A stretch of DNA of 64,000 nt from a virus (taxonomy: Duplodnaviria > Caudoviricetes), in the IMG/VR virus record IMGVR_UViG_3300037067_026010, positions 96,001-160,000 of that record; one strand, 5' to 3'. This document shows positions 1-64,000 of the stretch, piece after piece (within the stretch, counting starts at the first letter, position 1; every line of letters starts with the position of its first letter). Both the position numbers and the translations under genes were made by a program. The notes under the pieces are model-generated. The model did not search any database. It saw nothing but the letters and a program-made list of their open reading frames with translations, and was not told where the DNA came from.

Positions 1-1815
1 TGTCGGATACCACTTGGAATCGTAATAATCATAGCGAAAACGAATCAGTTGCCCGACAACACCGGTTACCGCTACTCCGATATTTCCGCTAGTGCCAAAC
101 GCACAAGGAATGCCCGGAATCACTTCGATAGAGCCAGAAAACCCAGTGTCCCCAGAGATCGGCTGATTGATCGTGGCGGTAACGTTATCGACCGCAACCG
201 CCGATGTGCCGGCGGGATAGGCGTCTCCCGTGCCGCTCGCCGCAGTAACCGTGATCGTTTTTGCGGCAACATCATAGGCTGTCACCGTCATTCCGACACG
301 ACTCTTTGGTGCGCCATCGTTCCAGTAGATCGTCGGCGTCGAAGAAGTCGTGAAAGCATGGTCCCGATTGTTCAGCGTGATGACTGCCGTGCCTGCGGTG
401 TTCACGCTCGTACCGTTCCAACCGATATGGAAACACGGAGCCGATGGAGTAATTGTCGCGGCACTTGTTACAGGCGAACCGATTGGTTGCTCGATATAGC
501 CGGAGATAAACGGATTCGATCCACCAGTGCTTGTCCATGCTAAGCGTTTGACGGATATCTCACCCACGTCGAGAGTAAACGTTCCAGTCATCGACGATGG
601 TATAATACGAATCCGATGCCCGCTGGTCGTGGCTACGCATTTCGCCGTGAAAGTAAAAGTTTCACCACCGGCAGGCAGCGTGTTAGCGAGAATATCCAGA
701 TTAAACTGAGTGCCAAATCCGTACACCAAAATATGATCGGTAGCGACGGTGGAAGTAAACGCTTTGATTTTTACCGTCACTAAATACGCCTCGCCTGGAA
801 GAAGTGGACGGTCCATGCTCGCGATAGTCTGCGAAAGCTCGAACGTGGCATTCGTGGTCCTCACCGTCCCTGATTCGACCCATGTGAAATTAGTGGCGGT
901 CCAGTTAGCCAGGTCAGTATCAGCTGTCCAGCTTGGCGTTTTCAAACATTCGTTGGAGATGACGCTCAGTCCGCGAAATAGTGGCCGCAATCCTCTGACA
1001 GTGACATAACCCGTATTGGAGTTTGCTCTAAATGAAATACCACTATACTCGCCCTGTAGCGAGATTTCCTGCGGGGAGCCCGAAACGATATTGTTGCCAA
1101 TCAGGATAGGTCCAGGCGTACTTACATCTGTTGACGGCCTGCAATAATCCCGCAGTTCAGTCCCTATTTTATAGCCTTTAGTCGTATGGCTTGGGCGTAT
1201 ATTCTGCTGGGGTAGATTCGGAACCGTGCTAGTCCCATCGCCGCGAACTAAGATGTCAAGATCGGCGTCATACACCCATTCGCCAGCAAGTGGAACTACG
1301 TTGGCAAGCGCTGCTGTCGTGCCATAACGCTGCACGATAGAACCGGCTAACGCCGCGTCCGCGTTGAGTATCGCCGCCTTGTTCGCCTGTGGCACGGCGA
1401 TATCGTCCGGCACGATCGCCGCCGCCGCGTCGAGTTGCGCAGGGGTAGCCGTACCAGCATCCTGCTTGGCTGCCAGCGCCGCATCCAGATTTTGCACCTC
1501 GTACAGCTGCTCCGAGGACAGTTCCACTGCGCTGTCTTCGATAAACTGCAAGAGGCCCGCCGCGGTCAGAACTTGAGAAACCGCGCTGCCTACGGCGTGT
1601 GTCGCGGGCGTGGTGCCTTCAATGCCCCTGGTTACGGTAAACGTGTTGGTCGCGGCATCCACCGCAGTTACCAGCAACAGCTCGTCGTCGATGAGAATCC
1701 TGAAGTCGCCTGCAGCCGGGAACAACGCGACACTTGCAACATACACGGTAGTCGCATAGGTTGTCGTAATCGGCAGACTTAGCGTGGTAACTGCATTATT
1801 GGCAAGCCGTTCCAT
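1..1815 (-). CDS. Tail-fibre/virion appendage-like protein (3' end runs off window)
   Basis: ATG at 1815 (MERLANNAVTTL...); frame read by eye to position 1 (...FRYDYYDSKWYPT); Thr/Gly/Val beta-rich; N-terminus RILIDDELLLVTAVD..TFTVTRGIEGT typical of phage fibre anchors; absent from ORF track because no stop lies in the window. Confidence 0.65.
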   Translation of the reverse strand, partial: MERLANNAVTTLSLPITTTYATTVYVASVALFPAAGDFRILIDDELLLVTAVDAATNTFTVTRGIEGTTPATHAVGSAVSQVLTAAGLLQFIEDSAVELSSEQLYEVQNLDAALAAKQDAGTATPAQLDAAAAIVPDDIAVPQANKAAILNADAALAGSIVQRYGTTAALANVVPLAGEWVYDADLDILVRGDGTSTVPNLPQQNIRPSHTTKGYKIGTELRDYCRPSTDVSTPGPILIGNNIVSGSPQEISLQGEYSGISFRANSNTGYVTVRGLRPLFRGLSVISNECLKTPSWTADTDLANWTATNFTWVESGTVRTTNATFELSQTIASMDRPLLPGEAYLVTVKIKAFTSTVATDHILVYGFGTQFNLDILANTLPAGGETFTFTAKCVATTSGHRIRIIPSSMTGTFTLDVGEISVKRLAWTSTGGSNPFISGYIEQPIGSPVTSAATITPSAPCFHIGWNGTSVNTAGTAVITLNNRDHAFTTSSTPTIYWNDGAPKSRVGMTVTAYDVAAKTITVTAASGTGDAYPAGTSAVAVDNVTATINQPISGDTGFSGSIEVIPGIPCAFGTSGNIGVAVTGVVGQLIRFRYDYYDSKWYPT

Positions 1816-1831
1816 ATTTCTACCCTTCGGA

Positions 1832-2131
1832 TTATTCGCCCATTACCCGTAAAATAAACGCTCGAAGTCCTTCCACCGTCAGCACTTGCGACACGAAGGC
1901 GTCGATCTCGTGCGTCGTCGGCGTCGTCTCCTCGATGCCGCGCGTCACGGTAAAAGCGTTTTCGCCGGCGTCGACCTCCGTCACCAACATCAGTTCGTTG
2001 TCGATCCGGATGCGGAAATTGCCTTGTTCCGGAAACAAAAAGACGGAATCCACGTAGATAATTTGCTCGAAGTCGTTGGGGATGGCTTGAGCAAGATACG
2101 AGACTGCATCGTTAGCAAGTTCTTCAGCCAT
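1832..2131 (-). CDS. Stand-alone copy of the fibre N-terminal domain
   Basis: FRIRIDNELMLVTEVD..FTVTRGIEETTPTTH..VSQVLT aligns with the first ~95 aa of the 1..1815 protein. Confidence 0.75.
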   Translation of the reverse strand: MAEELANDAVSYLAQAIPNDFEQIIYVDSVFLFPEQGNFRIRIDNELMLVTEVDAGENAFTVTRGIEETTPTTHEIDAFVSQVLTVEGLRAFILRVMGE

Positions 2132-2256
2132 GGCAACTCTTCTTTTTAATAGGTCAAAAATTCACTCAGGTCGGCAATGCCAAGCTAACAAACGTGGGAC
2201 TGCAACCCGCAGCGCTACCGAAAGTCCCTCCGCGCCAATATCCACCATCTTAGTGT

Positions 2257-3216
2257 TTAGGGCACAGGCTTTAAGCTGCCTACCGCCGCGCCCCGCGAAC
2301 CCTTTCGACAACCCGGCCCGCATTTGGAGCCCATACGCTGCGGTTTTGCGCAGGCTTCGCCGCCCTTTGAGCCGATGGCGATGATACGCGAAATAGCCGT
2401 GCCGGTCCGCTTCGGCCCGCCGTCGCCCGGCCCGAAGCCGTGCTCCTTGCGGAGTTTTTCCCAGTCGGGGGCGGCCGCCCCTTTACCCCATAACGGCAAT
2501 GGCCGTCCCTGTGCATCTGTCGCAGGGTTATATAGCGTGCTAAAATCGGGAAAACGCTTGATGGCCGGCATGTGTAACCGCGAGATTGCCCCCGCGCCCT
2601 GGTCGATGGCGGATCCGAGACCGGCACCGAACGCTTCAGGTGGCGCTTTTCCCTTCATAGCACTGCCAATTTGTCTGACGGCATCCTGTAAACCGGATGC
2701 AGCCCGCGATAATGTCGTCGTCCTACCGGCATACTGCGCACGTCCTGCGGCAGCTGGGGCAGCCCGAGGAGCCGCAGCTTCTTTCTCCTCCTCTTCATCG
2801 CTACGCCGCCGCTTGCCGAGCAGCCGTTGCAAGGCCAGCAGCCCTAAAGCGCCTCCGCCCGCGCCAAGCCCTACCTTGCCCGCTGTCGGCATGGCACCCC
2901 AGGCTTGGCCGAGATTGCCGCCTAGGAGTTTATTCCAAGCTTCGCCATAACCTGCCGGCTCCGCCGCAGGAGCGGGAACAGGCGCAGGGGCGGCTGCACC
3001 AGCTGCCGCCGGGGGCGACAATCTGTCCATCGGTGATTCCGGCAAAGCCGGCACGGGGCTGGGTACTTTCGGCACGGACGCCTGAAAAGCCCTCGCTGGA
3101 GCCTCCTCCAGGGTCTGCCGCGCTTGATTAAGCATATTCGGCTGCGCGGCCGCCGGTTGTCGTAAGGCCGCTTTAACGCGAACCTGGGCGGCTTTAAAGA
3201 GTTTGCTGTCGATCAT
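2257..3216 (-). CDS. Ala/Pro-rich putative virion protein with a hydrophobic Gly-rich segment
   Basis: 319-aa ORF; K-x-A motifs; GLGAGGGALGLLALQRLL followed by RRR/EEEE. Confidence 0.55.
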   Translation of the reverse strand: MIDSKLFKAAQVRVKAALRQPAAAQPNMLNQARQTLEEAPARAFQASVPKVPSPVPALPESPMDRLSPPAAAGAAAPAPVPAPAAEPAGYGEAWNKLLGGNLGQAWGAMPTAGKVGLGAGGGALGLLALQRLLGKRRRSDEEEEKEAAAPRAAPAAAGRAQYAGRTTTLSRAASGLQDAVRQIGSAMKGKAPPEAFGAGLGSAIDQGAGAISRLHMPAIKRFPDFSTLYNPATDAQGRPLPLWGKGAAAPDWEKLRKEHGFGPGDGGPKRTGTAISRIIAIGSKGGEACAKPQRMGSKCGPGCRKGSRGAAVGSLKPVP

Positions 3217-3255
3217 GGTTCAACCTTCCGTGGCTGGTTGTGATAGCTAAAAAAA

Positions 3256-3825
3256 TCACCTGCAGAGGCCGGCGCCGAAGTCTGCAGCCTTTGGCATCGT
3301 CGGGAGCTGCTTCTCTTGGGGCTTGGCCTTGCGGCGTTGGGCGTTATGCCTGATGGCCAGCGTAATCTTGGCTTGGCGATCGATATCGGGCGTGTCGTCT
3401 TCGACGGCTAACGCGGATTTGGCATGCTCGGGAAGGCCGGTGCGCTTTGTTTCGGCAAAATCCTCGGCAGAGCTCGGCGAGATATCGCCGGCTATCTCCT
3501 GCACCTTCTTAGAGGGGGCTGTCATTTCGCCCTTCTGGACGGCATGCACCATGCCGAAAAGACGCTGCTGCGCCTTAGAAGTGCTTTTGGCAGTCTTTGC
3601 CAGCAGCTCTGTGGCTACGGCTGCGCCGAATTGCGCGGCCTTCATCGGTTGCACCGGCGCGGCTGCCGTCAAGATGCCGGTAGCTGCCTGCCCGGCCCGT
3701 TGCGCCGCCTGGGCCATCGTAGGCTTCTTGGGACCCTTGCTGTGCTCGCGAAGGGCCATCGCGGGTGTCATACGCACATCAGCCTGCTTGTTGTGCATAG
3801 GACGCAGTAAATCGAGAACGGTCAT
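3256..3825 (-). CDS. Phage protein with DUF3008-like motif
   Basis: SKAQQRLFGMVHAVQKGE...SKKV..IA..IS...AEDFAETK..GLP; GGAGG SD before ATG 3825. Confidence 0.65.
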   Translation of the reverse strand: MTVLDLLRPMHNKQADVRMTPAMALREHSKGPKKPTMAQAAQRAGQAATGILTAAAPVQPMKAAQFGAAVATELLAKTAKSTSKAQQRLFGMVHAVQKGEMTAPSKKVQEIAGDISPSSAEDFAETKRTGLPEHAKSALAVEDDTPDIDRQAKITLAIRHNAQRRKAKPQEKQLPTMPKAADFGAGLCR

Positions 3826-4040
3826 GGCAAACCCTCCATGGTTGTACGTACCCGATTCTACCACAGGAAGGAAATCCGCACTAGGCGAAGATAAAAAAGA
3901 GCGCCCCGGCAAGAAGCGAAGCTTCCGCCGGGACGTCTTCACCCAATCAAGGTAAACGAAAAAAGTGCCGCAACGCGCAGAATCCATGAAAAACTGCGCA
4001 TTGCGACACCAAACAAGGCAAAATAACCTTAACCGGCAAT

Positions 4041-4058
4041 GCGGTAATTAAGCACCGC
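4041..4058. repeat. 18-bp dispersed quasi-palindrome, copy 1
   Basis: GCGGTAATTAAGCACCGC, flanked by extra arms ACCGGCA/TGCCGGT; just downstream of stop at 4082. Confidence 0.9.
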
Positions 4059-4081
4059 TGCCGGTATGCCGGGAGGCGCGA

Positions 4082-4582
4082 TCAGTCGCGGACCCGTTGC
4101 TCCCGCTCCTCGGCGTCGAGGTTGCGTTGGTAAACGCAGGCAATCGTCATATCGCCCTCGAAATGCTGATCGCCGTGCTCGGGATGCGGCAAAGATGCCA
4201 CGCCGTCGCGGGTCTTGAATACCGGTCCGACGTACTGTGCCGGGATGTCCTCCGTGCCTGGGCAAACCGCACGGATTGCCGCAACCACTTTCTCGGCATC
4301 GCAATCGAACGCGTCGCCGCGTTCCAGGATATGCCGGGCGCCTTGGGTGCTGCCGATGGCCATCTGCCGGTTGAGGCGTGGCTTCGCGCCGGCTGGCAAC
4401 TCCCGAATGCGCACCAGAATCACGTCGCCCTGATGCGACACGGTGCCGATTTCGAAATCCGCGTCCGTGAACGTGCGCGGAGCGTCGTTGACCATCCGCT
4501 CGGGAACCGCTTGCTTGGAGGCCGATTTCTTGGTTTGCTGCTTGGTTTGTTTGGATGCCTTGCTCGCTAAAACTTCCGTCAT
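4082..4582 (-). CDS. Conserved partner of DUF6745 proteins (QGDV...H...HxEH family)
   Basis: HQGDV, ARHIL, HPEH, YQR motifs; directly downstream of the DUF6745 gene. Confidence 0.75.
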   Translation of the reverse strand: MTEVLASKASKQTKQQTKKSASKQAVPERMVNDAPRTFTDADFEIGTVSHQGDVILVRIRELPAGAKPRLNRQMAIGSTQGARHILERGDAFDCDAEKVVAAIRAVCPGTEDIPAQYVGPVFKTRDGVASLPHPEHGDQHFEGDMTIACVYQRNLDAEEREQRVRD

Positions 4583-4733
4583 TTGTCAACTCCTTAACTT
4601 CCGTGGGCGTACGTTTGGCAAACTGCAGAGTATCAGCAGTATGCTTTGCGTACCAGTTTCACTCCAACTAGGACAATTACACCATACCGTAGACCGCCAA
4701 AACGGTCAATCGCGCCGCACTATTGCGGACTAA

Positions 4734-5672
4734 TCAACTTCGGTGGATTGCGTACCGGTCGAGCAGATGGGACATCCACATCTGGGCCTGTTCGCAATTC
4801 TGTATCTCACGCGGAACCCCTAAGGCGTAACGGCGGCCCGTCGACGGGTCGACGAACGCGAAACGCTGCGTACCATCACGCAGCCGGTACAATACCTCAT
4901 CCTGGGCATCCCGATCGTTATGCCGCTGGTCTACGACGGCCGCCCCCGAATCCTTCAAGTAACGCTCCCAGCCGAATCTTTCGATGCGCACGCGCTTGCT
5001 TTCCGCATTGCCGTCCGCTTCGATTTCTTCGAGGGTTTGCTTTTCCGGTGCCATGACGACATTCTTCGGCACCCGTACGCCGTGAATCGCGTACACTTCG
5101 AAGCCGTCGGCATAAGCCGTCGCCGGGCCGTCGTCGCAGTGAAGACGCCCTTCCTCCATGTGCAAGCTTGTCTGCCGCTCCGAAATGACGCAGAACTTCT
5201 CGAGCGGGTAGATCAGGCACGCCTCGTCCAGGCTCTTGAACAAATCCCAAGTTTCCGGATAAGGTTTTACGCCCAATACTTCGCGCATGTACTCGTAGTA
5301 GCTGATGTATCCAGCCCAGAACTGCATATCGGAATAAGGCCACACCAGGGACAACATCGTATCCCCGGCGCGCTTTTGCATTTCCGGCCAGCCAAGATCT
5401 TGCACTCCCAGCGCCCTGGTCCGGAACTCTTCCGCCGGCGTCTCGTCCACGAAAGAGGCCAGCCAGCATACCGCCGCCCATGCGGCTACCGGCGAGGGCA
5501 TAAAAATCGTAACGATCGGCTTCTCGCGGGAAAGGATTTCCGTGTAAAATCGATCGATTTTGCCCAAGAACGTATCGCGTTTGATGCGTTCGCAACTCAT
5601 GCCGCGGGCCAATCCCGCGTCTCGGTACTTATCCAATGCAGCTACCTGTTCCTCGGTAAGTGAGGTAATCAT
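4734..5672 (-). CDS. DUF6745-family protein
   Basis: LTEEQ N-terminus, SP motif, CVISER, GRLHCDDGPA..YADGF.VYAIHGVRVP, N.E.KRV.IERFGWERY, DPSTGRRY.L.VP. Confidence 0.85.
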   Translation of the reverse strand: MITSLTEEQVAALDKYRDAGLARGMSCERIKRDTFLGKIDRFYTEILSREKPIVTIFMPSPVAAWAAVCWLASFVDETPAEEFRTRALGVQDLGWPEMQKRAGDTMLSLVWPYSDMQFWAGYISYYEYMREVLGVKPYPETWDLFKSLDEACLIYPLEKFCVISERQTSLHMEEGRLHCDDGPATAYADGFEVYAIHGVRVPKNVVMAPEKQTLEEIEADGNAESKRVRIERFGWERYLKDSGAAVVDQRHNDRDAQDEVLYRLRDGTQRFAFVDPSTGRRYALGVPREIQNCEQAQMWMSHLLDRYAIHRS

Positions 5673-5712
5673 CGTCGTTCGCTCCTTGTTTGATGGTCCG
5701 TCCTAACACAAC

Positions 5713-5740
5713 TTTATAGCCTATTTTATAGGTTAAGCAA
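5713..5740 (-). promoter_or_regulatory. Sigma70-like promoter for the DUF6745 operon
   Basis: TTGCTT-16bp-TATAAA with palindrome CCTATtttATAGG (5720-5732) in the spacer. Confidence 0.45.
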
Positions 5741-5768
5741 GGGATCCGTATCCTTGAACATCCGGTTA

Positions 5769-6020
5769 CTACCCGCGCGCCGGCGCGCGGCCTCTACTTG
5801 GCGAGAACCTGCGTTCCCCTGATCTTAGCTCGCGCCGGGTGGTCTCCCAAATATCGCCGCATACGTCCAGCAAATCACTGCCAATCAGGCAAGTCGAGAC
5901 GTACGCCGCAATTGTTCGCGCAGTTTGTTTATCGATCTGCCCCATGATCTCGTTTAGCAGGCATTGTTCTGCGGCCTGGCTTGCTGCCTGCAATTGCCGA
6001 AGCACGCCCGAGTTATTCAT
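5769..6020 (-). CDS. Small helical protein resembling array members
   Basis: 83 aa, ATGA-coupled to upstream gene. Confidence 0.6.
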   Translation of the reverse strand: MNNSGVLRQLQAASQAAEQCLLNEIMGQIDKQTARTIAAYVSTCLIGSDLLDVCGDIWETTRRELRSGERRFSPSRGRAPARG

Positions 6021-7081
6021 CGCCCGAACTGCTCCTCCAGGGCCGCCGTTGCAGCGTGCATGGCCTTAGGCAACGGAATGTGCAGCGCAACGCGGAGAAG
6101 CTCGTACAAGCTCCATATTTCCCCCAGCAATCGTGGCGTCCCCGCGGGCAATGCCGTGTCCGGTGCACAGCGGTGCAGGGCGCCGTATAGGCGCTCCGTC
6201 TCCGCCAATAGCTGTTCTGTGACATCCGACAGTGCCCACGCATCCTTGACAGGTGCCACGACTTTCGGCAGATCGCGCAGTTGGAGCCCGCACATCGCCA
6301 CGGTCCAGCAATACGCGACGGCTGTTTTGCCAAACAGATCCGTCTGAGTGCTTATATCGGCCTCGCGTGCCGGCGGCGTCGACTGCTGTAGCAACCCGAG
6401 CCAGATATTGCCAACATGTTCACGCAAACGCATGGTCCAGTATTGCACGGGGAAAGTCTGGGCGCAGCGCCCGTCTTTGTCCTTGGCGTTACGTGCATGC
6501 AGCTTCCGGATCATGGCATACAACATTTCCCACGAATTGGCCGATACCGTGTCATCCGCCGCCAGTCGCCCCAAGCACACGCCGTCGTATGCTTTTCGCA
6601 AATCAAGCACCGTTTGGTAGGCCCGACTCCAACCGTAGTCGCCTTGGACCGCTGGCTGATGCGTGGCTCCCTCCGCTGCCGTTAGACAGGCAGCTAATTG
6701 CACCCGCAGTTGCTCTATCTCCTGTGCTTGCGCCGACTCCTCTGCCCGCGCGGGTGTGCAGGCGACAGTGCAACACCGGAACACCTCGTCGAGCGGTTTG
6801 CCACTAGCCAATGCGTCGGCCAGCTCTTTGAGGCTGTCCGCTATGCGGGCAGAGACGGGAGGCGAGGCTTCCGCGGCCTCTGTGCACGATGCAGCCGCTT
6901 CGACCGGCGGGCACGTGCAAACGCGCAGCTGCTCCAACGCGGTAACGCGCGTGGCCAACGCTGCCACGTCGTCCCGCAATTGCAGCAACAGTACCTCGGA
7001 TTCTTTTACGATAACAGTTTTCGTATGTGCTGCATTTGCCACAGCTTTGGCCACTTGCGCGGCGGGTGCTTCTTGGGACAT
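6017..7081 (-). CDS. Hypothetical phage protein
   Basis: Long ORF, AGGAG SD; internal QLRVQLAACLTAA..GDYGWS..YQ.V..LR segment. Confidence 0.65.
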   Translation of the reverse strand: MSQEAPAAQVAKAVANAAHTKTVIVKESEVLLLQLRDDVAALATRVTALEQLRVCTCPPVEAAASCTEAAEASPPVSARIADSLKELADALASGKPLDEVFRCCTVACTPARAEESAQAQEIEQLRVQLAACLTAAEGATHQPAVQGDYGWSRAYQTVLDLRKAYDGVCLGRLAADDTVSANSWEMLYAMIRKLHARNAKDKDGRCAQTFPVQYWTMRLREHVGNIWLGLLQQSTPPAREADISTQTDLFGKTAVAYCWTVAMCGLQLRDLPKVVAPVKDAWALSDVTEQLLAETERLYGALHRCAPDTALPAGTPRLLGEIWSLYELLRVALHIPLPKAMHAATAALEEQFGR

Positions 7082-7137
7082 AATGTACTCCTGCAAATAA
7101 CGGGGATTAAGGTAATAAGTTTACGTTTTACAGTACG

Positions 7138-7884
7138 TTAAGAAACAGCTGTCGGTTTATGAACGCCGAATCCGCGGAAGCTATCGCAACTGCGACTCTC
7201 GTCCACCCAGCAGGCGGCCACCGGCAGTATAGCACCGGCAATAAGTGCGCTATTGAGTAAGCCCAAGGCGGTAATCGTTCCTGCACGCTCCCAGGACACG
7301 CCCCTAAGTTCACCGCACACGTGGGGTACATCCAACGCTGCCTTGGTAATAGTCACCCGCTGTGTTATCAGGTGCCAAATCGCGGCTTTGTCCTCGCGCG
7401 TAACATCATTCAACACACTAATGATGGCATGGTGCTGGAGGTCTACAAAACCCTCCAGGAGAGTGCGCAACACGTCACGCTCCGCTCCCGAAATCTCCAG
7501 GTGGTTCGCAGAGATGTACAAGTCCAAGGCCCGTTCGATAATAGGGGCAGCTTCAGATTTTTTCTCCACGGTGGGCGTGGACGCCTCTGCCTGTGCCGGG
7601 GCCGGGGCCGGGGCCGGGGCTGGAGTCGCAGCAGGCACTGCAGGTGCCGCGAGCCTATCGATTAACGGCGCGGGCGGTTCCGGAATCGTGCCGCGGATCG
7701 CGTCGTAACACAGTATGGCGTATTCGCGTGCCGTCAGCTCTATCTCTTGCGCTCCACCCCAGCTATGTTTGATCGGTTGGCCGGCGAAATAGAAACATTC
7801 CCATCGCTGGGTGTCGCGAGCGCGGCCTTGATACCAGCCAGGCTCCTGTGGGATAAACGTATCGTGTGGAATCAGATTACGCAT
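7138..7884 (-). CDS. Hypothetical protein with Pro/Ala linker
   Basis: 248-aa ORF, AGGAG SD. Confidence 0.65.
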   Translation of the reverse strand: MRNLIPHDTFIPQEPGWYQGRARDTQRWECFYFAGQPIKHSWGGAQEIELTAREYAILCYDAIRGTIPEPPAPLIDRLAAPAVPAATPAPAPAPAPAQAEASTPTVEKKSEAAPIIERALDLYISANHLEISGAERDVLRTLLEGFVDLQHHAIISVLNDVTREDKAAIWHLITQRVTITKAALDVPHVCGELRGVSWERAGTITALGLLNSALIAGAILPVAACWVDESRSCDSFRGFGVHKPTAVS

Positions 7885-7889
7885 TTTTT

Positions 7890-8417
7890 TTACTCTCCTA
7901 AAGTTAGAAGTTCAGGGTATTTGTCGGGCAATAGGATACATCCGATTTTGTCCGTACTTACGGAACACGCCTGGCGTACATCACGTCCCGCCAGGCGCCA
8001 CAGGCCCTCGACGACAACGCAACCGGTACCCAATCCGACAACATCGCCACGCACCCAACACGGTGGCCACGGATCCGAACCGATCGTCGTGCGAACAAGC
8101 ACTGTCTCTCCGACGGCAGGCAGCCAACCTGCCGGCACGACAGGTCTCACGGCGTATCCGAAGTCCGGCAGAATGTACCAGGCCCTCCGTGGCGCGGCCG
8201 TATAATACCCCGGTTCGCGGTAAACCGCGACTCTGAAGCCGGTTGGCGACAGTTGGTCGATTTCGCCGTAGTCTGCCTGCTGGTCCGGCCAATAATGCCG
8301 GATGCGGACAACCTCGCCGATGCGCGGCACCCGCTTGGCCTGCACGACCTGCGCAATCGGCTTATCCCACAACATGCGTTCTTCAGGCTGTACCTGCGGT
8401 CTGGGTCGCTTTGCCAT
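7890..8417 (-). CDS. Hypothetical protein
   Basis: Start MAKRPRPQ after GGAGG SD. Confidence 0.55.
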   Translation of the reverse strand: MAKRPRPQVQPEERMLWDKPIAQVVQAKRVPRIGEVVRIRHYWPDQQADYGEIDQLSPTGFRVAVYREPGYYTAAPRRAWYILPDFGYAVRPVVPAGWLPAVGETVLVRTTIGSDPWPPCWVRGDVVGLGTGCVVVEGLWRLAGRDVRQACSVSTDKIGCILLPDKYPELLTLGE

Positions 8418-8853
8418 CACCCACCTCCTCGGCCGGTGCCTCTTCTGAAAGCGGCGGCATGCCGACGGCCAGACCCCGCCGCCGCAGTTCGCCGAGCAAC
8501 GCTTCGGTGCTATAACGCTCCAGCGATCTTGGCACGGCTGTCCGCAATTCCTGCGCCTTCCGCCAGGCCATGAATGCTTCCGCCTTGTCGGCGAAGCTGT
8601 GCAGAGAGCCATCCGCGGCCACACTGAAGTACAGAATGCTATTTCGCTCTCCCTGCTCGGTAAATTCTCTCTGCCCGGCTGCAACGATATCGCCTCGCTC
8701 GGCCTGCACCGTCAACAATCCGCAATATTCGCCTCCCGCGAAGGTGCCGTAATGCCACGCGTCCGCCCCGCTCTCCGCGAACTCTACGCGGGCGATCCAC
8801 GGCTGGCCATAACGCTTTGCGCTGTAGGCGCTGGTACTGAGTTCTATTTGCAC
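8383..8853 (-). CDS. Hypothetical phage protein
   Basis: GTG start; Y..KRYGQPWIARV, GDIVAAGQR motifs. Confidence 0.6.
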   Translation of the reverse strand: MQIELSTSAYSAKRYGQPWIARVEFAESGADAWHYGTFAGGEYCGLLTVQAERGDIVAAGQREFTEQGERNSILYFSVAADGSLHSFADKAEAFMAWRKAQELRTAVPRSLERYSTEALLGELRRRGLAVGMPPLSEEAPAEEVGDGKATQTAGTA

Positions 8854-8857
8854 TTGT

Positions 8858-9412
8858 CTACCCTTTCTGTGGTTTACCGTTCGTTTTTTCGGCGTACGGC
8901 AGTTTCTGCGCGATGATGGTGTTCCCCTTGCGGACATTGCAGGCCTTGCAGGCCAACTGCAGATTCAATACGCTGTTCGACCCGCCGCGATGGATCGGGA
9001 TAATATGATCCAACGTCGCTATAGGTAGAGTCTTGTCTGCCCCGGCTTGGTTAGCCAACCGTAGCTTGCAGCCGCAGAGGCTGCAATAGGGGTGTTTATC
9101 GAAAAGCTTGCGCTTGATCCGATAATAGTGATCCTGCGATTCAAGCCGCGCCCCGCGCTTCGTGCCGCCCTGCCCGACCTGCGCCGCCAGGATTGCCGTG
9201 CGCATGCCTCCATTGTGGGAGCCGTGTGTGCCTTGCACATGATACTTCGGCCCGTCCTTGGCATAAGGCCAGAAGTTCACGGTAAACGGCCCGTCGAGAA
9301 TCTGCCAATGAAAGTCCGTGCAGCGGTACGCCCGAAGCTTCGCCCCCTCCACGAGTTTCTGGAATTGTGCGAAGGTCGGACGCCGCTGGAACTCCTCGTA
9401 AGTGATGTGCAT
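8858..9412 (-). CDS. HNH endonuclease
   Basis: CSLC...ATLDHIIPIHRGGSNSVLNLQLACKACNVRKG. Confidence 0.85.
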   Translation of the reverse strand: MHITYEEFQRRPTFAQFQKLVEGAKLRAYRCTDFHWQILDGPFTVNFWPYAKDGPKYHVQGTHGSHNGGMRTAILAAQVGQGGTKRGARLESQDHYYRIKRKLFDKHPYCSLCGCKLRLANQAGADKTLPIATLDHIIPIHRGGSNSVLNLQLACKACNVRKGNTIIAQKLPYAEKTNGKPQKG

Positions 9413-9419
9413 GACACCC

Positions 9420-9842
9420 TCACGTTCCGCTGCTTGTCGACAGCCGTTTGAGGCAATCGGGGCAGTATAGGTTACCCTTGTACATCCGCCATCCGGTGGC
9501 ATTAAGCACGACGCGCAAAGCGCAGCGCGCGGATGCTTCGCCAACACCTTCCACGTTGCGCCGGCACGCGCAATCGTGGCATAGGACAAATACCTGAGAC
9601 TGCATGGCCGCGTCCAGCGCATCGGCCACGGGGGTCGCAGGTGCCGAAGTTGTCACGGTCGGCACGTGGGGCACAGGCAACGGTTGCGGCGCTGCCTCCG
9701 GCTCTTGCAGCGTTTGCAGTATTTCGCCGTAGGCTTTAAGTCGCCACTGGATCAGTTCGTGCTGCGCCGTTTCGGCAGCTTGGAGCCCAGCCAGGCCTTG
9801 CCGTACGCGGTCGAGGGTCTCCCGTCGTTCTGTTGTCGTCAT
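9420..9842 (-). CDS. Coiled-coil plus C-terminal Zn-finger protein
   Basis: CHDC...GW.....YCPDC. Confidence 0.6.
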   Translation of the reverse strand: MTTTERRETLDRVRQGLAGLQAAETAQHELIQWRLKAYGEILQTLQEPEAAPQPLPVPHVPTVTTSAPATPVADALDAAMQSQVFVLCHDCACRRNVEGVGEASARCALRVVLNATGWRMYKGNLYCPDCLKRLSTSSGT

Positions 9843-9851
9843 GTTTGCACC

Positions 9852-10238
9852 TTATACCTTGTCTATGTGAGTGCCGTCGTCTTCGGCGGCAAAGTATTGT
9901 TTAGGATGTACTGGCACGGTAAATTCCACCAGCGCGATATTGGCGATGTCGACGAGGTGTTCCGCATTGCCGGTCTCGCGATAAGCGTCCAGGTGCTTTT
10001 GCATCCCGGAAATGTTGTCGTAACGCCGAGTCTTTTGCACTTCAAGGGGGCCGTAACGGTAGGCCCCCACGATCAGTCTGTTGCGCATTAGCCGCTCGAA
10101 CTCGGCGTTCCACTGCGTTTGAATAAGCTTCTCGTGGTCCGCATCGCTGACGTGCTCCGGGACCGGCGGGTCCGGCAGGCCGCATTTCCAGCACCAGGCC
10201 GCTGCGAAGAATTCGGAGAGTAACTGCGGTCCGTCCAT
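9852..10238 (-). CDS. Conserved phage protein, possibly MazG-like NTP pyrophosphohydrolase fold
   Basis: LMRNRL..GAYRYG, Y..TGNAEHLVDIANIA..EF. Confidence 0.55.
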   Translation of the reverse strand: MDGPQLLSEFFAAAWCWKCGLPDPPVPEHVSDADHEKLIQTQWNAEFERLMRNRLIVGAYRYGPLEVQKTRRYDNISGMQKHLDAYRETGNAEHLVDIANIALVEFTVPVHPKQYFAAEDDGTHIDKV

Positions 10239-10489
10239 AGCTGGCCTCGTCTCGTCGAGATAGCTGCTTCCTGTATTAGATTACCCAGGGCTTCGAGGTG
10301 CTTACCCTTAGTGCCGCCGGACTAGGCAAGTGCCGACGATGCTGCCGAAAAGAAACTATAGCAAACTGCCTGGCAAATTGCCAGCATGTACTTCGCAATA
10401 AAAAACGCGCCCCGGCGCCGGGATGCGTTCGCGGGGCAGGACGAACGCACAAGAACCGGTCACCGGGGCGCACAGTAAGACACGCCGCG

Positions 10490-10517
10490 ATTATAACACA
10501 AGCTATTTTGGGGGCAA
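10490..10517 (-). promoter_or_regulatory. Sigma70 promoter abutting repeat copy 2
   Basis: TTGCCC-16bp-TATAAT with extended -10 TGn. Confidence 0.6.
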
Positions 10518-10535
10518 GCGGTGTTTAATTACCGC
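10518..10535. repeat. 18-bp repeat copy 2 (reverse orientation)
   Basis: GCGGTGTTTAATTACCGC; just downstream of ParB stop at 10552. Confidence 0.85.
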
Positions 10536-10551
10536 GTGCTGTCGCGCCGGA

Positions 10552-11424
10552 TTACTCAGCAAACGAGTCCAGCAGCTGGATCAGGTCGCTGATGGTGGCA
10601 TCCACCGATGCTGCGATCGCTTCACGGTCTTTTTTCGCACAACCTTTGTAAAGTCGATCGAATTCCTGCGCGGGCATATCCAGGTATTCTCCTACGCGCG
10701 CCCTGATTTGCTTCATAAAACCCAACAAGCGCACGACATGGTCCTTGGGAGATTGTATGGCACCCACCCTTACTGAGGCGGTTCGCGACGCGCCCATGAT
10801 GAATCGGCGTGCCTCCGACATGCCCATTTTGGCGGCGGTAATGCGCTTTGCCAGCTCCAGTTGCATTTCCTGCGGCAGCGGCACGAGCAATTGCGCCAGG
10901 GAGAACGTCAGCCTACCGCTGCCGCCGGCGCGCTCCCGCTTCTTGTCGCACGGCGCCACCAGCATCGGCCGGATTTCCGGATGCAATCTGCAGAGGTTCG
11001 CGTGCTGCATGACGTAGCACGTCGATTTGCCGAATATCTCGGCGATCTCTTTGACGGTTTTGCCGTGCGCCGAAAGCCGGTTTACCGCTGCGGCGATCTC
11101 CAGGCAGTTGTGTTTCTGCGCGTGAAAATTCGCCATGACGGCGACGGCAAAGCGATCCTCGGGCTCGGGTCGCACGATAACTTCGATAGGTATATTGGCA
11201 TGCAGACAGGCCTGCAGTCTGCGCTCGCCGTCGATCAGCTCGTAGTCGTAGCCCTCCAAGTCGCACGTAGTGACCTCGATCGGCTGACGCTGGCCGAAGG
11301 TCTTGATGCTTCGGGCCAGCTGCGCAATGTTGCGAAAATCGCTTCGCGGTTGCCCGACAAATGGTTTGACGCGCGCAGGGTCTACTGTCGCCAGGCGCGA
11401 TTGCGCCTGCTTTATCTTTTCCAT
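10552..11424 (-). CDS. ParB/Spo0J-like partition protein
   Basis: QPR..F, LARSI...GQ.QPI.V, YELIDGERRLQA, N-(AQK)H, HTH TVKEIAEIFGKS. Confidence 0.85.
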   Translation of the reverse strand: MEKIKQAQSRLATVDPARVKPFVGQPRSDFRNIAQLARSIKTFGQRQPIEVTTCDLEGYDYELIDGERRLQACLHANIPIEVIVRPEPEDRFAVAVMANFHAQKHNCLEIAAAVNRLSAHGKTVKEIAEIFGKSTCYVMQHANLCRLHPEIRPMLVAPCDKKRERAGGSGRLTFSLAQLLVPLPQEMQLELAKRITAAKMGMSEARRFIMGASRTASVRVGAIQSPKDHVVRLLGFMKQIRARVGEYLDMPAQEFDRLYKGCAKKDREAIAASVDATISDLIQLLDSFAE

Positions 11425-11522
11425 CGGCTTCCTTCCTCGCATAAGTCCGCAGTACGCCGAGTTTTCCATACTCACGTTCGTAGGTGGCATTTCGCGCCCT
11501 TTGTACCTGTTCCTGGTAATTC

Positions 11523-11540
11523 GCGGTGCTTAACTACCGC
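11523..11540. repeat. 18-bp repeat copy 3 (reverse orientation)
   Basis: GCGGTGCTTAACTACCGC; supplies the stop of ORF 11530-11709. Confidence 0.85.
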
Positions 11541-11709
11541 CGATCTCCTCGCACACTTCCGCCACGTCGTCTTCGTCGATTTTGAAACTGAGCGTTTGCA
11601 TAAGCTTGCGCGCTGCCTCGTCCGCGCTGACGCCCAAACGCTGCGCCTCGCTATTCACACAGCACCGAAACAGCTCCATTTCACGGTTCGTCAATAAACT
11701 CGCCGCCAT
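11530..11709 (-). CDS. Small hypothetical protein
   Basis: GGAGAGG SD, 59 aa. Confidence 0.55.
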   Translation of the reverse strand: MAASLLTNREMELFRCCVNSEAQRLGVSADEAARKLMQTLSFKIDEDDVAEVCEEIGGS

Positions 11710-11762
11710 GATACCTCTCCTTTCTTGGAAAATAAACACCGATTAGTCGCGCTGCAGCTGCA

Positions 11763-12026
11763 TCACCGTTCACCGCGGGCTTGATATCGGGCCTGTGCTA
11801 TGTACATTCGCGTCTCCGCGCGAATTACGTCACCTACGCGACTATGATCGTCGTTGGCAACGCCCGTCCGTATTTGGGACCCGACCGCCTGATCAGCCTC
11901 GTACAGCTCTGCACTGCCGTCGTACGCTTCCCAAATGGCATCTTCGGCAATAGCGGGCTCCGTACAGACGTGTAAATAAATGATTGTTAGCGATTGGCCG
12001 GCACGCCGTGTGCATTCGGGCAACAT
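11763..12026 (-). CDS. Small protein, array-like
   Basis: AGGAG SD, 87 aa. Confidence 0.55.
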   Translation of the reverse strand: MLPECTRRAGQSLTIIYLHVCTEPAIAEDAIWEAYDGSAELYEADQAVGSQIRTGVANDDHSRVGDVIRAETRMYIAQARYQARGER

Positions 12027-12050
12027 CGCGATTTCTCCTTTTGTGGCGCA

Positions 12051-12248
12051 TCAGACCTGAGCAGCGTCGCTGGTCTCCAGTGTCGAGCGCAGTTCTTCGC
12101 AGAATATCTGTATGGGTTCCCAAATGTGCTCCACGACCATCTCCTGGACGTGTATTACAACCGCGGCGTGCACGCTATTCATGCCGGTCTGTCGCTGCAG
12201 GCAATGTACCACTTCGTGCAATTGGCCCGCAAGGTCGGCACGCGTCAT
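12051..12248 (-). CDS. Small protein, array-like
   Basis: ATGA-coupled, GGAGG SD. Confidence 0.6.
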   Translation of the reverse strand: MTRADLAGQLHEVVHCLQRQTGMNSVHAAVVIHVQEMVVEHIWEPIQIFCEELRSTLETSDAAQV

Positions 12249-12451
12249 GATACTGCCTCCTCTTTTGTGGCCGTGGCCTGCGTTTCGACAGGGTCCCCAA
12301 TCGCGGTAAGCGTCAGCCAGCAGGAATAACTTATACCGCGCCAAATCGTATATTCAACAGCCTGATGCACGAAGTTCGGCCATGGTAACGCCAGCCGCAT
12401 AGCTGTCTCGGCTACACGCAGTTGCCAGGGAATGGCATGTTCGGAGGTCAT
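12245..12451 (-). CDS. Small protein, array-like
   Basis: ATGA-coupled; paralogue of 12448-12651 (QAV..TIW...CW...QA.A). Confidence 0.65.
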   Translation of the reverse strand: MTSEHAIPWQLRVAETAMRLALPWPNFVHQAVEYTIWRGISYSCWLTLTAIGDPVETQATATKEEAVS

Positions 12452-12651
12452 GGGGCCACCTCCGCCGTCGCAGCCTCGGCCTGAGCGTCAATAGACCTCT
12501 TAATTGCAAACTGCAGCACCCTCCAGCAGGGGACGGCAGCACTACCCCAAATCGTATGATCGACGGCCTGCGAAACGTGCCGGCCCGCAATCGGCACTAC
12601 TGCATACCGGGCCACGTCCAGTTGTGCTTGGATGCTGTCCTTGTGTGTCAT
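12448..12651 (-). CDS. Small protein, array-like
   Basis: AGGAG SD; paralogue of 12245-12451. Confidence 0.65.
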   Translation of the reverse strand: MTHKDSIQAQLDVARYAVVPIAGRHVSQAVDHTIWGSAAVPCWRVLQFAIKRSIDAQAEAATAEVAP

Positions 12652-12666
12652 AAATACCGCACTCCT

Positions 12667-12969
12667 TTAGTCCGCGGGAACATCCAGGTCGACATAAGCG
12701 AGGCACACGAGCCGACATATCGCGCCCCAGAATTCCTGCGTAATTGTCAGGCCGCCCGCCCCGCCTTCGATGAAGCCGTGTTCACGCCACGATCGCAACA
12801 CCTCGCGCTCCTCTTTAGAGATGTGCGCCGGCTCTAGTTTCTGCGAATTCATCATCACATGCATAACGTACGGCATCAAACGCAATTCCGTCACGCTGGT
12901 CGCGTAACCGAGCAGCTTTTCCGCCTCTCTTTGCACGCGCGGGGTCAACGCCCCTCGTTTTTGATCCAT
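12667..12969 (-). CDS. Conserved phage hypothetical protein
   Basis: RG.LT....ELRLMPY...VMMN.Q......I..EER..L..W. Confidence 0.7.
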   Translation of the reverse strand: MDQKRGALTPRVQREAEKLLGYATSVTELRLMPYVMHVMMNSQKLEPAHISKEEREVLRSWREHGFIEGGAGGLTITQEFWGAICRLVCLAYVDLDVPAD

Positions 12970-12992
12970 GATTTGCTCCTGTTGTCGCAGGG

Positions 12993-13259
12993 TTAGCCCA
13001 GTTCAGGCCGCCGTAGCATTTCGCATATCTGCATTGCAACGCCCACCCGGATGACGTCCTGCATATCTGCGTAGTCGCCCGACACCGGATAATAAGCAAG
13101 ACCCATGACGTCTTCTCTTGTTCGTATGATGCGCCGCGCGCATAGGAACTGAATAGCTTCAGGGACCTGCATATAAACGTACATCAGCCCCGGTTCTACC
13201 ACGCGCTCCAGGCAGAGGTCGCCTACCTGGTACCGGACCTCCTCAAGAATTTGTGTCAT
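12993..13259 (-). CDS. Small protein, array-like
   Basis: GGAGG SD. Confidence 0.55.
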   Translation of the reverse strand: MTQILEEVRYQVGDLCLERVVEPGLMYVYMQVPEAIQFLCARRIIRTREDVMGLAYYPVSGDYADMQDVIRVGVAMQICEMLRRPELG

Positions 13260-13473
13260 CGCCTGCCTCCATGCTTTCACGGGTACTCGCCCGACTTTGC
13301 TCCGCGAGTTGCCTAACGACGCCAGTCCACATCGAAAATAGCTGGCGGGAGCACTGCGCTTGTACGTCGTAACTGGTAACACCGGCGAGCCTAGGCAAAT
13401 ACCTTAGCAGTTCGTTCTCGCTCTGCCGCAACCCGCGCAGGCGCTTATTTACTTTTTTACGTTTGGTCGCCAT
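13243..13473 (-). CDS. Small protein, array-like
   Basis: GGAGG SD, coupled. Confidence 0.55.
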   Translation of the reverse strand: MATKRKKVNKRLRGLRQSENELLRYLPRLAGVTSYDVQAQCSRQLFSMWTGVVRQLAEQSRASTRESMEAGDDTNS

Positions 13474-13717
13474 TTAATTCCTCCAGTATGCAGTCATCCA
13501 TTTGATCCCGTACTGCCCTGGCGATATTGTCCGGATCGTGCGTCGCGTCGAACCGGTCGCGTATTGTGGCACGGACTGCCGCACAGACAGCGTCGCGTGT
13601 GGCAGCCACTAAGGGCGTATCCACGTCGATACGTATAGCTTCGGGAACATGCCCCGCAAACAGCGCCCGCAGGCTGGTGCAAAACCGGTCCTGACACAGG
13701 AATGTGGCTAGGTTCAT
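13457..13717 (-). CDS. Small protein, array-like
   Basis: GGAGG SD; AVCAAVRATIRD/AVRDQ helical repeat. Confidence 0.6.
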   Translation of the reverse strand: MNLATFLCQDRFCTSLRALFAGHVPEAIRIDVDTPLVAATRDAVCAAVRATIRDRFDATHDPDNIARAVRDQMDDCILEELNGDQT

Positions 13718-13727
13718 GTTGCCTCCA

Positions 13728-14207
13728 TTATTGTTTTTCTTCGCGGTGGTCTTCCGCTAATTTCTGGTGCAACTCGTTGATCTGCGCATTCTTTTTGTGC
13801 AGTATCTTGTACAAGCGCGTCAGCTCTGCGCGAGACGCTTTCACGATCCTATTCAACAAAGCAACTGTCTTCTTCGGCAAAGTCAGCATTTCCGTAGCTG
13901 CCACGCCCGCCACAGGTGGATTTGTTGCCAGCCTTGATGCCAGCTGTTCGCGGTATCGATACACAAGCTCCCGCAATTCCGCGGCCATCTTTGCCAAATG
14001 TGGATGCTCCTCCGCGCATTTGCAATAGGTCAGTGCCGCCAGCTGACAGGCGGCAATATGCGCCGGGTCGTCCGCGCTGGCGTTTCCGTCGATTCTGAGC
14101 ACGAAATACATTGCGTCGGGATCCACGGGGCCGCCATCGACTTTAGTGATATTGTAGCGCTGGTGTAACCCGGTCGGGTTGTCTTGGCTTGTAGGCAACA
14201 TATGCAA
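13728..14207 (-). CDS. Conserved phage hypothetical protein
   Basis: GL..RY.I.K.DG.PVDP.A.YFVLR.D....DP.H..AC. Confidence 0.7.
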   Translation of the reverse strand: MHMLPTSQDNPTGLHQRYNITKVDGGPVDPDAMYFVLRIDGNASADDPAHIAACQLAALTYCKCAEEHPHLAKMAAELRELVYRYREQLASRLATNPPVAGVAATEMLTLPKKTVALLNRIVKASRAELTRLYKILHKKNAQINELHQKLAEDHREEKQ

Positions 14208-14224
14208 TCTCCTTCAAATTTAAT

Positions 14225-14416
14225 TCAACAGGGCGCATCCACGGCTTCAGGCCTCGGCAACCTATATATCTTGTCGCCTACGATTCGATGCGTCGGTGTT
14301 TCGAACGGTTCGCACGTACGATATTCGCACCCGGCGTCGTCGCTCAGGCGTATCACGCTATCGCTTTGGCACTGGTAGTAGCGCACAACGCGGTTTATCG
14401 GATCGTTTCCGGCCAT
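14225..14416 (-). CDS. Small hypothetical protein
   Basis: In-line with operon. Confidence 0.5.
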   Translation of the reverse strand: MAGNDPINRVVRYYQCQSDSVIRLSDDAGCEYRTCEPFETPTHRIVGDKIYRLPRPEAVDAPC

Positions 14417-14632
14417 CTAGCCCCCCTTCCGCTTAATCTGCGCGTGCAATCGTTTGAATTGCCGAATGTTGGCGCGCGTGTGTTTAACTACATCCTTGAA
14501 ATCCTTCGGGATCTCCTGTTTGAGTTTGGCTCCTCGGTAAACCTCGAAGGTGTTCGCGTCGATATAGGACTCTTCATACTCGATGGCCAGCCGTAGAGCA
14601 TGCAGCATTATCTGGCAGTCACGTTGGTTCAT
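14417..14632 (-). CDS. Small hypothetical protein
   Basis: GAGG SD, in-line. Confidence 0.55.
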   Translation of the reverse strand: MNQRDCQIMLHALRLAIEYEESYIDANTFEVYRGAKLKQEIPKDFKDVVKHTRANIRQFKRLHAQIKRKGG

Positions 14633-14636
14633 TTTG

Positions 14637-14936
14637 TTACCTCAGGTCCTCCTCGTCGAATTCTATTGCACTGGCGAAGGCTGGCGAGTACGCGATCATA
14701 TACGCCAGCCGCACTTTCGTTTGCTTTTCAAACCATTCTTCCAAGGTTATTGCGAAGTTGTTCGATGCGCAGATCAACCAGTCGTTTCTGTCGCCGCCTA
14801 AAGCAACGGGACAGTCCGCAGCGCCGCTTAGCAGTTCAGACATAGCGTCACACTGCTCGTAACAACAATGATACATCGCTCCGCATTTCAATATTGCTTT
14901 TGCCAATAGGTAGGCTGCATTGCTGACGATTAACAT
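14637..14936 (-). CDS. Hypothetical protein
   Basis: AGGAG SD before MLIVSN. Confidence 0.55.
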   Translation of the reverse strand: MLIVSNAAYLLAKAILKCGAMYHCCYEQCDAMSELLSGAADCPVALGGDRNDWLICASNNFAITLEEWFEKQTKVRLAYMIAYSPAFASAIEFDEEDLR

Positions 14937-14959
14937 GCTTCTCTCCTTTTTTCTTTTTT

Positions 14960-15391
14960 TTAGGTTGTGGGGCGATGCCCTGCGGATATAACGGCCCCTG
15001 CCTGTGCCCTGATCAACCGATAGCCAGGCACCCACGCCTTGATGTGTCCCTCGATCTCGTGTATCGTCCGCATCCCGACGCTTGCCCTGGCACTATCGGC
15101 CAGTTCATCCAGCACACTATGCTCAGCCGCTCTCGGCACTTGGCTCACCAGCAGGTGCATCAAACGGCGGCAGGCATACGAGGCCTTTTGAGCTTGCACG
15201 GCTGCGCGGGCGGTATCGTAAAGCGGCTGCTGCAACTCGAAACCTGCGCTGATCCTGCCTAGTATGAAGGACTTTTGGCGGGGGCCGATACGGCCCGCTG
15301 CTGCCGTACCCACGGCACCGAAATAGTTGTACCATGCCGCCGCCAAGTCATTCCAAAGCGCGTTTAACAACTCCTCTTCCGTTCGGCACAT
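14960..15391 (-). CDS. Hypothetical protein
   Basis: AGGAGG SD before MCRTEE. Confidence 0.55.
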   Translation of the reverse strand: MCRTEEELLNALWNDLAAAWYNYFGAVGTAAAGRIGPRQKSFILGRISAGFELQQPLYDTARAAVQAQKASYACRRLMHLLVSQVPRAAEHSVLDELADSARASVGMRTIHEIEGHIKAWVPGYRLIRAQAGAVISAGHRPTT

Positions 15392-15858
15392 ACATCCTCC
15401 TTTACGGTTTCGCGCGTGGCAGTGCCGCAACAAACACTCCACGAGTCCGGCGACTCTCCACGCTCGCATCGAGCCAAGGCGGCTTGAACAAAAACCAGTG
15501 GCTCGTCCAGCAACGCTTTTCCCTCCGCGGATCGCGCCGGCGTGTTCTTGAAATACTGCAGAATCTTTTCCGCATGCTTCAGCCCCGGAATGTACTGCCG
15601 AAACACGTGCTGGCCCCACACTTCGTCTGCGGCCGCCGCTTTTAATGCGCTGACGGGCGTATCCCCGGGGCACAATACGTGGGCTTCATAGCGAGCGTAT
15701 TCCTCGAAACAATTCGGCTCGACCAGAGCGATAAGACACACTCCTACCGCCAGCGCATGGTACACTAAGTGCGTGCCGTCCGGCATCTGTGCAGCCAGCA
15801 AAGCCCCGCTGACGAGCAACATACCGCGGCACAACAGCACCAGGTAAATTTTAAACAT
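15364..15858 (-). CDS. Membrane protein; N-terminal paralogue of 18992-19615
   Basis: MFKIYLVLLCRGMLLVSG, two hydrophobic segments. Confidence 0.6.
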   Translation of the reverse strand: MFKIYLVLLCRGMLLVSGALLAAQMPDGTHLVYHALAVGVCLIALVEPNCFEEYARYEAHVLCPGDTPVSALKAAAADEVWGQHVFRQYIPGLKHAEKILQYFKNTPARSAEGKALLDEPLVFVQAALARCERGESPDSWSVCCGTATRETVKEDVCAERKRSC

Positions 15859-16039
15859 GTGATTTCCCTTCGTACAAATCATGGTTTTCGGTATTGGGTC
15901 AGGAATGTGTTGCCGGAATCCTTCTTGAAATGTTTTTTCTTTTTTGCAATCCACCCGAAAGAGTAATAGGCGCATCGGATTCCATTGGGATACATTGAAT
16001 CCAGCTTGGATTCCAAATGGCATTTCTAAGGGAAAAACT

Positions 16040-16693
16040 ATGATAGAACTCGAAAATTTGCGGGTTTCGCTCACAAAGAACGGGTATCTCAAGATCGCCA
16101 CGATTGTAGCAGAGCATCCCGGCCATGAAATGCTGGACCATGTTTCCGGCAGTCATGCGGGGGTCAACTTGGTCCGCTCACAAGTGGCGAACATTCTTTG
16201 CGCCGATCCGATAACCGGCACACTGCCAACGCTGTGGGATGATTTGCGGGATTACAATCTGCCGACGATCAGGGCATTTACACTTGTAGCGGTCATCTTC
16301 TCCCATGAACGATTGATCCGCGCATTTCTACGGGCTGGGCGCGGAACACCGTTTGGTACACTTCTTCGCAACGAAATGACCGAGAAGGAGTTTACGAATC
16401 TGCAATTTGCCATGTCGTCAGTGGGACTATGCGATTACCAACGCGGATCCGATCAAATCACTTATGATATGTCGGTTCTTACGGAGCAACTCAGCCGCGT
16501 CGGCGACTTGGTGCGCGAATTGTTGCGAGTCAAATTACAACGTTGTGGCTGGAGAGACCCTGATGTCTTCCGCATCGCGGCGGATCCTCCGGTTGAGGAA
16601 CAATGTATCCAAGAAGGCTTCCACGAAGTTTTTGGCATGACGGAGCATGCGTTCAGACAATGGCTTAGCGGCCGACCGAGACAGCCGCGCTAA
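16040..16693 (+). CDS. Unknown passenger protein, convergent with the MTase
   Basis: AAGGGA SD then MIELENLRVSLTKNGY; stop overlaps MTase stop. Confidence 0.7.
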   Translation: MIELENLRVSLTKNGYLKIATIVAEHPGHEMLDHVSGSHAGVNLVRSQVANILCADPITGTLPTLWDDLRDYNLPTIRAFTLVAVIFSHERLIRAFLRAGRGTPFGTLLRNEMTEKEFTNLQFAMSSVGLCDYQRGSDQITYDMSVLTEQLSRVGDLVRELLRVKLQRCGWRDPDVFRIAADPPVEEQCIQEGFHEVFGMTEHAFRQWLSGRPRQPR

Positions 16694-17310
16694 GCACCGA
16701 CCGCACTTGCCATCCGTTCGGATCGTGAGTAGCCACGAATAAATGGGCGACTTTGCAAATAGGTTTCCGCTTCGTCGCCCCATGATTTCCATCGTGGGCG
16801 CGGCGCACGCGCAAAGAGTTCGAGATATGGCCCGGGGCTGCAAGCCTCGATTACGTCGTACAATTCGTCCGGTTTTCGGGAATGTTCGCGCTTGCGAGAT
16901 TCGACGATGTTGACTTGCCGCCGTCCAGGCGCAAGGGTTCGCATTGAACCACGAACGCCGAAAAGAACAACTTCCGTCACGTTTCGGAAATAGAAACCGA
17001 CGCCACGGCCATCCGGTCCGCCGTCCTTTCGTATTTTGTACCAGATTATATTCGTTTTGTAGGTAAAGCCCCAAGCATCCAGAACATCAAGCCCCTCTTT
17101 TAAGAGAGCGTTCGGAACCCATAGATACAAGTGGCTCCGTTCGGCGCAATGTGATGCTATCGGCATATCGCAGATTTCATCCAGCGACATTGTCTGGTAT
17201 CGGCGAAGCCGTTGATGCTCCGGCGCAACCTTTCCAGTGCGATTATCGAACCTCCAGGGGGGGTCTGCTAAAATGGTGCCAAAATGCCCAACAAGGCCGG
17301 GAAGCGTCAT
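16690..17310 (-). CDS. MT-A70 family adenine methyltransferase
   Basis: ILADPPW, HLYLWVPN, WGF.YKTN..W.K, G.GFYFRN.TE, REHSRKP, YLELFAR, WGDE. Confidence 0.92.
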   Translation of the reverse strand: MTLPGLVGHFGTILADPPWRFDNRTGKVAPEHQRLRRYQTMSLDEICDMPIASHCAERSHLYLWVPNALLKEGLDVLDAWGFTYKTNIIWYKIRKDGGPDGRGVGFYFRNVTEVVLFGVRGSMRTLAPGRRQVNIVESRKREHSRKPDELYDVIEACSPGPYLELFARAPRPRWKSWGDEAETYLQSRPFIRGYSRSERMASAVGA

Positions 17311-17380
17311 ATTTCACCTGTAGCTTTTAATGGTTGTTTCGGTTATATCGGCTAAAAGACCGCCGATATTCAATTTTTCC

Positions 17381-17434
17381 GTCCACCCAAATTATACACA
17401 AATAAAAAACATTTGCAAGAGTTTTTGGGTGTAC
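17381..17434. promoter_or_regulatory. Inverted operator pair 1 over the MTase promoter
   Basis: GTCCACCCAAA (17381-91) ... TTTGGGTGTAC (17424-34); minus-strand TTGCAA-16-TATAAT (17418-17391). Confidence 0.65.
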
Positions 17435-17489
17435 AAAAAAGATCCATGCCGGATCTCAATCAGAGAGGAGAAAATAGTACTAGAAATGC

Positions 17490-17581
17490 GGCGGGTGTAC
17501 CGCGTCTTGGTCGGCGCAGCAGCCTTATAAACTGCCGTAGGTCTCGGCTATGCCGAAGGGGTTCAACTCCCACACCCGCCG
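17490..17581 (+). tRNA. Non-canonical (9/3) long-V-arm tRNA, anticodon UAU (allo-tRNA-like)
   Basis: 9-bp acceptor GGCGGGTGT/ACACCCGCC; 5-bp D-stem with GG loop; anticodon loop CTTATAA; V-stem TCGGC/GCCGA; 3-bp T-stem GGG/CCC with TTCAACT loop; discriminator G; no encoded CCA; followed by T7. Confidence 0.8.
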
Positions 17582-17799
17582 TTTTTTTCTTCAAGAATGT
17601 CGCTATTTTTCTTAAGAATTCGGTTTGAAACACGCAATAGCACATCGCGGACAAACTCGGAGGTATTTTTTGCTTTCTTTAATTTAGCGGCTTGTTTAAC
17701 GAGGGCATACTCCGCTTTAGGCATCCGAAAATATTGTTTGGGAGTCTCGCCTGTGCGGGGACGACCTCTACTACGGAGGGATTTAGCTTTCTTTTTCAT
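17563..17799 (-). CDS. Ribbon-helix-helix regulator
   Basis: GRPRTG..PKQYFRMP..EY.LVKQAA......SEFVRDVL. Confidence 0.7.
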   Translation of the reverse strand: MKKKAKSLRSRGRPRTGETPKQYFRMPKAEYALVKQAAKLKKAKNTSEFVRDVLLRVSNRILKKNSDILEEKNGGCGS

Positions 17800-17805
17800 A
17801 CCCTT

Positions 17806-17880
17806 AGTTTACGTCCACCCAAAATTTTTGTCAATTCAAATAATATTTGGGTGGACAAATAATCGATGACTGTGTATAAT
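17806..17880. promoter_or_regulatory. Divergent promoters (RHH / transposase) with operator pair 2
   Basis: Minus TTGACA-17-TAAACT (17834-17806); plus TGGACA-17-TATAAT (17852-17880); GTCCACCCAAA 17813-23 and TTTGGGTGGAC 17846-56. Confidence 0.75.
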
Positions 17881-17890
17881 ATGAATATCA

Positions 17891-17926
17891 ACAAAAAACC
17901 CCGGTCAGACTGGCATCCGGCCGGGG
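17891..17926 (-). terminator. Hairpin with U-tract upstream of the transposase
   Basis: CCCCGG...CCGGGG stem followed by T6 on minus strand. Confidence 0.45.
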
Positions 17927-18010
17927 CAATCACAACCAAGCGGTTAAGCCTGATAGCGACTAGACACCCCTATTTTAGGCTTGCCCGCTGCAAAATGCAA
18001 AGGGTAATCC

Positions 18011-19009
18011 GTGATAGCTTTCGCCTGCAAGCATGAACAAGTTAAGAAACAAGGCCATGATAGGAATGGCAATCAACGCTTCCGATGCACCGTTTGCGGT
18101 AAGACCTGGATTGCTTCTAGGGTTAAGCCGTTTGGAGAAATGAGGATCGACCCGAAGAAAGCCCTTCAAGTGATTGAAATGCTCATGGAAGGCGTATCCA
18201 TCCGTTCGGCCGTCAGGCTGACCGGCATCGCCAAGGGGACGATTTTGCGACTTTTGGAACTTGTCGGGGACCGTGCCCAATACTACTGGACAATGGCGAT
18301 GAAGAATCTACCGGCAGCCAACGTACAAGTGGATGAGACCTGGGGGTTCGTTTACGCCAAGGAAAAAACTTGCTTGCGAAAACACCTTGGCACTGATTGT
18401 GGGGATGCCTACACCTTTTTGGCAATCGAGCGCGACAGCAAGTTAATCCTCGCTTGGCATGTAGGGCGGCGAGACCCGCAAGACACCGCTTGGTTTTCCG
18501 AGAAGCTACGAAACAACACGATGGGTCGATTCCAATTGACCACCGATGGATTCAAGCCATATTGTACGGCAATCCCGGAAGCATTCATGGGTAAGATCGA
18601 CTTTGCCCAATTGATTAAGACCTACGGAAAGCCGACCGGAGAGAGAAAGGCGGAAGCCCGCTATAGCCCCGCCGAAATAACCGGCATACGCAAACGGGAA
18701 ATGTGGGGCAATCCCGATATGAACGCCGTCAGCACTTCGCACATCGAAAGGCAAAACTTGAATATCCGCATGGGCGTTCGGCGCATGACTCGGCTAACGA
18801 ACGCATTCAGCAAGAAGTGGGAGAACCACGAAGCCCACTTGGCCTTGTGGTTTCTCTACTACAATTTCTGCCGACCCCATGCTACATTATCCAAGGGAGA
18901 GAAAAAGGGCGAAAGAGGAACGCCGAAAACGCCGGGCATGGAAGCCGGATTGACCGATCATGTTTGGAGTCTCGAAGAATTGCTCAATACTTTAGCAACA
19001 CATTATTGA
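18011..19009 (+). CDS. IS1-family DDE transposase (single ORF)
   Basis: N-terminal Zn motif (C.H...QRFRCTVC), HTH EGVSIRS..RLTG, QVDETWGFV, TTDG, STSHIERQNLNIR...RRMTRLTNAFSKK, YNFCRPH, TPGMEAGLTDHVW. Confidence 0.93.
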   Translation: MIAFACKHEQVKKQGHDRNGNQRFRCTVCGKTWIASRVKPFGEMRIDPKKALQVIEMLMEGVSIRSAVRLTGIAKGTILRLLELVGDRAQYYWTMAMKNLPAANVQVDETWGFVYAKEKTCLRKHLGTDCGDAYTFLAIERDSKLILAWHVGRRDPQDTAWFSEKLRNNTMGRFQLTTDGFKPYCTAIPEAFMGKIDFAQLIKTYGKPTGERKAEARYSPAEITGIRKREMWGNPDMNAVSTSHIERQNLNIRMGVRRMTRLTNAFSKKWENHEAHLALWFLYYNFCRPHATLSKGEKKGERGTPKTPGMEAGLTDHVWSLEELLNTLATHY

Positions 19010-19615
19010 CCCAATACCTGGTTTTCGCATTTTCTTGTTTTTCTTCCGGGCTGCCCGTTTTGCCTCGATAAGTTCGGAGCACTTCGCCGTCAACGCCTCC
19101 GCGCAGGCTTGCTGTTGCTCGTCGTAGTCCTCCGCGTCCTGTTCGATGCCCAAGTGGTGGCATGCCGCGCGCGCTAATTCCTCGCCGAGACACTCCACGA
19201 CGTCGCCCACGGGGAGGCTGCTGTCGAACATTATGACCGCCCGCTTGCTTCGGTCGCTAGGGTATGTAGCATACCCTACTGCGCCGGCCTCCTCTTGCGC
19301 CAAATCCGGCTCCACCCACCAAACGAGCGGACAGGGCAAATTCGGCCACAACGCCATGTAAGCCCGCGCCAGCATGTCGAACGGATCGATGCTGAAGAAC
19401 CTGCAGCCCGTGTTGGTCCGCGCGACGCGCTTTGCAACGCCGGCAGTTCGGCACTCTTTCGTGAAGCTCGGGATGATCACCACGCTGAGGCATATTCCGG
19501 CAACCAGCATCCGGTGTAGATGCGGCGCCTCCGCCGGCAGTCCGAGGGCCAGCACGAGCCCCGCTATAAGCAGAAAGACGCGGCACGCCAGGAGCACGTA
19601 GACCTTAAACATCAT
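18992..19615 (-). CDS. Membrane-anchored protein with degenerate HExxH-like helix; C-terminus altered by IS
   Basis: Two TM segments; LGEELARAA; pre-insertion end would be MRKP-TGA. Confidence 0.65.
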   Translation of the reverse strand: MMFKVYVLLACRVFLLIAGLVLALGLPAEAPHLHRMLVAGICLSVVIIPSFTKECRTAGVAKRVARTNTGCRFFSIDPFDMLARAYMALWPNLPCPLVWWVEPDLAQEEAGAVGYATYPSDRSKRAVIMFDSSLPVGDVVECLGEELARAACHHLGIEQDAEDYDEQQQACAEALTAKCSELIEAKRAARKKNKKMRKPGIGSIMCC

Positions 19616-19838
19616 TTTTTCGTCCTTTCCGGCGTTTAACGCCTTTCGCTTGTTTCCCGGGCCGGCCTTCGGCGTTCAACATCACGACTTTGGCGAAATC
19701 GGCTTTCATCGCCTCGTGCCCTCGGTGCAATATTTGCGCGAGGAGCATGTCCTGGTTGTCGCCGCCGGCCAGCGCGATACGCGTTTGCTGCAGCATAGAT
19801 AATAGATCAGCGGCTTTCTTTATTCCGCTTTGACTCAT
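19605..19838 (-). CDS. Small hypothetical protein
   Basis: AAGGA SD, coupled. Confidence 0.55.
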   Translation of the reverse strand: MSQSGIKKAADLLSMLQQTRIALAGGDNQDMLLAQILHRGHEAMKADFAKVVMLNAEGRPGKQAKGVKRRKGRKNDV

Positions 19839-19905
19839 AGTACACGTCCTTTCTTATCACGACGGCTAAGTCCTATACTTATTATGCCAGTATTTTGCCG
19901 CTTTT

Positions 19906-20391
19906 TTACTTCACGATCGAAACCGCCAAGATACGGCCGTTTTTGAACTGCACGATCCTCTTGCGGGTAATGCCGCGCTCCACGAGGCTGGTGTAATGGA
20001 TACTCAGCTCCTTCGCGTACTCCTGCAGCAGCTTTGCCACCGTCAGGTCCCTGGCGAGTTTCGCCGCTTCGCGCCGCGACTCGAAAAATTGCACAGGAAA
20101 GTCGTCTCCCTCGCAACACGCTACGACGAGATAACCGTTCATGCTTGCTCCTTCTTGCGTTGTTCGTTTTTTGCAATCTTCCAACGTCGCTTCAGCCTCC
20201 CGGGCGATAGGGTCACAAAGCGTGTCCCAAAATGCCCCGATGCCCTGCGCTGCCTGGGGCCACCCGTCGCTATAAGGCAAACACGCCTCCTGCACAAGCT
20301 GCAAAAGCCTCTGATGGACAATTTCCAAATTTTTTCGCATTGCCTGCATAAGCCCATGCCGCCGTGCCTGGGCGCGCCGTGCGTTTAGCAT
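19906..20391 (-). CDS. Array-like unit fused in frame to a 78-aa domain (own SD/ATG at 20142)
   Basis: C-terminal MNGYLVV...DDFPV..F..R..A...VQFKNG is a paralogue of 53193-53429. Confidence 0.6.
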   Translation of the reverse strand: MLNARRAQARRHGLMQAMRKNLEIVHQRLLQLVQEACLPYSDGWPQAAQGIGAFWDTLCDPIAREAEATLEDCKKRTTQEGASMNGYLVVACCEGDDFPVQFFESRREAAKLARDLTVAKLLQEYAKELSIHYTSLVERGITRKRIVQFKNGRILAVSIVK

Positions 20392-20406
20392 AAATAACTC
20401 CTCTTT

Positions 20407-20595
20407 TCATGCCAGCTCCTGGGCTTGCTCACGAATCGCTCGCGCGATAGGTGTAATGATGCGGCCACTGGACCGAATTATGGTTTGCCCCAAGATCCAC
20501 GAGTCCGCAAAAGGCTCTACAAACCCCGCCTGGCACTCGGAGGCCAGACGGCTCGTGCTGCTGCCTAATTGATCGATAATGTCTTTTTCTTGCAT
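20407..20595 (-). CDS. Array small protein
   Basis: Coupled; ends IREQAQELA. Confidence 0.6.
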   Translation of the reverse strand: MQEKDIIDQLGSSTSRLASECQAGFVEPFADSWILGQTIIRSSGRIITPIARAIREQAQELA

Positions 20596-20849
20596 AGACG
20601 CTCCTTTATCTCGGCTACGGCTTGCCCAGCAATTACCTCGCGGACCACATCATGCAGGTCGTTCACCGTGAATTCCACTGCAAGGGCGCGCGATGCAACC
20701 TCTGCAGCTACCTGGCACTGGCCCAGGTTGTGCAGCGATGTCAGCAACCTCCTTCGCAAAACCGTGTGAACGGCGATCTGCTCGTACAAGGTAGTTGCCG
20801 GATTGGCTTTATCGGCGAAATTCACCGTACGGTTAGTCCTGCGCGTCAT
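20565..20849 (-). CDS. Array small protein
   Basis: QAVAEIKER as in 22363-22611. Confidence 0.6.
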   Translation of the reverse strand: MTRRTNRTVNFADKANPATTLYEQIAVHTVLRRRLLTSLHNLGQCQVAAEVASRALAVEFTVNDLHDVVREVIAGQAVAEIKERLCKKKTLSIN

Positions 20850-21054
20850 GGTTTATCTCCCTAACCGCTGCAAACGCCTGCTCTACGACGGCAGTGCGCA
20901 ATCCATGTTGGTTACGACCGACTAATTCAAGGATCTGTGTCCGTACTGCGGGATTTATAGGTTCCGCGGCATCGAATATATGTATCCAGACCGTTTCGTT
21001 GACCTGGTCTTCGTGGGTATCCAGCTGGCCCGCTACGCTCTCCATGTAGCTCAT
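20833..21054 (-). CDS. Array small protein
   Basis: Paralogue of 22148-22366. Confidence 0.7.
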   Translation of the reverse strand: MSYMESVAGQLDTHEDQVNETVWIHIFDAAEPINPAVRTQILELVGRNQHGLRTAVVEQAFAAVREINHDAQD

Positions 21055-21278
21055 GGTCTATGCGCCCTCTTCTCTACGGTGTGCCTGGCCTGCTCGCGGA
21101 GGGCTCGCCATATGTCTTCTCGCGCCTGGGTAACCGCTGCATCCTGCAGTACACGGAGACGCACGTCGGTGCTCACGCATCGCCCGATCCCGGCCCTCAG
21201 CGTGTTATCGAGGTACGTTACCAGCATATTCTCAGCCGCCAACAGGGGCCGGGCCACTACGTCCTGTTTATTCAACAT
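21051..21278 (-). CDS. Array small protein
   Basis: SD; IWRALREQAR. Confidence 0.6.
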   Translation of the reverse strand: MLNKQDVVARPLLAAENMLVTYLDNTLRAGIGRCVSTDVRLRVLQDAAVTQAREDIWRALREQARHTVEKRAHRP

Positions 21279-21280
21279 GC

Positions 21281-21559
21281 TTACCTCCCCTCTATGGTGG
21301 CGATAAGGGCAGCGCGCAGTGCCGTGAGTACGTCGAAGCCTGGTACTACTACCTCGTCCCACGCGCGCGCCCGCATCCTAGGCGATACGTGCCGATACGT
21401 AGCCTCATTCAGGCCGACCCTAAGCGGCGACACAAACCGCCATTGCCCCGGCACTTGTACCTGCTCCGCAATAGCGCGCACTGTTCGATCATGTTGGGTA
21501 CTTGGAGGGATTTTCATGGTTTGTATTTCGGAAAGTTTTCTGTTAGAGATCATCCTCAT
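21281..21559 (-). CDS. Array small protein
   Basis: Coupled; ends TIEGR. Confidence 0.55.
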   Translation of the reverse strand: MRMISNRKLSEIQTMKIPPSTQHDRTVRAIAEQVQVPGQWRFVSPLRVGLNEATYRHVSPRMRARAWDEVVVPGFDVLTALRAALIATIEGR

Positions 21560-21752
21560 TTTGTACGACGAGCCCGCTTTGTTGGCGTGCTTGCTCGCGA
21601 ATTACTGTCCTGATCTCCCGCAGGGCAGCAGCTGGAATCAGCAATGCATCGGCTGCTGCGAGGCAACCACGCTTGGTCATTGCGTTCCCCATCTTCGCAC
21701 CGTACTCCTCGACAGCCTTCAGGATTTGTACGGAGATTTCATGGTACGTCAT
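21543..21752 (-). CDS. Array small protein
   Basis: ATGA; VIREQAR. Confidence 0.65.
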   Translation of the reverse strand: MTYHEISVQILKAVEEYGAKMGNAMTKRGCLAAADALLIPAAALREIRTVIREQARQQSGLVVQNEDDL

Positions 21753-21949
21753 AGGCGCTCCTCATCTCGACATTGGTCGTACGCAGCTTGCCCTACCGGC
21801 AGCAAAACGTTACTGATGGTGTCTTCTATCACCGCTGCTATGCCGGCACGTTCCCTGCCCGGAGGCAACGCGGCTTGGCAGGCGTGTCGCAGCTCCTGGT
21901 GCAACTCGTCGGCAAGCATACGCCACAGCACGGCATTACGCTGTGTCAT
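21749..21949 (-). CDS. Array small protein
   Basis: ATGA. Confidence 0.65.
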   Translation of the reverse strand: MTQRNAVLWRMLADELHQELRHACQAALPPGRERAGIAAVIEDTISNVLLPVGQAAYDQCRDEERL

Positions 21950-22158
21950 AGCCGCTCCTTTGCGCGTTTGCGCAGATGTGGTGCCAGCTGCTCACGGAGC
22001 TGTTCAAGTATAAGTGCCCCGGCCGTATTGCTACGGCGAACTATTCTACCTAATTGCGCGTGCACCTCGCCGCTAACGCTTGCGCACAGCATCCGACTTA
22101 TTTCCTCTACCGCAGGCGCAACCCGGCGTAACTGGTCAATTATGTCATCACGCGTCAT
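21946..22158 (-). CDS. Array small protein
   Basis: Coupled. Confidence 0.6.
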   Translation of the reverse strand: MTRDDIIDQLRRVAPAVEEISRMLCASVSGEVHAQLGRIVRRSNTAGALILEQLREQLAPHLRKRAKERL

Positions 22159-22366
22159 GGCTTCTCTCCCTGACCGCTGCAATCACCTGCTCTATAATAA
22201 CAATTCGCAATCCACGTTGGTTACGACCGACTAATCCAAGGATCTGTGTCCGTACTTGTGCCGTAAGCTGCGCGCGGAGACCTGCCTCGCAAACAATCCA
22301 CATGCTGTCGCGCATGCGCTTATACGGCGTATCGCGTGTCTGCTCGCTAATATCAGGCAAGATCAT
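22148..22366 (-). CDS. Array small protein
   Basis: Paralogue of 20833-21054. Confidence 0.7.
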   Translation of the reverse strand: MILPDISEQTRDTPYKRMRDSMWIVCEAGLRAQLTAQVRTQILGLVGRNQRGLRIVIIEQVIAAVRERSHDA

Positions 22367-22611
22367 TGCCGCTCCTTTATCTCGACTATCGCCTGCGCAC
22401 GGATGAGGTCTGTTATACGCTGGCACACGACCTGCCGCACAATTCCCGCACGGCGTATAACCGTGGGTAGATTGCGCGACACATGAGCGTCAAACACGTC
22501 CATGGCTTTTACAACTTCCCAACGAAAACTGAAGATTTTCTGCGTCATAAAATCTATATGCCGCGCGACAGCGTCGTCCTGATGCACGGCTGCATTTCTT
22601 TTGATACGCAT
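22363..22611 (-). CDS. Array small protein
   Basis: Ends QAIVEIKERQ. Confidence 0.6.
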   Translation of the reverse strand: MRIKRNAAVHQDDAVARHIDFMTQKIFSFRWEVVKAMDVFDAHVSRNLPTVIRRAGIVRQVVCQRITDLIRAQAIVEIKERQ

Positions 22612-22674
22612 GTTTAGTTCACCCTTTCTACAGGAAAGCGTGGGGCGCAGGCCCGGTATGCCTCGCACAAGCTT

Positions 22675-22992
22675 TTAGTCTTGAACTGCGACCACTTGTA
22701 GGGAAACGTCGGCGCCCGCGATACTGCCGCTGACGACCGCGTCAAGCAACCGCGCCGCCGCCTTCACATTGTTGATCGGGCCCTCGGATTCCGGACAAGC
22801 AATCTCGATCACGACTTTCATCGTGTTCTTGGGCTTGTAAGGAGCAGAAAATTCGCGTTCGATGCCATCCTGCAGTTCTGCTGCCTTCGCGCGCACGCTT
22901 TTGATGCCTTGTTGCGCTTGTTTTTTGGTATCGTACGGCCCGTAGATGTCCTTGCCGTATGCTATGCTCGTTACATTGAAATACCAAGTCAT
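22675..22992 (-). CDS. Unrelated hypothetical protein inside the array
   Basis: YGPYDTKKQA motif; not coupled to neighbours. Confidence 0.6.
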   Translation of the reverse strand: MTWYFNVTSIAYGKDIYGPYDTKKQAQQGIKSVRAKAAELQDGIEREFSAPYKPKNTMKVVIEIACPESEGPINNVKAAARLLDAVVSGSIAGADVSLQVVAVQD

Positions 22993-23021
22993 GCTGTGTA
23001 CCTTTTTTTAATAATTTTCAA

Positions 23022-23267
23022 TTATGTCCCTGTACCCGCTGCCGCAGCGGCCTGCTCGCGGAGGCCACGCCGCACTTCTTCTTGGGCCTGGGCAATCGTA
23101 GTACCTCGGAACTCCGAGGGCGCATGGCCCCAACGCTCCCGCACAGCCCGCCTGACCGCGAACCTGACCTCGGCATTAGTACGTTGCAGGGGCGCGGCCA
23201 CCACCCGTCGTGCGCCGCCCGAAGCTGCTGTGATCAATTGCTGCACAATACCCCTACGGTTTGTCAT
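23022..23267 (-). CDS. Array small protein
   Basis: AGGAG SD; GLREQA. Confidence 0.6.
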   Translation of the reverse strand: MTNRRGIVQQLITAASGGARRVVAAPLQRTNAEVRFAVRRAVRERWGHAPSEFRGTTIAQAQEEVRRGLREQAAAAAGTGT

Positions 23268-23475
23268 GGCGCGACTCCTTCCGGATCTGCTGCAACACGC
23301 CGGTGCGCAGCGGCGCAAGTCCTATGGATACCTCGTAGACAATGTCTGACTCAATGTCGTCGGCGAGGTTGCCGTCGATGCACGCGTCTTGCACCTTCAC
23401 CATCGCGTCAAACAATTTGTCCATAATTGAACACAGTCGGTCGTCTAGCTGCTTTCCGACATTAACGCGTGCCAT
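23254..23475 (-). CDS. Array small protein
   Basis: AGGAG SD. Confidence 0.6.
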   Translation of the reverse strand: MARVNVGKQLDDRLCSIMDKLFDAMVKVQDACIDGNLADDIESDIVYEVSIGLAPLRTGVLQQIRKESRHDKP

Positions 23476-23552
23476 GGCACAACTCCTTTCTGTGCGAAAG
23501 CCGCTCGATTCTGCCCTGAGGGCCCATCCGGCGGTTCGCCGTACAGCGGCTG

Positions 23553-23768
23553 TTAATCGCCCGCACCCGCTGCCGCCCGGGGCAACTCGTGGGTTTGCCG
23601 CAGAATTTGCGGCCACAGTTGCCGTAGGACTGGCTGCTGTGCTTGTTCCCAGACCTGTTCTTGGATTTGCCTGCAGACTTGTCCACGGACTTGCTCCTGG
23701 ACTCGCTGCCGAATGTGCCATTCGAACATCTTGGGAACTTGCGATAGCTGTGAACTTTGTATCTTCAT
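23553..23768 (-). CDS. Gln-rich array protein
   Basis: RVQEQVRGQVCRQIQEQVWEQ. Confidence 0.75.
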   Translation of the reverse strand: MKIQSSQLSQVPKMFEWHIRQRVQEQVRGQVCRQIQEQVWEQAQQPVLRQLWPQILRQTHELPRAAAGAGD

Positions 23769-24049
23769 AAGTCACCCTCCGCATCAAACTTGGCCTGCTC
23801 CTCCATGCGGAGTTGCCAAATTTGCGACTCGATCTGCTGACGACACTGTTGATGCACTGGCGGCACGGTTTGCTGCCGAACTTGCTGCTCGATTGGTCGC
23901 CGGATTTGCCGATGGATCTTGTCTATGCCCGCCGGCCAGATCTGTTCTAGGCCCTGCAACAACCCTTGTATTTGCCGCCGAACTCGCCACCCAACCTGTT
24001 CGTCCGCTTGCCGACGAATCTGCTGCAAACTCGAGTTTCTTAGCTTCAT
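23765..24049 (-). CDS. Gln-rich array protein
   Basis: IEQQVRQQ..QIESQIWQ; ends AEGDL. Confidence 0.75.
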   Translation of the reverse strand: MKLRNSSLQQIRRQADEQVGWRVRRQIQGLLQGLEQIWPAGIDKIHRQIRRPIEQQVRQQTVPPVHQQCRQQIESQIWQLRMEEQAKFDAEGDL

Positions 24050-24125
24050 ATATCGCCCTCCCTAGTAAGACTAGTTTGCCGCCGGTAGACCTCCGCGAAT
24101 ATAATACTTACGAACTTTATGCCCG

Positions 24126-24143
24126 GCGGTGCTTAATTACCGC
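24126..24143. repeat. 18-bp repeat copy 4 (reverse orientation)
   Basis: GCGGTGCTTAATTACCGC; supplies the stop of 24137-24352. Confidence 0.9.
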
Positions 24144-24352
24144 GGCCCGTACACGACAGCACTGCGTGCTTGCTCGGCTACTGCATCCCTAAGATGGTCG
24201 TACACGACATCCGTACCTATAAGTGTGCGTCTATCGACCACGCGAAGAACGGCCTGGCTGCACCACGAGCAGGTATGCACAGCCGACAACAGCCCTTTGC
24301 AGCGCTCGCGCACATCATCCCAACTTTGCCAAAGTATCTCACCTTCGCCCAT
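24137..24352 (-). CDS. Array small protein
   Basis: AGGAG SD; VAEQAR. Confidence 0.6.
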   Translation of the reverse strand: MGEGEILWQSWDDVRERCKGLLSAVHTCSWCSQAVLRVVDRRTLIGTDVVYDHLRDAVAEQARSAVVYGPR

Positions 24353-24596
24353 GCTTGACTCCTTGCGTAGCCTCGACCTGTTCCGCACATTCCATAAAAA
24401 TTGGGAGCAATTGTCGGCTGCGTATAGATAACATATTGGTGGGTGCCACCGTCAGCTCCGTATCGCCTGTCAGGCTCCGCATGTCGCACCACAAATTGCT
24501 CATTCCCAGCACGCCGTCACCGATAATACCTACCTGGCGCGATATATGCTCCGAGCGACACCTCACAGCCTCGCGCGCCGGTTCTCTATTGGCCAT
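24339..24596 (-). CDS. Array small protein
   Basis: AGGAGG SD. Confidence 0.6.
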   Translation of the reverse strand: MANREPAREAVRCRSEHISRQVGIIGDGVLGMSNLWCDMRSLTGDTELTVAPTNMLSIRSRQLLPIFMECAEQVEATQGVKHGRR

Positions 24597-24804
24597 GAGC
24601 ACCTCCTATAATTGCGACAGCTTCGTGCTGCACGGCAATCATATCCTGCAACCCATACTGGGCGGGCGCGACGCACCTAAAACAATAAAGCCTGACAGGC
24701 TGCAACACACGGTCGCTAACTTGGGCGATGACGGTGCGCTCCAGCTGCTGCAGGCTGTCGAGTTCGTCGGCCAGCGTTCTGAGTATATATTTATCTTGCT
24801 GCAC
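24586..24804 (-). CDS. Array small protein
   Basis: GTG start after previous stop. Confidence 0.55.
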   Translation of the reverse strand: MQQDKYILRTLADELDSLQQLERTVIAQVSDRVLQPVRLYCFRCVAPAQYGLQDMIAVQHEAVAIIGGAHGQ

Positions 24805-24805
24805 G

Positions 24806-25030
24806 TTACGGCCCCCCTTCCGCTGTTGCCGTTGCCTGGGTGGCAATCTCCGCAGTAATCTCCAAGATAACTGCATTGTCTATTCCGAGCTGCTCCACGG
24901 GGATCTTGACCGCTTGGTGCACTGTGCGCTGCAGTCTCCGCCGCACGGCAGCACTCACTAGCGCCGGGCCGGTCCAGCACAGCGGGGTATGCCGGTCAAG
25001 TTGTTCATGCAGTATTTCGTAGCGCGTCAT
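24806..25030 (-). CDS. Array small protein
   Basis: Ends QATATAEGGP. Confidence 0.6.
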   Translation of the reverse strand: MTRYEILHEQLDRHTPLCWTGPALVSAAVRRRLQRTVHQAVKIPVEQLGIDNAVILEITAEIATQATATAEGGP

Positions 25031-25235
25031 GGCACTTTCCCCCTGTAGTACATTGCTCCACGGCGGCCGCATGAATAATATCGCTTACGTTCACTATGAC
25101 ATCTAGCGGCTGCCAAATCGTGTCCAGCGCTAAAATCCGCACTGCTTTGGTCGAGCCGGATGGCGGGTTCACTATTTGCATGGCGGCTGTGCCGAGCTGG
25201 CGGCATAATTCCTGGCGTATCGGGCCTTTCGTCAT
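25005..25235 (-). CDS. Array small protein
   Basis: ATGA. Confidence 0.6.
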   Translation of the reverse strand: MTKGPIRQELCRQLGTAAMQIVNPPSGSTKAVRILALDTIWQPLDVIVNVSDIIHAAAVEQCTTGGKCHDALRNTA

Positions 25236-25645
25236 GGTTCTATCTCCTGCTCTATTGCCTTGATCAACATCAACCTAAGCACGGCATCCCGCATATCCAC
25301 CGTGTCGGTAACCTCGTCAACTTGCCGGCGTATCGTCACGTCCACCATACGCTTGACCGCATTGTCTTTAGTGCAATACTGCTGCGTCAGGGCCGGGTCG
25401 ACGGCCTTTTGGGTTTGCCGGATGATCTTCGCGCGTCGGGCAGCTGGAATTACCTCATCGGCTACCTGGGCACAAATCACGCTCCGGACGTGCTGTGATA
25501 TGGCGACGCTCACGCCGTCGTAAACTACGTCACATACTCTCCCGGATATGTTGTCCAGTGTCAGCCCGCCGACACCCATCCTGTGCGGCCAATACTCCAG
25601 CTGCTGATGAAGCTGGTCGATCGTAATATGCTTTTTATCGATCAT
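25232..25645 (-). CDS. Array protein, double length
   Basis: 137 aa, same helical pattern. Confidence 0.65.
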   Translation of the reverse strand: MIDKKHITIDQLHQQLEYWPHRMGVGGLTLDNISGRVCDVVYDGVSVAISQHVRSVICAQVADEVIPAARRAKIIRQTQKAVDPALTQQYCTKDNAVKRMVDVTIRRQVDEVTDTVDMRDAVLRLMLIKAIEQEIEP

Positions 25646-25862
25646 GGTCGATTATCGCCTCCTGCACGCAATCTTGAGCGCTGCCGCGCAGCGTCGGTTT
25701 AAGCACGAGGTCTAGAGGCGTATCAAGTCTCTGCAAGACGCGCACGAAGACGTTTTCCGACACATGTACCGTCGGAAGGGCATACCGCGCCAACAGATTG
25801 ACGACGCTGTCCTGGCTTTGCCAGGCAATTTGACTACGGGACATTTTAGATTTGCCGGACAT
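25635..25862 (-). CDS. Array small protein
   Basis: GGAGG SD. Confidence 0.6.
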   Translation of the reverse strand: MSGKSKMSRSQIAWQSQDSVVNLLARYALPTVHVSENVFVRVLQRLDTPLDLVLKPTLRGSAQDCVQEAIIDHDR

Positions 25863-26070
25863 GGGCTGCTACCTCCTCGTGAACCTGGCCTCGTATAACT
25901 CCGCGCAGCACCGTGCTCGAACCGTCCACACGATTCCATATCACCAGCGTTGCCATATGCCTAACACCGCCTGCGACACGTTGGTCCAGGTTTAACGCGG
26001 ACGTTGCCCGTATAATATCTTCCAGAACTTCGTGGACTGCTCGCCGCAGAATATCGCTACGGTTCGTCAT
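25846..26070 (-). CDS. Array small protein
   Basis: Coupled. Confidence 0.65.
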   Translation of the reverse strand: MTNRSDILRRAVHEVLEDIIRATSALNLDQRVAGGVRHMATLVIWNRVDGSSTVLRGVIRGQVHEEVAAHVRQI

Positions 26071-26281
26071 GAGTCAGATCCTTTCTGGCCTGCTCCCTTA
26101 CAACGCTATGCAGCGGTGCAAGCCCTCGTGATACTTGCCCGGTTATAGCATTCCAAATGATGCTGTCATCGAGGTCCCCGGCCACTCGCGCACTAATTGT
26201 AGCGTGGATTTGCTTGTACATAAGATCCACGCCCTGATATGCTCTGCCGCTGATTCGTACTCCGATGTTTGGCTGCTTCAT
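26057..26281 (-). CDS. Array small protein
   Basis: ATGA; VVREQAR. Confidence 0.65.
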   Translation of the reverse strand: MKQPNIGVRISGRAYQGVDLMYKQIHATISARVAGDLDDSIIWNAITGQVSRGLAPLHSVVREQARKDLTHDEP

Positions 26282-26604
26282 GGCGCGCCCGCGTCTATTA
26301 TGTGGGCAGTGCTACGGAACTCACCGGGCTGCAGAACATCGGGCGGGTGGTCGAGCACGAGCCAGCGTCTCATCTCGCGAAGCAGGCGCCATGCTGCTTG
26401 CTCTTGTACGTAGTCAGCCGTGGTCTCGTCGATGTTCGGCCTCGGCGGGCCGATGCCCCAGAGCCTGGTAAACACCTGCGTATTGATCAAGCCGCTGATA
26501 TACCCGCACTCGGCGATGCGCGCATTGCATACCAGCAAAATTTGCTCTGTTATTCGCTTGCCGGCGGCACTCCAGGCTTGTTGCATAATATCATCTTGGC
26601 ACAT
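26278..26604 (-). CDS. Array small protein
   Basis: GGAGGAG SD. Confidence 0.65.
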   Translation of the reverse strand: MCQDDIMQQAWSAAGKRITEQILLVCNARIAECGYISGLINTQVFTRLWGIGPPRPNIDETTADYVQEQAAWRLLREMRRWLVLDHPPDVLQPGEFRSTAHIIDAGAP

Positions 26605-26606
26605 AT

Positions 26607-26834
26607 TTACTCCTCCACGGTAAGCTGGACGTGTTCTTTGAGCTGGGCCCGCAGTAACCGCCGCAGGTTGCCCTGCGGTGCGTTGACGCCTATACGCATG
26701 TCCGAGCGCACGCTGCGTATGAGCTTGCCGGATGCACGCGCCCGCACATTCTCGCTTACCTGTTGACCGGTACTACTCCAGATACGGGCCCAAAGTTGTC
26801 CGAGCACCTGGTCCGTAATGTGGCCTCTTTTCAT
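26607..26834 (-). CDS. Array small protein
   Basis: Ends QLTVEE with the core junction repeat. Confidence 0.7.
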   Translation of the reverse strand: MKRGHITDQVLGQLWARIWSSTGQQVSENVRARASGKLIRSVRSDMRIGVNAPQGNLRRLLRAQLKEHVQLTVEE

Positions 26835-27055
26835 TTTCGTAGGATCTCCTCGCAAAGCTGGTCCGCCTGGTCGTGCACACTCGTGCCCGTCGCCCCCAGC
26901 ACAGTGAATGCGCTCTCTGCATTGCTAAACCGCCCCAACACGCTGGCAAGGCTCACAGCCTCGATATACCCTATCTGGGGCATCTTGAGGATCTGGTTGA
27001 GTACCACCTGACTTTGGATCACGAACAACTGCTGTTCGATGCTATGCGTCTTCAT
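26831..27055 (-). CDS. Array small protein
   Basis: Paralogue of 27334-27564. Confidence 0.65.
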   Translation of the reverse strand: MKTHSIEQQLFVIQSQVVLNQILKMPQIGYIEAVSLASVLGRFSNAESAFTVLGATGTSVHDQADQLCEEILRK

Positions 27056-27311
27056 CGAATACTCCCGGAGGCCCCCCTAACGGCATACCCAACACCTCCA
27101 GCACGGCATCGACAATTGGCAGCCGCATACTACCGGATATGTCGGGCGAAAATGGTGCGTTCCATATTAGGGTGCCGGCCTGCCATCGCACAGCGTCAGC
27201 ACATGCGATCTTCACCGTCTTTTGCGTCGCGTACTCGACGGTCAGTCCTACGGCAGTGCTGGGCTGCCTGCCCACCTGCGTAAAAATTTGGTCGCGTGTG
27301 GATTTAGCCAT
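27042..27311 (-). CDS. Array small protein
   Basis: Paralogue of 27551-27817 (GPPGVFDED). Confidence 0.65.
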   Translation of the reverse strand: MAKSTRDQIFTQVGRQPSTAVGLTVEYATQKTVKIACADAVRWQAGTLIWNAPFSPDISGSMRLPIVDAVLEVLGMPLGGPPGVFDEDA

Positions 27312-27333
27312 AATGCACTTCCTCAGTTTTTTA

Positions 27334-27564
27334 TCATGCGCTCCTGTAGACAAACGGTGTAACTTCGTCATGGGCCTGCCTCAATACGATCCCGCGCATA
27401 CGCATCAGCGCGAAAGACGCACTGCCTACACCGAGAAGGCGCGGATGCGCAAGGTTACCGAGTGCAATTTTGCTGCACCTTGTCCACGGCATCATCACAA
27501 CCACGTCGTGTTGCAACGTTTTTTCTACCACAAGTATTTGCTGCTCAATATTACTCGTCTTCAT
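27334..27564 (-). CDS. Array small protein
   Basis: MKTSNIEQQ; QAHDEV.PFV.RS as in 29227. Confidence 0.65.
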   Translation of the reverse strand: MKTSNIEQQILVVEKTLQHDVVVMMPWTRCSKIALGNLAHPRLLGVGSASFALMRMRGIVLRQAHDEVTPFVYRSA

Positions 27565-27817
27565 CGAATACTCCCGGCGGCCCTAAGACCCGTATGCCCA
27601 ATGTCTCCGCCATGGCCTGTGCAAGCAGCTCGCAAGCACTGTTATTTCCGTGAGTAAACGCCCCGGCATGCACTAGGGGCCAGGTTGCCTGCCAGGCCTC
27701 GATGCCGACTGCGACTCTTACCATCCCGTGCAGTACATGAATGCCGTCCAACCACATACTGTCGCGGGGTTGCGTAACGACCTGCGCGAAAATTCGATCA
27801 CGCCGTGGATTACTCAT
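27551..27817 (-). CDS. Array small protein
   Basis: Paralogue of 27042-27311. Confidence 0.65.
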   Translation of the reverse strand: MSNPRRDRIFAQVVTQPRDSMWLDGIHVLHGMVRVAVGIEAWQATWPLVHAGAFTHGNNSACELLAQAMAETLGIRVLGPPGVFDEDE

Positions 27818-28076
27818 AAGGCAGCTCCTTGGATTTCTCGGCACGTCTCCACAGGGTCAGGGGTCCGGAAGGGAGGAGCACTACCGCCTGCGCGATTATC
27901 GAATCCTCGACTCTGGGCATGAGCCGCATCCGCATGTGCTCGCCTATAAGTCCACGTACCGGCGCCGACACCTGCATCCAGCAAAGCTCCACCGGCTCGA
28001 AATGACCGACCGTCTGGGCCATTACCTGCTTCGTAATTTGTTTCGCAATGTCGTGTTTAGCATCAATCGGGTTCAT
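27810..28076 (-). CDS. Array small protein
   Basis: Coupled. Confidence 0.6.
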   Translation of the reverse strand: MNPIDAKHDIAKQITKQVMAQTVGHFEPVELCWMQVSAPVRGLIGEHMRMRLMPRVEDSIIAQAVVLLPSGPLTLWRRAEKSKELPYE

Positions 28077-28287
28077 GGGCGCCTTTCGTATATGACAGGG
28101 CCGCCTCCCCTAGCAAGCGACGAAGCGGACGCCCTGCGGCGTTCGTAGGAAACCGCTCGATGAGCCACCGGGCAATCTGGCGCTCTAATTGTCGGTAAAG
28201 CGGCCGAGTAATGGCCAACAGTATTGCATCGTAAGGCCGCACGTAGCACTGCATGTGCATGTCGCACCAGCGATCTGTTTTATTCAT
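28063..28287 (-). CDS. Array small protein
   Basis: GGAGG SD. Confidence 0.6.
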   Translation of the reverse strand: MNKTDRWCDMHMQCYVRPYDAILLAITRPLYRQLERQIARWLIERFPTNAAGRPLRRLLGEAALSYTKGAHEPD

Positions 28288-28561
28288 GTGACCTCCAGGA
28301 GCCGTCCTCGATTTGCCCGACTATTTGTCCGCCGATGGCATCAATCATAGCAAGGCTTAGCGCCCTCCCCACGTTGCCGCGCCGCGACGCGAACGGGTTG
28401 CCGAACAGCAGCACCTCCCGCACATGCCAGGAGGGCACGAGGCCGACCGATGCTGGTATGCGACTCTCGATCTGCGCCCGGACTCGGTACTCCGTGTCCG
28501 TGCCCACGTCGATGCGCAACAGCGGCAGAGCGCCGTCGCCGCGAAGATCCATGATCCTCAT
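28280..28561 (-). CDS. Array small protein
   Basis: ATGA, GGAGG SD. Confidence 0.6.
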   Translation of the reverse strand: MRIMDLRGDGALPLLRIDVGTDTEYRVRAQIESRIPASVGLVPSWHVREVLLFGNPFASRRGNVGRALSLAMIDAIGGQIVGQIEDGSWRSHE

Positions 28562-28770
28562 CTTTTTGCCTCCGTTTCCTGCTGGGCCTGCGCTAACATG
28601 CACCGCTGAATTTGCCGCAAGACGACGTTGTTGACACGCGCCTTCAGCAGACGTTCTACGATAGTCTGCACCCGATGGCCCACTTCATAGCGTACTTGCC
28701 TTTCGTGATCGGGTTCCAAAGGCCAAGTCCAGAACACTATATGCGGCCGAGATCGGGTAGCTTGCTTCAC
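28558..28770 (-). CDS. Array small protein
   Basis: GTGA overlap. Confidence 0.6.
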   Translation of the reverse strand: MKQATRSRPHIVFWTWPLEPDHERQVRYEVGHRVQTIVERLLKARVNNVVLRQIQRCMLAQAQQETEAKR

Positions 28771-28982
28771 GGGTACAGCTCCTTCGCGGTGTGCGCGCGG
28801 ACTACGGCACGGGCCTGTTCAATAATGAGCGGGCGGAACCGCACGCGAATAACTGCGCGCACCCTGTCCATCGTAGCCGCCCTGGACTCGGAACTGATGC
28901 CTAGGTCGGCGCTATGCGAATCTGCCGAGAAGGGGCTGACAGGGGATCCCTGCACTTGGCGTAGTATCTGTGCGTACGTCAT
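28767..28982 (-). CDS. Array small protein
   Basis: ATGA; IIEQAR. Confidence 0.65.
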   Translation of the reverse strand: MTYAQILRQVQGSPVSPFSADSHSADLGISSESRAATMDRVRAVIRVRFRPLIIEQARAVVRAHTAKELYP

Positions 28983-29230
28983 CGTCCCACCTCCGCCAGT
29001 TCGTGTGCCGCGCTGCTCACTATATCTTGCATATCTAGGGTAGGTACGTCATACCATTCCCAGAAATCTCGGTCACGCATATTGCATAGGACTTCCGCGG
29101 CGACTTGTCGGTGAATCGTGCCGTCCGCAGGCGCCGTACTGCCCATAATGACTGCCAGTAGCTGGCCGGCGACGCATTCGTGAATACAGCATGCTCGCGT
29201 GATTTGTAATGCGCGCTCGTCAGGTGTCAT
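28979..29230 (-). CDS. Array small protein
   Basis: ATGA. Confidence 0.65.
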   Translation of the reverse strand: MTPDERALQITRACCIHECVAGQLLAVIMGSTAPADGTIHRQVAAEVLCNMRDRDFWEWYDVPTLDMQDIVSSAAHELAEVGR

Positions 29231-29472
29231 GATACGCTCCTACGGACAAATGGTTTGACGTCGTCATGGGCCTGGCCAAGCACGACGTGACGCACCGGCT
29301 GCAGCACCTGTCGCGATACCGCCGCCAATATCTGTTCTGCAACGCGGACTTGTAGCGTTAGTGCCACCCGGCCGTCGAAAGCTGCGCCCTTGAGCCCGCA
29401 GATAGCCCGGTACAGCTCCGGGTTGCACAGCTGTCGCAGTAGTCTCGAATGCAACGCGTGTTTGGGTGTCAT
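29227..29472 (-). CDS. Array small protein
   Basis: ATGA. Confidence 0.65.
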   Translation of the reverse strand: MTPKHALHSRLLRQLCNPELYRAICGLKGAAFDGRVALTLQVRVAEQILAAVSRQVLQPVRHVVLGQAHDDVKPFVRRSVS

Positions 29473-29702
29473 GGCGCGCGCCTTTCTATTTCGATACGCG
29501 CCTGGTCCTCTACTAAATCGTAGATGCCCCCGAACTCGGTGCCGTCACGCGTAAACTGTTGCGTATCCAAAATGGGAAGATGTGGCATCGAGGCGCAGGT
29601 TGCGGAGATAGCGTCGATTACCTTGGTATAGAGGCAATCGGAGACGATCCGCTGCCGCTCGTGCATCAGGGATAGCCGCATTTTTCTGGTTTTTGCTTTC
29701 AT
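29469..29702 (-). CDS. Array small protein
   Basis: Paralogue of 29699-29947. Confidence 0.7.
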   Translation of the reverse strand: MKAKTRKMRLSLMHERQRIVSDCLYTKVIDAISATCASMPHLPILDTQQFTRDGTEFGGIYDLVEDQARIEIERRAP

Positions 29703-29947
29703 AGCGCGTACCTTTCCATTTCGATGCGCGCCTGTGCCGTCACCAAGTCGCAGATGCCGCCAAACCTGGTGCCGGTGCGCCCAAACCGTTGTGCATCCAC
29801 ATCGGGAAGCGGCGGTACTGCACCGTAAACTTTCCCGTGGACAAGAGACAGTATCCTGCCGTAGACGCAGTCCTCGATAGTTCGCTGCTGCACGTGAATC
29901 GTGACCAGACGCTGCATTAGGTTTTTGCGCCGCGCGGGGCTCAGCAT
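29699..29947 (-). CDS. Array small protein
   Basis: GT.FGGI.DLV..QARIE.ER. Confidence 0.7.
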   Translation of the reverse strand: MLSPARRKNLMQRLVTIHVQQRTIEDCVYGRILSLVHGKVYGAVPPLPDVDAQRFGRTGTRFGGICDLVTAQARIEMERYAL

Positions 29948-29949
29948 TT

Positions 29950-30192
29950 TTAGATCTCCTGAATCCATGCGCCCCTCGCTATCTCGATATGGACCTGTGC
30001 CCCTGTCTCCACCAAACCGCAGAGGCTGCCAGCCGCCCTATCGGACTGAAATGGCCGGCCGCGGGCATCCAGCGGCCGCTGCACTGCAGCAGTAACTCGG
30101 CCACTGACATGGCGTAGCACCTGGTCATAGATACAGCTAAAGATATGCCGACCTAGACTGTCCGGCCACCGCGGCATGATATTGTTATTCAT
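29950..30192 (-). CDS. Array small protein
   Basis: TAATG overlap; distant paralogue of the two downstream genes. Confidence 0.65.
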   Translation of the reverse strand: MNNNIMPRWPDSLGRHIFSCIYDQVLRHVSGRVTAAVQRPLDARGRPFQSDRAAGSLCGLVETGAQVHIEIARGAWIQEI

Positions 30193-30446
30193 TAGCGCTG
30201 TACCCTCTGGCCTGTGGCGGTTGCTTGTGCTTCAATTGCCTGGCTTGCAGCCTGTTTAATTAGCCAAACGGCGCCATGATATCGGCTAAGGCCTCCACCG
30301 CCGTGAAGGATACCGACCATTTGCCGCGGAATGGTATCGATGTCAGCAAGGTAGACTCGGTCTTGCATCGGTCCGAGGCCGGCGGCCAATACCTCGCTCT
30401 GGCGCATAAACGCTCGTACTACAGCCGCCTGGCTCTTGTGATTCAT
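30192..30446 (-). CDS. Array small protein
   Basis: ATGA; QATAT. Confidence 0.65.
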   Translation of the reverse strand: MNHKSQAAVVRAFMRQSEVLAAGLGPMQDRVYLADIDTIPRQMVGILHGGGGLSRYHGAVWLIKQAASQAIEAQATATGQRVQR

Positions 30447-30715
30447 AGCAATTCGCCCTCCGGGAATATATGAAATACACCGCCTGCCCTGGTCGAGTGT
30501 ACCGTTTCGTGTTTACCTACGGTCTCATCGACAGCCCGGCAGAGCAGCCGTTGCACGGCACCTTCCCTCGCAAGGCCTGTACCGTGCAGGATGCCGTCCG
30601 ACACCGACGGATTATACAGGTTATTGTTAAACATCGGCAACAAGACGCGCGCCGCCACGTCCATGGTGCACCGCTGCCACATCTGTTGCCATTCCGCTAG
30701 TACTTTACGACTCAT
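30443..30715 (-). CDS. Array small protein
   Basis: GGAGG SD; ends PEGELL. Confidence 0.6.
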   Translation of the reverse strand: MSRKVLAEWQQMWQRCTMDVAARVLLPMFNNNLYNPSVSDGILHGTGLAREGAVQRLLCRAVDETVGKHETVHSTRAGGVFHIFPEGELL

Positions 30716-30923
30716 GCTGACCCTCCACAACTTCCTTTGCTTGATCCACCACGCAACGGAGTATGGCCGATGGTACTTCCTCCGCGGTGATTGCACGCTC
30801 CGCCCTGCCGCGCGTAGGTAGGTCTACCCTGAGGCGGACCGCGCCGTCCCAGTGCAGGAACAACACGGATTTCATGGGTGCCCAGATTTTATTGTGAACG
30901 CAGTAAGCAAGATGCTCCGCCAT
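30705..30923 (-). CDS. Array small protein
   Basis: Ends QAKEVVEG. Confidence 0.6.
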   Translation of the reverse strand: MAEHLAYCVHNKIWAPMKSVLFLHWDGAVRLRVDLPTRGRAERAITAEEVPSAILRCVVDQAKEVVEGQHES

Positions 30924-30964
30924 ATTACCGCCCTTTCATATAACGTGCTTTCGATACCGCAGCC

Positions 30965-30982
30965 GCGGTAATTAAGCACCGG
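30965..30982. repeat. 18-bp repeat copy 5
   Basis: GCGGTAATTAAGCACCGG; supplies the stop of 30972-31175. Confidence 0.88.
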
Positions 30983-31175
30983 GCCTTTTGTCTGTTTCTG
31001 CACGGGCTTGGCCTCCTACGAGATGCCTTACTTGCCCAACGCCGGCATCCCATATTCGATGCGTAAGCTGGTCCATGACCTCGTACATGGTCGCGTTATC
31101 CACGAAAGCCGGGTCCACCACACAGCACTGAATCGATTGGTGCCGCAGGTATTTATACAAGTCCTCCCCGCTCAT
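30972..31175 (-). CDS. Array small protein
   Basis: AGGAGG SD; RIWD...QVR..V..QAR. Confidence 0.6.
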   Translation of the reverse strand: MSGEDLYKYLRHQSIQCCVVDPAFVDNATMYEVMDQLTHRIWDAGVGQVRHLVGGQARAETDKRPGA

Positions 31176-31437
31176 CGGTAGCCTCCTGCGTACCTCGTGT
31201 TTGCGGCGTATCCGCCGGTAAGCGAGGCACTGTAACCACGTTAATATGCGACCATGCTGCGCCGCACACATTATCGTGCAACGGCCCTATGACCAGCGAC
31301 CACACACGCGCTCTAATCGCACGACTGCACTTGGCGGACACAAGCCGCTGACCCAGCACTATCTCAGCCAGCCGTTTCGCATCAATACGGTGTAAAGGTT
31401 CGTCCACCACTTGCCGTTCAATTTTGCTACGAGTCAT
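31153..31437 (-). CDS. Array small protein
   Basis: ATGA. Confidence 0.6.
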   Translation of the reverse strand: MTRSKIERQVVDEPLHRIDAKRLAEIVLGQRLVSAKCSRAIRARVWSLVIGPLHDNVCGAAWSHINVVTVPRLPADTPQTRGTQEATDERGGLV

Positions 31438-31682
31438 CTGCTCCCTCTGTCGTACGGCAATGGCCGATATTCCGTGTCTGCTGCAATATGCTCCTGCACC
31501 GCGCTACTCACGCTATCGTTAAACCGCTCGATTTCAGGCAGCCACGGGGCCGCATAAATCTCTTGGCGACCCTTCTCGTACACATCCAGCAGGCAGGTAT
31601 GCGCTACGGGATGCTGTAGAGCCACCATAATACGATTTGCCGGTTCTTCGTGTAATTGCCGGAATGCTCTGTTTCCAGTCAT
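31434..31682 (-). CDS. Array small protein
   Basis: GGAG SD. Confidence 0.6.
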   Translation of the reverse strand: MTGNRAFRQLHEEPANRIMVALQHPVAHTCLLDVYEKGRQEIYAAPWLPEIERFNDSVSSAVQEHIAADTEYRPLPYDRGSR

Positions 31683-31698
31683 TTGCGTGCTCCGGTAT

Positions 31699-32592
31699 TT
31701 AGACCTTGTAGGTCCTCGCCGCGTCGATGCAATCCTTGAGCCACCGTATCGCCGCGTGATACTCCTCGCGGTACTGCGGGTTGGCGGCGCTGCTGTCGGC
31801 ATAAACTATATCGATGGTCTCCGCGAACGCCTTGAGCGTGCAAAAGCGCTTGCATCCGCAGAAAATATGGAGGCACGTCCGCAGTACGACTACCGTAGTG
31901 CTGCGCCCTGCTGATCCAATGCCGCCGAACTGCAGAATACGCAGAATCGGCTTGCCGTTGTACGTGGCACCGTACAGGTCGGCAGAAGCAAAGTTGGTGC
32001 CGCTAAGCGTACTGCCGCTATTGAACGACGCCCCGGACAGATCCGCCGAGGCAAAATTCGCGCCGTCGAGTTTGGCGCCGTTAAAGCACGCATTTTGCAG
32101 ATCGGCGTACTGAAACTGGGCACGGCAGGTGGCTGACGTAAAATCGGCGCCGCGCAGCTGGGCGAGGTCGAAATGCGTCCAACTGCAATGCGCTCCGCGG
32201 AAGTTGGCCCGATTGAGCCTGGCTGTCGCAAAGTTGACGTGATGGCAATGCGTATAGGAGAAATCCGCCCTATAGCCGTCAGCTGCAGTAAAATTGCTAT
32301 GGTCCAGCATCGCATCCCTGAGCTGGGCCCTCGAAAAGTTGGCCCCGGTGCAATCCGCTCCGTCCAGTACGGCTTCTGCCATATTCGCCGAACGAAAATC
32401 CGTTCCGACGAGATCGGCGTAAGACAGCTCGATTTTTCGTAAATCGGCCTTCGGTAGGTTGCGATGGCGGAGTACGACATCCTCGTGCACCGTCCCTGCG
32501 GCGGCAACCTCCTCCAAAGCTTTCCGCAGTCCGCCCGTATACTCGAATAACAGCTTACCGTTGCGATTATGAATTTGCGATATTTTAGACAT
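31699..32592 (-). CDS. Pentapeptide-repeat protein
   Basis: Long run of A(D/N)(L/F)xx repeats; C-terminal GIGS..R.T...I.CGC..F.....F....Y..EY...I domain. Confidence 0.88.
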   Translation of the reverse strand: MSKISQIHNRNGKLLFEYTGGLRKALEEVAAAGTVHEDVVLRHRNLPKADLRKIELSYADLVGTDFRSANMAEAVLDGADCTGANFSRAQLRDAMLDHSNFTAADGYRADFSYTHCHHVNFATARLNRANFRGAHCSWTHFDLAQLRGADFTSATCRAQFQYADLQNACFNGAKLDGANFASADLSGASFNSGSTLSGTNFASADLYGATYNGKPILRILQFGGIGSAGRSTTVVVLRTCLHIFCGCKRFCTLKAFAETIDIVYADSSAANPQYREEYHAAIRWLKDCIDAARTYKV

Positions 32593-32633
32593 TTCATGCT
32601 TCCTTTCGTATATAATGCCAAGAAAAAATGGGT

Positions 32634-32894
32634 TTATTGCAAGATTTGCTGGGCTGCTTGCTGCTGGACGAGCCACTGTAGTTGCCCCCTAAGCTGCAGA
32701 GTGACTTGCCAACAGACTCGCTGCCAGATTTGCTGGTCAAGTTGTTGGTGGATTTGCCGGTTGATTTGCCGGCTGATTTGTTGCTTGAAGTTGCACGGGT
32801 CTTGGTAACCGATGTAATCATTGACTTGCTGCACTATTTGCTGCCGGCGTTGCCGGGCAAGTTGCCGCGGGCTTCGTGGTCTTCTTGCCTTCAT
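32634..32894 (-). CDS. Gln-rich core array protein 18
   Basis: QISRQINRQIHQQLDQQIWQ. Confidence 0.75.
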   Translation of the reverse strand: MKARRPRSPRQLARQRRQQIVQQVNDYIGYQDPCNFKQQISRQINRQIHQQLDQQIWQRVCWQVTLQLRGQLQWLVQQQAAQQILQ

Positions 32895-33124
32895 GGTTTG
32901 CCCTTCACGGTAAACACAGTCTGCTGCTCGATTGGATTTGCAATTCGCCTGAAGAGTTCAGGTACGATGCTCCAGCCGACGTGATCTGCAATTTCCGGAC
33001 TGACCTGCCGCTCGATTTGCGCCGAGATGTGTACGCTAATCGGTACCGCGACGTGCCAAAATTGCTGCATCGTTTGCCGGCGGAGTTGCTTCTTGAACCG
33101 ACGCTTTTGGCTTTTTGTCTTCAT
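32891..33124 (-). CDS. Core array protein 17
   Basis: ATGA; ends FTVKGKP. Confidence 0.75.
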   Translation of the reverse strand: MKTKSQKRRFKKQLRRQTMQQFWHVAVPISVHISAQIERQVSPEIADHVGWSIVPELFRRIANPIEQQTVFTVKGKP

Positions 33125-33339
33125 AACTCGCCCTCCACGGTAAGGTCGGCTTGCCGTTGAATCCGCCGTGCCGTTTGCACCCCAATTTGCTGGTCAATTC
33201 GCTGATGGATTTGCTGCCGAACTGTCTCTCCGACTTGCTGTGCGACCGGCTGCCGGATCTGTCGCCAGAGCGGCGTATCGGTTAGTGGCCAGGCTTGCTG
33301 CTGCGCGAGCCGCCGGCGCCTCGCATTTTTTGTCTTCAT
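33121..33339 (-). CDS. Core array protein 16
   Basis: Ends QADLTVEGEL. Confidence 0.75.
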   Translation of the reverse strand: MKTKNARRRRLAQQQAWPLTDTPLWRQIRQPVAQQVGETVRQQIHQRIDQQIGVQTARRIQRQADLTVEGEL

Positions 33340-33542
33340 GCCTTTACCTCCAAGGTAAGTGCGGCTTGCTGCCGGAGCAGCGACTCAAACTGCTGCCGGA
33401 ACTGCTCGATTTGCGGATGCATTTGCTCGATATGCTGCCGGATTTGTCGCCAGACCTGCGGATCGACTGGTGGCCCGGCGTACGGCAACATTTGCTGTAT
33501 GGCCTGCATGACTTGCCGGTCCATTAAATCTACTGTCTTCAT
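33336..33542 (-). CDS. Core array protein 15
   Basis: Ends QAALTLEVKA. Confidence 0.75.
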   Translation of the reverse strand: MKTVDLMDRQVMQAIQQMLPYAGPPVDPQVWRQIRQHIEQMHPQIEQFRQQFESLLRQQAALTLEVKA

Positions 33543-33742
33543 GATTTAGCCGCCGTGATGCGCCAGGCCTGTTGCCGGACTTCCTGGTAGATTGACCCCA
33601 GGCATTGCTGTTCGATTTGCTGCAGAACCTGCTGCTCAACTCGCAGTTCAGCTGGTGGGCTGACTTGCTGCTCTACTTGCTGCCAGAGTTGCTGCCCGTA
33701 TTGCCGGCCACGTAGCTGCCGAGTTAAATCTGTCGTCGTCAT
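33539..33742 (-). CDS. Core array protein 14
   Basis: TAATG; QQLWQQVEQQV. Confidence 0.75.
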   Translation of the reverse strand: MTTTDLTRQLRGRQYGQQLWQQVEQQVSPPAELRVEQQVLQQIEQQCLGSIYQEVRQQAWRITAAKS

Positions 33743-33936
33743 TACCTATCCTCCACGGTAAGTTCCCCTTGGCAGCAAAGGTGCTCAGCAATTTGCCAAT
33801 GGGCTCGCTCCAACGGTATCTGGATATGCCGCCACACCCGCTGCCCGAGGTCCCGGTCGACTTGCTGACGGACTTGCAGGCCGGCGTGCTCCACCAGCCG
33901 CTGCAGTTGCCACTCTATTTCAGCTTTTGTTTTCAT
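33742..33936 (-). CDS. Core array protein 13
   Basis: Ends ELTVEDR. Confidence 0.75.
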   Translation of the reverse strand: MKTKAEIEWQLQRLVEHAGLQVRQQVDRDLGQRVWRHIQIPLERAHWQIAEHLCCQGELTVEDR

Positions 33937-34166
33937 AACTTGTCCTCCACGTTAAACTGGGCTTGCTGATAGACTTGCCACGCAACTCGTCGCCAAACGT
34001 GTTGCTCGGCTTGCCGTTGGAGGTGCTGCCATGCCCGTTGCCTAATTGCCGTATCGACCTGCTGCCGAACTTGCAAATTGATACACTGCTCGAGATTCCC
34101 AAGCTCCGCCAGCTGCGGCAGTTGCACAGTCTGCCCGTTTGGCGGCTGTAGTTGTCTTGCTTTCAT
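33933..34166 (-). CDS. Core array protein 12
   Basis: Ends QFNVEDKL. Confidence 0.75.
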   Translation of the reverse strand: MKARQLQPPNGQTVQLPQLAELGNLEQCINLQVRQQVDTAIRQRAWQHLQRQAEQHVWRRVAWQVYQQAQFNVEDKL

Positions 34167-34387
34167 AAACGGTACTCCACGGTAAGCTCGGCCTGACGCT
34201 GTACGGGTCCCCGGATTTGCTGGATTTGCTGCAAGATATTCTGCTCGATGTGCAACTGCACTTGGGGTTGGTCGAGCACAGTCCTGATGAATGTTTCGGA
34301 CAAGTGAATGGCGGGCGTTATGGTCTGGGCAAGATCCCAATGCAGGGCCTGTTGAAGTTGCCAATGCCTATCAGCTTTTATTTGCAT
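34163..34387 (-). CDS. Core array protein 11
   Basis: Ends QAELTVEYRL. Confidence 0.75.
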   Translation of the reverse strand: MQIKADRHWQLQQALHWDLAQTITPAIHLSETFIRTVLDQPQVQLHIEQNILQQIQQIRGPVQRQAELTVEYRL

Positions 34388-34602
34388 AACGTGTCCTCCA
34401 CGACAAGGCCGGCTTGCTGCTGCACAGGGCGTCGGAACGGCCACCGGAGCAGCCAGGTCTGCGGCGCGACCTGCTGCTCGATCTGGTCTTGAACGTGCCC
34501 TGCCACTCGCCGATCGGCCGCACGCCCGACCTGCCCCAGCAACCCTTGCACCATCCCCCAGGGTTGCAGAATTTGCTGTACAGGGGTATTCGCTATCTTC
34601 AT
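34378..34602 (-). CDS. Core array protein 10
   Basis: Ends QAGLVVEDTLCK. Confidence 0.75.
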   Translation of the reverse strand: MKIANTPVQQILQPWGMVQGLLGQVGRAADRRVAGHVQDQIEQQVAPQTWLLRWPFRRPVQQQAGLVVEDTLCK

Positions 34603-34826
34603 GATTTGCCCTCCAGAACGCGCTGTGTTTGTTGCAGGATGGGTTGTCGGAGGTCCCGCATAGCTTGCCAGTCGAACTGCTGGGCAATCTGGCGCTGGAC
34701 CTGCTGCTGAACCTGTTGCTCGGCACGAGCAGCCGGGTCCCAAATTTGCTGACTGATGGGCAGTTCGACCTGCTGCCAGACTTGTTGCGCGATTCGCCGG
34801 GCAACGTGGCGTGCTACTGGCTTCAT
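34599..34826 (-). CDS. Core array protein 9
   Basis: Ends VLEGKS. Confidence 0.75.
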   Translation of the reverse strand: MKPVARHVARRIAQQVWQQVELPISQQIWDPAARAEQQVQQQVQRQIAQQFDWQAMRDLRQPILQQTQRVLEGKS

Positions 34827-35044
34827 AGCTTGTCCTCCACGGTAAGTTTGACTTGCTGGCAGACCTGCCACGAGGCTTGCCGCCATACCGGCGGCACGAC
34901 ATGCGGGGAGGATCGCGCACGATCCCGGACTAGGACGTGTTGTATCATCTGCTCGTCCATGTATTCGCCCCCCAGCGGTTGTGCCAGGACACGTTCCCAA
35001 ATCTGCTGACATACCTGCTCCCAGATCTGCTCAGCTGTCGTCAT
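34823..35044 (-). CDS. Core array protein 8
   Basis: Ends KLTVEDKL. Confidence 0.75.
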   Translation of the reverse strand: MTTAEQIWEQVCQQIWERVLAQPLGGEYMDEQMIQHVLVRDRARSSPHVVPPVWRQASWQVCQQVKLTVEDKL

Positions 35045-35271
35045 GGCTTGCCCTCCGTGGTGAGTATAATTTGCGGTTGGACGACCGGCTTAATCCGCCG
35101 GGCAATCTGCCGTTCGTATAGCTGCACAGCGATGTGCGTGCGCAACGTCGCCTGGACTTGTTGCTCCACTGGATGGTACGTACGGCACCCAACCTGCTCA
35201 AACACTTGTGCCTGGGTATACTCCCAGATTTGCTCCCATATCCGTTGCTCAAGCCCCTCTGCCGTCTTCAT
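35041..35271 (-). CDS. Core array protein 7
   Basis: Ends LTTEGKP. Confidence 0.75.
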   Translation of the reverse strand: MKTAEGLEQRIWEQIWEYTQAQVFEQVGCRTYHPVEQQVQATLRTHIAVQLYERQIARRIKPVVQPQIILTTEGKP

Positions 35272-35495
35272 GGCTTGTCCCCCACGATAAGTGTAATGTG
35301 CTCGTGCATCGCCGCCCGGATTTGTTGTACCGCTCGCAGGGTAGCTTGGTTCCTGACCTGCCACAGCACTTGTGCCGGGAGCTGCTTACAGATCTGCCTC
35401 CAGATTGGATCCCAGATCTGCGGCGTGATCCGCAGCGAGCCGTGTTCCCAGGTTTGCTTCAGTATCTGCTGCTTGCGTATCTTTGTTGGCTTCAT
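35268..35495 (-). CDS. Core array protein 6
   Basis: Ends LIVGDKP. Confidence 0.75.
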   Translation of the reverse strand: MKPTKIRKQQILKQTWEHGSLRITPQIWDPIWRQICKQLPAQVLWQVRNQATLRAVQQIRAAMHEHITLIVGDKP

Positions 35496-35701
35496 GGCTT
35501 GTCCTCCACGGTAAGTTCAACTTGCAGACGGAGTGGCAGTTGGTATAGCCGCTTCACTTGCGCGTTAATCGGCCAACAGGTTTGCTGCAGGATTTGTACC
35601 CGGACCCGCTGATGCACTTGTAGCTCGTCCGCCGGCTTGATCGGTATCCTAAAGTCCCGCCAGGTTTGCCAGATCTGCTGCCGGAGCTGATCTTTTGTCA
35701 T
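35492..35701 (-). CDS. Core array protein 5
   Basis: Ends ELTVEDKP. Confidence 0.75.
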   Translation of the reverse strand: MTKDQLRQQIWQTWRDFRIPIKPADELQVHQRVRVQILQQTCWPINAQVKRLYQLPLRLQVELTVEDKP

Positions 35702-35916
35702 GATTTATCCTCCACGGCAAGCTGGCTTTGTCGTTCGGTGTGCTGCATGAATTCCCGCATAACTTGCCACCAGTTTGGCCATTCGACCTGCCGTAGGGCC
35801 TGCCCGCGAATTGCCTGGTTAACTTGTTGCTCGATGGACCCCGAACACTGCTCCCAGATCCGCTGACAGATCTGCGGCTCAACCTGCAGCTGCTGTTGGA
35901 GCTGATCTTTTGTCAT
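35698..35916 (-). CDS. Core array protein 4
   Basis: Ends QSQLAVEDKS. Confidence 0.75.
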   Translation of the reverse strand: MTKDQLQQQLQVEPQICQRIWEQCSGSIEQQVNQAIRGQALRQVEWPNWWQVMREFMQHTERQSQLAVEDKS

Positions 35917-36152
35917 CCCTTGTCCTCCGCAGTAAGCCTGGCTTGCTGCCGGACGGGTGCCCGGATTTGCCCTGTAATTTGCCACCAGATCAGCGACTCG
36001 ATTTGCTCATAGATTTGCTCCCGCACCTGCTCCGGGACTTGCTGGTGCACTTGCCAGGCGGGTTGCCGCCCGATCTGCATCACCAGTTGCCTCTCAACAT
36101 GACCCCAGGCCTGCTGCCGTATTTCCCACTCAATGTGTCTTGTTGTCCTCAT
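35913..36152 (-). CDS. Core array protein 3
   Basis: Ends QQARLTAEDKG. Confidence 0.75.
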   Translation of the reverse strand: MRTTRHIEWEIRQQAWGHVERQLVMQIGRQPAWQVHQQVPEQVREQIYEQIESLIWWQITGQIRAPVRQQARLTAEDKG

Positions 36153-36355
36153 GGTTTGCCCTCCACGGCAAGCTGGCTTTGTTGCTCGATGTGCTGCTGT
36201 AATTCCCGCATAGATCGCCACCAGATTGGCCGTTCGATCTGCCCTAGGATCTGCTGGCGGGTTGTATAGTCAACTTGTTTCTTGACGGACCCACCGGCCT
36301 GCTCCAGTAGTTGCCATTCGAGTATTTGCCATTCAAGTGTCTCTACTGGCGTCAT
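36149..36355 (-). CDS. Core array protein 2
   Basis: TGATG; ends QSQLAVEGKP. Confidence 0.75.
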   Translation of the reverse strand: MTPVETLEWQILEWQLLEQAGGSVKKQVDYTTRQQILGQIERPIWWRSMRELQQHIEQQSQLAVEGKP

Positions 36356-36582
36356 CACTTGCCCTCCACCGTAAGCCTGGCTTGCTGCTGGACGGGTGAT
36401 CGAATTTGCCCTGCAATTTGTCCCCAGACCGACAGAGCGATTTGCGCATCGATTTGCTCCAGCACCTGCTCCTGGACTCGTTGGTGCGCTTGTTGCCGCC
36501 CGATCTGCACCGCCAGTTGTATTGCCTCGCAAGGCTGCGCACAGCACTGTGCGTATATGCCCAACCATCGACCTGTCTTCAT
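36355..36582 (-). CDS. Core array protein 1
   Basis: Ends QQARLTVEGK. Confidence 0.75.
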   Translation of the reverse strand: MKTGRWLGIYAQCCAQPCEAIQLAVQIGRQQAHQRVQEQVLEQIDAQIALSVWGQIAGQIRSPVQQQARLTVEGK

Positions 36583-36617
36583 AATTCGCCCTCCGCAGTA
36601 ATCCCTGGTTTGCAGCC

Positions 36618-36623
36618 ATTATA
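36618..36623 (-). promoter_or_regulatory. -10 box (TATAAT) ahead of the array
   Basis: Plus-strand ATTATA, 35 bp upstream of first ATG; no clear -35. Confidence 0.5.
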
Positions 36624-36655
36624 CCCAGCATTTTGCCTACGAAACTGCTGATTTG

Positions 36656-36673
36656 GCGGTGCTTAATTACCGC
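36656..36673. repeat. 18-bp repeat copy 6 (reverse orientation)
   Basis: GCGGTGCTTAATTACCGC between stop 36708 and the array promoter. Confidence 0.9.
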
Positions 36674-36707
36674 AATCCCGCTGTATTTGGCTAAGAGATA
36701 TCGTGGC

Positions 36708-37448
36708 TTAAACCACGTTGTTTTTTACGCCAAAAGATGCGTTTCCGTTGATATTTCCGGTCGTAGAAATGCCGCCGTAAGACTGAATAGGATGCTGATT
36801 CGGCGATTGATTTGCCTTCCCAGTCGGACCAGGAGCCATCGTCGTACTCGCTGCCAGAACCGCAGGCTGTGGCCTACGAGCCAGCAGGTCCATAACACTC
36901 GCTGTATCAGCTCCTACAGCCGACCCTCCCGGCTGCGGCGCCATAGGGCTCGCCACACCGCCTAATCCGGCTGTAGCAGGCGCTACGGCTCCTAAGCCAG
37001 ACGGCTGCGCTGTATTAGGTAATACAGCCGCCTTCTTTGCTGTATCAGCTGCTACAGCCGTACAAGGAGCTACAGCCATATGCCGCTGTACGGCTGCTGC
37101 CAGCAACTGCGCAGCCTTGATTGCTTGTAAATCAAACGGATCGGAGACAGGAGCTGCTGTAGGTGTTGATGTGCCACAGAGCATGGCGCCATCCTCGATA
37201 TTTGCGTATCCTGCCTCTTTTAACAATCGATAGGGTACGTAATCGTCCAGAACCGACGCCGACTTGGGATGCACGGGGATTCGCAGAAGTTGCAAGAGCT
37301 GCTCTGCGGGGTTTTTCGTTATTTTCGCGGCAGCTTGCTTGGAAAACCCGGAGTTGCCGTAACGAAGCAAGTCAAAAGGGCACAAGGCGGCCGTCGGCTT
37401 CGTGCCGGATGCCTGATCGCAATGCGTAAGTGGTAAAACTGTCGGCAT
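36708..37448 (-). CDS. Ala/Pro-rich putative virion protein
   Basis: K-x-A motifs; C-terminal PI..YGG....G.INGNA.FG.KN; start uncertain. Confidence 0.55.
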   Translation of the reverse strand: MPTVLPLTHCDQASGTKPTAALCPFDLLRYGNSGFSKQAAAKITKNPAEQLLQLLRIPVHPKSASVLDDYVPYRLLKEAGYANIEDGAMLCGTSTPTAAPVSDPFDLQAIKAAQLLAAAVQRHMAVAPCTAVAADTAKKAAVLPNTAQPSGLGAVAPATAGLGGVASPMAPQPGGSAVGADTASVMDLLARRPQPAVLAASTTMAPGPTGKANQSPNQHPIQSYGGISTTGNINGNASFGVKNNVV

Positions 37449-38023
37449 GTCGACCGCTTGTGCCTTTTGTTTTCTGGGTCTTCGGAGTAGGAACGCTCTT
37501 TTGAGGTATTCTTGCTTCGTGATGACGCTGCGCCGGTAAGCACATGCATTATCCAGGGGCAAACCGGAAAGGGCGTTCCAGCTTTTCACAGTATGGCGAT
37601 CGGTTCCGCCTGCGTCAAGGCAGGCACTCGAATAGAGCGCGGATAGTACTGGGGCGGTTGGGTAGGTGGCTGGGGCCGAGGCGGGCTTCGGCAGTGATGC
37701 CGGATGGGCTGCGGCAGTGGGTGGGGTATAGTTCGCCGTTTTCTTTAGCTATGGCGCTTTTGCCTGTTTTTACGCGAACTACGAGGGGAGATTGACGCTC
37801 TACTCCTATAGGCTGGCCGTACCACTCTGCGGGCAGTCGCCCTGGCAGGTGGGTATTTACAACCATGCCACCTTAGGGTATAGTTACAGGGAGAGGCAAG
37901 CGTGCTACGGCGGTTATCGACCCCTACGAGGCCCTACAGCGCGTCGATTCTCCGTCAGAACGCTTTCGGGGCCTTAGCATGGCCCATGACGATTGCCTCC
38001 TACGATAAGGAAGGAGGGTTATT

Positions 38024-38236
38024 ATGCAAAGCCAAATGCTCGTGGAAGACCTGATCCGACACCTCCAGCAGCACCACCCGAAGTGCCCCGTCGTCATTGA
38101 AGGCGAGGCGACCTGCAGGCCGCAGTTCATCCTGGCCGGCACGGAGCAGGTATACGTCGGACCAGTTCCCACCGATCTGTCCAATCCCGAATACTTCCGA
38201 GAGGTGGATGTCGTGCGCATCGTCCCCGGTAATTAA
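38024..38236 (+). CDS. Small hypothetical protein
   Basis: AAGGAGG SD; V.DLI..LQ..HP..PVVI. Confidence 0.65.
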   Translation: MQSQMLVEDLIRHLQQHHPKCPVVIEGEATCRPQFILAGTEQVYVGPVPTDLSNPEYFREVDVVRIVPGN

Positions 38237-38243
38237 GCACCGC
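38226..38243. repeat. 18-bp repeat copy 7
   Basis: CCGGTAATTAAGCACCGC between convergent genes; supplies the stop of 38024-38236. Confidence 0.88.
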
Positions 38244-38281
38244 GGCATGCGCTTACATACCACTCTGCCGGGGAGTGCCGG

Positions 38282-38602
38282 CTAAACAGGCTGGCCTCCC
38301 CGAATGAGGGCGCTATTCTTCGCGGAAACCCGGCCCCGAGGTATGTGCTGGATGTACAACCGCGCCCCGTAAATATTCCGCCATGCCGCCACCGTTCGGC
38401 AGAGGACGCGAAACGACGCGAACTCGACCAGGAAGGTTTCGCCGTCCTGGAACTGCAGCCGCAGTCTGCCCCCTCCGTTCGCCATTCGCGAAAGGAAAAC
38501 GTTCCGGCAATTATGCTTGCCGGCGTAAGCGCGCACGCCGCGCAAGTTCCTCGATCGGGACACCACCTTTCCGGCAGCATCGCGTATCTGCAAAGACTTC
38601 AT
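38282..38602 (-). CDS. Hypothetical phage protein
   Basis: AAGGAG SD; SRNLRG....G.L...F.DG....FAS..V....W. Confidence 0.65.
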   Translation of the reverse strand: MKSLQIRDAAGKVVSRSRNLRGVRAYAGKHNCRNVFLSRMANGGGRLRLQFQDGETFLVEFASFRVLCRTVAAWRNIYGARLYIQHIPRGRVSAKNSALIRGGQPV

Positions 38603-38617
38603 GGTCGCTCCTTTCTT

Positions 38618-39691
38618 TTAAGTTCCAAGACTTGCCGCCTCCTGCTTGATACGCTCTTGAATGCACCAGGCGACCGCCGCGCACACCCGCTCCTCGTCAT
38701 TGCGAAAACCTCGATAAAACCGCGTCTCCTCGTTCCCGAAGCGCGGCAGGACGCGGTGAACTTGCGCCGAGCCGCCGCCCGTGCGCAGGATCAGGTAACA
38801 CCTGAACGACACCCCGCCGCGCTTTTCGTAATCGCCGGCATAGCTGCGTTTGCCGTAAGAACAAAAATCGCGCATAGTCAACAGCATCGCCCGCCATCCG
38901 GCGCTGATTTGCACGGAATGCACCACGCTGCCCGTCAGCTTATGGTTCTTGCCGGGCCTTCCGGAAAAATCGCAATGCGCATGAAAAAAGGGTGTAGTCT
39001 CCGGGAGATTGACCCTGCCTACCACGCGAAGGAGGCACTTTACCGCGCCGTCGCTGTCCGGGTGTTCTTCCCCGATCTTGCCGAGCCGGCGCAGCGTGCC
39101 GTCCTTCCAGGCCTTGCGCGTCGGCGCGATGCCCAGCTTGCCGGAACGGATGCGCTTGAGCAGAGCCTCTTCCTTCTCGGCAACGCGTTGCTCGGCGAGG
39201 TGCCGCGCCATTTCGAGAAACCGGCCCGGTTCGCCGCGCCGCGCCTTCTCGGCCATGCCGCGATTCGACCGGCGTATATGCCGCTGCCGGAGTATTTCCA
39301 GGGCCTCCTTGACGGCACGGCGCTCGGCGAAGTCCGTTTCGTAGTATTTTGCGCACTGCCCGAGTTTTTGCCAGGCCCGCCTGCGCTCCGGCGCAAAAGC
39401 GAGTAATTCCCGCGCCGTCGTTTTGGCCTTCAGGCGTTCGCGCATCGGCATAATCAGCGCGGCTTCGATCTCCCGATGCCGGCGGGCGTCCGACCGCTGC
39501 AACAACTCGCATGCGGCAACCGCTTCGGCCTGCCTGACGAGCGCGTCATAATCTTCGAAATCTCTCCAGCGGTACGAGCACCGATAAAAGACGCTGGCCG
39601 ACGAGCCTTCCAAGTACGCCTGTATGCCCGCATCGGAGCTTCTTAGGACGATCGTACCTAAAGCACACGGTTCATGAATTTCCACGCTCAT
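38618..39691 (-). CDS. Basic hypothetical protein
   Basis: AGGAG SD, long ORF. Confidence 0.6.
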   Translation of the reverse strand: MSVEIHEPCALGTIVLRSSDAGIQAYLEGSSASVFYRCSYRWRDFEDYDALVRQAEAVAACELLQRSDARRHREIEAALIMPMRERLKAKTTARELLAFAPERRRAWQKLGQCAKYYETDFAERRAVKEALEILRQRHIRRSNRGMAEKARRGEPGRFLEMARHLAEQRVAEKEEALLKRIRSGKLGIAPTRKAWKDGTLRRLGKIGEEHPDSDGAVKCLLRVVGRVNLPETTPFFHAHCDFSGRPGKNHKLTGSVVHSVQISAGWRAMLLTMRDFCSYGKRSYAGDYEKRGGVSFRCYLILRTGGGSAQVHRVLPRFGNEETRFYRGFRNDEERVCAAVAWCIQERIKQEAASLGT

Positions 39692-39798
39692 GCGATTCTC
39701 CTTTCCTGATTTCCCGCGCCGTCTCGAATGCCCTTGTCTACGCGCTAGCCGCCTTGTTATCATTGAGTCGGTATCGCCGACTATTCAGGAGACCATTT

Positions 39799-40413
39799 AT
39801 GCCCCCGTTCCAACGCCGCATCACCATTCCCGGAGCACCGTCTGCACCGAATACTGAAGGCACCTATTCCCTCTATGCGAGTTGCACCAATTGCAACTGG
39901 GCGGGGCGCGTCGACGTCCCCAAAGGCATGCCTTTCAGAGAAGGAGAGGGCTTCGGCGACTATGCCCTCTGCCCGCATTGCGCTTGCAGCACCCTCTTGC
40001 GCTGCGCCGATCCGGAGAAAACCGAGGAAGCGACGGAACCCCCCGTGCAAGAACGCCAAGGCCCTATCGGGCCGCAGGGCATACCAGGACCGATAGGCCC
40101 GCCGGGGCCGGCAGGCGTAGCGCCGAGACCCGTTGTATGGCCACCGGTGCCGGCAGAACGGCCTGAACGCACCTGGCAGCCTACAACGCCAATCCCCTAT
40201 GCGCCTGATCCTACGCGCATCATGCACCCGAATTGGCAGCTATACGTGTCCCACCGCCAACAGACTGAGCAACTGACCACCGAACAGGCGCGAGGGTCGG
40301 ATGCAGACCTGCATACGCCCCAGAATGCCAACGGCTTGCGCATCGGCTGTCCCTACGGTTGCGTCGGCACCGCCCACGATTTTGCCAAGGTCACCGCTAC
40401 CCCTGCCGTATAA
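39799..40413 (+). CDS. Zn-ribbon plus short collagen-like protein
   Basis: CTNC/CPHC; GPIGPQGIPGPIGPPGPAG. Confidence 0.65.
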   Translation: MPPFQRRITIPGAPSAPNTEGTYSLYASCTNCNWAGRVDVPKGMPFREGEGFGDYALCPHCACSTLLRCADPEKTEEATEPPVQERQGPIGPQGIPGPIGPPGPAGVAPRPVVWPPVPAERPERTWQPTTPIPYAPDPTRIMHPNWQLYVSHRQQTEQLTTEQARGSDADLHTPQNANGLRIGCPYGCVGTAHDFAKVTATPAV

Positions 40414-40416
40414 ACC

Positions 40417-40875
40417 ATGCTCGCTTCCATTGTCCGCTGGCCCGACGAATCCTGGACCGTCACCCTCGGTGTAACGCATCGCGATCTCGACAGCTGCGAG
40501 CCCGATGACGCCCTGATCTGGCAACTCAAACGCCTGCCGGTCATTGCCGAGCCGTTAGTTGTCGTGCTCGCCGACAGCGGGCATTTCGGGACGGCGCGGC
40601 GCCGTAGAAAACTCTTTGACGTGCTCCAGCTGCATTACCCCGACGATAACTTCTTTCTGCCCATTCTTCTGACCCAGACCAGTCGCGCGCAATTGCGCCG
40701 CGGGCGCGACCTCGCATTCGGCAATCCGCTCGCTAAATCGACGGCGGCGGGCTGGCAGTTCTGCAGGGAAATAAGCGTCAGATGCCGCGCGACCCGCAGA
40801 GCCCTGCGCGACGCTTGGAGAGTCGACGCGCGAGGCGGGCCGCACGACGTATATCCGGAAGATACCGCGGAATAG
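40417..40875 (+). CDS. Hypothetical protein
   Basis: Directly follows previous gene. Confidence 0.55.
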   Translation: MLASIVRWPDESWTVTLGVTHRDLDSCEPDDALIWQLKRLPVIAEPLVVVLADSGHFGTARRRRKLFDVLQLHYPDDNFFLPILLTQTSRAQLRRGRDLAFGNPLAKSTAAGWQFCREISVRCRATRRALRDAWRVDARGGPHDVYPEDTAE

Positions 40876-40879
40876 ATTG

Positions 40880-41467
40880 CTACGGCGCCGTTCTGTCGGG
40901 CAGCCGGATCACCCGCGTGCGCTCTTGGGGAGGCGGGCGTTGCGCCGTTTCGGCCTTTGCACTGGAAGACAGGCCCTGCTCGGAAGCAACGCGCAGGACA
41001 GCCACATGCAACTCGCGGAAAGGCACGCCCTCGTCGATCAACCAGTAGAGGAAGTAGTAAAGTATCTCCGACAGCGCAGCACGGGATATGGAACGGCACA
41101 GCGCGTGCAAGAGCGCCCCCGCGCGGGACAACACCCTTGGCACGTCGTCGCGATGATACCAACGGCGCGCAGTATCGATGAAGGTACGCGCCTGAGTCTG
41201 CGTAAATCGCCGCTGGCTTTCGCTACTTGAGGCACGCTGCTGGCTTTCGTCACCGGGTACAGTATATCGGATATACTGTTCGACCGGGACATCTGGGGTA
41301 TATAACGCCTGGAGTTCCTCAAACGTCGGTCTATTTAACGGTCCGTGCTGGCGTGCATCCGCGGCAAGGGCGTTAGCCATGTCTTCGTTGTGCGGCACGT
41401 TAATGTTAAACCAACCATGTGCGCCACCTATACGAGGACGCTGCGCGGGCGTTGCTGGATCGCTCAT
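40880..41467 (-). CDS. Hypothetical protein
   Basis: ATGA-coupled to 41464-41814. Confidence 0.55.
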   Translation of the reverse strand: MSDPATPAQRPRIGGAHGWFNINVPHNEDMANALAADARQHGPLNRPTFEELQALYTPDVPVEQYIRYTVPGDESQQRASSSESQRRFTQTQARTFIDTARRWYHRDDVPRVLSRAGALLHALCRSISRAALSEILYYFLYWLIDEGVPFRELHVAVLRVASEQGLSSSAKAETAQRPPPQERTRVIRLPDRTAP

Positions 41468-41814
41468 TTCGGTGCCTCGCCGCGTGTTATGGGAAAACTC
41501 ACACTTGGGACCACGCCGTGCTGGCACACACCGCTTTTGCCCTCGGTAATGGGCAAGGACCGGCCTTGCCCGGCGGTCATGCTCGGCATTGGCGCATTCG
41601 ACCACCGCAGCACCGTGCCGTCCTGCAGACACAGGCCTATGCCCGCGTCCAAATAGTCCACGCGGATCGGCTGCATCCCGCCAAGAATTGCTTGGCCGCA
41701 TTGCACGAAGCGATACATGGCCGCTAAATCCGCCTTCGGTGTGTCCTCCGGCAGCGTTTTGCACACTTCGGCATACACCCACGCCAATAAGTCTTGGGGA
41801 TTTTGCTCTGCCAT
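41464..41814 (-). CDS. Hypothetical protein
   Basis: AAGGA SD. Confidence 0.6.
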   Translation of the reverse strand: MAEQNPQDLLAWVYAEVCKTLPEDTPKADLAAMYRFVQCGQAILGGMQPIRVDYLDAGIGLCLQDGTVLRWSNAPMPSMTAGQGRSLPITEGKSGVCQHGVVPSVSFPITRGEAPK

Positions 41815-41854
41815 TTCAAGGTTCCTTTTTTTTTATGAAAATTTTGGTAACGGT

Positions 41855-42202
41855 TTACTTGGGCTCAACCTGGGACGGCCACGGTTCGTTTTGGAGAATC
41901 TGGAATCCGATCAATTCGAGCCAATCTCCTACCGTTTCTTTAGGGTCTGAAAATTTAGCGGCGATCGGGCCATATCCTTTTTTGGGGCCAGATTCGTAAG
42001 TGCCGCAGAGCCCGTTGAGAAGCCCGAGCAATCCCACGTGCCATCCCCCATGTTGTGTTATAACCTGGCAACTCGGATGGTCCGCAAGTTTCTCATTGCA
42101 CGGAACGCGATTGGCAAGCAATGCCCCGATGGCTGGCCGATCTAGTTCGCATAAATCATTCAAATACGCGACAATTTTTTCTGCGAGTTTTAAATCAACC
42201 AT
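41855..42202 (-). CDS. Conserved phage hypothetical protein
   Basis: LN....LD..AI..L...RVPCN..LADHP..QV....VGLLGLLNGL.G. Confidence 0.7.
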   Translation of the reverse strand: MVDLKLAEKIVAYLNDLCELDRPAIGALLANRVPCNEKLADHPSCQVITQHGGWHVGLLGLLNGLCGTYESGPKKGYGPIAAKFSDPKETVGDWLELIGFQILQNEPWPSQVEPK

Positions 42203-42246
42203 TTTTCCTCCCGTTATAGTGCCCCAGGTAAATACCTGCCAAAATT

Positions 42247-42960
42247 TTACTCACAGCCTGCGAGTTCGTTTTTCATGGCTTCGCGCACCGGCACCAGAGC
42301 GATCGCATTACAGGGCACGGCATGGCCCCTTGCCCGCAGGTTGTCCACCAACCCCACGTATTTCCGCCAGCGGTCTATTGCCCGCAGCAACCCTTCGCAT
42401 AACGCTCTTGCGTCGTTCCAGGCTTGCCGCGTCGTCGTATGCTGCCCCAGCTGCCGCATGGCCGCAAGGTATTTCTGGTATTCAGGCAATATGGCCGCCA
42501 GGCTGTGTCGATACCGATCGGGTGCCGCCAAGAGATGGCTTCTGGCAGTATGCAGCGATGCACGCAGTTGCACGAGCCGCACGATCTGTGCGCACGGCGA
42601 GGCCTGCCCCAAAACGCCCGTATGCATAAGAATCCGCTTAGGCAGCGGAAGCCGCGTGTCAACGGTCAGCGCCACTACGATATCCGCGACCTCCAGATTC
42701 GTAAGACTCGCGAGGTCCTCGTAGACGCAACCGTAATGGTCGAAAGCCCCTGCCAGCAACATGGCGTGCCACGCTGCGGCCGAACTGCTGTGCATGGCCG
42801 CCGATACGAAGCCGTTCGCTTCCAGATACCACGCCATCGCCAGCTTCTCGGCAATTTGGCCCAGTCGCATTCGCTGCCGCAGCACCGGACACATCCCACC
42901 GAACCAAGCCTCTTGCACCCAACTGATCGTACGCCCCTTATCGAGCATGTCCGTAGTCAT
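42247..42960 (-). CDS. RelA/SpoT-hydrolase (Mesh1/HD_4)-like protein lacking the HD dyad
   Basis: AMLLAGAFD..G..YEDL......EVADIV.ALT.D.RLP...A..CAQIVRL. Confidence 0.5.
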   Translation of the reverse strand: MTTDMLDKGRTISWVQEAWFGGMCPVLRQRMRLGQIAEKLAMAWYLEANGFVSAAMHSSSAAAWHAMLLAGAFDHYGCVYEDLASLTNLEVADIVVALTVDTRLPLPKRILMHTGVLGQASPCAQIVRLVQLRASLHTARSHLLAAPDRYRHSLAAILPEYQKYLAAMRQLGQHTTTRQAWNDARALCEGLLRAIDRWRKYVGLVDNLRARGHAVPCNAIALVPVREAMKNELAGCE

Positions 42961-42994
42961 GAGCAGGATCCTTCCGAAACGGGGTCAGAAACGC

Positions 42995-43318
42995 TTATTC
43001 TGCGGCGTCGCCGACCGGTGATTCGTCGTCCATTGGTTTCGCGATCGGTGACAAGACCGGCTTCGGCGTCTCGGCGGACGGTGCCGCGGCCTTCTGCGGT
43101 ACATTCTTGTACGTCTCTGCCATATCCGGTGCCTGCACTGGCGCCGGTTGCTCGCTCGGATTGGCTTGCGGAGGCACGATTGGTGCCACGGTAAGTGCTG
43201 GAGCGGGCACTGGCACGCTGTCCGGATCAGGAGCGCCTGCGGAAGCCGAAGGGTAGAACGTTCTGGTGCCAGGCGCTGCGCGCTTGGCTAGGCGTCGGCG
43301 GTATTCGATTTGGCTCAT
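42995..43318 (-). CDS. Pro-rich hypothetical protein
   Basis: AAGGAG SD. Confidence 0.55.
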   Translation of the reverse strand: MSQIEYRRRLAKRAAPGTRTFYPSASAGAPDPDSVPVPAPALTVAPIVPPQANPSEQPAPVQAPDMAETYKNVPQKAAAPSAETPKPVLSPIAKPMDDESPVGDAAE

Positions 43319-43393
43319 CGTACGCTCCTTTTCGATAATTAGCCCGCTTTAAACTGCCTCTGTGGATAATGTATCGCGCCGCTCCCTTTTTGG

Positions 43394-44416
43394 CTAGAGG
43401 TTGAAAGCTTGCAATAATCCGTCAGAAAAAGCGCGCTCCCGCGCAGACGCGTTGTACGGCGTGTGTCCGTACATCTCTTCCACCTTTTCCGGGTTATCCA
43501 GCAGTGCTCTGCAGCAGGCCTCGATTGCTGCGTAATTTGGCACGGGTTTTGGCACTCCCGCAGCAGTTAAACGACATCGGCAAGGTATGGTCAGACTGTT
43601 GTTCGGATGCAGGAATTCGAGCACCGATGTCATGTTGTAAGCAATCACAGGCGAACCGGCGTACAGCGATAACAAGCCGGGCAGCCCGGCACCTGCATCG
43701 CGTGTCGGCCAGAACGTCCAGTCCGCCTCCAGAAAGCTTTGAACAGACCAACGCCGCTGTGGATCCGGCACAAGCTGCACGCGTTCGCCGTAAGCTCTGC
43801 GCAACTGCCGCAGCCAACGGTAAGCGAACGGTGCAAGTGTTGCAGGTGTGTAGCCCACAATCAGCTGCATGTCGCCGTACCGCTGCAACAGCCTATGCAG
43901 CACGCTCAAGATCGTACCTTCGACGCTCTGTGCCATATCATCCCATAACGGGAGAAATACGCAGCGTCCGGACTGCGATTTTTTGCGATAAAATACGGGG
44001 ACTCCCGGATCCAACGGTACGTACCGCGTGCCCACTTGCCACCGAGTACTTAAAAACTGCATGGCATTGCGCGCGGGGCAAAGCACCTCATCCGCTGCCC
44101 TATAGGCCTCGGCATCTGCAGGTTCCAAGTCGCCCCATAGACAGTAAATTATCGCCCTGGCCGATGTATGGCACTTCACCCACGCTACCTGCCCGGCACT
44201 CGGCTGTTTCAGCCAAAGAATGTAATCCTGACCTTTGGACCAGTCCGTAAACCGGCCGCGCCCTATGCTGCATAGATCCGGCAATAGCCGTTGGGAAGTC
44301 GTGGCCGTACGCCACAACGAGCTGGATAGCCCCTGCTGCGCGGCCCAGCGTGCAACGCGCAGCGCAATTTGTGTGGCTTCGCCGTGATATGGAGGAGGTA
44401 CGAGGCCAAGACGCAT
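43394..44416 (-). CDS. GT-B (GT4-like) glycosyltransferase
   Basis: AD..F.PT...GAGLPGL.SL..GSPVI.Y......EFL C-terminal signature. Confidence 0.65.
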   Translation of the reverse strand: MRLGLVPPPYHGEATQIALRVARWAAQQGLSSSLWRTATTSQRLLPDLCSIGRGRFTDWSKGQDYILWLKQPSAGQVAWVKCHTSARAIIYCLWGDLEPADAEAYRAADEVLCPARNAMQFLSTRWQVGTRYVPLDPGVPVFYRKKSQSGRCVFLPLWDDMAQSVEGTILSVLHRLLQRYGDMQLIVGYTPATLAPFAYRWLRQLRRAYGERVQLVPDPQRRWSVQSFLEADWTFWPTRDAGAGLPGLLSLYAGSPVIAYNMTSVLEFLHPNNSLTIPCRCRLTAAGVPKPVPNYAAIEACCRALLDNPEKVEEMYGHTPYNASARERAFSDGLLQAFNL

Positions 44417-44441
44417 GATGACTTTGCAGGTCGGCCCATCC

Positions 44442-46439
44442 TTAGGCTGTTTCCTGGCGAGCGTCCTTGTCGCCTAGAGATATTACTCGCAAATGTCGTC
44501 CGTACCGCATTAAGTGCAGCATGTCGGCCGCTTGCTTCGGGTATTGCTGCTCCAGTAACTGGGATCCGGCGGCTTGCCGTGCTTGCTGCCGTTGGTCGTC
44601 CATAATGCTGCGCACCAGTGCCGCCAGTGCCGGCGCATCCTTCTTCAACCGAATCAGGAACGAATCCTTCTGCGATTCCGGCATGGACAGTGCCTGTGCA
44701 GCCAACGTTTGGGCCTTGCTCGTGAGTTCTTGCGGCGTCGTCGGTGCGGTCTCGCTATAATTCTGCGCCGCGAAGGCTTGCGCCGCTCCGGCCGGGCCTT
44801 GAGGCATGCCCATAGCCCCCATGGGGGCGCCGGCAGGTTGGCCAGCCCCTGGCATACCGCCGGGTATACCGCCTGGCATACCACCTGGCATGGCCGCGGC
44901 CGGCTGTGCCATTTGGTCGCCCTGTGCCGCTGCCTCCATCTCCTCCTGCTGCTTTTGTGCGGATTCGGCAGCGATGCGTTCTTCTTCCAGCTTGGTTCGC
45001 TCCTCGTCCAGGAAATCGAGCCCGACGCTGGTAAGACCGGTGCTTCTGGAAATCTGACCGCCCATCATCAACTGGAGTTTGGCCATCTGACGATTGAGGT
45101 CGTCGGCATGCGTAACGCGCACTAATCGGCAACTGACAGGTTCCCAGCTCATAATCTGCGATATACGGTCGACAAGTTGCCCAAGGAACCTATTCAGGTT
45201 ATGCACGAGGTGGCTCCAGTTCGCTTCGAAAAGTCGGAGCGCGGATGGTGCAGCCTGGGCCGACAAATTGCCCTTGTAAAGCTCTACGGGCACGTCACAA
45301 GCGTTTAATAGCATGTCCACGCCCAACTCCAGTAGATCTTTCGGCGCCAGCTGCGTCGCATCGCCACCCAGGGCCTTGTAATCGATCGGAAACGGCAGCA
45401 CGTTCCAGCGAGCAGGGTCGCGTCTGCGGGCCCGCAGCATGCCGTTTACCCGTGAGGTAAAGTTACCCATGTTCACGGACAGCACGGGATCGTTAATTTC
45501 ACCGCCTTGTCCCGGCCTCGGCATGGGTGTGAGGACACGGAACGGTATAACGTAGTCCAGGGCAATTGCCTCGTTGTAGCGATGCAATACCTGCACGTAC
45601 CACGCTTGCCGGAAATTCGTAAGGATACGCGAATATCCCCAACCACGGCTCCGAAGCCCGGCTGGCGGCTCCTCGCGCATGTGGTACACCACCTCTTTGT
45701 CGAATAGAAGATGCTGGTTCTGCCTTACCGCCTGTACGACGTCCCAGCTCGCGCGTTCGATATGATACAAATGCCCCTTCTTGAGCAATTGTCGATAGTC
45801 ATCCGGTATTTTCCAGATGTAGGCATTATCGTCCGTGTACGGATCATTGAGGATATCGATTTCGTGCGGTGACCATCTTTTGACTTTGATAGCGTTTTGC
45901 TCGCTGCTGCGCCGATCCACGTGCCGCCATATGCCTTGATAACCGCAGTTTAAACACCGGGCATTGAACTCGAAGTTCGACCAGGAAAAATGCATATGGG
46001 GATTGTTGAATATCCGTGACAAGGGCATCTCTACGCCGCAGTTTTTACAAGCCAAATGCCGCCTGAAGGGCAGTAGCACGCTGGTAAAAGAATTACCGTA
46101 GATCAGTAGGTCCAGGGCGACGATATGCAAAACGTTGCGAATGCCCAGTGTGTTGTCCAAGAAGTCTTTATACTTGTCGCGCTCCTCGCGGCCTACCTTG
46201 TCTACGCCGTTCGGCGCAGTAATTTCCACGTCAGTTAAAAAATAAGAGATGACGCGGCTCAGGGCAGCCCGGTACGGGCCCATCGCCATGGCGATATACT
46301 GGCACCATTGGAGGGCGTCCTGGTTGGTCTTCGGCATCGCGAGCGACGCCATATCCGCGAACGGACAAGGGAATAGCTCCGAATTACGTCCTGTAGTCCA
46401 AGCCGGGCTAATGCCCAGGGAATTGTCGGAGAGCGCCAA
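44442..46439 (-). CDS. Probable portal protein with Zn-ribbon insertion
   Basis: 665 aa, AGGAGG SD and TTG start; helical clip/stem pattern, VYHMR..P.G...WG, NEAIA.DY..P.RV, acidic/QPG-rich tail; CKNC/CLNC. Confidence 0.6.
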   Translation of the reverse strand: MALSDNSLGISPAWTTGRNSELFPCPFADMASLAMPKTNQDALQWCQYIAMAMGPYRAALSRVISYFLTDVEITAPNGVDKVGREERDKYKDFLDNTLGIRNVLHIVALDLLIYGNSFTSVLLPFRRHLACKNCGVEMPLSRIFNNPHMHFSWSNFEFNARCLNCGYQGIWRHVDRRSSEQNAIKVKRWSPHEIDILNDPYTDDNAYIWKIPDDYRQLLKKGHLYHIERASWDVVQAVRQNQHLLFDKEVVYHMREEPPAGLRSRGWGYSRILTNFRQAWYVQVLHRYNEAIALDYVIPFRVLTPMPRPGQGGEINDPVLSVNMGNFTSRVNGMLRARRRDPARWNVLPFPIDYKALGGDATQLAPKDLLELGVDMLLNACDVPVELYKGNLSAQAAPSALRLFEANWSHLVHNLNRFLGQLVDRISQIMSWEPVSCRLVRVTHADDLNRQMAKLQLMMGGQISRSTGLTSVGLDFLDEERTKLEEERIAAESAQKQQEEMEAAAQGDQMAQPAAAMPGGMPGGIPGGMPGAGQPAGAPMGAMGMPQGPAGAAQAFAAQNYSETAPTTPQELTSKAQTLAAQALSMPESQKDSFLIRLKKDAPALAALVRSIMDDQRQQARQAAGSQLLEQQYPKQAADMLHLMRYGRHLRVISLGDKDARQETA

Positions 46440-46459
46440 CGCGGATCCTCCTATGCCCG

Positions 46460-46477
46460 GTGGTAATTAAGCACCGC
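46460..46477. repeat. 18-bp repeat copy 8
   Basis: GTGGTAATTAAGCACCGC; supplies the stop of 46467-46640. Confidence 0.85.
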
Positions 46478-46640
46478 AGCGATTTTTCACAAGCTTTTGC
46501 TCCACGCCGTCCGCCAGCCGCTTTGTCGTATCGTCGTCGAGTGCACGTATCTGCTGCGTTTCTCCTGCAGCCTTTACGCCTGGCTCGATCTTGTGTTCCA
46601 CATCCGGAGTTTGCGGTGTTATGGCGCCGTTTTTTTCCAT
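46467..46640 (-). CDS. 57-aa protein upstream of portal (below ORF-track cutoff)
   Basis: MEKNGAITPQTP...VKNRCGA*; AAAGG SD. Confidence 0.55.
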   Translation of the reverse strand: MEKNGAITPQTPDVEHKIEPGVKAAGETQQIRALDDDTTKRLADGVEQKLVKNRCGA

Positions 46641-46659
46641 CGTCGCGGCCTTTTCGCAG

Positions 46660-47529
46660 TTAATCGCCGACCTCGGCAGTTACTTGCCTCTCGACAAGAA
46701 GTACACAGAATTCGTACTCCTTATAAATGTACTGGATTCCCGTCGTCTGCACTAGGTAGATTTCAGAACCCCCCTTAATATGCAAGGCCAGCTGCGGGAC
46801 TTTCTCACCCGTCTGGACTTCAGGAAAGTACCGGTTGGCGTTACGGCAGCGCGTATCGTAAACAAGCACCATGAAGCCTGGCGAAACAACAATATCGTGA
46901 TAATACGCTGTAAGCGTCCCGAAATGCTCTATCTCGAACAGGGCCTCGCACGTAGGTGCTTGTACCGGGTCACTCGCTACCAAATGCCCGTTGGCAGCTG
47001 CCGCGACTGGCGCCGTGGCGGCGTGCAGCGCTTGCAACGGGCTGACTACCCGGTTCCGAGGCGTTGGTTGCATCGGGGCTGTGGACACCGGCTTATTGGC
47101 CCCCTGGTCATCGAGCAAATGCATGGCAACCGCGTCATGAAAACGCTGAACCGCCATATCCCCGGATAGCGGCACGGCGGCATCGGCTGCCTGTACAGCT
47201 TTAAGCATGTGTTGTGCAGTGATATCCCCCAAGCGCAGTGTTTTACTCTGTCCGGGGATCGTCGGGTCGATCGTGACGGATAGATTGGCCACATCGTGGG
47301 GACGACTCCCAGCCGGCACTCCACCGGGCGTGGCGCGTGGTATCAATGTGCCTACAAGCCCGAAGGAACTAGGCGCCAGCCTCTGCGGCGTTGTACCGCT
47401 GCTTTCGTCGCGTACGCTCCGGTAGTTTACTGCTGCAGCGCCAGCCTGCGGTCCGACCTGTGCCGGCGGTGTGGCTGGTGCCGCCACGCCGTCATGAAGT
47501 AAATCCATGTGCAATGGTAATTGTGCCAT
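46660..47529 (-). CDS. Hypothetical protein
   Basis: C-terminal FG...AYYH.I.V....MVLVYDTR beta domain. Confidence 0.6.
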   Translation of the reverse strand: MAQLPLHMDLLHDGVAAPATPPAQVGPQAGAAAVNYRSVRDESSGTTPQRLAPSSFGLVGTLIPRATPGGVPAGSRPHDVANLSVTIDPTIPGQSKTLRLGDITAQHMLKAVQAADAAVPLSGDMAVQRFHDAVAMHLLDDQGANKPVSTAPMQPTPRNRVVSPLQALHAATAPVAAAANGHLVASDPVQAPTCEALFEIEHFGTLTAYYHDIVVSPGFMVLVYDTRCRNANRYFPEVQTGEKVPQLALHIKGGSEIYLVQTTGIQYIYKEYEFCVLLVERQVTAEVGD

Positions 47530-47675
47530 GTACTTTCCCTTTTTCCTAAAAAAAAAAATCGATTGCCGGCAAAACTCACACCAACATAGCACACCTAATT
47601 CCAAACGACAATCGAGAAGCACAAGGTGGATAAAAGCGGGACCCCCGGGCAACGGGGATCCCGCGTCACAATCCA

Positions 47676-47972
47676 TCAGGCGTCTACTGACTCCGGGAAC
47701 ACCTCTGCATATCGCGGGCACACGCCCGGCCTACGAAGTATATCCCGAGGCACGACAAAAAATAGAACGGCACACGGCCGACCCATCATGTCGTTGAGGT
47801 CCTCGCCCGTACCGAGAAGGTACCCCGCAGTTTGTCGATCTTCGTTTTCGTAAACGGCGACAACCGCGACATGCTGGGATTTTGGCCAATCGGGAAGCAG
47901 CGTAGGTGCCGCAAAGCGATTTAACCAACCCTCTGGTATTTCGTCATCGGGAGGGAAAATCTCCGTGATCAT
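47676..47972 (-). CDS. Hypothetical protein
   Basis: ATGA-coupled. Confidence 0.55.
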   Translation of the reverse strand: MITEIFPPDDEIPEGWLNRFAAPTLLPDWPKSQHVAVVAVYENEDRQTAGYLLGTGEDLNDMMGRPCAVLFFVVPRDILRRPGVCPRYAEVFPESVDA

Positions 47973-49270
47973 TTGCTGCTCCAGGTCTGGGTCGACCAAA
48001 AATCAACGGTGGCACCCGCTCGGCGGAATTGGAACGCCGAGGACAAATACGGCGCTGCGCAAAGTTGCACGCGTGCCAAGCCGGCTGCCCATAATCGCTG
48101 GGTGGGATTTCGGGCGGCTTTGACCAGGTCCTCGTCTTCGCAACATTCCGCGTATCTCGGCTCCAAGACGTTTCGCATAGCCTTCGCCAACAAAGCGTCC
48201 GGAAAAATATCGGGGTTTACCGGTCCGGTAAAGTGGATAGGCTGCCGTGGCCTGCCTAGAATATCCAAGATCTGGTCATCCGTCAAAATGTCGGACAACG
48301 AGGCACCGAGGGCCTCGCGCATACCTCGCACAAGCCTCTCCACGTCGCTCGCGTCCGTAACCTCGAGCAAATTCAGCTGCAAGGCCCTGGCAACGCTGTA
48401 GGCGGGATTAGGCAAGTCCGTCTCGCCGTGCACCGGGAAAGCCCGTCTTACCGGATTGTATATCTCAGCCCCGATCAGCCGCGATACGTTTTCGAAATTT
48501 CCGCAACTGCTATCGCTGCGGCTGCAGAATTTAGTAGAGATAAGCCATCGCCCGGTACGATTTGTCGGATCGCCACTTGCCGGGTCCTCCTCCGTACCCG
48601 CCTGATACGGCGCGGAAAAACAGTTGTGCCAAGCCTCTTCGATCACTGCGGGAGCCATGTCCGAAAGAAGCAGCTTGCGCCGGGCTTCATCGTACTCGGC
48701 ATAGTCCTCCGGGACTACCCGTCCGTTGTCCGTAAGCACTTTTTGCACGAACGCCGCAGAATACTCCGGCGGAGGCAGGTGGCCTTCGGCAAAGCCGAGC
48801 TCCACGTCCGGCAGATCTGCTTGGTGCAATGCCGGCAGGCAGTAGCCGCCGGATAACGCACGCATGCGGCACCGATCCATTTCCAGAAGCAGTTGCAACA
48901 GGCGCTGCCGACCTTCGCTGGCATAGGGGTCAAAACATCTACCTCGTGCTCCCGCGAACACCGGATAGCCCAAATCATAACAAAACCGGTTTTCCGCGTC
49001 GCCGCCCAGATATACCTGCGCGCCAGTTTGAGTAATCGCCGCACGATAACCGCGACACGGCACGGCGACACGTTCTCGATTTCTGCGATCTTCCGTTAAT
49101 ACGCTGGTCTGCACGATGTGGCAAGGCCCGCGCAGCGGAAGTCGCCACTTCCGCAAACAGGTGTTGGTATGGTCGCCGGGCGAAATACAGTACGCCACCA
49201 CACCGAACGGCTCACACTTTCGTGCGCGGGATAGGATCTGCTTCTTGTGCTTACGTACGAGCTGCGTCAT
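47969..49270 (-). CDS. Hypothetical protein
   Basis: AAGGAG SD, 433 aa. Confidence 0.65.
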   Translation of the reverse strand: MTQLVRKHKKQILSRARKCEPFGVVAYCISPGDHTNTCLRKWRLPLRGPCHIVQTSVLTEDRRNRERVAVPCRGYRAAITQTGAQVYLGGDAENRFCYDLGYPVFAGARGRCFDPYASEGRQRLLQLLLEMDRCRMRALSGGYCLPALHQADLPDVELGFAEGHLPPPEYSAAFVQKVLTDNGRVVPEDYAEYDEARRKLLLSDMAPAVIEEAWHNCFSAPYQAGTEEDPASGDPTNRTGRWLISTKFCSRSDSSCGNFENVSRLIGAEIYNPVRRAFPVHGETDLPNPAYSVARALQLNLLEVTDASDVERLVRGMREALGASLSDILTDDQILDILGRPRQPIHFTGPVNPDIFPDALLAKAMRNVLEPRYAECCEDEDLVKAARNPTQRLWAAGLARVQLCAAPYLSSAFQFRRAGATVDFWSTQTWSSK

Positions 49271-49399
49271 CTCAGACTCCTTCTGCGGTCGTTGCCGCCA
49301 TAAGTGTAACTCGGTTAGCTCCAATAGAAAAAGGAAGCTACCAGTAGCTTCCTTGCTAACAGAGTGATCACTTAGATATGCCCGGTTTGCATCGCGAAT

Positions 49400-50065
49400 T
49401 TAGCCGACGGGCATCACTGGAGTGTCCTCGTCTTCCACGGGCAATGGCAGCTCGATGGAATCCTCGTCGGCTGCCGCATCGACCGGCGGCGGCCGTACAA
49501 TAGTCGTGATCGGGCTCTCGCGGCCAACCCAGCCGTGCGCTTCCACTTCAACCTGGTCCGGCTGCGGCAATTGAAACAACGGCAACATTCCGAAAGGCGT
49601 CAAGAGGTGCCGCATCTCGCCCTTAGTAATCTGCAACCAATAGCCCATAAACGGAAATAGGGCTGTTTCCGTACCGACCAAGGCCGTAATTCGCTCGCAC
49701 AGCTGCTCGACGCGATCAAACACTTCCACGCTGGGCATCTCGTCCTCGGGAAGCCGCACCAGGTAAAATTTCTGGTCCTGCGCCATCCGTGACTGGAGTA
49801 ACTGGTGCAGCATGTATTGCGCTGGCGGCGCATGCCGAAACTTCTCGACCTCCGGTGCCAAGTCGGACTTGGCCTGGGCCACTTGTGCCAACACTTCGTT
49901 AAGCTGCCGGGTAGCTTCCACCACCTGGGCCGAGAGATCCTCGTAGCGGCCCGGTTGTGGCGGGCTGATCGGTTGCAGCAATGGCGCATCCTGCGCCTGG
50001 TTCGCTGCGGTTTCCGGCGTCTCCGGCGTCTGTCGCAACGGCATCGTTCGGTTTGTATTGCTCAT
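49400..50065 (-). CDS. Hypothetical protein
   Basis: GGAGG SD. Confidence 0.65.
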   Translation of the reverse strand: MSNTNRTMPLRQTPETPETAANQAQDAPLLQPISPPQPGRYEDLSAQVVEATRQLNEVLAQVAQAKSDLAPEVEKFRHAPPAQYMLHQLLQSRMAQDQKFYLVRLPEDEMPSVEVFDRVEQLCERITALVGTETALFPFMGYWLQITKGEMRHLLTPFGMLPLFQLPQPDQVEVEAHGWVGRESPITTIVRPPPVDAAADEDSIELPLPVEDEDTPVMPVG

Positions 50066-50315
50066 CGTCTACCTCCGCAGGCACATATAACACGGCCAAT
50101 CCAATTACGACGCATTTTACAGTCAGATCTTCGGTACACCAATGGGTATGCATCCCCAACTGTCCGGGATGCGTGATGGTTGCCGCTGTCTGCTGCAACC
50201 ACTCCGCCACCTGGACATCGATAGCCTTCTCTTCGGCAAGCACGCTCCAGGTTTCGGGAGTTTCCCGTTTGTAATGGATTTGCTGCAAAAATGTTTTTAT
50301 AAGCTGTCTTGTCAT
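49899..50315 (-). CDS. Hypothetical protein (3' overlap with next gene)
   Basis: In-line after 50318. Confidence 0.5.
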   Translation of the reverse strand: MTRQLIKTFLQQIHYKRETPETWSVLAEEKAIDVQVAEWLQQTAATITHPGQLGMHTHWCTEDLTVKCVVIGLAVLYVPAEVDDEQYKPNDAVATDAGDAGNRSEPGAGCAIAATDQPATTGPLRGSLGPGGGSYPAA

Positions 50316-50317
50316 AT

Positions 50318-50662
50318 TCAGGAGTCCTGTTCCTCGGCCAGCGAGCGACTTTTTGCTTCCTGCATGGCCTTTGCACGCTCCCGTCTCTGCTCGCGCCGAC
50401 GATTGTATTCTGCCGGCGGAAGATCGAAGTTATGCCGCACGCTGGCGAGCTTGTCCAGATCGCTTATTTCCAGCGCGCCGTTATGCACGCTGACCCGCAC
50501 CAAATAACGCCGCTGCATTCCGCCGTCGCCTGTTATGGTGATATACCCGGCACCGGCCAGCACTTGACGCGTCGGAACGCGCACGGTCCATTCGCACCCG
50601 TCCTCTGTGGCCTTTAAGCCCTCCATTTCCATGGAAAGCGGCGCTTGAAACGATATTTTCAT
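50318..50662 (-). CDS. Hypothetical protein
   Basis: ATGA-coupled. Confidence 0.6.
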   Translation of the reverse strand: MKISFQAPLSMEMEGLKATEDGCEWTVRVPTRQVLAGAGYITITGDGGMQRRYLVRVSVHNGALEISDLDKLASVRHNFDLPPAEYNRRREQRRERAKAMQEAKSRSLAEEQDS

Positions 50663-51336
50663 ACGATGTCCTTATTAGGGTAGATACGATCAGCTAGTGC
50701 TTGTGGGTCTGGGGGAGGTCCCAACACGGCCTCTGCCTCGCGCACGATGGCTTCATCCGGTTCCCGCAACGCCACGTGTGGCAGAGTACGCGGTGGATCC
50801 ACCGCAGGTGCCAGATATACCAGGTTACGATTTGTCGAAACTCCGAAAACTGTAATAGCTAAAATAGGCAGATCCCGTAACATCCGCAATTGCCCTAAGG
50901 CAGTCGAATCCACAATGCGTAATTCGTAATGAACGGCCCTCGCATAATGGTAACACTTCGTGTCGTACATGGCTACAGAGCCAAGATATCGCAGACACTC
51001 CGGCCAGCGCTCTCGACAAATGCCGTAAAGGCGGTAGTCCCAACGGATCGTTTCGCCGTCGAATGCTGTTTCGCCAAGACCTGTAAAAAATGGCGCGCCG
51101 GAGGAATCCACCGCGAAGGGCGCTGCTTCCGGCACAGATGCTGGAAGCAGCGCGTTAAACTCCCGCATCGGATCCCGGTCCAACCTGCCGTGTGTCACCA
51201 ACAGCGCCGGCGTGAAAAAGACACACTCCTCCGACATCTCGCCGAGGGTGTGAATTTTTGCCGGTTCCGGAGGCCTATCGTCAGCTTGGGCCAAGGCCGG
51301 GGCCACCACGAGCGGTTTGCCTTCGATCGGTTTCAT
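50659..51336 (-). CDS. Hypothetical protein
   Basis: In-line ORF. Confidence 0.6.
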   Translation of the reverse strand: MKPIEGKPLVVAPALAQADDRPPEPAKIHTLGEMSEECVFFTPALLVTHGRLDRDPMREFNALLPASVPEAAPFAVDSSGAPFFTGLGETAFDGETIRWDYRLYGICRERWPECLRYLGSVAMYDTKCYHYARAVHYELRIVDSTALGQLRMLRDLPILAITVFGVSTNRNLVYLAPAVDPPRTLPHVALREPDEAIVREAEAVLGPPPDPQALADRIYPNKDIV

Positions 51337-51343
51337 TAGTCAC

Positions 51344-52012
51344 CTACGCAGTTGCGGTCAGGCCTGCACGGAAGGCAAGCCCGTACGCAACCGTGGCCTG
51401 GCTACGTGCGTTAATTGTCAAATCATTCGGGCAGCTCACGCCCAGGAAATCACATAAACCGTAAATATCGATATCGCGATTACGGCATTCGCTGGGGACA
51501 ATCAGTTCAAAGGGGTCGCCCCACGGCGCCGGCGCCCATGTAGGATGCCGCCAAAGCCGCAGCCGGTTGCCCGGTCCAGCAAGTTGCTCGGTGATCTCGG
51601 CACGCACAGCATCCAGATGCATGATCTGCATCGTCGTACTGATATCGAGACCGTATAGGCTGATACCGAAATCATTCGCCGTCATTACCGGCGTCGGCAG
51701 TCCTTCGGGAAACACTGTAGCCAGCCAGTTTAATGTTCGCACCGAAACGGCGCCGGGGCTGTCGCCGGCTATGGCGACTGTCTCGAACGCGGGCTGTCCG
51801 GTCCGATCCAAGACACAGACACTGGTCAATGTGCCCGATACCGGGTAATTATGGCACTCCGCTTCCTGCTTCGCCCGCTTCTCCTGTTCCTCCTTCCTCA
51901 CCGAGTCCGGCAGCTTGCTGCGCGTCGCTACCGGGAGCATCAGAAACTGCCCCCAATCCGGCCGCCGCTGCCGTGTCGCCCCCAGGAAGTACTGCGCTCT
52001 CTGATTCGTCAT
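51344..52012 (-). CDS. Hypothetical protein
   Basis: GGAGGAG SD. Confidence 0.6.
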   Translation of the reverse strand: MTNQRAQYFLGATRQRRPDWGQFLMLPVATRSKLPDSVRKEEQEKRAKQEAECHNYPVSGTLTSVCVLDRTGQPAFETVAIAGDSPGAVSVRTLNWLATVFPEGLPTPVMTANDFGISLYGLDISTTMQIMHLDAVRAEITEQLAGPGNRLRLWRHPTWAPAPWGDPFELIVPSECRNRDIDIYGLCDFLGVSCPNDLTINARSQATVAYGLAFRAGLTATA

Positions 52013-52373
52013 CACGCTCCTCCGTTCGATTTGCATCGGTCTGTTGTTTGACTATTGCCAAAACCGGAATGACGTGGCTCAACAGAGCCTGCTGCAACTC
52101 CTCGATGGCGAACGGCCGCACAGCTTTCTGCTCGGCTGACGCGACGAATGTTCGCGCGACAAGCTGTGGATTATCCACCTCCCAGCCGTGCAACAGCTCG
52201 TTGTCCAACATCGTCCGATAAACCATGTAAAGCTGCCGTGCGGAAACCATTCCCGCTACGGCCGCTTGTAAAATTTTGCTCTGCTGCAAAAGCGTACGGG
52301 CGTCTTCCGCCGCGTGTTCCAGTTCCTCGCGCGTTGGTCCCGATCTGTTCGGCCCTGGTGCGGGTTTTGCCAT
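51849..52373 (-). CDS. Hypothetical protein (3' overlap with next gene)
   Basis: AAGGA SD. Confidence 0.5.
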   Translation of the reverse strand: MAKPAPGPNRSGPTREELEHAAEDARTLLQQSKILQAAVAGMVSARQLYMVYRTMLDNELLHGWEVDNPQLVARTFVASAEQKAVRPFAIEELQQALLSHVIPVLAIVKQQTDANRTEERDDESESAVLPGGDTAAAAGLGAVSDAPGSDAQQAAGLGEEGGTGEAGEAGSGVP

Positions 52374-52388
52374 GGCATCTGTCCTTTC

Positions 52389-52406
52389 TCGGTAATTAAG
52401 CACCGC
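52389..52406. repeat. 18-bp repeat copy 9
   Basis: TCGGTAATTAAGCACCGC; downstream of RuvC stop at 52445. Confidence 0.85.
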
Positions 52407-52444
52407 CTAATCTAAGCAATTCTGCCACGGCAGACAAGTGTTGT

Positions 52445-53170
52445 CTACGCTGTGGTATTCCCGGGCTGCGCCACGGCACCCTCCGAGTACAGCGTCACAG
52501 CGTAAGCGCAGAGCATCGCGGCATCCGCGATGTTATCCACGCCCGTCTGTTTGTAGGTTGCCGGATCCAGTTGAAAACCGAATGCAGCATTTGCCGCTGC
52601 GATCATGTCTTCTTTGCTGGCATTGCCGCGATGCGTGGCAAAAGACTTCAATTGGCTGCTGCTGATACCGTGGCACGGCACGCCCTGCTCCTCGCACCAG
52701 GTCGACACCGTAGCTTTAAGCGAGCCTAGAAACTCCGCGCCGCTCACCGCGCGCGACAGGATCATCGTCATGCTCTGCGTGCCTTTAGTCGGCAGGACGC
52801 TGCCGAAACGCGCGTCCTCGAGCATCACGAGATCGGGCTGCAATACCGCTAAGTATTGCCTGAGGCGCACGAGCCTTAACGGCCCGGAGTCGTAATCGCC
52901 GGAGCAACCGAGGTACCACTGTCCTGATGTAATCGTCGCCGCCGTCACGGGTTGACCCGGCACGATATCGCAAAAAGCAACGCCCGCGTGCGTCGCCAAA
53001 TCGAGACCTACGAAGCGCACGTGCGGGCGAATCACCCGCGGCAGCGTAAGCTCGTAAACTCGCGGATCCTTGGCAAGCGCCACTTTGCCTGTGGCCAGCT
53101 GTGTCACAAGCGCCGCCGCCAATTCCTCTATCGTAGCCTTCGGTTTAGCCGATTTTTTATCCGCTGCCAT
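52445..53170 (-). CDS. ruvC: RuvC-like Holliday junction resolvase
   Basis: VGLDL...G, V.LED, QLK.FAT..GNASKEDM, DNIADA. Confidence 0.82.
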   Translation of the reverse strand: MAADKKSAKPKATIEELAAALVTQLATGKVALAKDPRVYELTLPRVIRPHVRFVGLDLATHAGVAFCDIVPGQPVTAATITSGQWYLGCSGDYDSGPLRLVRLRQYLAVLQPDLVMLEDARFGSVLPTKGTQSMTMILSRAVSGAEFLGSLKATVSTWCEEQGVPCHGISSSQLKSFATHRGNASKEDMIAAANAAFGFQLDPATYKQTGVDNIADAAMLCAYAVTLYSEGAVAQPGNTTA

Positions 53171-53192
53171 ACTGCCTTGCACCTTGTCCGAT

Positions 53193-53429
53193 TTAATCCT
53201 TGTCGAAATCGACGGCTACTTCCACCTTTACCGGTTCGCCGTTCTGAAATTGCACCAGCTTTGTGCAGATTGCCGGCGTGCCGATATCACGGTGCCACAA
53301 CACCAGTATGTCGTCCGGCGGCTGATCGCCGAGCGTATTTGCAAAATCCAACGCAGCTTGCCGGTCGGCAAACAATTTGATCGGCAAATCGTCCATGAGG
53401 AACGTTTGCACTACTAAATATCCGTCCAT
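53193..53429 (-). CDS. 78-aa hypothetical protein; paralogue of 19906-20142
   Basis: MDGYLVV...DDLPI.LF..R.AA...VQFQNG. Confidence 0.65.
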   Translation of the reverse strand: MDGYLVVQTFLMDDLPIKLFADRQAALDFANTLGDQPPDDILVLWHRDIGTPAICTKLVQFQNGEPVKVEVAVDFDKD

Positions 53430-53436
53430 TTTCTCC

Positions 53437-54285
53437 TCAATCCTTTCCTGCGGCAGACAATGCCGAGATAAGCTGTCTATAGGTCTCAAGCAAATGCGAT
53501 GTACACACACAGTCGAACGCGGCCTGATGTGCGTGGGCCATATCCAGATGGTAACGCTCCGCTAAAGCATACTTCTGCGTGCAGTGCCGATCAAGTGACC
53601 AAGTCACACCGCGTATGCGCTGGGCGTTTATTCTGGCAAACCAGTCGTCCAGCGTTTCCGCCGCATACGGCGGATAATTCAACCCGGCCGCCTTCTCCAT
53701 GAGGCCGGTGTCCAGTACGGAGTTCGGACGCCACGGCAAACGGTAGCCGTCCATAAAGCGATCCATGTAACCGTTAAGCATCGCACGGTCAAACCTCCAA
53801 AGGTTATGGCCGACGATGCACACGCCGTTTTCTATGCAATTAAATAATCGATGCACGAGTTCCCCCAAGCCCTGCCAGGCCGCTACGCCCTCTTGGCAGA
53901 GCATGTCCCACGTAAAGCGATAATCCTTGCCCTGGCTCACCATGCCGTTTCGCGCCTTCTCCAGGCGCCGGCAGAAATCCTCCTTGCTTACGGGCATAGC
54001 CGACCAGTCCAGCAATTGATAACCGGAATCGGTAATCCGGCGCTGCCGTATCTCGGCCCAGCCGATTTCCACGATATAATCGCTATTCGGGTCGAATCCC
54101 GTCGTTTCAAAATCGACGACGAGATAGTCTTCCGGCAGCACCTGACGGCTGGCGAAGCCTCGCAGCATTTCAGAGGTGCCGCAGAACCACTCCGGCATCG
54201 GACGCTCCGCGTCATAACGCTGCCACGCCGATGCCAGGGCGTCGGCTAGGGTCACGGATCCCGATTCAACAACCGCTTCCACCAT
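53437..54285 (-). CDS. DEDDh 3'-5' exonuclease (DnaQ-like)
   Basis: VVDFETTG..IVEIG, VGHN..RFD, LDT, AHQA.FD. Confidence 0.88.
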   Translation of the reverse strand: MVEAVVESGSVTLADALASAWQRYDAERPMPEWFCGTSEMLRGFASRQVLPEDYLVVDFETTGFDPNSDYIVEIGWAEIRQRRITDSGYQLLDWSAMPVSKEDFCRRLEKARNGMVSQGKDYRFTWDMLCQEGVAAWQGLGELVHRLFNCIENGVCIVGHNLWRFDRAMLNGYMDRFMDGYRLPWRPNSVLDTGLMEKAAGLNYPPYAAETLDDWFARINAQRIRGVTWSLDRHCTQKYALAERYHLDMAHAHQAAFDCVCTSHLLETYRQLISALSAAGKD

Positions 54286-54956
54286 GGTCGTTTCCTCCAC
54301 GCGCGTTTGAAGTCTTCCATGGCCGCCTGCTGCCTTGTTATCACAGCGTGTCGAAATTCTACGAATTCCGCAGACTTTCGTGAGATCGCGTGTTTGCATT
54401 GCGCCAGCTCGGCCTTCGTGGTTTCCAGTTCGGCTTTCAGCCCGTCGGCAATCACAGGATCGTCCTCGTTGCAGCCTTGGCACCACGCTGCCAAAGCCCG
54501 GCCGGAGCCAAGCATCTGTGCCAGCTCCACTTCCGGGGGCACGCCCGCAAAGAACGGCGTCACGTCGCGCAACGCCACGAAAAAGCCGCCCGTCATCGTG
54601 GCGCCGATACGGCTATAGATCAGTAATTGCGCCAGCTGCGGCATATCCAAAAATCCGCTGCGCCGTAAAGCGTCTTCCGGCGAAGAGATTTCGGGATCGT
54701 GCACAAAAGACTCGTGCGCGGCTACAAAGCGCTCCACGGCCAAACCGAGCGTTTCGAAGTCCAAACCTTGCTGCTGCATCAGGTCTTTGGCGTACGGGCC
54801 TATATGCTCCGGTTGCAGACCAAAAAACGCCTCGCGAACGGCGGGGGCATAAATATAGGCAAGATCGCGCTGCGGCGCGTACATCGGCGCGCTCGGATCG
54901 CCCTTGGGTCGGAACTGCGCAATATTGCGCTTTGGGGGTTGTATAGATTCCGTCAT
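54252..54956 (-). CDS. Hypothetical protein with C-terminal coiled coil
   Basis: ATGA-coupled; ends RPWWKRL. Confidence 0.6.
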   Translation of the reverse strand: MTESIQPPKRNIAQFRPKGDPSAPMYAPQRDLAYIYAPAVREAFFGLQPEHIGPYAKDLMQQQGLDFETLGLAVERFVAAHESFVHDPEISSPEDALRRSGFLDMPQLAQLLIYSRIGATMTGGFFVALRDVTPFFAGVPPEVELAQMLGSGRALAAWCQGCNEDDPVIADGLKAELETTKAELAQCKHAISRKSAEFVEFRHAVITRQQAAMEDFKRAWRKRPWWKRLLNRDP

Positions 54957-55201
54957 GACGTTTCTTCCTTCCTACCGGTTTCGACGATGCGGAATACCAG
55001 TGCTTCCGCCGTCACGGTCAAAACGGCATCATACGGTGCATGCAACGACACGGATACGCCAAAAACTTCAGCCAGCCGGAGCAGCGAGCGCATCAGCGCC
55101 CGCACGTACTCCAGCTTCGCAAGCTGCTCCGACTCCATTTTTCTGCGCCGCTTCTTCGTTGGTTTCGCTGCCCGTTTGGTCGCTTTGCGTTGTTTGCTCA
55201 T
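54953..55201 (-). CDS. Small basic protein
   Basis: MSKQRKATKR start. Confidence 0.5.
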   Translation of the reverse strand: MSKQRKATKRAAKPTKKRRRKMESEQLAKLEYVRALMRSLLRLAEVFGVSVSLHAPYDAVLTVTAEALVFRIVETGRKEETS

Positions 55202-55595
55202 GGCCTTCGCACCTTTCCGCCCGCAGTTGGTGATATTCTTGGATCGCCGCATCCCATCCCGCCTGCACCGGCACAGCATATGCTTGCCGGTTTTCTTCGG
55301 TGATGAGCAACCCTGTTTTGCAATACGCATAAACATATTCGGGGCGCATGCCGCTGCGCAACATGGCTTTCGCCGCCTCGCGGCGTGGGCCAAGTATGTC
55401 GTTTGCTACCGGTTGCGGCAGCGCTGCCTCCTGCCGTAAGCGCCGCGGGGCGCCGACTTTGCGCCGGCCGCGCGCAAGACAGCATGCTTTGAATTTCCGC
55501 TTGCTGCCGCAGGGGCAGGGGTCGTTTCTTTTTACGCGCGGCGGCCGACGATACGGTTCCGCGCCTTGGCGACGTACGCTATTCTGCATGTACAT
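55068..55595 (-). CDS. SEC-C motif protein
   Basis: RNDPCPCGS.RKFK.CC. Confidence 0.75.
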   Translation of the reverse strand: MYMQNSVRRQGAEPYRRPPRVKRNDPCPCGSKRKFKACCLARGRRKVGAPRRLRQEAALPQPVANDILGPRREAAKAMLRSGMRPEYVYAYCKTGLLITEENRQAYAVPVQAGWDAAIQEYHQLRAERCEGHEQTTQSDQTGSETNEEAAQKNGVGAACEAGVRAGADALAAPAG

Positions 55596-56937
55596 GTTGT
55601 CCTCCGGTATCCGAACTTAAAACAATTATGGATTGCTCCCAAAATCTTTGAAGGGCGTACGTAGCACAACGGCTCTGAAACTGCGCGCCGGTTTCACCTT
55701 CGCCCTGTTGCACCAAACTGTCCCAGTCCTCGGGCCAGTCTTGCACGATGCGCTTGCACAGCTGATAGCGTCCTGCACTATCCAAACATTCCATTTTTAC
55801 AATACGGTCGATGCGTCCCGGTCTAGTTGTTGTACCATTATCCGCAATGCTGCCAAGTGCCGAGTCCAAGGCGTCAGGATTGTTCGTCGTCAGCATGAGC
55901 AAAATACCGGCAGTCGCCTCCACACCGTCTATACAATTCAGAAGGCAATCAAACGTCAGATGCCCTCCTGCGATGTTTTTACGCTGATGGAAAACAGCAT
56001 CAATATCCTCTATTAACGCCAAACAGGGCGTGTCGTGGCACATAGCCTGCCACTCCCGCTGTAGCTCACTATCGTAAAGCGTCGCCAAATGAAACACGTA
56101 GACCGGCAAATCCGTATCTTCCGCGATCGCCCGCACCACCGAGGTCTTGCCTGTGCCAGGCGGCCCGTGCCAGACACAACCGAAGCGCCACGGGATACCC
56201 CGTGCCCTATACCACTCCGCATTTTTGACCCAGTGGCGTATCTCATCATTTACGTTTTTCGCTTCTTCTGATAGGGCCAAATTATTTATGGCACAGCCCT
56301 GCGAGACGGGCACACCCAGTTCCGACGGCGACCATGCCAGCACGCGCAACCATTCCCACGGAGACAGGCCAGCCGATGGCCCCTCCCTATTATACAGCAC
56401 ACTAGGGTTCTGCATTTGGGTCTTGCCGTCGGTGCCGAATATCTGGCGCACTGTAAAGCGGCGACAAGTCGCCTGCACGGCAAAGCGGCTATTGTACATG
56501 CGCACCGCCTCGTTGACAAAACCATCCATAGACCATGTGCCACGTAGAAATCGCACGGTCAGCGCCGAGTCACTGCTAAATTGCGCAGTTGGTTTTTCGT
56601 TAGTATTTCCGCTTTGCAATGTGCCCAGCCATATAGGGCGCCAACCTTTCCAAAATAACTTGCCGCCACGTCCAACACCCTCGGACGCGATTAGCTGAAC
56701 GCGCTCTAATGGCCGCACCCAGACATACCACCCCATATATGACCGTTGACCGAGCGTGGATGCCAGGAGATGCCGCCAGCAATAGTGCTGCACGGCGGTA
56801 CTAACAGCCGGATCCAGCTCAAAAGATACTACCAACACACTGGACACGTATCCCCAGAAACCCCTGAAGTATCCCCATACGACAGCCAGTCCGCCTGCCA
56901 AGGTTGCTACGCCTGCCATAAGCCACGCTGTTCCCAT
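55579..56937 (-). CDS. Membrane-anchored BCS1-like AAA ATPase
   Basis: N-terminal TM; WY..RGIPWR.G...HGPPGTGKTS, LIEDID, LLNCIDG, TTN..LD.AL..RPGRID. Confidence 0.88.
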   Translation of the reverse strand: MGTAWLMAGVATLAGGLAVVWGYFRGFWGYVSSVLVVSFELDPAVSTAVQHYCWRHLLASTLGQRSYMGWYVWVRPLERVQLIASEGVGRGGKLFWKGWRPIWLGTLQSGNTNEKPTAQFSSDSALTVRFLRGTWSMDGFVNEAVRMYNSRFAVQATCRRFTVRQIFGTDGKTQMQNPSVLYNREGPSAGLSPWEWLRVLAWSPSELGVPVSQGCAINNLALSEEAKNVNDEIRHWVKNAEWYRARGIPWRFGCVWHGPPGTGKTSVVRAIAEDTDLPVYVFHLATLYDSELQREWQAMCHDTPCLALIEDIDAVFHQRKNIAGGHLTFDCLLNCIDGVEATAGILLMLTTNNPDALDSALGSIADNGTTTRPGRIDRIVKMECLDSAGRYQLCKRIVQDWPEDWDSLVQQGEGETGAQFQSRCATYALQRFWEQSIIVLSSDTGGQHVHAE

Positions 56938-56946
56938 TTCGTACTC

Positions 56947-57810
56947 CTATCCTACCTGCTGCGGCTGCAGCCGGCAGCGTTCCCTGTTGTCACACTCCAC
57001 GCAACGCACGGCACGCCGTTCCGGATCGAAATACTGTATCTGACCGCAACCGTCGCACTGCTGCTGTACATACGTGTCCCGGTGGCACCCGGCCGGGCAC
57101 TCGGCATAGCCTACGGCGCACACATCGCAGCTGTGCGTGAACCCATGCGGGCACTCGGCGCCGGCTCGACAACGTAAGCGCAAGACTTGCTCGCGATTCC
57201 AGCGCTTCACCGACGCAGGACACTGCACTTGGAAAAAGCGCGGTGTCCGGGTGCTCCGCAATTGCTCTATTAAGGCCGTCAGCCGCAAGCCGACTAGCTG
57301 CAAACTCCGCCGGTACGGATAACTGCGCCACGGCGCCGAGAACCCTGCATTTCGTGCAATGATACTGGCAGCGCCTTCGGTCCAAAAAGTCTCCAGGGTC
57401 ATCGGACAGCACGTGCCCGACAGCGCCCGAAACATGAAATAATGACCGAATTTGCCCCGCATCGTGCGCCCCGGCAGCGCCCCTACAACTTGAAGCGGGA
57501 CCCATTCGTCGGCAAGCTGCGCCTGCCAAGGTCGTACCGGCGTATGCGTCTGCAGCAGTCGCACATTGCCGGCCAGCCGCCACGCCAGCACTAAACAGTC
57601 CTCGCCCGTCAATGTGCGTCCGATCAAATGCCGCAGTGACTCGTACAGCGTATCCAACCGCACGCCGGGCATGCACTGATGCAGCCTACGCAACAGTTGT
57701 TCCAGCGCATCCGCACTCAACGGCTGGCCGGCAGCCATATCGAACTGCACGCGCAGGCGATCCCGCATTTGAAAAATACGTGTAAGCGGAAAAATCGGAG
57801 CCTCGTCCAT
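56947..57810 (-). CDS. Hypothetical protein with Cys-rich C-terminus
   Basis: CP..F...C..C..G...C.AGCH...C..C...C..C. Confidence 0.65.
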   Translation of the reverse strand: MDEAPIFPLTRIFQMRDRLRVQFDMAAGQPLSADALEQLLRRLHQCMPGVRLDTLYESLRHLIGRTLTGEDCLVLAWRLAGNVRLLQTHTPVRPWQAQLADEWVPLQVVGALPGRTMRGKFGHYFMFRALSGTCCPMTLETFWTEGAASIIARNAGFSAPWRSYPYRRSLQLVGLRLTALIEQLRSTRTPRFFQVQCPASVKRWNREQVLRLRCRAGAECPHGFTHSCDVCAVGYAECPAGCHRDTYVQQQCDGCGQIQYFDPERRAVRCVECDNRERCRLQPQQVG

Positions 57811-57813
57811 AAA

Positions 57814-57966
57814 TCACCGCCGCTCCAGCCCCTGCGGGCCTCGCGCCACGAGACGGGGGCAACTTCCGCACGTTTCAGGGGCCTTTTCCGTTTCCTGTGG
57901 CTTTGCCGCTTTGGTTGCCCGCTTCGCTTTCTTCGCTGCGCGTTTTTTCGCTGATTTCTTTGCCAT
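57814..57966 (-). CDS. Small Lys/Ala-rich protein
   Basis: MAKKSAKKRAAKKAKR. Confidence 0.45.
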   Translation of the reverse strand: MAKKSAKKRAAKKAKRATKAAKPQETEKAPETCGSCPRLVARGPQGLERR

Positions 57967-57971
57967 GATTT

Positions 57972-58376
57972 TCACGGAGTAGTTTCTTGTGCCTGTTCGC
58001 CAGTTACGCAACCCCTGGAAGCGGCTCCCGCCCTATCCGCGGCTGCCTGCTGCGCGTCGTTGCAAAGCTGTACTCCGGCCGATGCAATAGTCTGCAATCG
58101 TTCCCATAGCCGGATAATGTGGCCGCCCAAACGGCCGTCCAGTAGATTGCGCACTTCTTCCAGGTACGCATCGGGGGTATCGTCCAACGATAGCCGACTC
58201 TCCAACGGACCTAGACGAAGCACCAACGCCGCCCGCCCGCCAGGCGGTACCTCTGCTGCTTCCGCAAGCTGCTCGCGTAATTCGCGAAAAAGCCGCGTGG
58301 CGTTCACCAGCTCTACGGCGGTATTACAGGCGTCTTCGCTCGCTCGTTCCAATCGTGTTTTCTCGCAGGTACTCAT
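57972..58376 (-). CDS. Hypothetical protein
   Basis: In-line ORF. Confidence 0.6.
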   Translation of the reverse strand: MSTCEKTRLERASEDACNTAVELVNATRLFRELREQLAEAAEVPPGGRAALVLRLGPLESRLSLDDTPDAYLEEVRNLLDGRLGGHIIRLWERLQTIASAGVQLCNDAQQAAADRAGAASRGCVTGEQAQETTP

Positions 58377-58385
58377 TTTTTTTTC

Positions 58386-58790
58386 TCACTTGAAAAGCAG
58401 GCCGACGCCTGCCCAGAATTGCCAATAGGTTTCATCGCCGTCGCACACCTGCTGCACCGGCTGGCCGATTGCCAAATGCAAGCGTTGCACCTGTTCCGGT
58501 GCTATGGAGAGCCCGCAGCGCAGTCCGAGCTGCAGCATATAACCGAGAGCCGCCTCCGGTACGGCGGCCAGCCGATATGGAAATAGTGGAATCATGACGT
58601 GCGTACCTTGTATGCAGTAACGCCAGTCAATCGGCTTGTCCATGGCTATAGGACTGTACGCACTGTGCCATTTTGCCGCTGCATCCTTCGCAAATAGATC
58701 CTTCGGCAGCTCCTCGATATACCCCGGCCGAGCTCCGGACAGCGCCTTCGGATATTTCGCCAAATCCACAAAATGATACGTCGTCTCCAT
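58386..58790 (-). CDS. Hypothetical protein
   Basis: GGAG SD. Confidence 0.6.
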   Translation of the reverse strand: METTYHFVDLAKYPKALSGARPGYIEELPKDLFAKDAAAKWHSAYSPIAMDKPIDWRYCIQGTHVMIPLFPYRLAAVPEAALGYMLQLGLRCGLSIAPEQVQRLHLAIGQPVQQVCDGDETYWQFWAGVGLLFK

Positions 58791-58801
58791 AGTCGCTCCG
58801 A

Positions 58802-59527
58802 TCACGGTTCATAAAAATAACCCAGCGGCTTATTGTTCGGGCCGCGCCGCTGTGCGCTGGATTCTCGCCCATTCGCGTCGGCGTTGATCGCCAGACCTTC
58901 GCGGAATGCTCCGATACGGTAGCCCTGCTGCAAACATAACGCGCCCAGAATAACATCCTCGCCGCAGGTCCCGTAATTCATATCCAAAAATGGAAAATCG
59001 TGCCGCTTCAAAATCTCGGTACGAATGGTCCACCATCCCCCGGTAGGAAAGAATATGAACTGCCTCGGCTGTACCGGCACGCCTTTGTACCACGGCTGGT
59101 CGCGCAGCCACAAGTGCTGGTTTCCCGCCAGCCTACAGCGATACATGGCACCGATCAGGTCTGCAGTGCGCATGGCATCCAGGACCATGCCCAGCCAGTT
59201 TTCGTAGACCCCGATACGATAAGAATCGTCGTCGAACCACATAACGTAGGGCGTCGTCACCGGTGCCGCGCCATGAAACATCTGCCGCATCATCGGACAT
59301 TTGTAAATGTTCGTTTCCGACGGGTAAAGCAGCACGGTGCCATTCGCCGCCTGCCAATCCCGGCAGAAAGCGTCCACGATGTCTCGGGTGGCCGCGCTTA
59401 CCGCGTTCAGCCCGATACGCAGCTCGCACGGCTCCTTTGGCAAAGACCGCAAGGAATCCAGGCATCTGCTGGCCAGTTGTGGATAGTCTCCGTAAAGCAA
59501 CGCACAAATCGTAACATCCTTATTCAT
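58802..59527 (-). CDS. GT-A (GT2-like) glycosyltransferase
   Basis: VTIC.L.Y, YVMWFDDDS (DxD), GG.W.IR, GEDV..G. Confidence 0.75.
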   Translation of the reverse strand: MNKDVTICALLYGDYPQLASRCLDSLRSLPKEPCELRIGLNAVSAATRDIVDAFCRDWQAANGTVLLYPSETNIYKCPMMRQMFHGAAPVTTPYVMWFDDDSYRIGVYENWLGMVLDAMRTADLIGAMYRCRLAGNQHLWLRDQPWYKGVPVQPRQFIFFPTGGWWTIRTEILKRHDFPFLDMNYGTCGEDVILGALCLQQGYRIGAFREGLAINADANGRESSAQRRGPNNKPLGYFYEP

Positions 59528-60005
59528 GGCATGTATCTCGCAGGGGTGATCGCACCTCCATCAGGCGCACTCGCTCTTGCAACCAGTCCTCCAGCGTATC
59601 CGGCGGCATGTCGCGCAAAGCCCGCAGGAATTTGTTGCGCCTGGCTTTGTCTTTAAAAACGAGCCTGGCGCTTGGAAACACTGCTCCGGCATTGTTTCCT
59701 TCATTATCCACGTCGACGAGCGTCCAACGCCGATCGTCGCATACGCCGCAATACCTGAGCAGGCCGCTCTGGTCGTACACCAGCAGCGCTTGGCAATCCT
59801 CCAGTTTCGCGGCATCTCCAAAAATATGCGTAAGCCCGCACGGCAATGCCAGCGTTTGCCAGGTTTTCGCAGACAGCCGCCGGAAACGGCAGTGCTTATA
59901 TACCCCCGGACGAGCCTCCGCGAATTCGAGCTCGCATTCGAGCACCTGCACCGTCGGATCGATGACCGGCGGATAATCATAAAAAATGATGTGTGCCAAC
60001 GTCAT
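59520..60005 (-). CDS. Hypothetical protein
   Basis: AAGGA SD. Confidence 0.6.
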   Translation of the reverse strand: MTLAHIIFYDYPPVIDPTVQVLECELEFAEARPGVYKHCRFRRLSAKTWQTLALPCGLTHIFGDAAKLEDCQALLVYDQSGLLRYCGVCDDRRWTLVDVDNEGNNAGAVFPSARLVFKDKARRNKFLRALRDMPPDTLEDWLQERVRLMEVRSPLRDTCHE

Positions 60006-60012
60006 TATCCTT

Positions 60013-60906
60013 TTAAACGGGATCGGCGGAAGGCATGCGAATACTCCGAGTATGCCGGCGTCCCGCGCCGGTCGCAGCTGCCTCGGCCTCTCGCCGTTGC
60101 AGCGTCGCCTCGTAACAGCTCGACGCGTGCGTGATCAGCTCGTCCAGCCGCCGCATATTTTCCGTGGCCTCATCGCGCATGCCCTCCATAGCAGCCCGCG
60201 CCACGCGCAGGTCTTCGATCATTTCCGGCGTCCACGTCTCGGGCGGCGCCGACATAATATCGTGGAACGCATTGATCTCCGTGCCATTCCAGGCTTGCCG
60301 CTGTTTTGCCAGCCACTTTTCGGTGTCGTCCCGAATTTGCCGTATTTTGCTCGGTACGGTGGGTGGTAATTTGAATGTGGGGCCATGCGGGGAAGTCACC
60401 GCCGGTCCGTAATGTTCCTTGATGCGCCGATGCAGCTCCGGCGGTGCCCATAATCCGCGAACCGCGCGTTTGGCCCACATACGCCGTTTGTCCGGCGTTT
60501 TGAGAATCAGCAGATAAGAGACGTGCCCCCAGTGCAACTGAAAGCCGGTCTTGTCGCAATGCAACTCCAGGAGTTCTTGCAGGGCTTCTTTCGTGTAGGC
60601 CTGCGTAAATGACGCCGCTTTACGCAACTGCCGCGCGTGTATTGCCAAGGCCTGCTCCAACAGCCGCATGGCACTTTCGCCGTATTTGTCGGGGTCATCC
60701 TGCACTTCCGTGCACAGCTTGCCTAGGTCGTAGTAAAACCGCAGCGTCGTTTGCCGCCCTTCGTCCAATTGCCGCTGGATGATGTTGAACTTCTTGCGAA
60801 GCTCCTTGTTCATCATCTGCAGCGCCTCCTCGCGGGCTTGCACGATTTGCGCGGCATCCAAGGTGGCGCGGCGCTGCGCCTGCGCAGCGGGCGATATACG
60901 TACCAT
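60013..60906 (-). CDS. Helical hypothetical protein, possibly DNA-binding
   Basis: YDLG..YG..A..LL, LHWGHV..L pattern. Confidence 0.6.
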   Translation of the reverse strand: MVRISPAAQAQRRATLDAAQIVQAREEALQMMNKELRKKFNIIQRQLDEGRQTTLRFYYDLGKLCTEVQDDPDKYGESAMRLLEQALAIHARQLRKAASFTQAYTKEALQELLELHCDKTGFQLHWGHVSYLLILKTPDKRRMWAKRAVRGLWAPPELHRRIKEHYGPAVTSPHGPTFKLPPTVPSKIRQIRDDTEKWLAKQRQAWNGTEINAFHDIMSAPPETWTPEMIEDLRVARAAMEGMRDEATENMRRLDELITHASSCYEATLQRREAEAAATGAGRRHTRSIRMPSADPV

Positions 60907-60918
60907 GATCTTCGTTCC

Positions 60919-62049
60919 TTATGAAAAACGGTCTTGTAATAAAAGTGAAAACGCGGCCTGCTCCGTGTGAACACGCCGTCTGGGGTCGAGTTTCCTTGCC
61001 AAGCGCACAAGGACGGCATACAAATCGAGCTGCGTTCGCATTCCCCAAACGGACTCGGGACGTTGCAATCGTTGCTCGGAGGCGTCCGCGCGGCTGCCCA
61101 GAAACAGCGTATGCTCCACGGCGTCTCGCGCAATACTCGCCTGCACGCCCAAATGCACCAGCATTCGCACCAAGCATGCCATCCTGGCCTTGCGTTCCAC
61201 ATCCCCCAACCCCGCAAAGCCCAATGGCGTCGACGCCAAACGGTCGGCGCCTTGCTGCAATTGCGTCACGGTAGGATTTTTACCGAGCATCCTGCTTATC
61301 ATGCCGCGAAGCCGAGGTCCGAACGAGTTGCCGGTGTGGTTAAGGCGCCATCCGGCGCGTTTATAGCTGTCCAAGCTCACGCCGTGTCTGCAGTAAAGCG
61401 CGGCGGTGCCGTGCACGGCTGTACCGCATGCTTCGCCGTTTCCGAAATAGTAGCCGAGGTAAAATGGCCAGGCGTCCGCTTGCTGCAACCGGAAACACGG
61501 CTCATGGCTACGATACCATACGGCCATACGGCGACCCAGGATGGCCGCAGCGTAGAATTGCATATCCGACCTGGTTTCGGCAATAATTTGCTCCAGAATC
61601 TCAAAATATGCGCAGTTGTCCAGAAATCGCTGCTGTGCCCCGACGAGCCCTTCAATAAGCTTGTCGTCGTGGTTCAACAACAGCCGGTACGGCGCCACAA
61701 GCGCATAGCGCAGCCGCAATACGTCTTTAAACATCTGCACGGCCGTCGGGCCATCGCAACTGCGTTCCTGCTCGCGTTGACGTCGGGTGTAGCCGGCAAT
61801 GTCTGTCAGCGTACGTCCGAGACCATTGCTCAACACGTTCGTCAACTGCAGAAATGCCGTACGCGTGTACCGGTAGCCGGCTGCCGTCTCCCCCGAGCTC
61901 CTTAACTCCAGCTGGTACGGCGAACTTATGGTCGCAATATCACTAACGCGCACGAGCCGCCGCAGCCGCTCCAGCAGCAATTCCCGCTGCGTACGGTCAA
62001 ATACGTAGCTGGAGGGGCGCACGAACAGCGTTGACAGCGCATCAGTCAT
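60919..62049 (-). CDS. Hypothetical protein, possibly DUF932-like
   Basis: Y.YT..AF.QL, I.GLVG...FLDN, G..F.NGE pattern; next to RecA. Confidence 0.5.
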   Translation of the reverse strand: MTDALSTLFVRPSSYVFDRTQRELLLERLRRLVRVSDIATISSPYQLELRSSGETAAGYRYTRTAFLQLTNVLSNGLGRTLTDIAGYTRRQREQERSCDGPTAVQMFKDVLRLRYALVAPYRLLLNHDDKLIEGLVGAQQRFLDNCAYFEILEQIIAETRSDMQFYAAAILGRRMAVWYRSHEPCFRLQQADAWPFYLGYYFGNGEACGTAVHGTAALYCRHGVSLDSYKRAGWRLNHTGNSFGPRLRGMISRMLGKNPTVTQLQQGADRLASTPLGFAGLGDVERKARMACLVRMLVHLGVQASIARDAVEHTLFLGSRADASEQRLQRPESVWGMRTQLDLYAVLVRLARKLDPRRRVHTEQAAFSLLLQDRFS

Positions 62050-62062
62050 AAGTGTTCTGCCG

Positions 62063-62632
62063 TTACAATTCAGCCCAGTCCGTACCAATGCTAAAAAGGA
62101 ATTCTTTTAGCGGGTCAATAACGTAAACCACCGGCGGATTGCCGTAAGGTCGAACGATACGCGTGTTGCGTTCGTACCGTAACGAAGGGTCCGGTACTTC
62201 CGCCACCTCGATCGGATAGTTATGCAGCACCATCGTACCCGCCGTGGGGATATGCGGCCATGCGAACACCAGGCCGATGCGCTCGTCCGCGTCACTCGCG
62301 TCCATGTCCACCTGTAGGTCCACATAGGCCCGCATCATCGGCGTTTTCATAAAGCCTGGGCCGAACAACTCGCCCAGCTGCACTTTGTGTATATTCGCCA
62401 ACTTGCGGGCACCAAGACGCACCGGGAAGCGCGGAAAACGCTGATTGAACCAGGGTAGGGTCAATTTAGCCCCGCGCTGAACTTCCGACGATTCTTGCCG
62501 CAATCGCCCAATCTGCGCGCCCAGGCCGCCGGTACGCAACAGCTGCGCCACCACGGCATCCTCGAAGGTGTCCTGCCGCTGCGTCTCGCGTTGGCTCCAT
62601 TGCTCCTGCGTATCACCAAATAAACCGCCCAT
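62063..62632 (-). CDS. Hypothetical protein
   Basis: In-line ORF. Confidence 0.6.
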   Translation of the reverse strand: MGGLFGDTQEQWSQRETQRQDTFEDAVVAQLLRTGGLGAQIGRLRQESSEVQRGAKLTLPWFNQRFPRFPVRLGARKLANIHKVQLGELFGPGFMKTPMMRAYVDLQVDMDASDADERIGLVFAWPHIPTAGTMVLHNYPIEVAEVPDPSLRYERNTRIVRPYGNPPVVYVIDPLKEFLFSIGTDWAEL

Positions 62633-62655
62633 GAACTTTTCCGATGTTTAATTGT

Positions 62656-64000
62656 TTATGGCACAACATCTTCAGGATCGACGTCCTGCTCCGCCGGTCC
62701 TGCTACATCCGGCACTTCGGGAACTTCACATTCGTCGGTGCCGGTCGGTTGCAACTGCGGCATATTTTCTACACGCTCGTACAGATCAACGCCGGCTGTG
62801 CCTTCGGAAACCACCGCCTCGGCCAATAGCCGCCGGAAGTCCATGCCGGGCTGAAACGGAATACGCGGGGTTATACCGAGCAGCGGGTACATCGCCTGCA
62901 ACAGGTCGGGCCGCTGCTCCAGTTTGCTGCCCAGCACGCGAAATTCCTGCGGGTCGCTCTCTGGTACCCCTAGCGCCCGGCTCCAGCCTGTGCGATTACC
63001 CTTGTTTGCCACGCGAATATCGCAAACGTCCATCAAGTGATTATAGATCGTTCGCTTACCCTTCATATTTTCAAATGACAATAGCAGCTCAATCGATGCC
63101 GTATCCCAGTCCCAGGCCGTCTGTTGTCTGAAGCCCTGACGACCCTCCGCGTCCTGATACTCCGTTAACCACCACAGCAATTCTGCGGTTATGCGCTTCC
63201 GCGACGGACCTAAGCTATTCTTGCGCAGGATAATGCTCAAACGCAGGCCGCCATACTCCAACCGATCGATGTCACAGCCGGGCGCTTTGTGCATCTCTAC
63301 CTCGAATACTTCCATGAATTTTACCGATTTCCCGCCACCGATATTGTTTACCGGCCGGCCCATATAATCGGTAGACGGCTTCAAGTGATTCGTACCGAGC
63401 ACGGAAAACGGGTAAGTTTTGATGGCATTCGGCATTGTTCTCATATACTGCGATATCAGCAAAGCGGCCAGCGCGAAGTCCCGCGAAGCATGCCCGGCTT
63501 CGAGGATCTTCTCCAACTGTGCCCTGGGCGCCGTACCCATGATCGAATCGATGCCGAAAGCAATAGGAATAGTCCGGCCTGGCCCGTCCGGGGAATCCTG
63601 ATACCGAGCTGCAATCTGCGTAAACGCCGTTAGGGCGTCCATCCAATCCTCCAACGTGTGCGTATAGACAACTTCTACACGGTTTAACCAGGACTGGTTC
63701 CAGCCCAGAAGGGAGCCGCGCAGCTCGGGGGCATCCTTCCCTTCGTTTTCGACAAATACCGCGCCGCCACCGTAGACGAGGTGCCATCGGAAAACTTCAT
63801 TCATGAAAGCCGTTTTGCAACAGCCCTCCTCCCCAGTGATCTGCGCGATCGTGCCCAGCGGATACATCGTAGATTGAAATAAATAACGTAATGCCAATGC
63901 CGGCAGCGGCAAGCCGACGCGCGGGCCGCTCGCCGAAGCCACGCTTACCGACAAACCCGTAGCGCGTTTTCCCTCGTCGCTCATGGCGAGAAACATCCCA
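62656..64000 (-). CDS. RecA/UvsX-like recombinase (5' end probably outside window)
   Basis: P.G.I.QITGEEGCCKT (Walker A), FVENE, FGIDS (Walker B), A.LIS..MR, TNH, GGGKSVKF, KNS.G. Confidence 0.85.
   Translation of the reverse strand, partial: GMFLAMSDEGKRATGLSVSVASASGPRVGLPLPALALRYLFQSTMYPLGTIAQITGEEGCCKTAFMNEVFRWHLVYGGGAVFVENEGKDAPELRGSLLGWNQSWLNRVEVVYTHTLEDWMDALTAFTQIAARYQDSPDGPGRTIPIAFGIDSIMGTAPRAQLEKILEAGHASRDFALAALLISQYMRTMPNAIKTYPFSVLGTNHLKPSTDYMGRPVNNIGGGKSVKFMEVFEVEMHKAPGCDIDRLEYGGLRLSIILRKNSLGPSRKRITAELLWWLTEYQDAEGRQGFRQQTAWDWDTASIELLLSFENMKGKRTIYNHLMDVCDIRVANKGNRTGWSRALGVPESDPQEFRVLGSKLEQRPDLLQAMYPLLGITPRIPFQPGMDFRRLLAEAVVSEGTAGVDLYERVENMPQLQPTGTDECEVPEVPDVAGPAEQDVDPEDVVP

Follow-up and report, generated by a model that had tools for sequence, protein, structure and literature searches.

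The phage genome analysed here carries a tandem array of 18 small, glutamine-rich genes whose products, on balance, we take to be an externalised and simultaneously expressed form of the variable module of DUF6745 proteins, with the genome's own repeat-less DUF6745 core as their docking partner. The source is a 210-kb phage, and all coordinates refer to a 64-kb window of its record, the window being the whole stretch of DNA under analysis. Each ORF would encode a helical module, about 70 aa long and composed of degenerate x-x-Q-[V/I/L] tetrapeptides, that in most such phages would lie as a hypervariable array separating the N-terminal from the C-terminal domain of DUF6745; in this phage DUF6745 would have lost the array, and the module would be supplied in trans by the 18 units of the array and at least four scattered ones.

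The array runs on the minus strand from 36582 to 32634 and consists of 18 back-to-back, ATG-started ORFs of 64–86 aa, with starts at 36582, 36355, 36152, 35916, 35701, 35495, 35271, 35044 and 34826 (units 1–9) and at 34602, 34387, 34166, 33936, 33742, 33542, 33339, 33124 and 32894 (units 10–18), the final stop being at 32634. A profile of the units, the construction of which had been proposed as a check, matches all 18 of them (E 3e-28 to 2.4e-12). Consecutive units overlap at all 17 junctions (14 by the 4 nt of ATGA, two by 1 nt and one by 10 nt), and a GGAGG Shine–Dalgarno (SD) sequence is found at −12 to −8 from the following ATG, within the V-E-G/D codons of the preceding unit. Of the 17 junctions 14 have this GGAGG, as has the leader, versus 3 of 81 reference genes. 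The units start with MK(T/P/A) or MT(K/T/P) and mostly end in Q-Q-A-x-L-T-V-E-(G/D)-K-x. The ORFs, their overlaps and the GGAGG thus confirm the original prediction of 18 Gln-rich mini-ORFs joined by a junction that is C-terminus, SD, stop and start at once. With GGAGG in the last codons and stop and ATG overlapping, joint production of all units is therefore to be expected, presumably from one transcript on which they would be read by termination–reinitiation. The interiors, which had been described as highly divergent, share a mean pairwise identity of ~28% (52% in the best pair). Units 1-2 and 3-4 represent a two-unit duplication with 70–71% DNA identity and, this one duplication aside, units that lie further apart in the array are no less similar.

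The leader before unit 1 (36583..36617, minus strand) supplies the GGAGG and ATG context for that unit. A junction variant had been reported there, and 17 of its 24 bases do match. The best alignment of positions 36589-36617 is to the unit 3 tail, with a score of 34 (maximum for shuffled leaders 27), and the stop frame reads ..I-T-A-E-G-E-L-stop; to judge by this resemblance, the leader is a degenerate remnant of an earlier unit's tail. A TATAAT hexamer upstream of unit 1 (36618..36623, minus strand) is a possible −10 element, but it can be read as a hexamer match only, because the promoter scan called no sigma-70-type site and no −35 there; neither a sigma-70 promoter nor an intrinsic terminator was called at the array bounds by the promoter/terminator scan.

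The four-residue Q(V/I)xx helical period containing Trp, also part of the original prediction, is real. Compared with shuffles, lag-4 autocorrelation in the units is high for V/I/L (z=13.4) and for Gln (z=7.8) and is still present at lags 8 and 12, and Q-[VIL] dipeptides occur ~6.2 times per unit in an x-x-Q-[V/I/L] pattern of period four. Gln makes up 19.8% of unit residues (four times the genome level) and Trp 3.9% (2.3 times), and the predicted fold of unit 3 is all-helix (pLDDT 84). At the DNA level Tandem Repeats Finder (TRF) reported only runs of 2–3 copies with 68–90% match, so that near-identical 12-bp tandems are lacking, and short 12-bp periodic remnants lie within the units (8 of 11 TRF rows). 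No match above threshold was obtained for the units in Pfam, PHROGs or NCBIfam.

A profile search run exhaustively over 1.84 billion representatives returned 391 hits, of which the best 150 were considered. Among these 150 no free-standing relative of the units was found, every small hit being one of the phage's own units; the non-self hits examined were mostly proteins of 300–600 aa in which a central (x-x-Q-V)n array is followed by PF20530, the DUF6745 domain. The top non-self hits (E 9e-25 downward, with 3–6 matched stretches each) carry this domain. Internal arrays (xxSV, xxQV, xxSL and others) are found in about 30 of 77 homologues of the core and span roughly 30–195 aa, within which the length of a unit falls. 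This likeness could be convergence instead of descent, because the pattern behind it is periodic and biased in composition. DUF6745 proteins with fast-changing arrays are common in phages, as seen from the 77 homologues in one search and hundreds of array-bearing hits; a search of the literature found no paper on the family and no function for it.

The genome's only DUF6745 gene, P0151 (312 aa; 4734..5672, minus strand), matches PF20530 at 90.3 bits (cut-off 27) as well as phrog_31813, and lies 27 kb from the array. It has no internal tetrapeptide array, the period-four scan finding no run (best 3/24). In alignments the arrays of relatives are inserted after P0151 residues 87, 95 and 112, between the N-domain with its S-P motif and the Y-G-Q-H-D-like start of the C-region. 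The P0151 model is of good quality (pLDDT 87.5, pTM 0.79); a Foldseek search with it against the PDB returned nothing at E<=0.001, a VIA-align wide search gave an uninformative best Z of 5.2 over 56 residues, and sequence searches of the PDB found no relatives of the core or of the unit. Beside the core, at 4082..4582 (minus strand), is a 166-aa candidate member of the partner family, with Q-G-D, R-H-I-L and H-P-E-H-G-D motifs. The sole route to this assignment is BLASTP (E=4e-10) to the gene after the core in phage L025 (IMGVR_UViG_3300045957_000043); the phrog_27831 model found no match in the genome, 4082..4582 included, and BLASTP against the partner in phage L002 (IMGVR_UViG_3300025889_000291) found none.

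The split between core and repeats recurs in other phages. L002 encodes a core without repeats and a phrog_27831 partner, together with at least 10 repeat mini-genes that are free-standing and chained by ATGA, whilst in L025 the repeat-less core is flanked by two xSQL mini-genes and accompanied by a partner; in L037 a partner is followed by a QV mini-gene, the core being cut by the contig end. The cores of at least two phages with the same pairing are 27–37% identical to P0151. This natural split form shows the array to be a separable module. No free-standing mini-gene was found near any of 15 cores with an array. Four repeat-less cores (L013, L018, L020 and L040) also had none, either in an xxQV-type profile search of the records or in a period-4 scan within 10 kb, and a repeat-less core therefore need not have mini-genes.

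Complex prediction, proposed originally as a way to find partners, gave an ipSAE of 0.83 for P0151 with unit 3 (alone of the 18 modelled) in three runs, versus 0.02 for the best control. In calibration, 58 of 80 solved complexes scored at or above the mark, as did 2 of 110 mismatched pairs; this calibration holds only roughly here because the analyst's own alignments were used. The runs share at least 96% of contacts, the pLDDT of the partner is 86 and the predicted interface includes core residues 95-145. The model speaks for unit 3 docking on the repeat-less core, and it may simply recall the packing of arrays inside family members. The suggestion that the units are interchangeable specificity subunits thereby gains a candidate core with a supportive model. 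The docking site of each mini-protein would comprise the helical N-domain of the core and the junction between its domains, beside the site of the relatives' built-in array, and one core would carry a whole range of alternative surfaces at the same time, as opposed to varying one array by repeat slippage over generations. If this docking is real, the virus presents many alternative surfaces on one scaffold simultaneously, a protein-level library hard-wired in the genome.

A possible, clearly less favoured reading is that the units constitute a separate family specific to this lineage, small helical early proteins acting, for example, as host-takeover factors or decoys with targets of their own and not working with the DUF6745 core, and that the likeness to DUF6745 arrays comes solely from shared amphipathic period-four helices. 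Such independence would fit the distance of the array from the core and the existence of repeat-less cores without mini-genes, both of which count against docking in trans. It is also favoured by the ESM Atlas, in which unit 3 lies nearest to viral clusters of 62-63 aa hypothetical proteins without a family (score 0.90), and by the surroundings of the array, which continues into a block of ~40 more small ORFs (20.5-31.7 kb) with the same period (lag-4 z=9.0), only four of which joined the family on profile iteration at E<=1e-3. These four, which make at least four members scattered outside the array, all lie on the minus strand. One, of 75 aa (26607..26834; E 1.5e-13 after one iteration), is solitary, ends in ..Q-L-T-V-E-E, has the junction word CTTACCGTGGAGG letter for letter and leads into an ATG at 26604, some 6 kb from the distal end of the array; a 94-aa member (23765..24049) is coupled to one of 71 aa (23553..23768), and an 81-aa member (29227..29472) is more diverged. 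Against an independent family, the single DUF6745 gene of this genome lacks exactly this module, the same pairing is found in at least two other phages despite the divergence of their cores, and the complex model scores far above its controls. Docking of the units on the core is the reading that we retain.

A bolder version of the docking reading, to which we give rather little credence, is a combinatorial recognition or counter-defence machine in which core and partner would be loaded in trans with dozens of co-expressed subunits, new ones arising by unequal recombination at the junctions. Here a standing library of subunits would replace slow variation by repeat slippage, and the ~30-nt recombining junction would double as C-terminus, ribosome-binding site, stop and start. 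The synonymous conservation of the junction, which it had been suggested to compute, does exceed the needs of SD and amino acids: the junction Leu codon is CTT in 12 of 13 positions, versus 11% of Leu codons genome-wide (p=3e-11), other favoured codons are CAA (14/17), GCC (8/9) and ACC (8/10), and the unit tail has a synonymous difference per site (pS) of 0.47, compared with 0.66 for the interior. No conserved RNA hairpin accounts for this conservation. A candidate with CTTACC and GGCAAG arms and the SD in its loop was rejected, as its 65% of pairing cells equals that of shuffles (272 of 500 reach it), covariation was not in excess and the RNAalifold consensus energy was ~0.

It is improbable, in our view, that the array is instead a recombination cassette store, in which the junction would chiefly be a site for duplication, loss, reordering or donation of units and expression would be secondary. 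The unexplained synonymous conservation, the unit-tail ancestry of the leader, the duplication of units 1-2/3-4 and the exact junction word at the solitary member would all suit such a store, but the flat similarity along the rest of the array and the lack of an acceptor gene with the junction word elsewhere in the window do not. The units give no evidence of positive selection. The two youngest pairs have dN/dS values (NG86) of 0.77 and 0.87, and framework and variable columns 0.79 and 0.90; with values of about 0.8-0.9 and none above 1, the dN/dS check lends no support to the diversifying library of the original prediction, and these values could equally reflect weak constraint. The presence of RecA and RuvC nearby, as had been stated, found no support, since the sole RecA-like match is weak (20.9 bits, cut-off 27) and 26 kb away and no RuvC was found among the ORFs scanned. 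Megablast of the array against 50,697 phage records found no close relative, nor did a search of IMG/VR with the junction word, and a word-indexed protein search with the units gave self matches only; two metagenome matches to the junction word were dismissed as chance, there being no unit-like ORF.

ORFs are intact in all units, each of which has a strong SD, an ATG and ordinary codon usage; the array is therefore built for expression and not silent, which also tells against a cassette store. When frames are scored against codon usage in this phage, the annotated one comes out best in 18 of 18 units, and log-odds per codon are 0.226 in the units and 0.22 in 81 long reference genes. That the ORFs are untranslated, the region being non-coding repetitive DNA or an opposite-strand gene, is hardly credible: long plus-strand ORFs exist as a by-product of CAG/CAA-rich sequence, but the annotated frames score at the level of bona fide genes, the relay of SD, ATG and stop overlap is unbroken, the periodicity sits at the amino-acid level and the neighbouring genes are all on the minus strand. 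The sequence evidence confirms the 18 ORFs as genuine protein genes, translationally coupled paralogues with period-four helices.

Overlapping ATGA stop/start signals with an SD in the upstream coding sequence are common in phage gene clusters. The array shares this arrangement with ordinary coupled phage operons but, unlike them, reuses a ~30-nt junction 17 times in paralogues and conserves synonymous sites outside the SD; it illustrates how a ribosome-binding site can leave its mark on a conserved C-terminal protein sequence. The resemblance to repeat-spacer arrays that had been noted is superficial, because the 'repeat' (76% mean column identity) is a coding tail with a ribosome-binding site: where CRISPR-like arrays have non-coding, near-identical repeats, the 'spacers' here are homologous in-frame ORFs. 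A parallel in design is gp54 of mycobacteriophage Tweety (also Che8 gp57 and PMC gp51), a mutationally tunable counter-defence protein with a central tetrapeptide array in which two positions are fixed and two vary, Trp being one of the variable residues; array changes alter the outcome against host defence (PMC2884959; PMC9262239). By this analogy the mini-proteins may play a role in phage–host conflict or counter-defence. The likeness to gp54 is one of design and not of membership: its repeat is A-A-x-x instead of x-x-Q-V, it has no PF20530 or other Pfam match, and it is a single polypeptide varying by repeat number whereas the units are a set of separate proteins. DUF6745/phrog_31813 proteins with an internal array, such as the Microcystis phage Ma-LMM01 family hits and gene 38 of Mycobacterium prophage prophiGD102-1, share with the units the x-x-Q-V helical repeat with frequent Trp, Arg and Gly at variable positions, and their systems share with this genome the core domains and, probably, a partner gene adjoining the core. 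Unlike in those proteins, the repeat here is spread over at least 18 separate mini-proteins, far more degenerate and encoded 27 kb from the core, with short remnants in place of a 12-bp microsatellite. L002 and L025, both uncultured phages, have a repeat-less core, a partner and mini-genes of 60-100 aa chained by ATGA, whose conserved C-terminal tail, like that of the units, contains a purine-rich SD. Their mini-genes, however, are near-perfect repeats whereas the units have diverged to ~28% identity, and their tails read ..E-Q-T-K instead of L-T-V-E-G-K; the mini-genes of L002, L025 and L037 flank the core, whilst the array forms one 4-kb block far from the core in a jumbo genome.

The source virus record, of which the window covers bases 96001-160000, is 210,569 bp long and is rated complete by CheckV, and the minus strand holds nearly all genes of the window. 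On that strand, positions 36582-32634 are occupied by a gapless array of 18 ATG-started ORFs, or units, of 64–86 aa. Neighbouring units overlap at all 17 junctions (by ATGA at 14, by one base at two and by ten bases at one), and at 14/17 junctions a GGAGG motif lies at -12 to -8 from the next ATG, within the V-E-(G/D) codons of the conserved unit tail L-T-V-E-(G/D)-K-x. The same motif is found upstream of just 3 of 81 long reference genes of this genome, and so the ribosome-binding sites of the array are unusually strong for this phage. The 18 ORFs are coding: the annotated frame is top-scoring in 18/18 units, with 0.226 log-odds per codon compared with 0.22 in the 81 reference genes. The encoded proteins are rich in glutamine (19.8%) and contain 3.9% tryptophan, with a period of four residues (lag 4 z=13.4 for V/I/L and 7.8 for Gln) that is still seen at lags 8 and 12. 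The chained array with its period of four and shared junction, as described in the original prediction, is therefore upheld by the ORF, overlap, frame and autocorrelation data, and constitutes a real, coding set of mini-proteins.

Mean pairwise identity among the units is ~28%. Units 1 and 3 (52% aa, 70% nt identity) and units 2 and 4 (49% aa, 71% nt identity) are more alike, as the record of one two-unit duplication. In the two youngest unit pairs dN/dS is 0.77 and 0.87, and it is alike in framework and variable columns; change in the units is fast and nearly neutral, and these values give no evidence of positive selection. Short 12-bp periodic remnants inside the units are consistent with an origin from a 12-bp array that later decayed.

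The junction is conserved at synonymous sites beyond what the Shine–Dalgarno (SD) sequence and ATGA overlap account for, a property that the original prediction had singled out for checking. Its leucine codon is CTT in 12/13 cases, compared with 11% of leucine codons genome-wide (p=3e-11), and bias is also seen for Gln CAA (14/17), Ala GCC (8/9) and Thr ACC (8/10), with ordinary codon usage at conserved interior columns. Synonymous difference per site is 0.47 over the last 13 codons, compared with 0.66 in the interior. This conservation could have arisen through recombinational homogenisation or through selection on the re-initiation context, both of which are possible; a hairpin presenting the SD in its loop was unsupported on testing. 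The leader (36589-36617, minus strand), ahead of unit 1, carries the junction variant of the original prediction; it is what is left, in decayed form, of a former unit's tail, with the tail of unit 3 as its nearest match. The exact 13-nt junction word also terminates a lone member of the family (26607-26834, minus strand), there too just ahead of an ATG.

Several features flank the array. A short GC-rich hairpin at 36702-36717 (minus strand), directly past the stop of an upstream 293-aa gene and ahead of the leader, scored as terminator-like with a weak T-run. At the other end, 41 nt past the last stop of the array, starts a gene for a pentapeptide-repeat protein (PF00805, 110.9 bits; 31699-32592, minus strand) with its own SD, AAGGAAG; DNA mimicry is known for some proteins of this type. 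It sits between the array and ~40 further small ORFs of 66–137 aa (20565-31682, minus strand; 90% coverage, frequent stop/start overlaps), which also show a V/I/L period of four (z=9.0 at lag 4 and 8.6 at lag 8); at E<=1e-3 just four of them are drawn into the array profile. These ORFs and the array add up to ~16 kb of mini-genes. The sole tRNA of the window is a 94-nt tRNA-Ile with anticodon TAT (17489-17582, plus strand). Most large ORFs of the window lack a Pfam or PHROG family, the only matches among ~20 tested being an AAA ATPase, a weak RecA-like protein, DUF1016_N, RNase_T and a weak GT2; the phage is very distant from described phages.

The units are recognised by no model in Pfam, PHROGs or NCBIfam, and no close relative of the array was found by megablast against 50,697 phage records, by searching IMG/VR for the junction word or by word-indexed protein search, which returned only the array itself. 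When 1.84 billion representative proteins were searched exhaustively with the array profile, 391 matches were obtained. Among the best 150, every small protein was one of the window's own units, and the others examined were mostly proteins of 300–600 aa in which a central (x-x-Q-V)n array is followed by the domain DUF6745 (PF20530), on which no paper was found in the literature searched. Exactly one PF20530 gene is present in the genome, encoding the 312-aa protein P0151 (4734-5672, minus strand; 90.3 bits). P0151 has no internal tetrapeptide array, and by alignment the arrays of its relatives are inserted after its residues 87, 95 and 112. The gene downstream of it (4082-4582, minus strand) is not matched by the phrog_27831 model, which describes a small partner gene found beside DUF6745 cores; it aligns to the partner gene following the core of IMGVR_UViG_3300045957_000043 (E=4e-10).

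A similar split design recurs in other phages. In IMGVR_UViG_3300025889_000291, a repeat-less core 27% identical to P0151 lies beside a phrog_27831 partner, and the locus carries at least 10 free-standing repeat mini-genes of 61–100 aa, several of them ATGA-chained, with a conserved tail that contains a purine-rich SD. In IMGVR_UViG_3300045957_000043, two xSQL mini-genes and the partner flank a repeat-less core that shares 37% identity with P0151 across the C-region, and in contig L037 a partner is followed by a QV mini-gene, the core being cut by the contig end. Near 15 array-bearing cores in IMG/VR loci no free-standing mini-genes were found, and the few other period-4 regions nearby were accounted for by a second copy of the core or by low-complexity sequence that is unrelated. 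The association of repeat-less cores with mini-genes is suggestive but not strict, because a search around four other repeat-less cores (L013, L018, L020, L040) found none. Contig L015 carries two array-bearing DUF6745 genes (5260-6663 and 9716-10768) ~3 kb apart with differing repeat types. Five further contigs, two of ~200 kb (L027, L032, L034, L036, L039), encode a distinct subfamily of 484–500 aa in which a long region precedes the conserved C-domain; this region is present but is not a tetrapeptide array, and a search of these records for mini-genes was negative.

Structure prediction gave an all-helical model of unit 3 (helices 4–27, 29–38 and 41–78; pLDDT 84) and a confident model of P0151 (pLDDT 87.5, pTM 0.79), for which the PDB holds no informative structural or sequence relative. 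The partner modelling proposed earlier, carried out for one unit (unit 3) with custom alignments, placed it on P0151 with an ipSAE of 0.83 in three runs, compared with 0.02 for the best control. In calibration the mark was reached by 58/80 solved complexes and 2/110 mismatched pairs, a yardstick that applies approximately given the custom alignments. The runs agreed in at least 96% of contacts (unit 3 chain pLDDT 86), and the modelled interface covers P0151 residues 1–25, 46–76 and 95–145, reaching to 200, adjoining the site of the built-in array in relatives. The model supports binding of unit 3 to P0151 but may instead be reproducing intramolecular packing learned from family members; binding of the units to the repeat-less core is considered likely.

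The reading that fits best is that the array represents the variable module of a DUF6745 system in externalised and diverged form. Among designs that have been studied, Tweety gp54, in which counter-defence is tuned by a tetrapeptide array (PMC2884959, PMC9262239), comes closest; it is an analogy only, since gp54 lacks a DUF6745 domain and its repeat differs from that of the units. Another DUF6745 core (L014:1775-3121) has an imperfect Ala-rich tetrapeptide insert (A-x-D-A / A-A-I-D type), whose composition resembles that of the gp54 A-A-x-x repeat more than the Q-V type does. DUF6745 itself is a known family, of which the array is a split variant, larger and more diverged than any other form seen to date and encoded far from its core.
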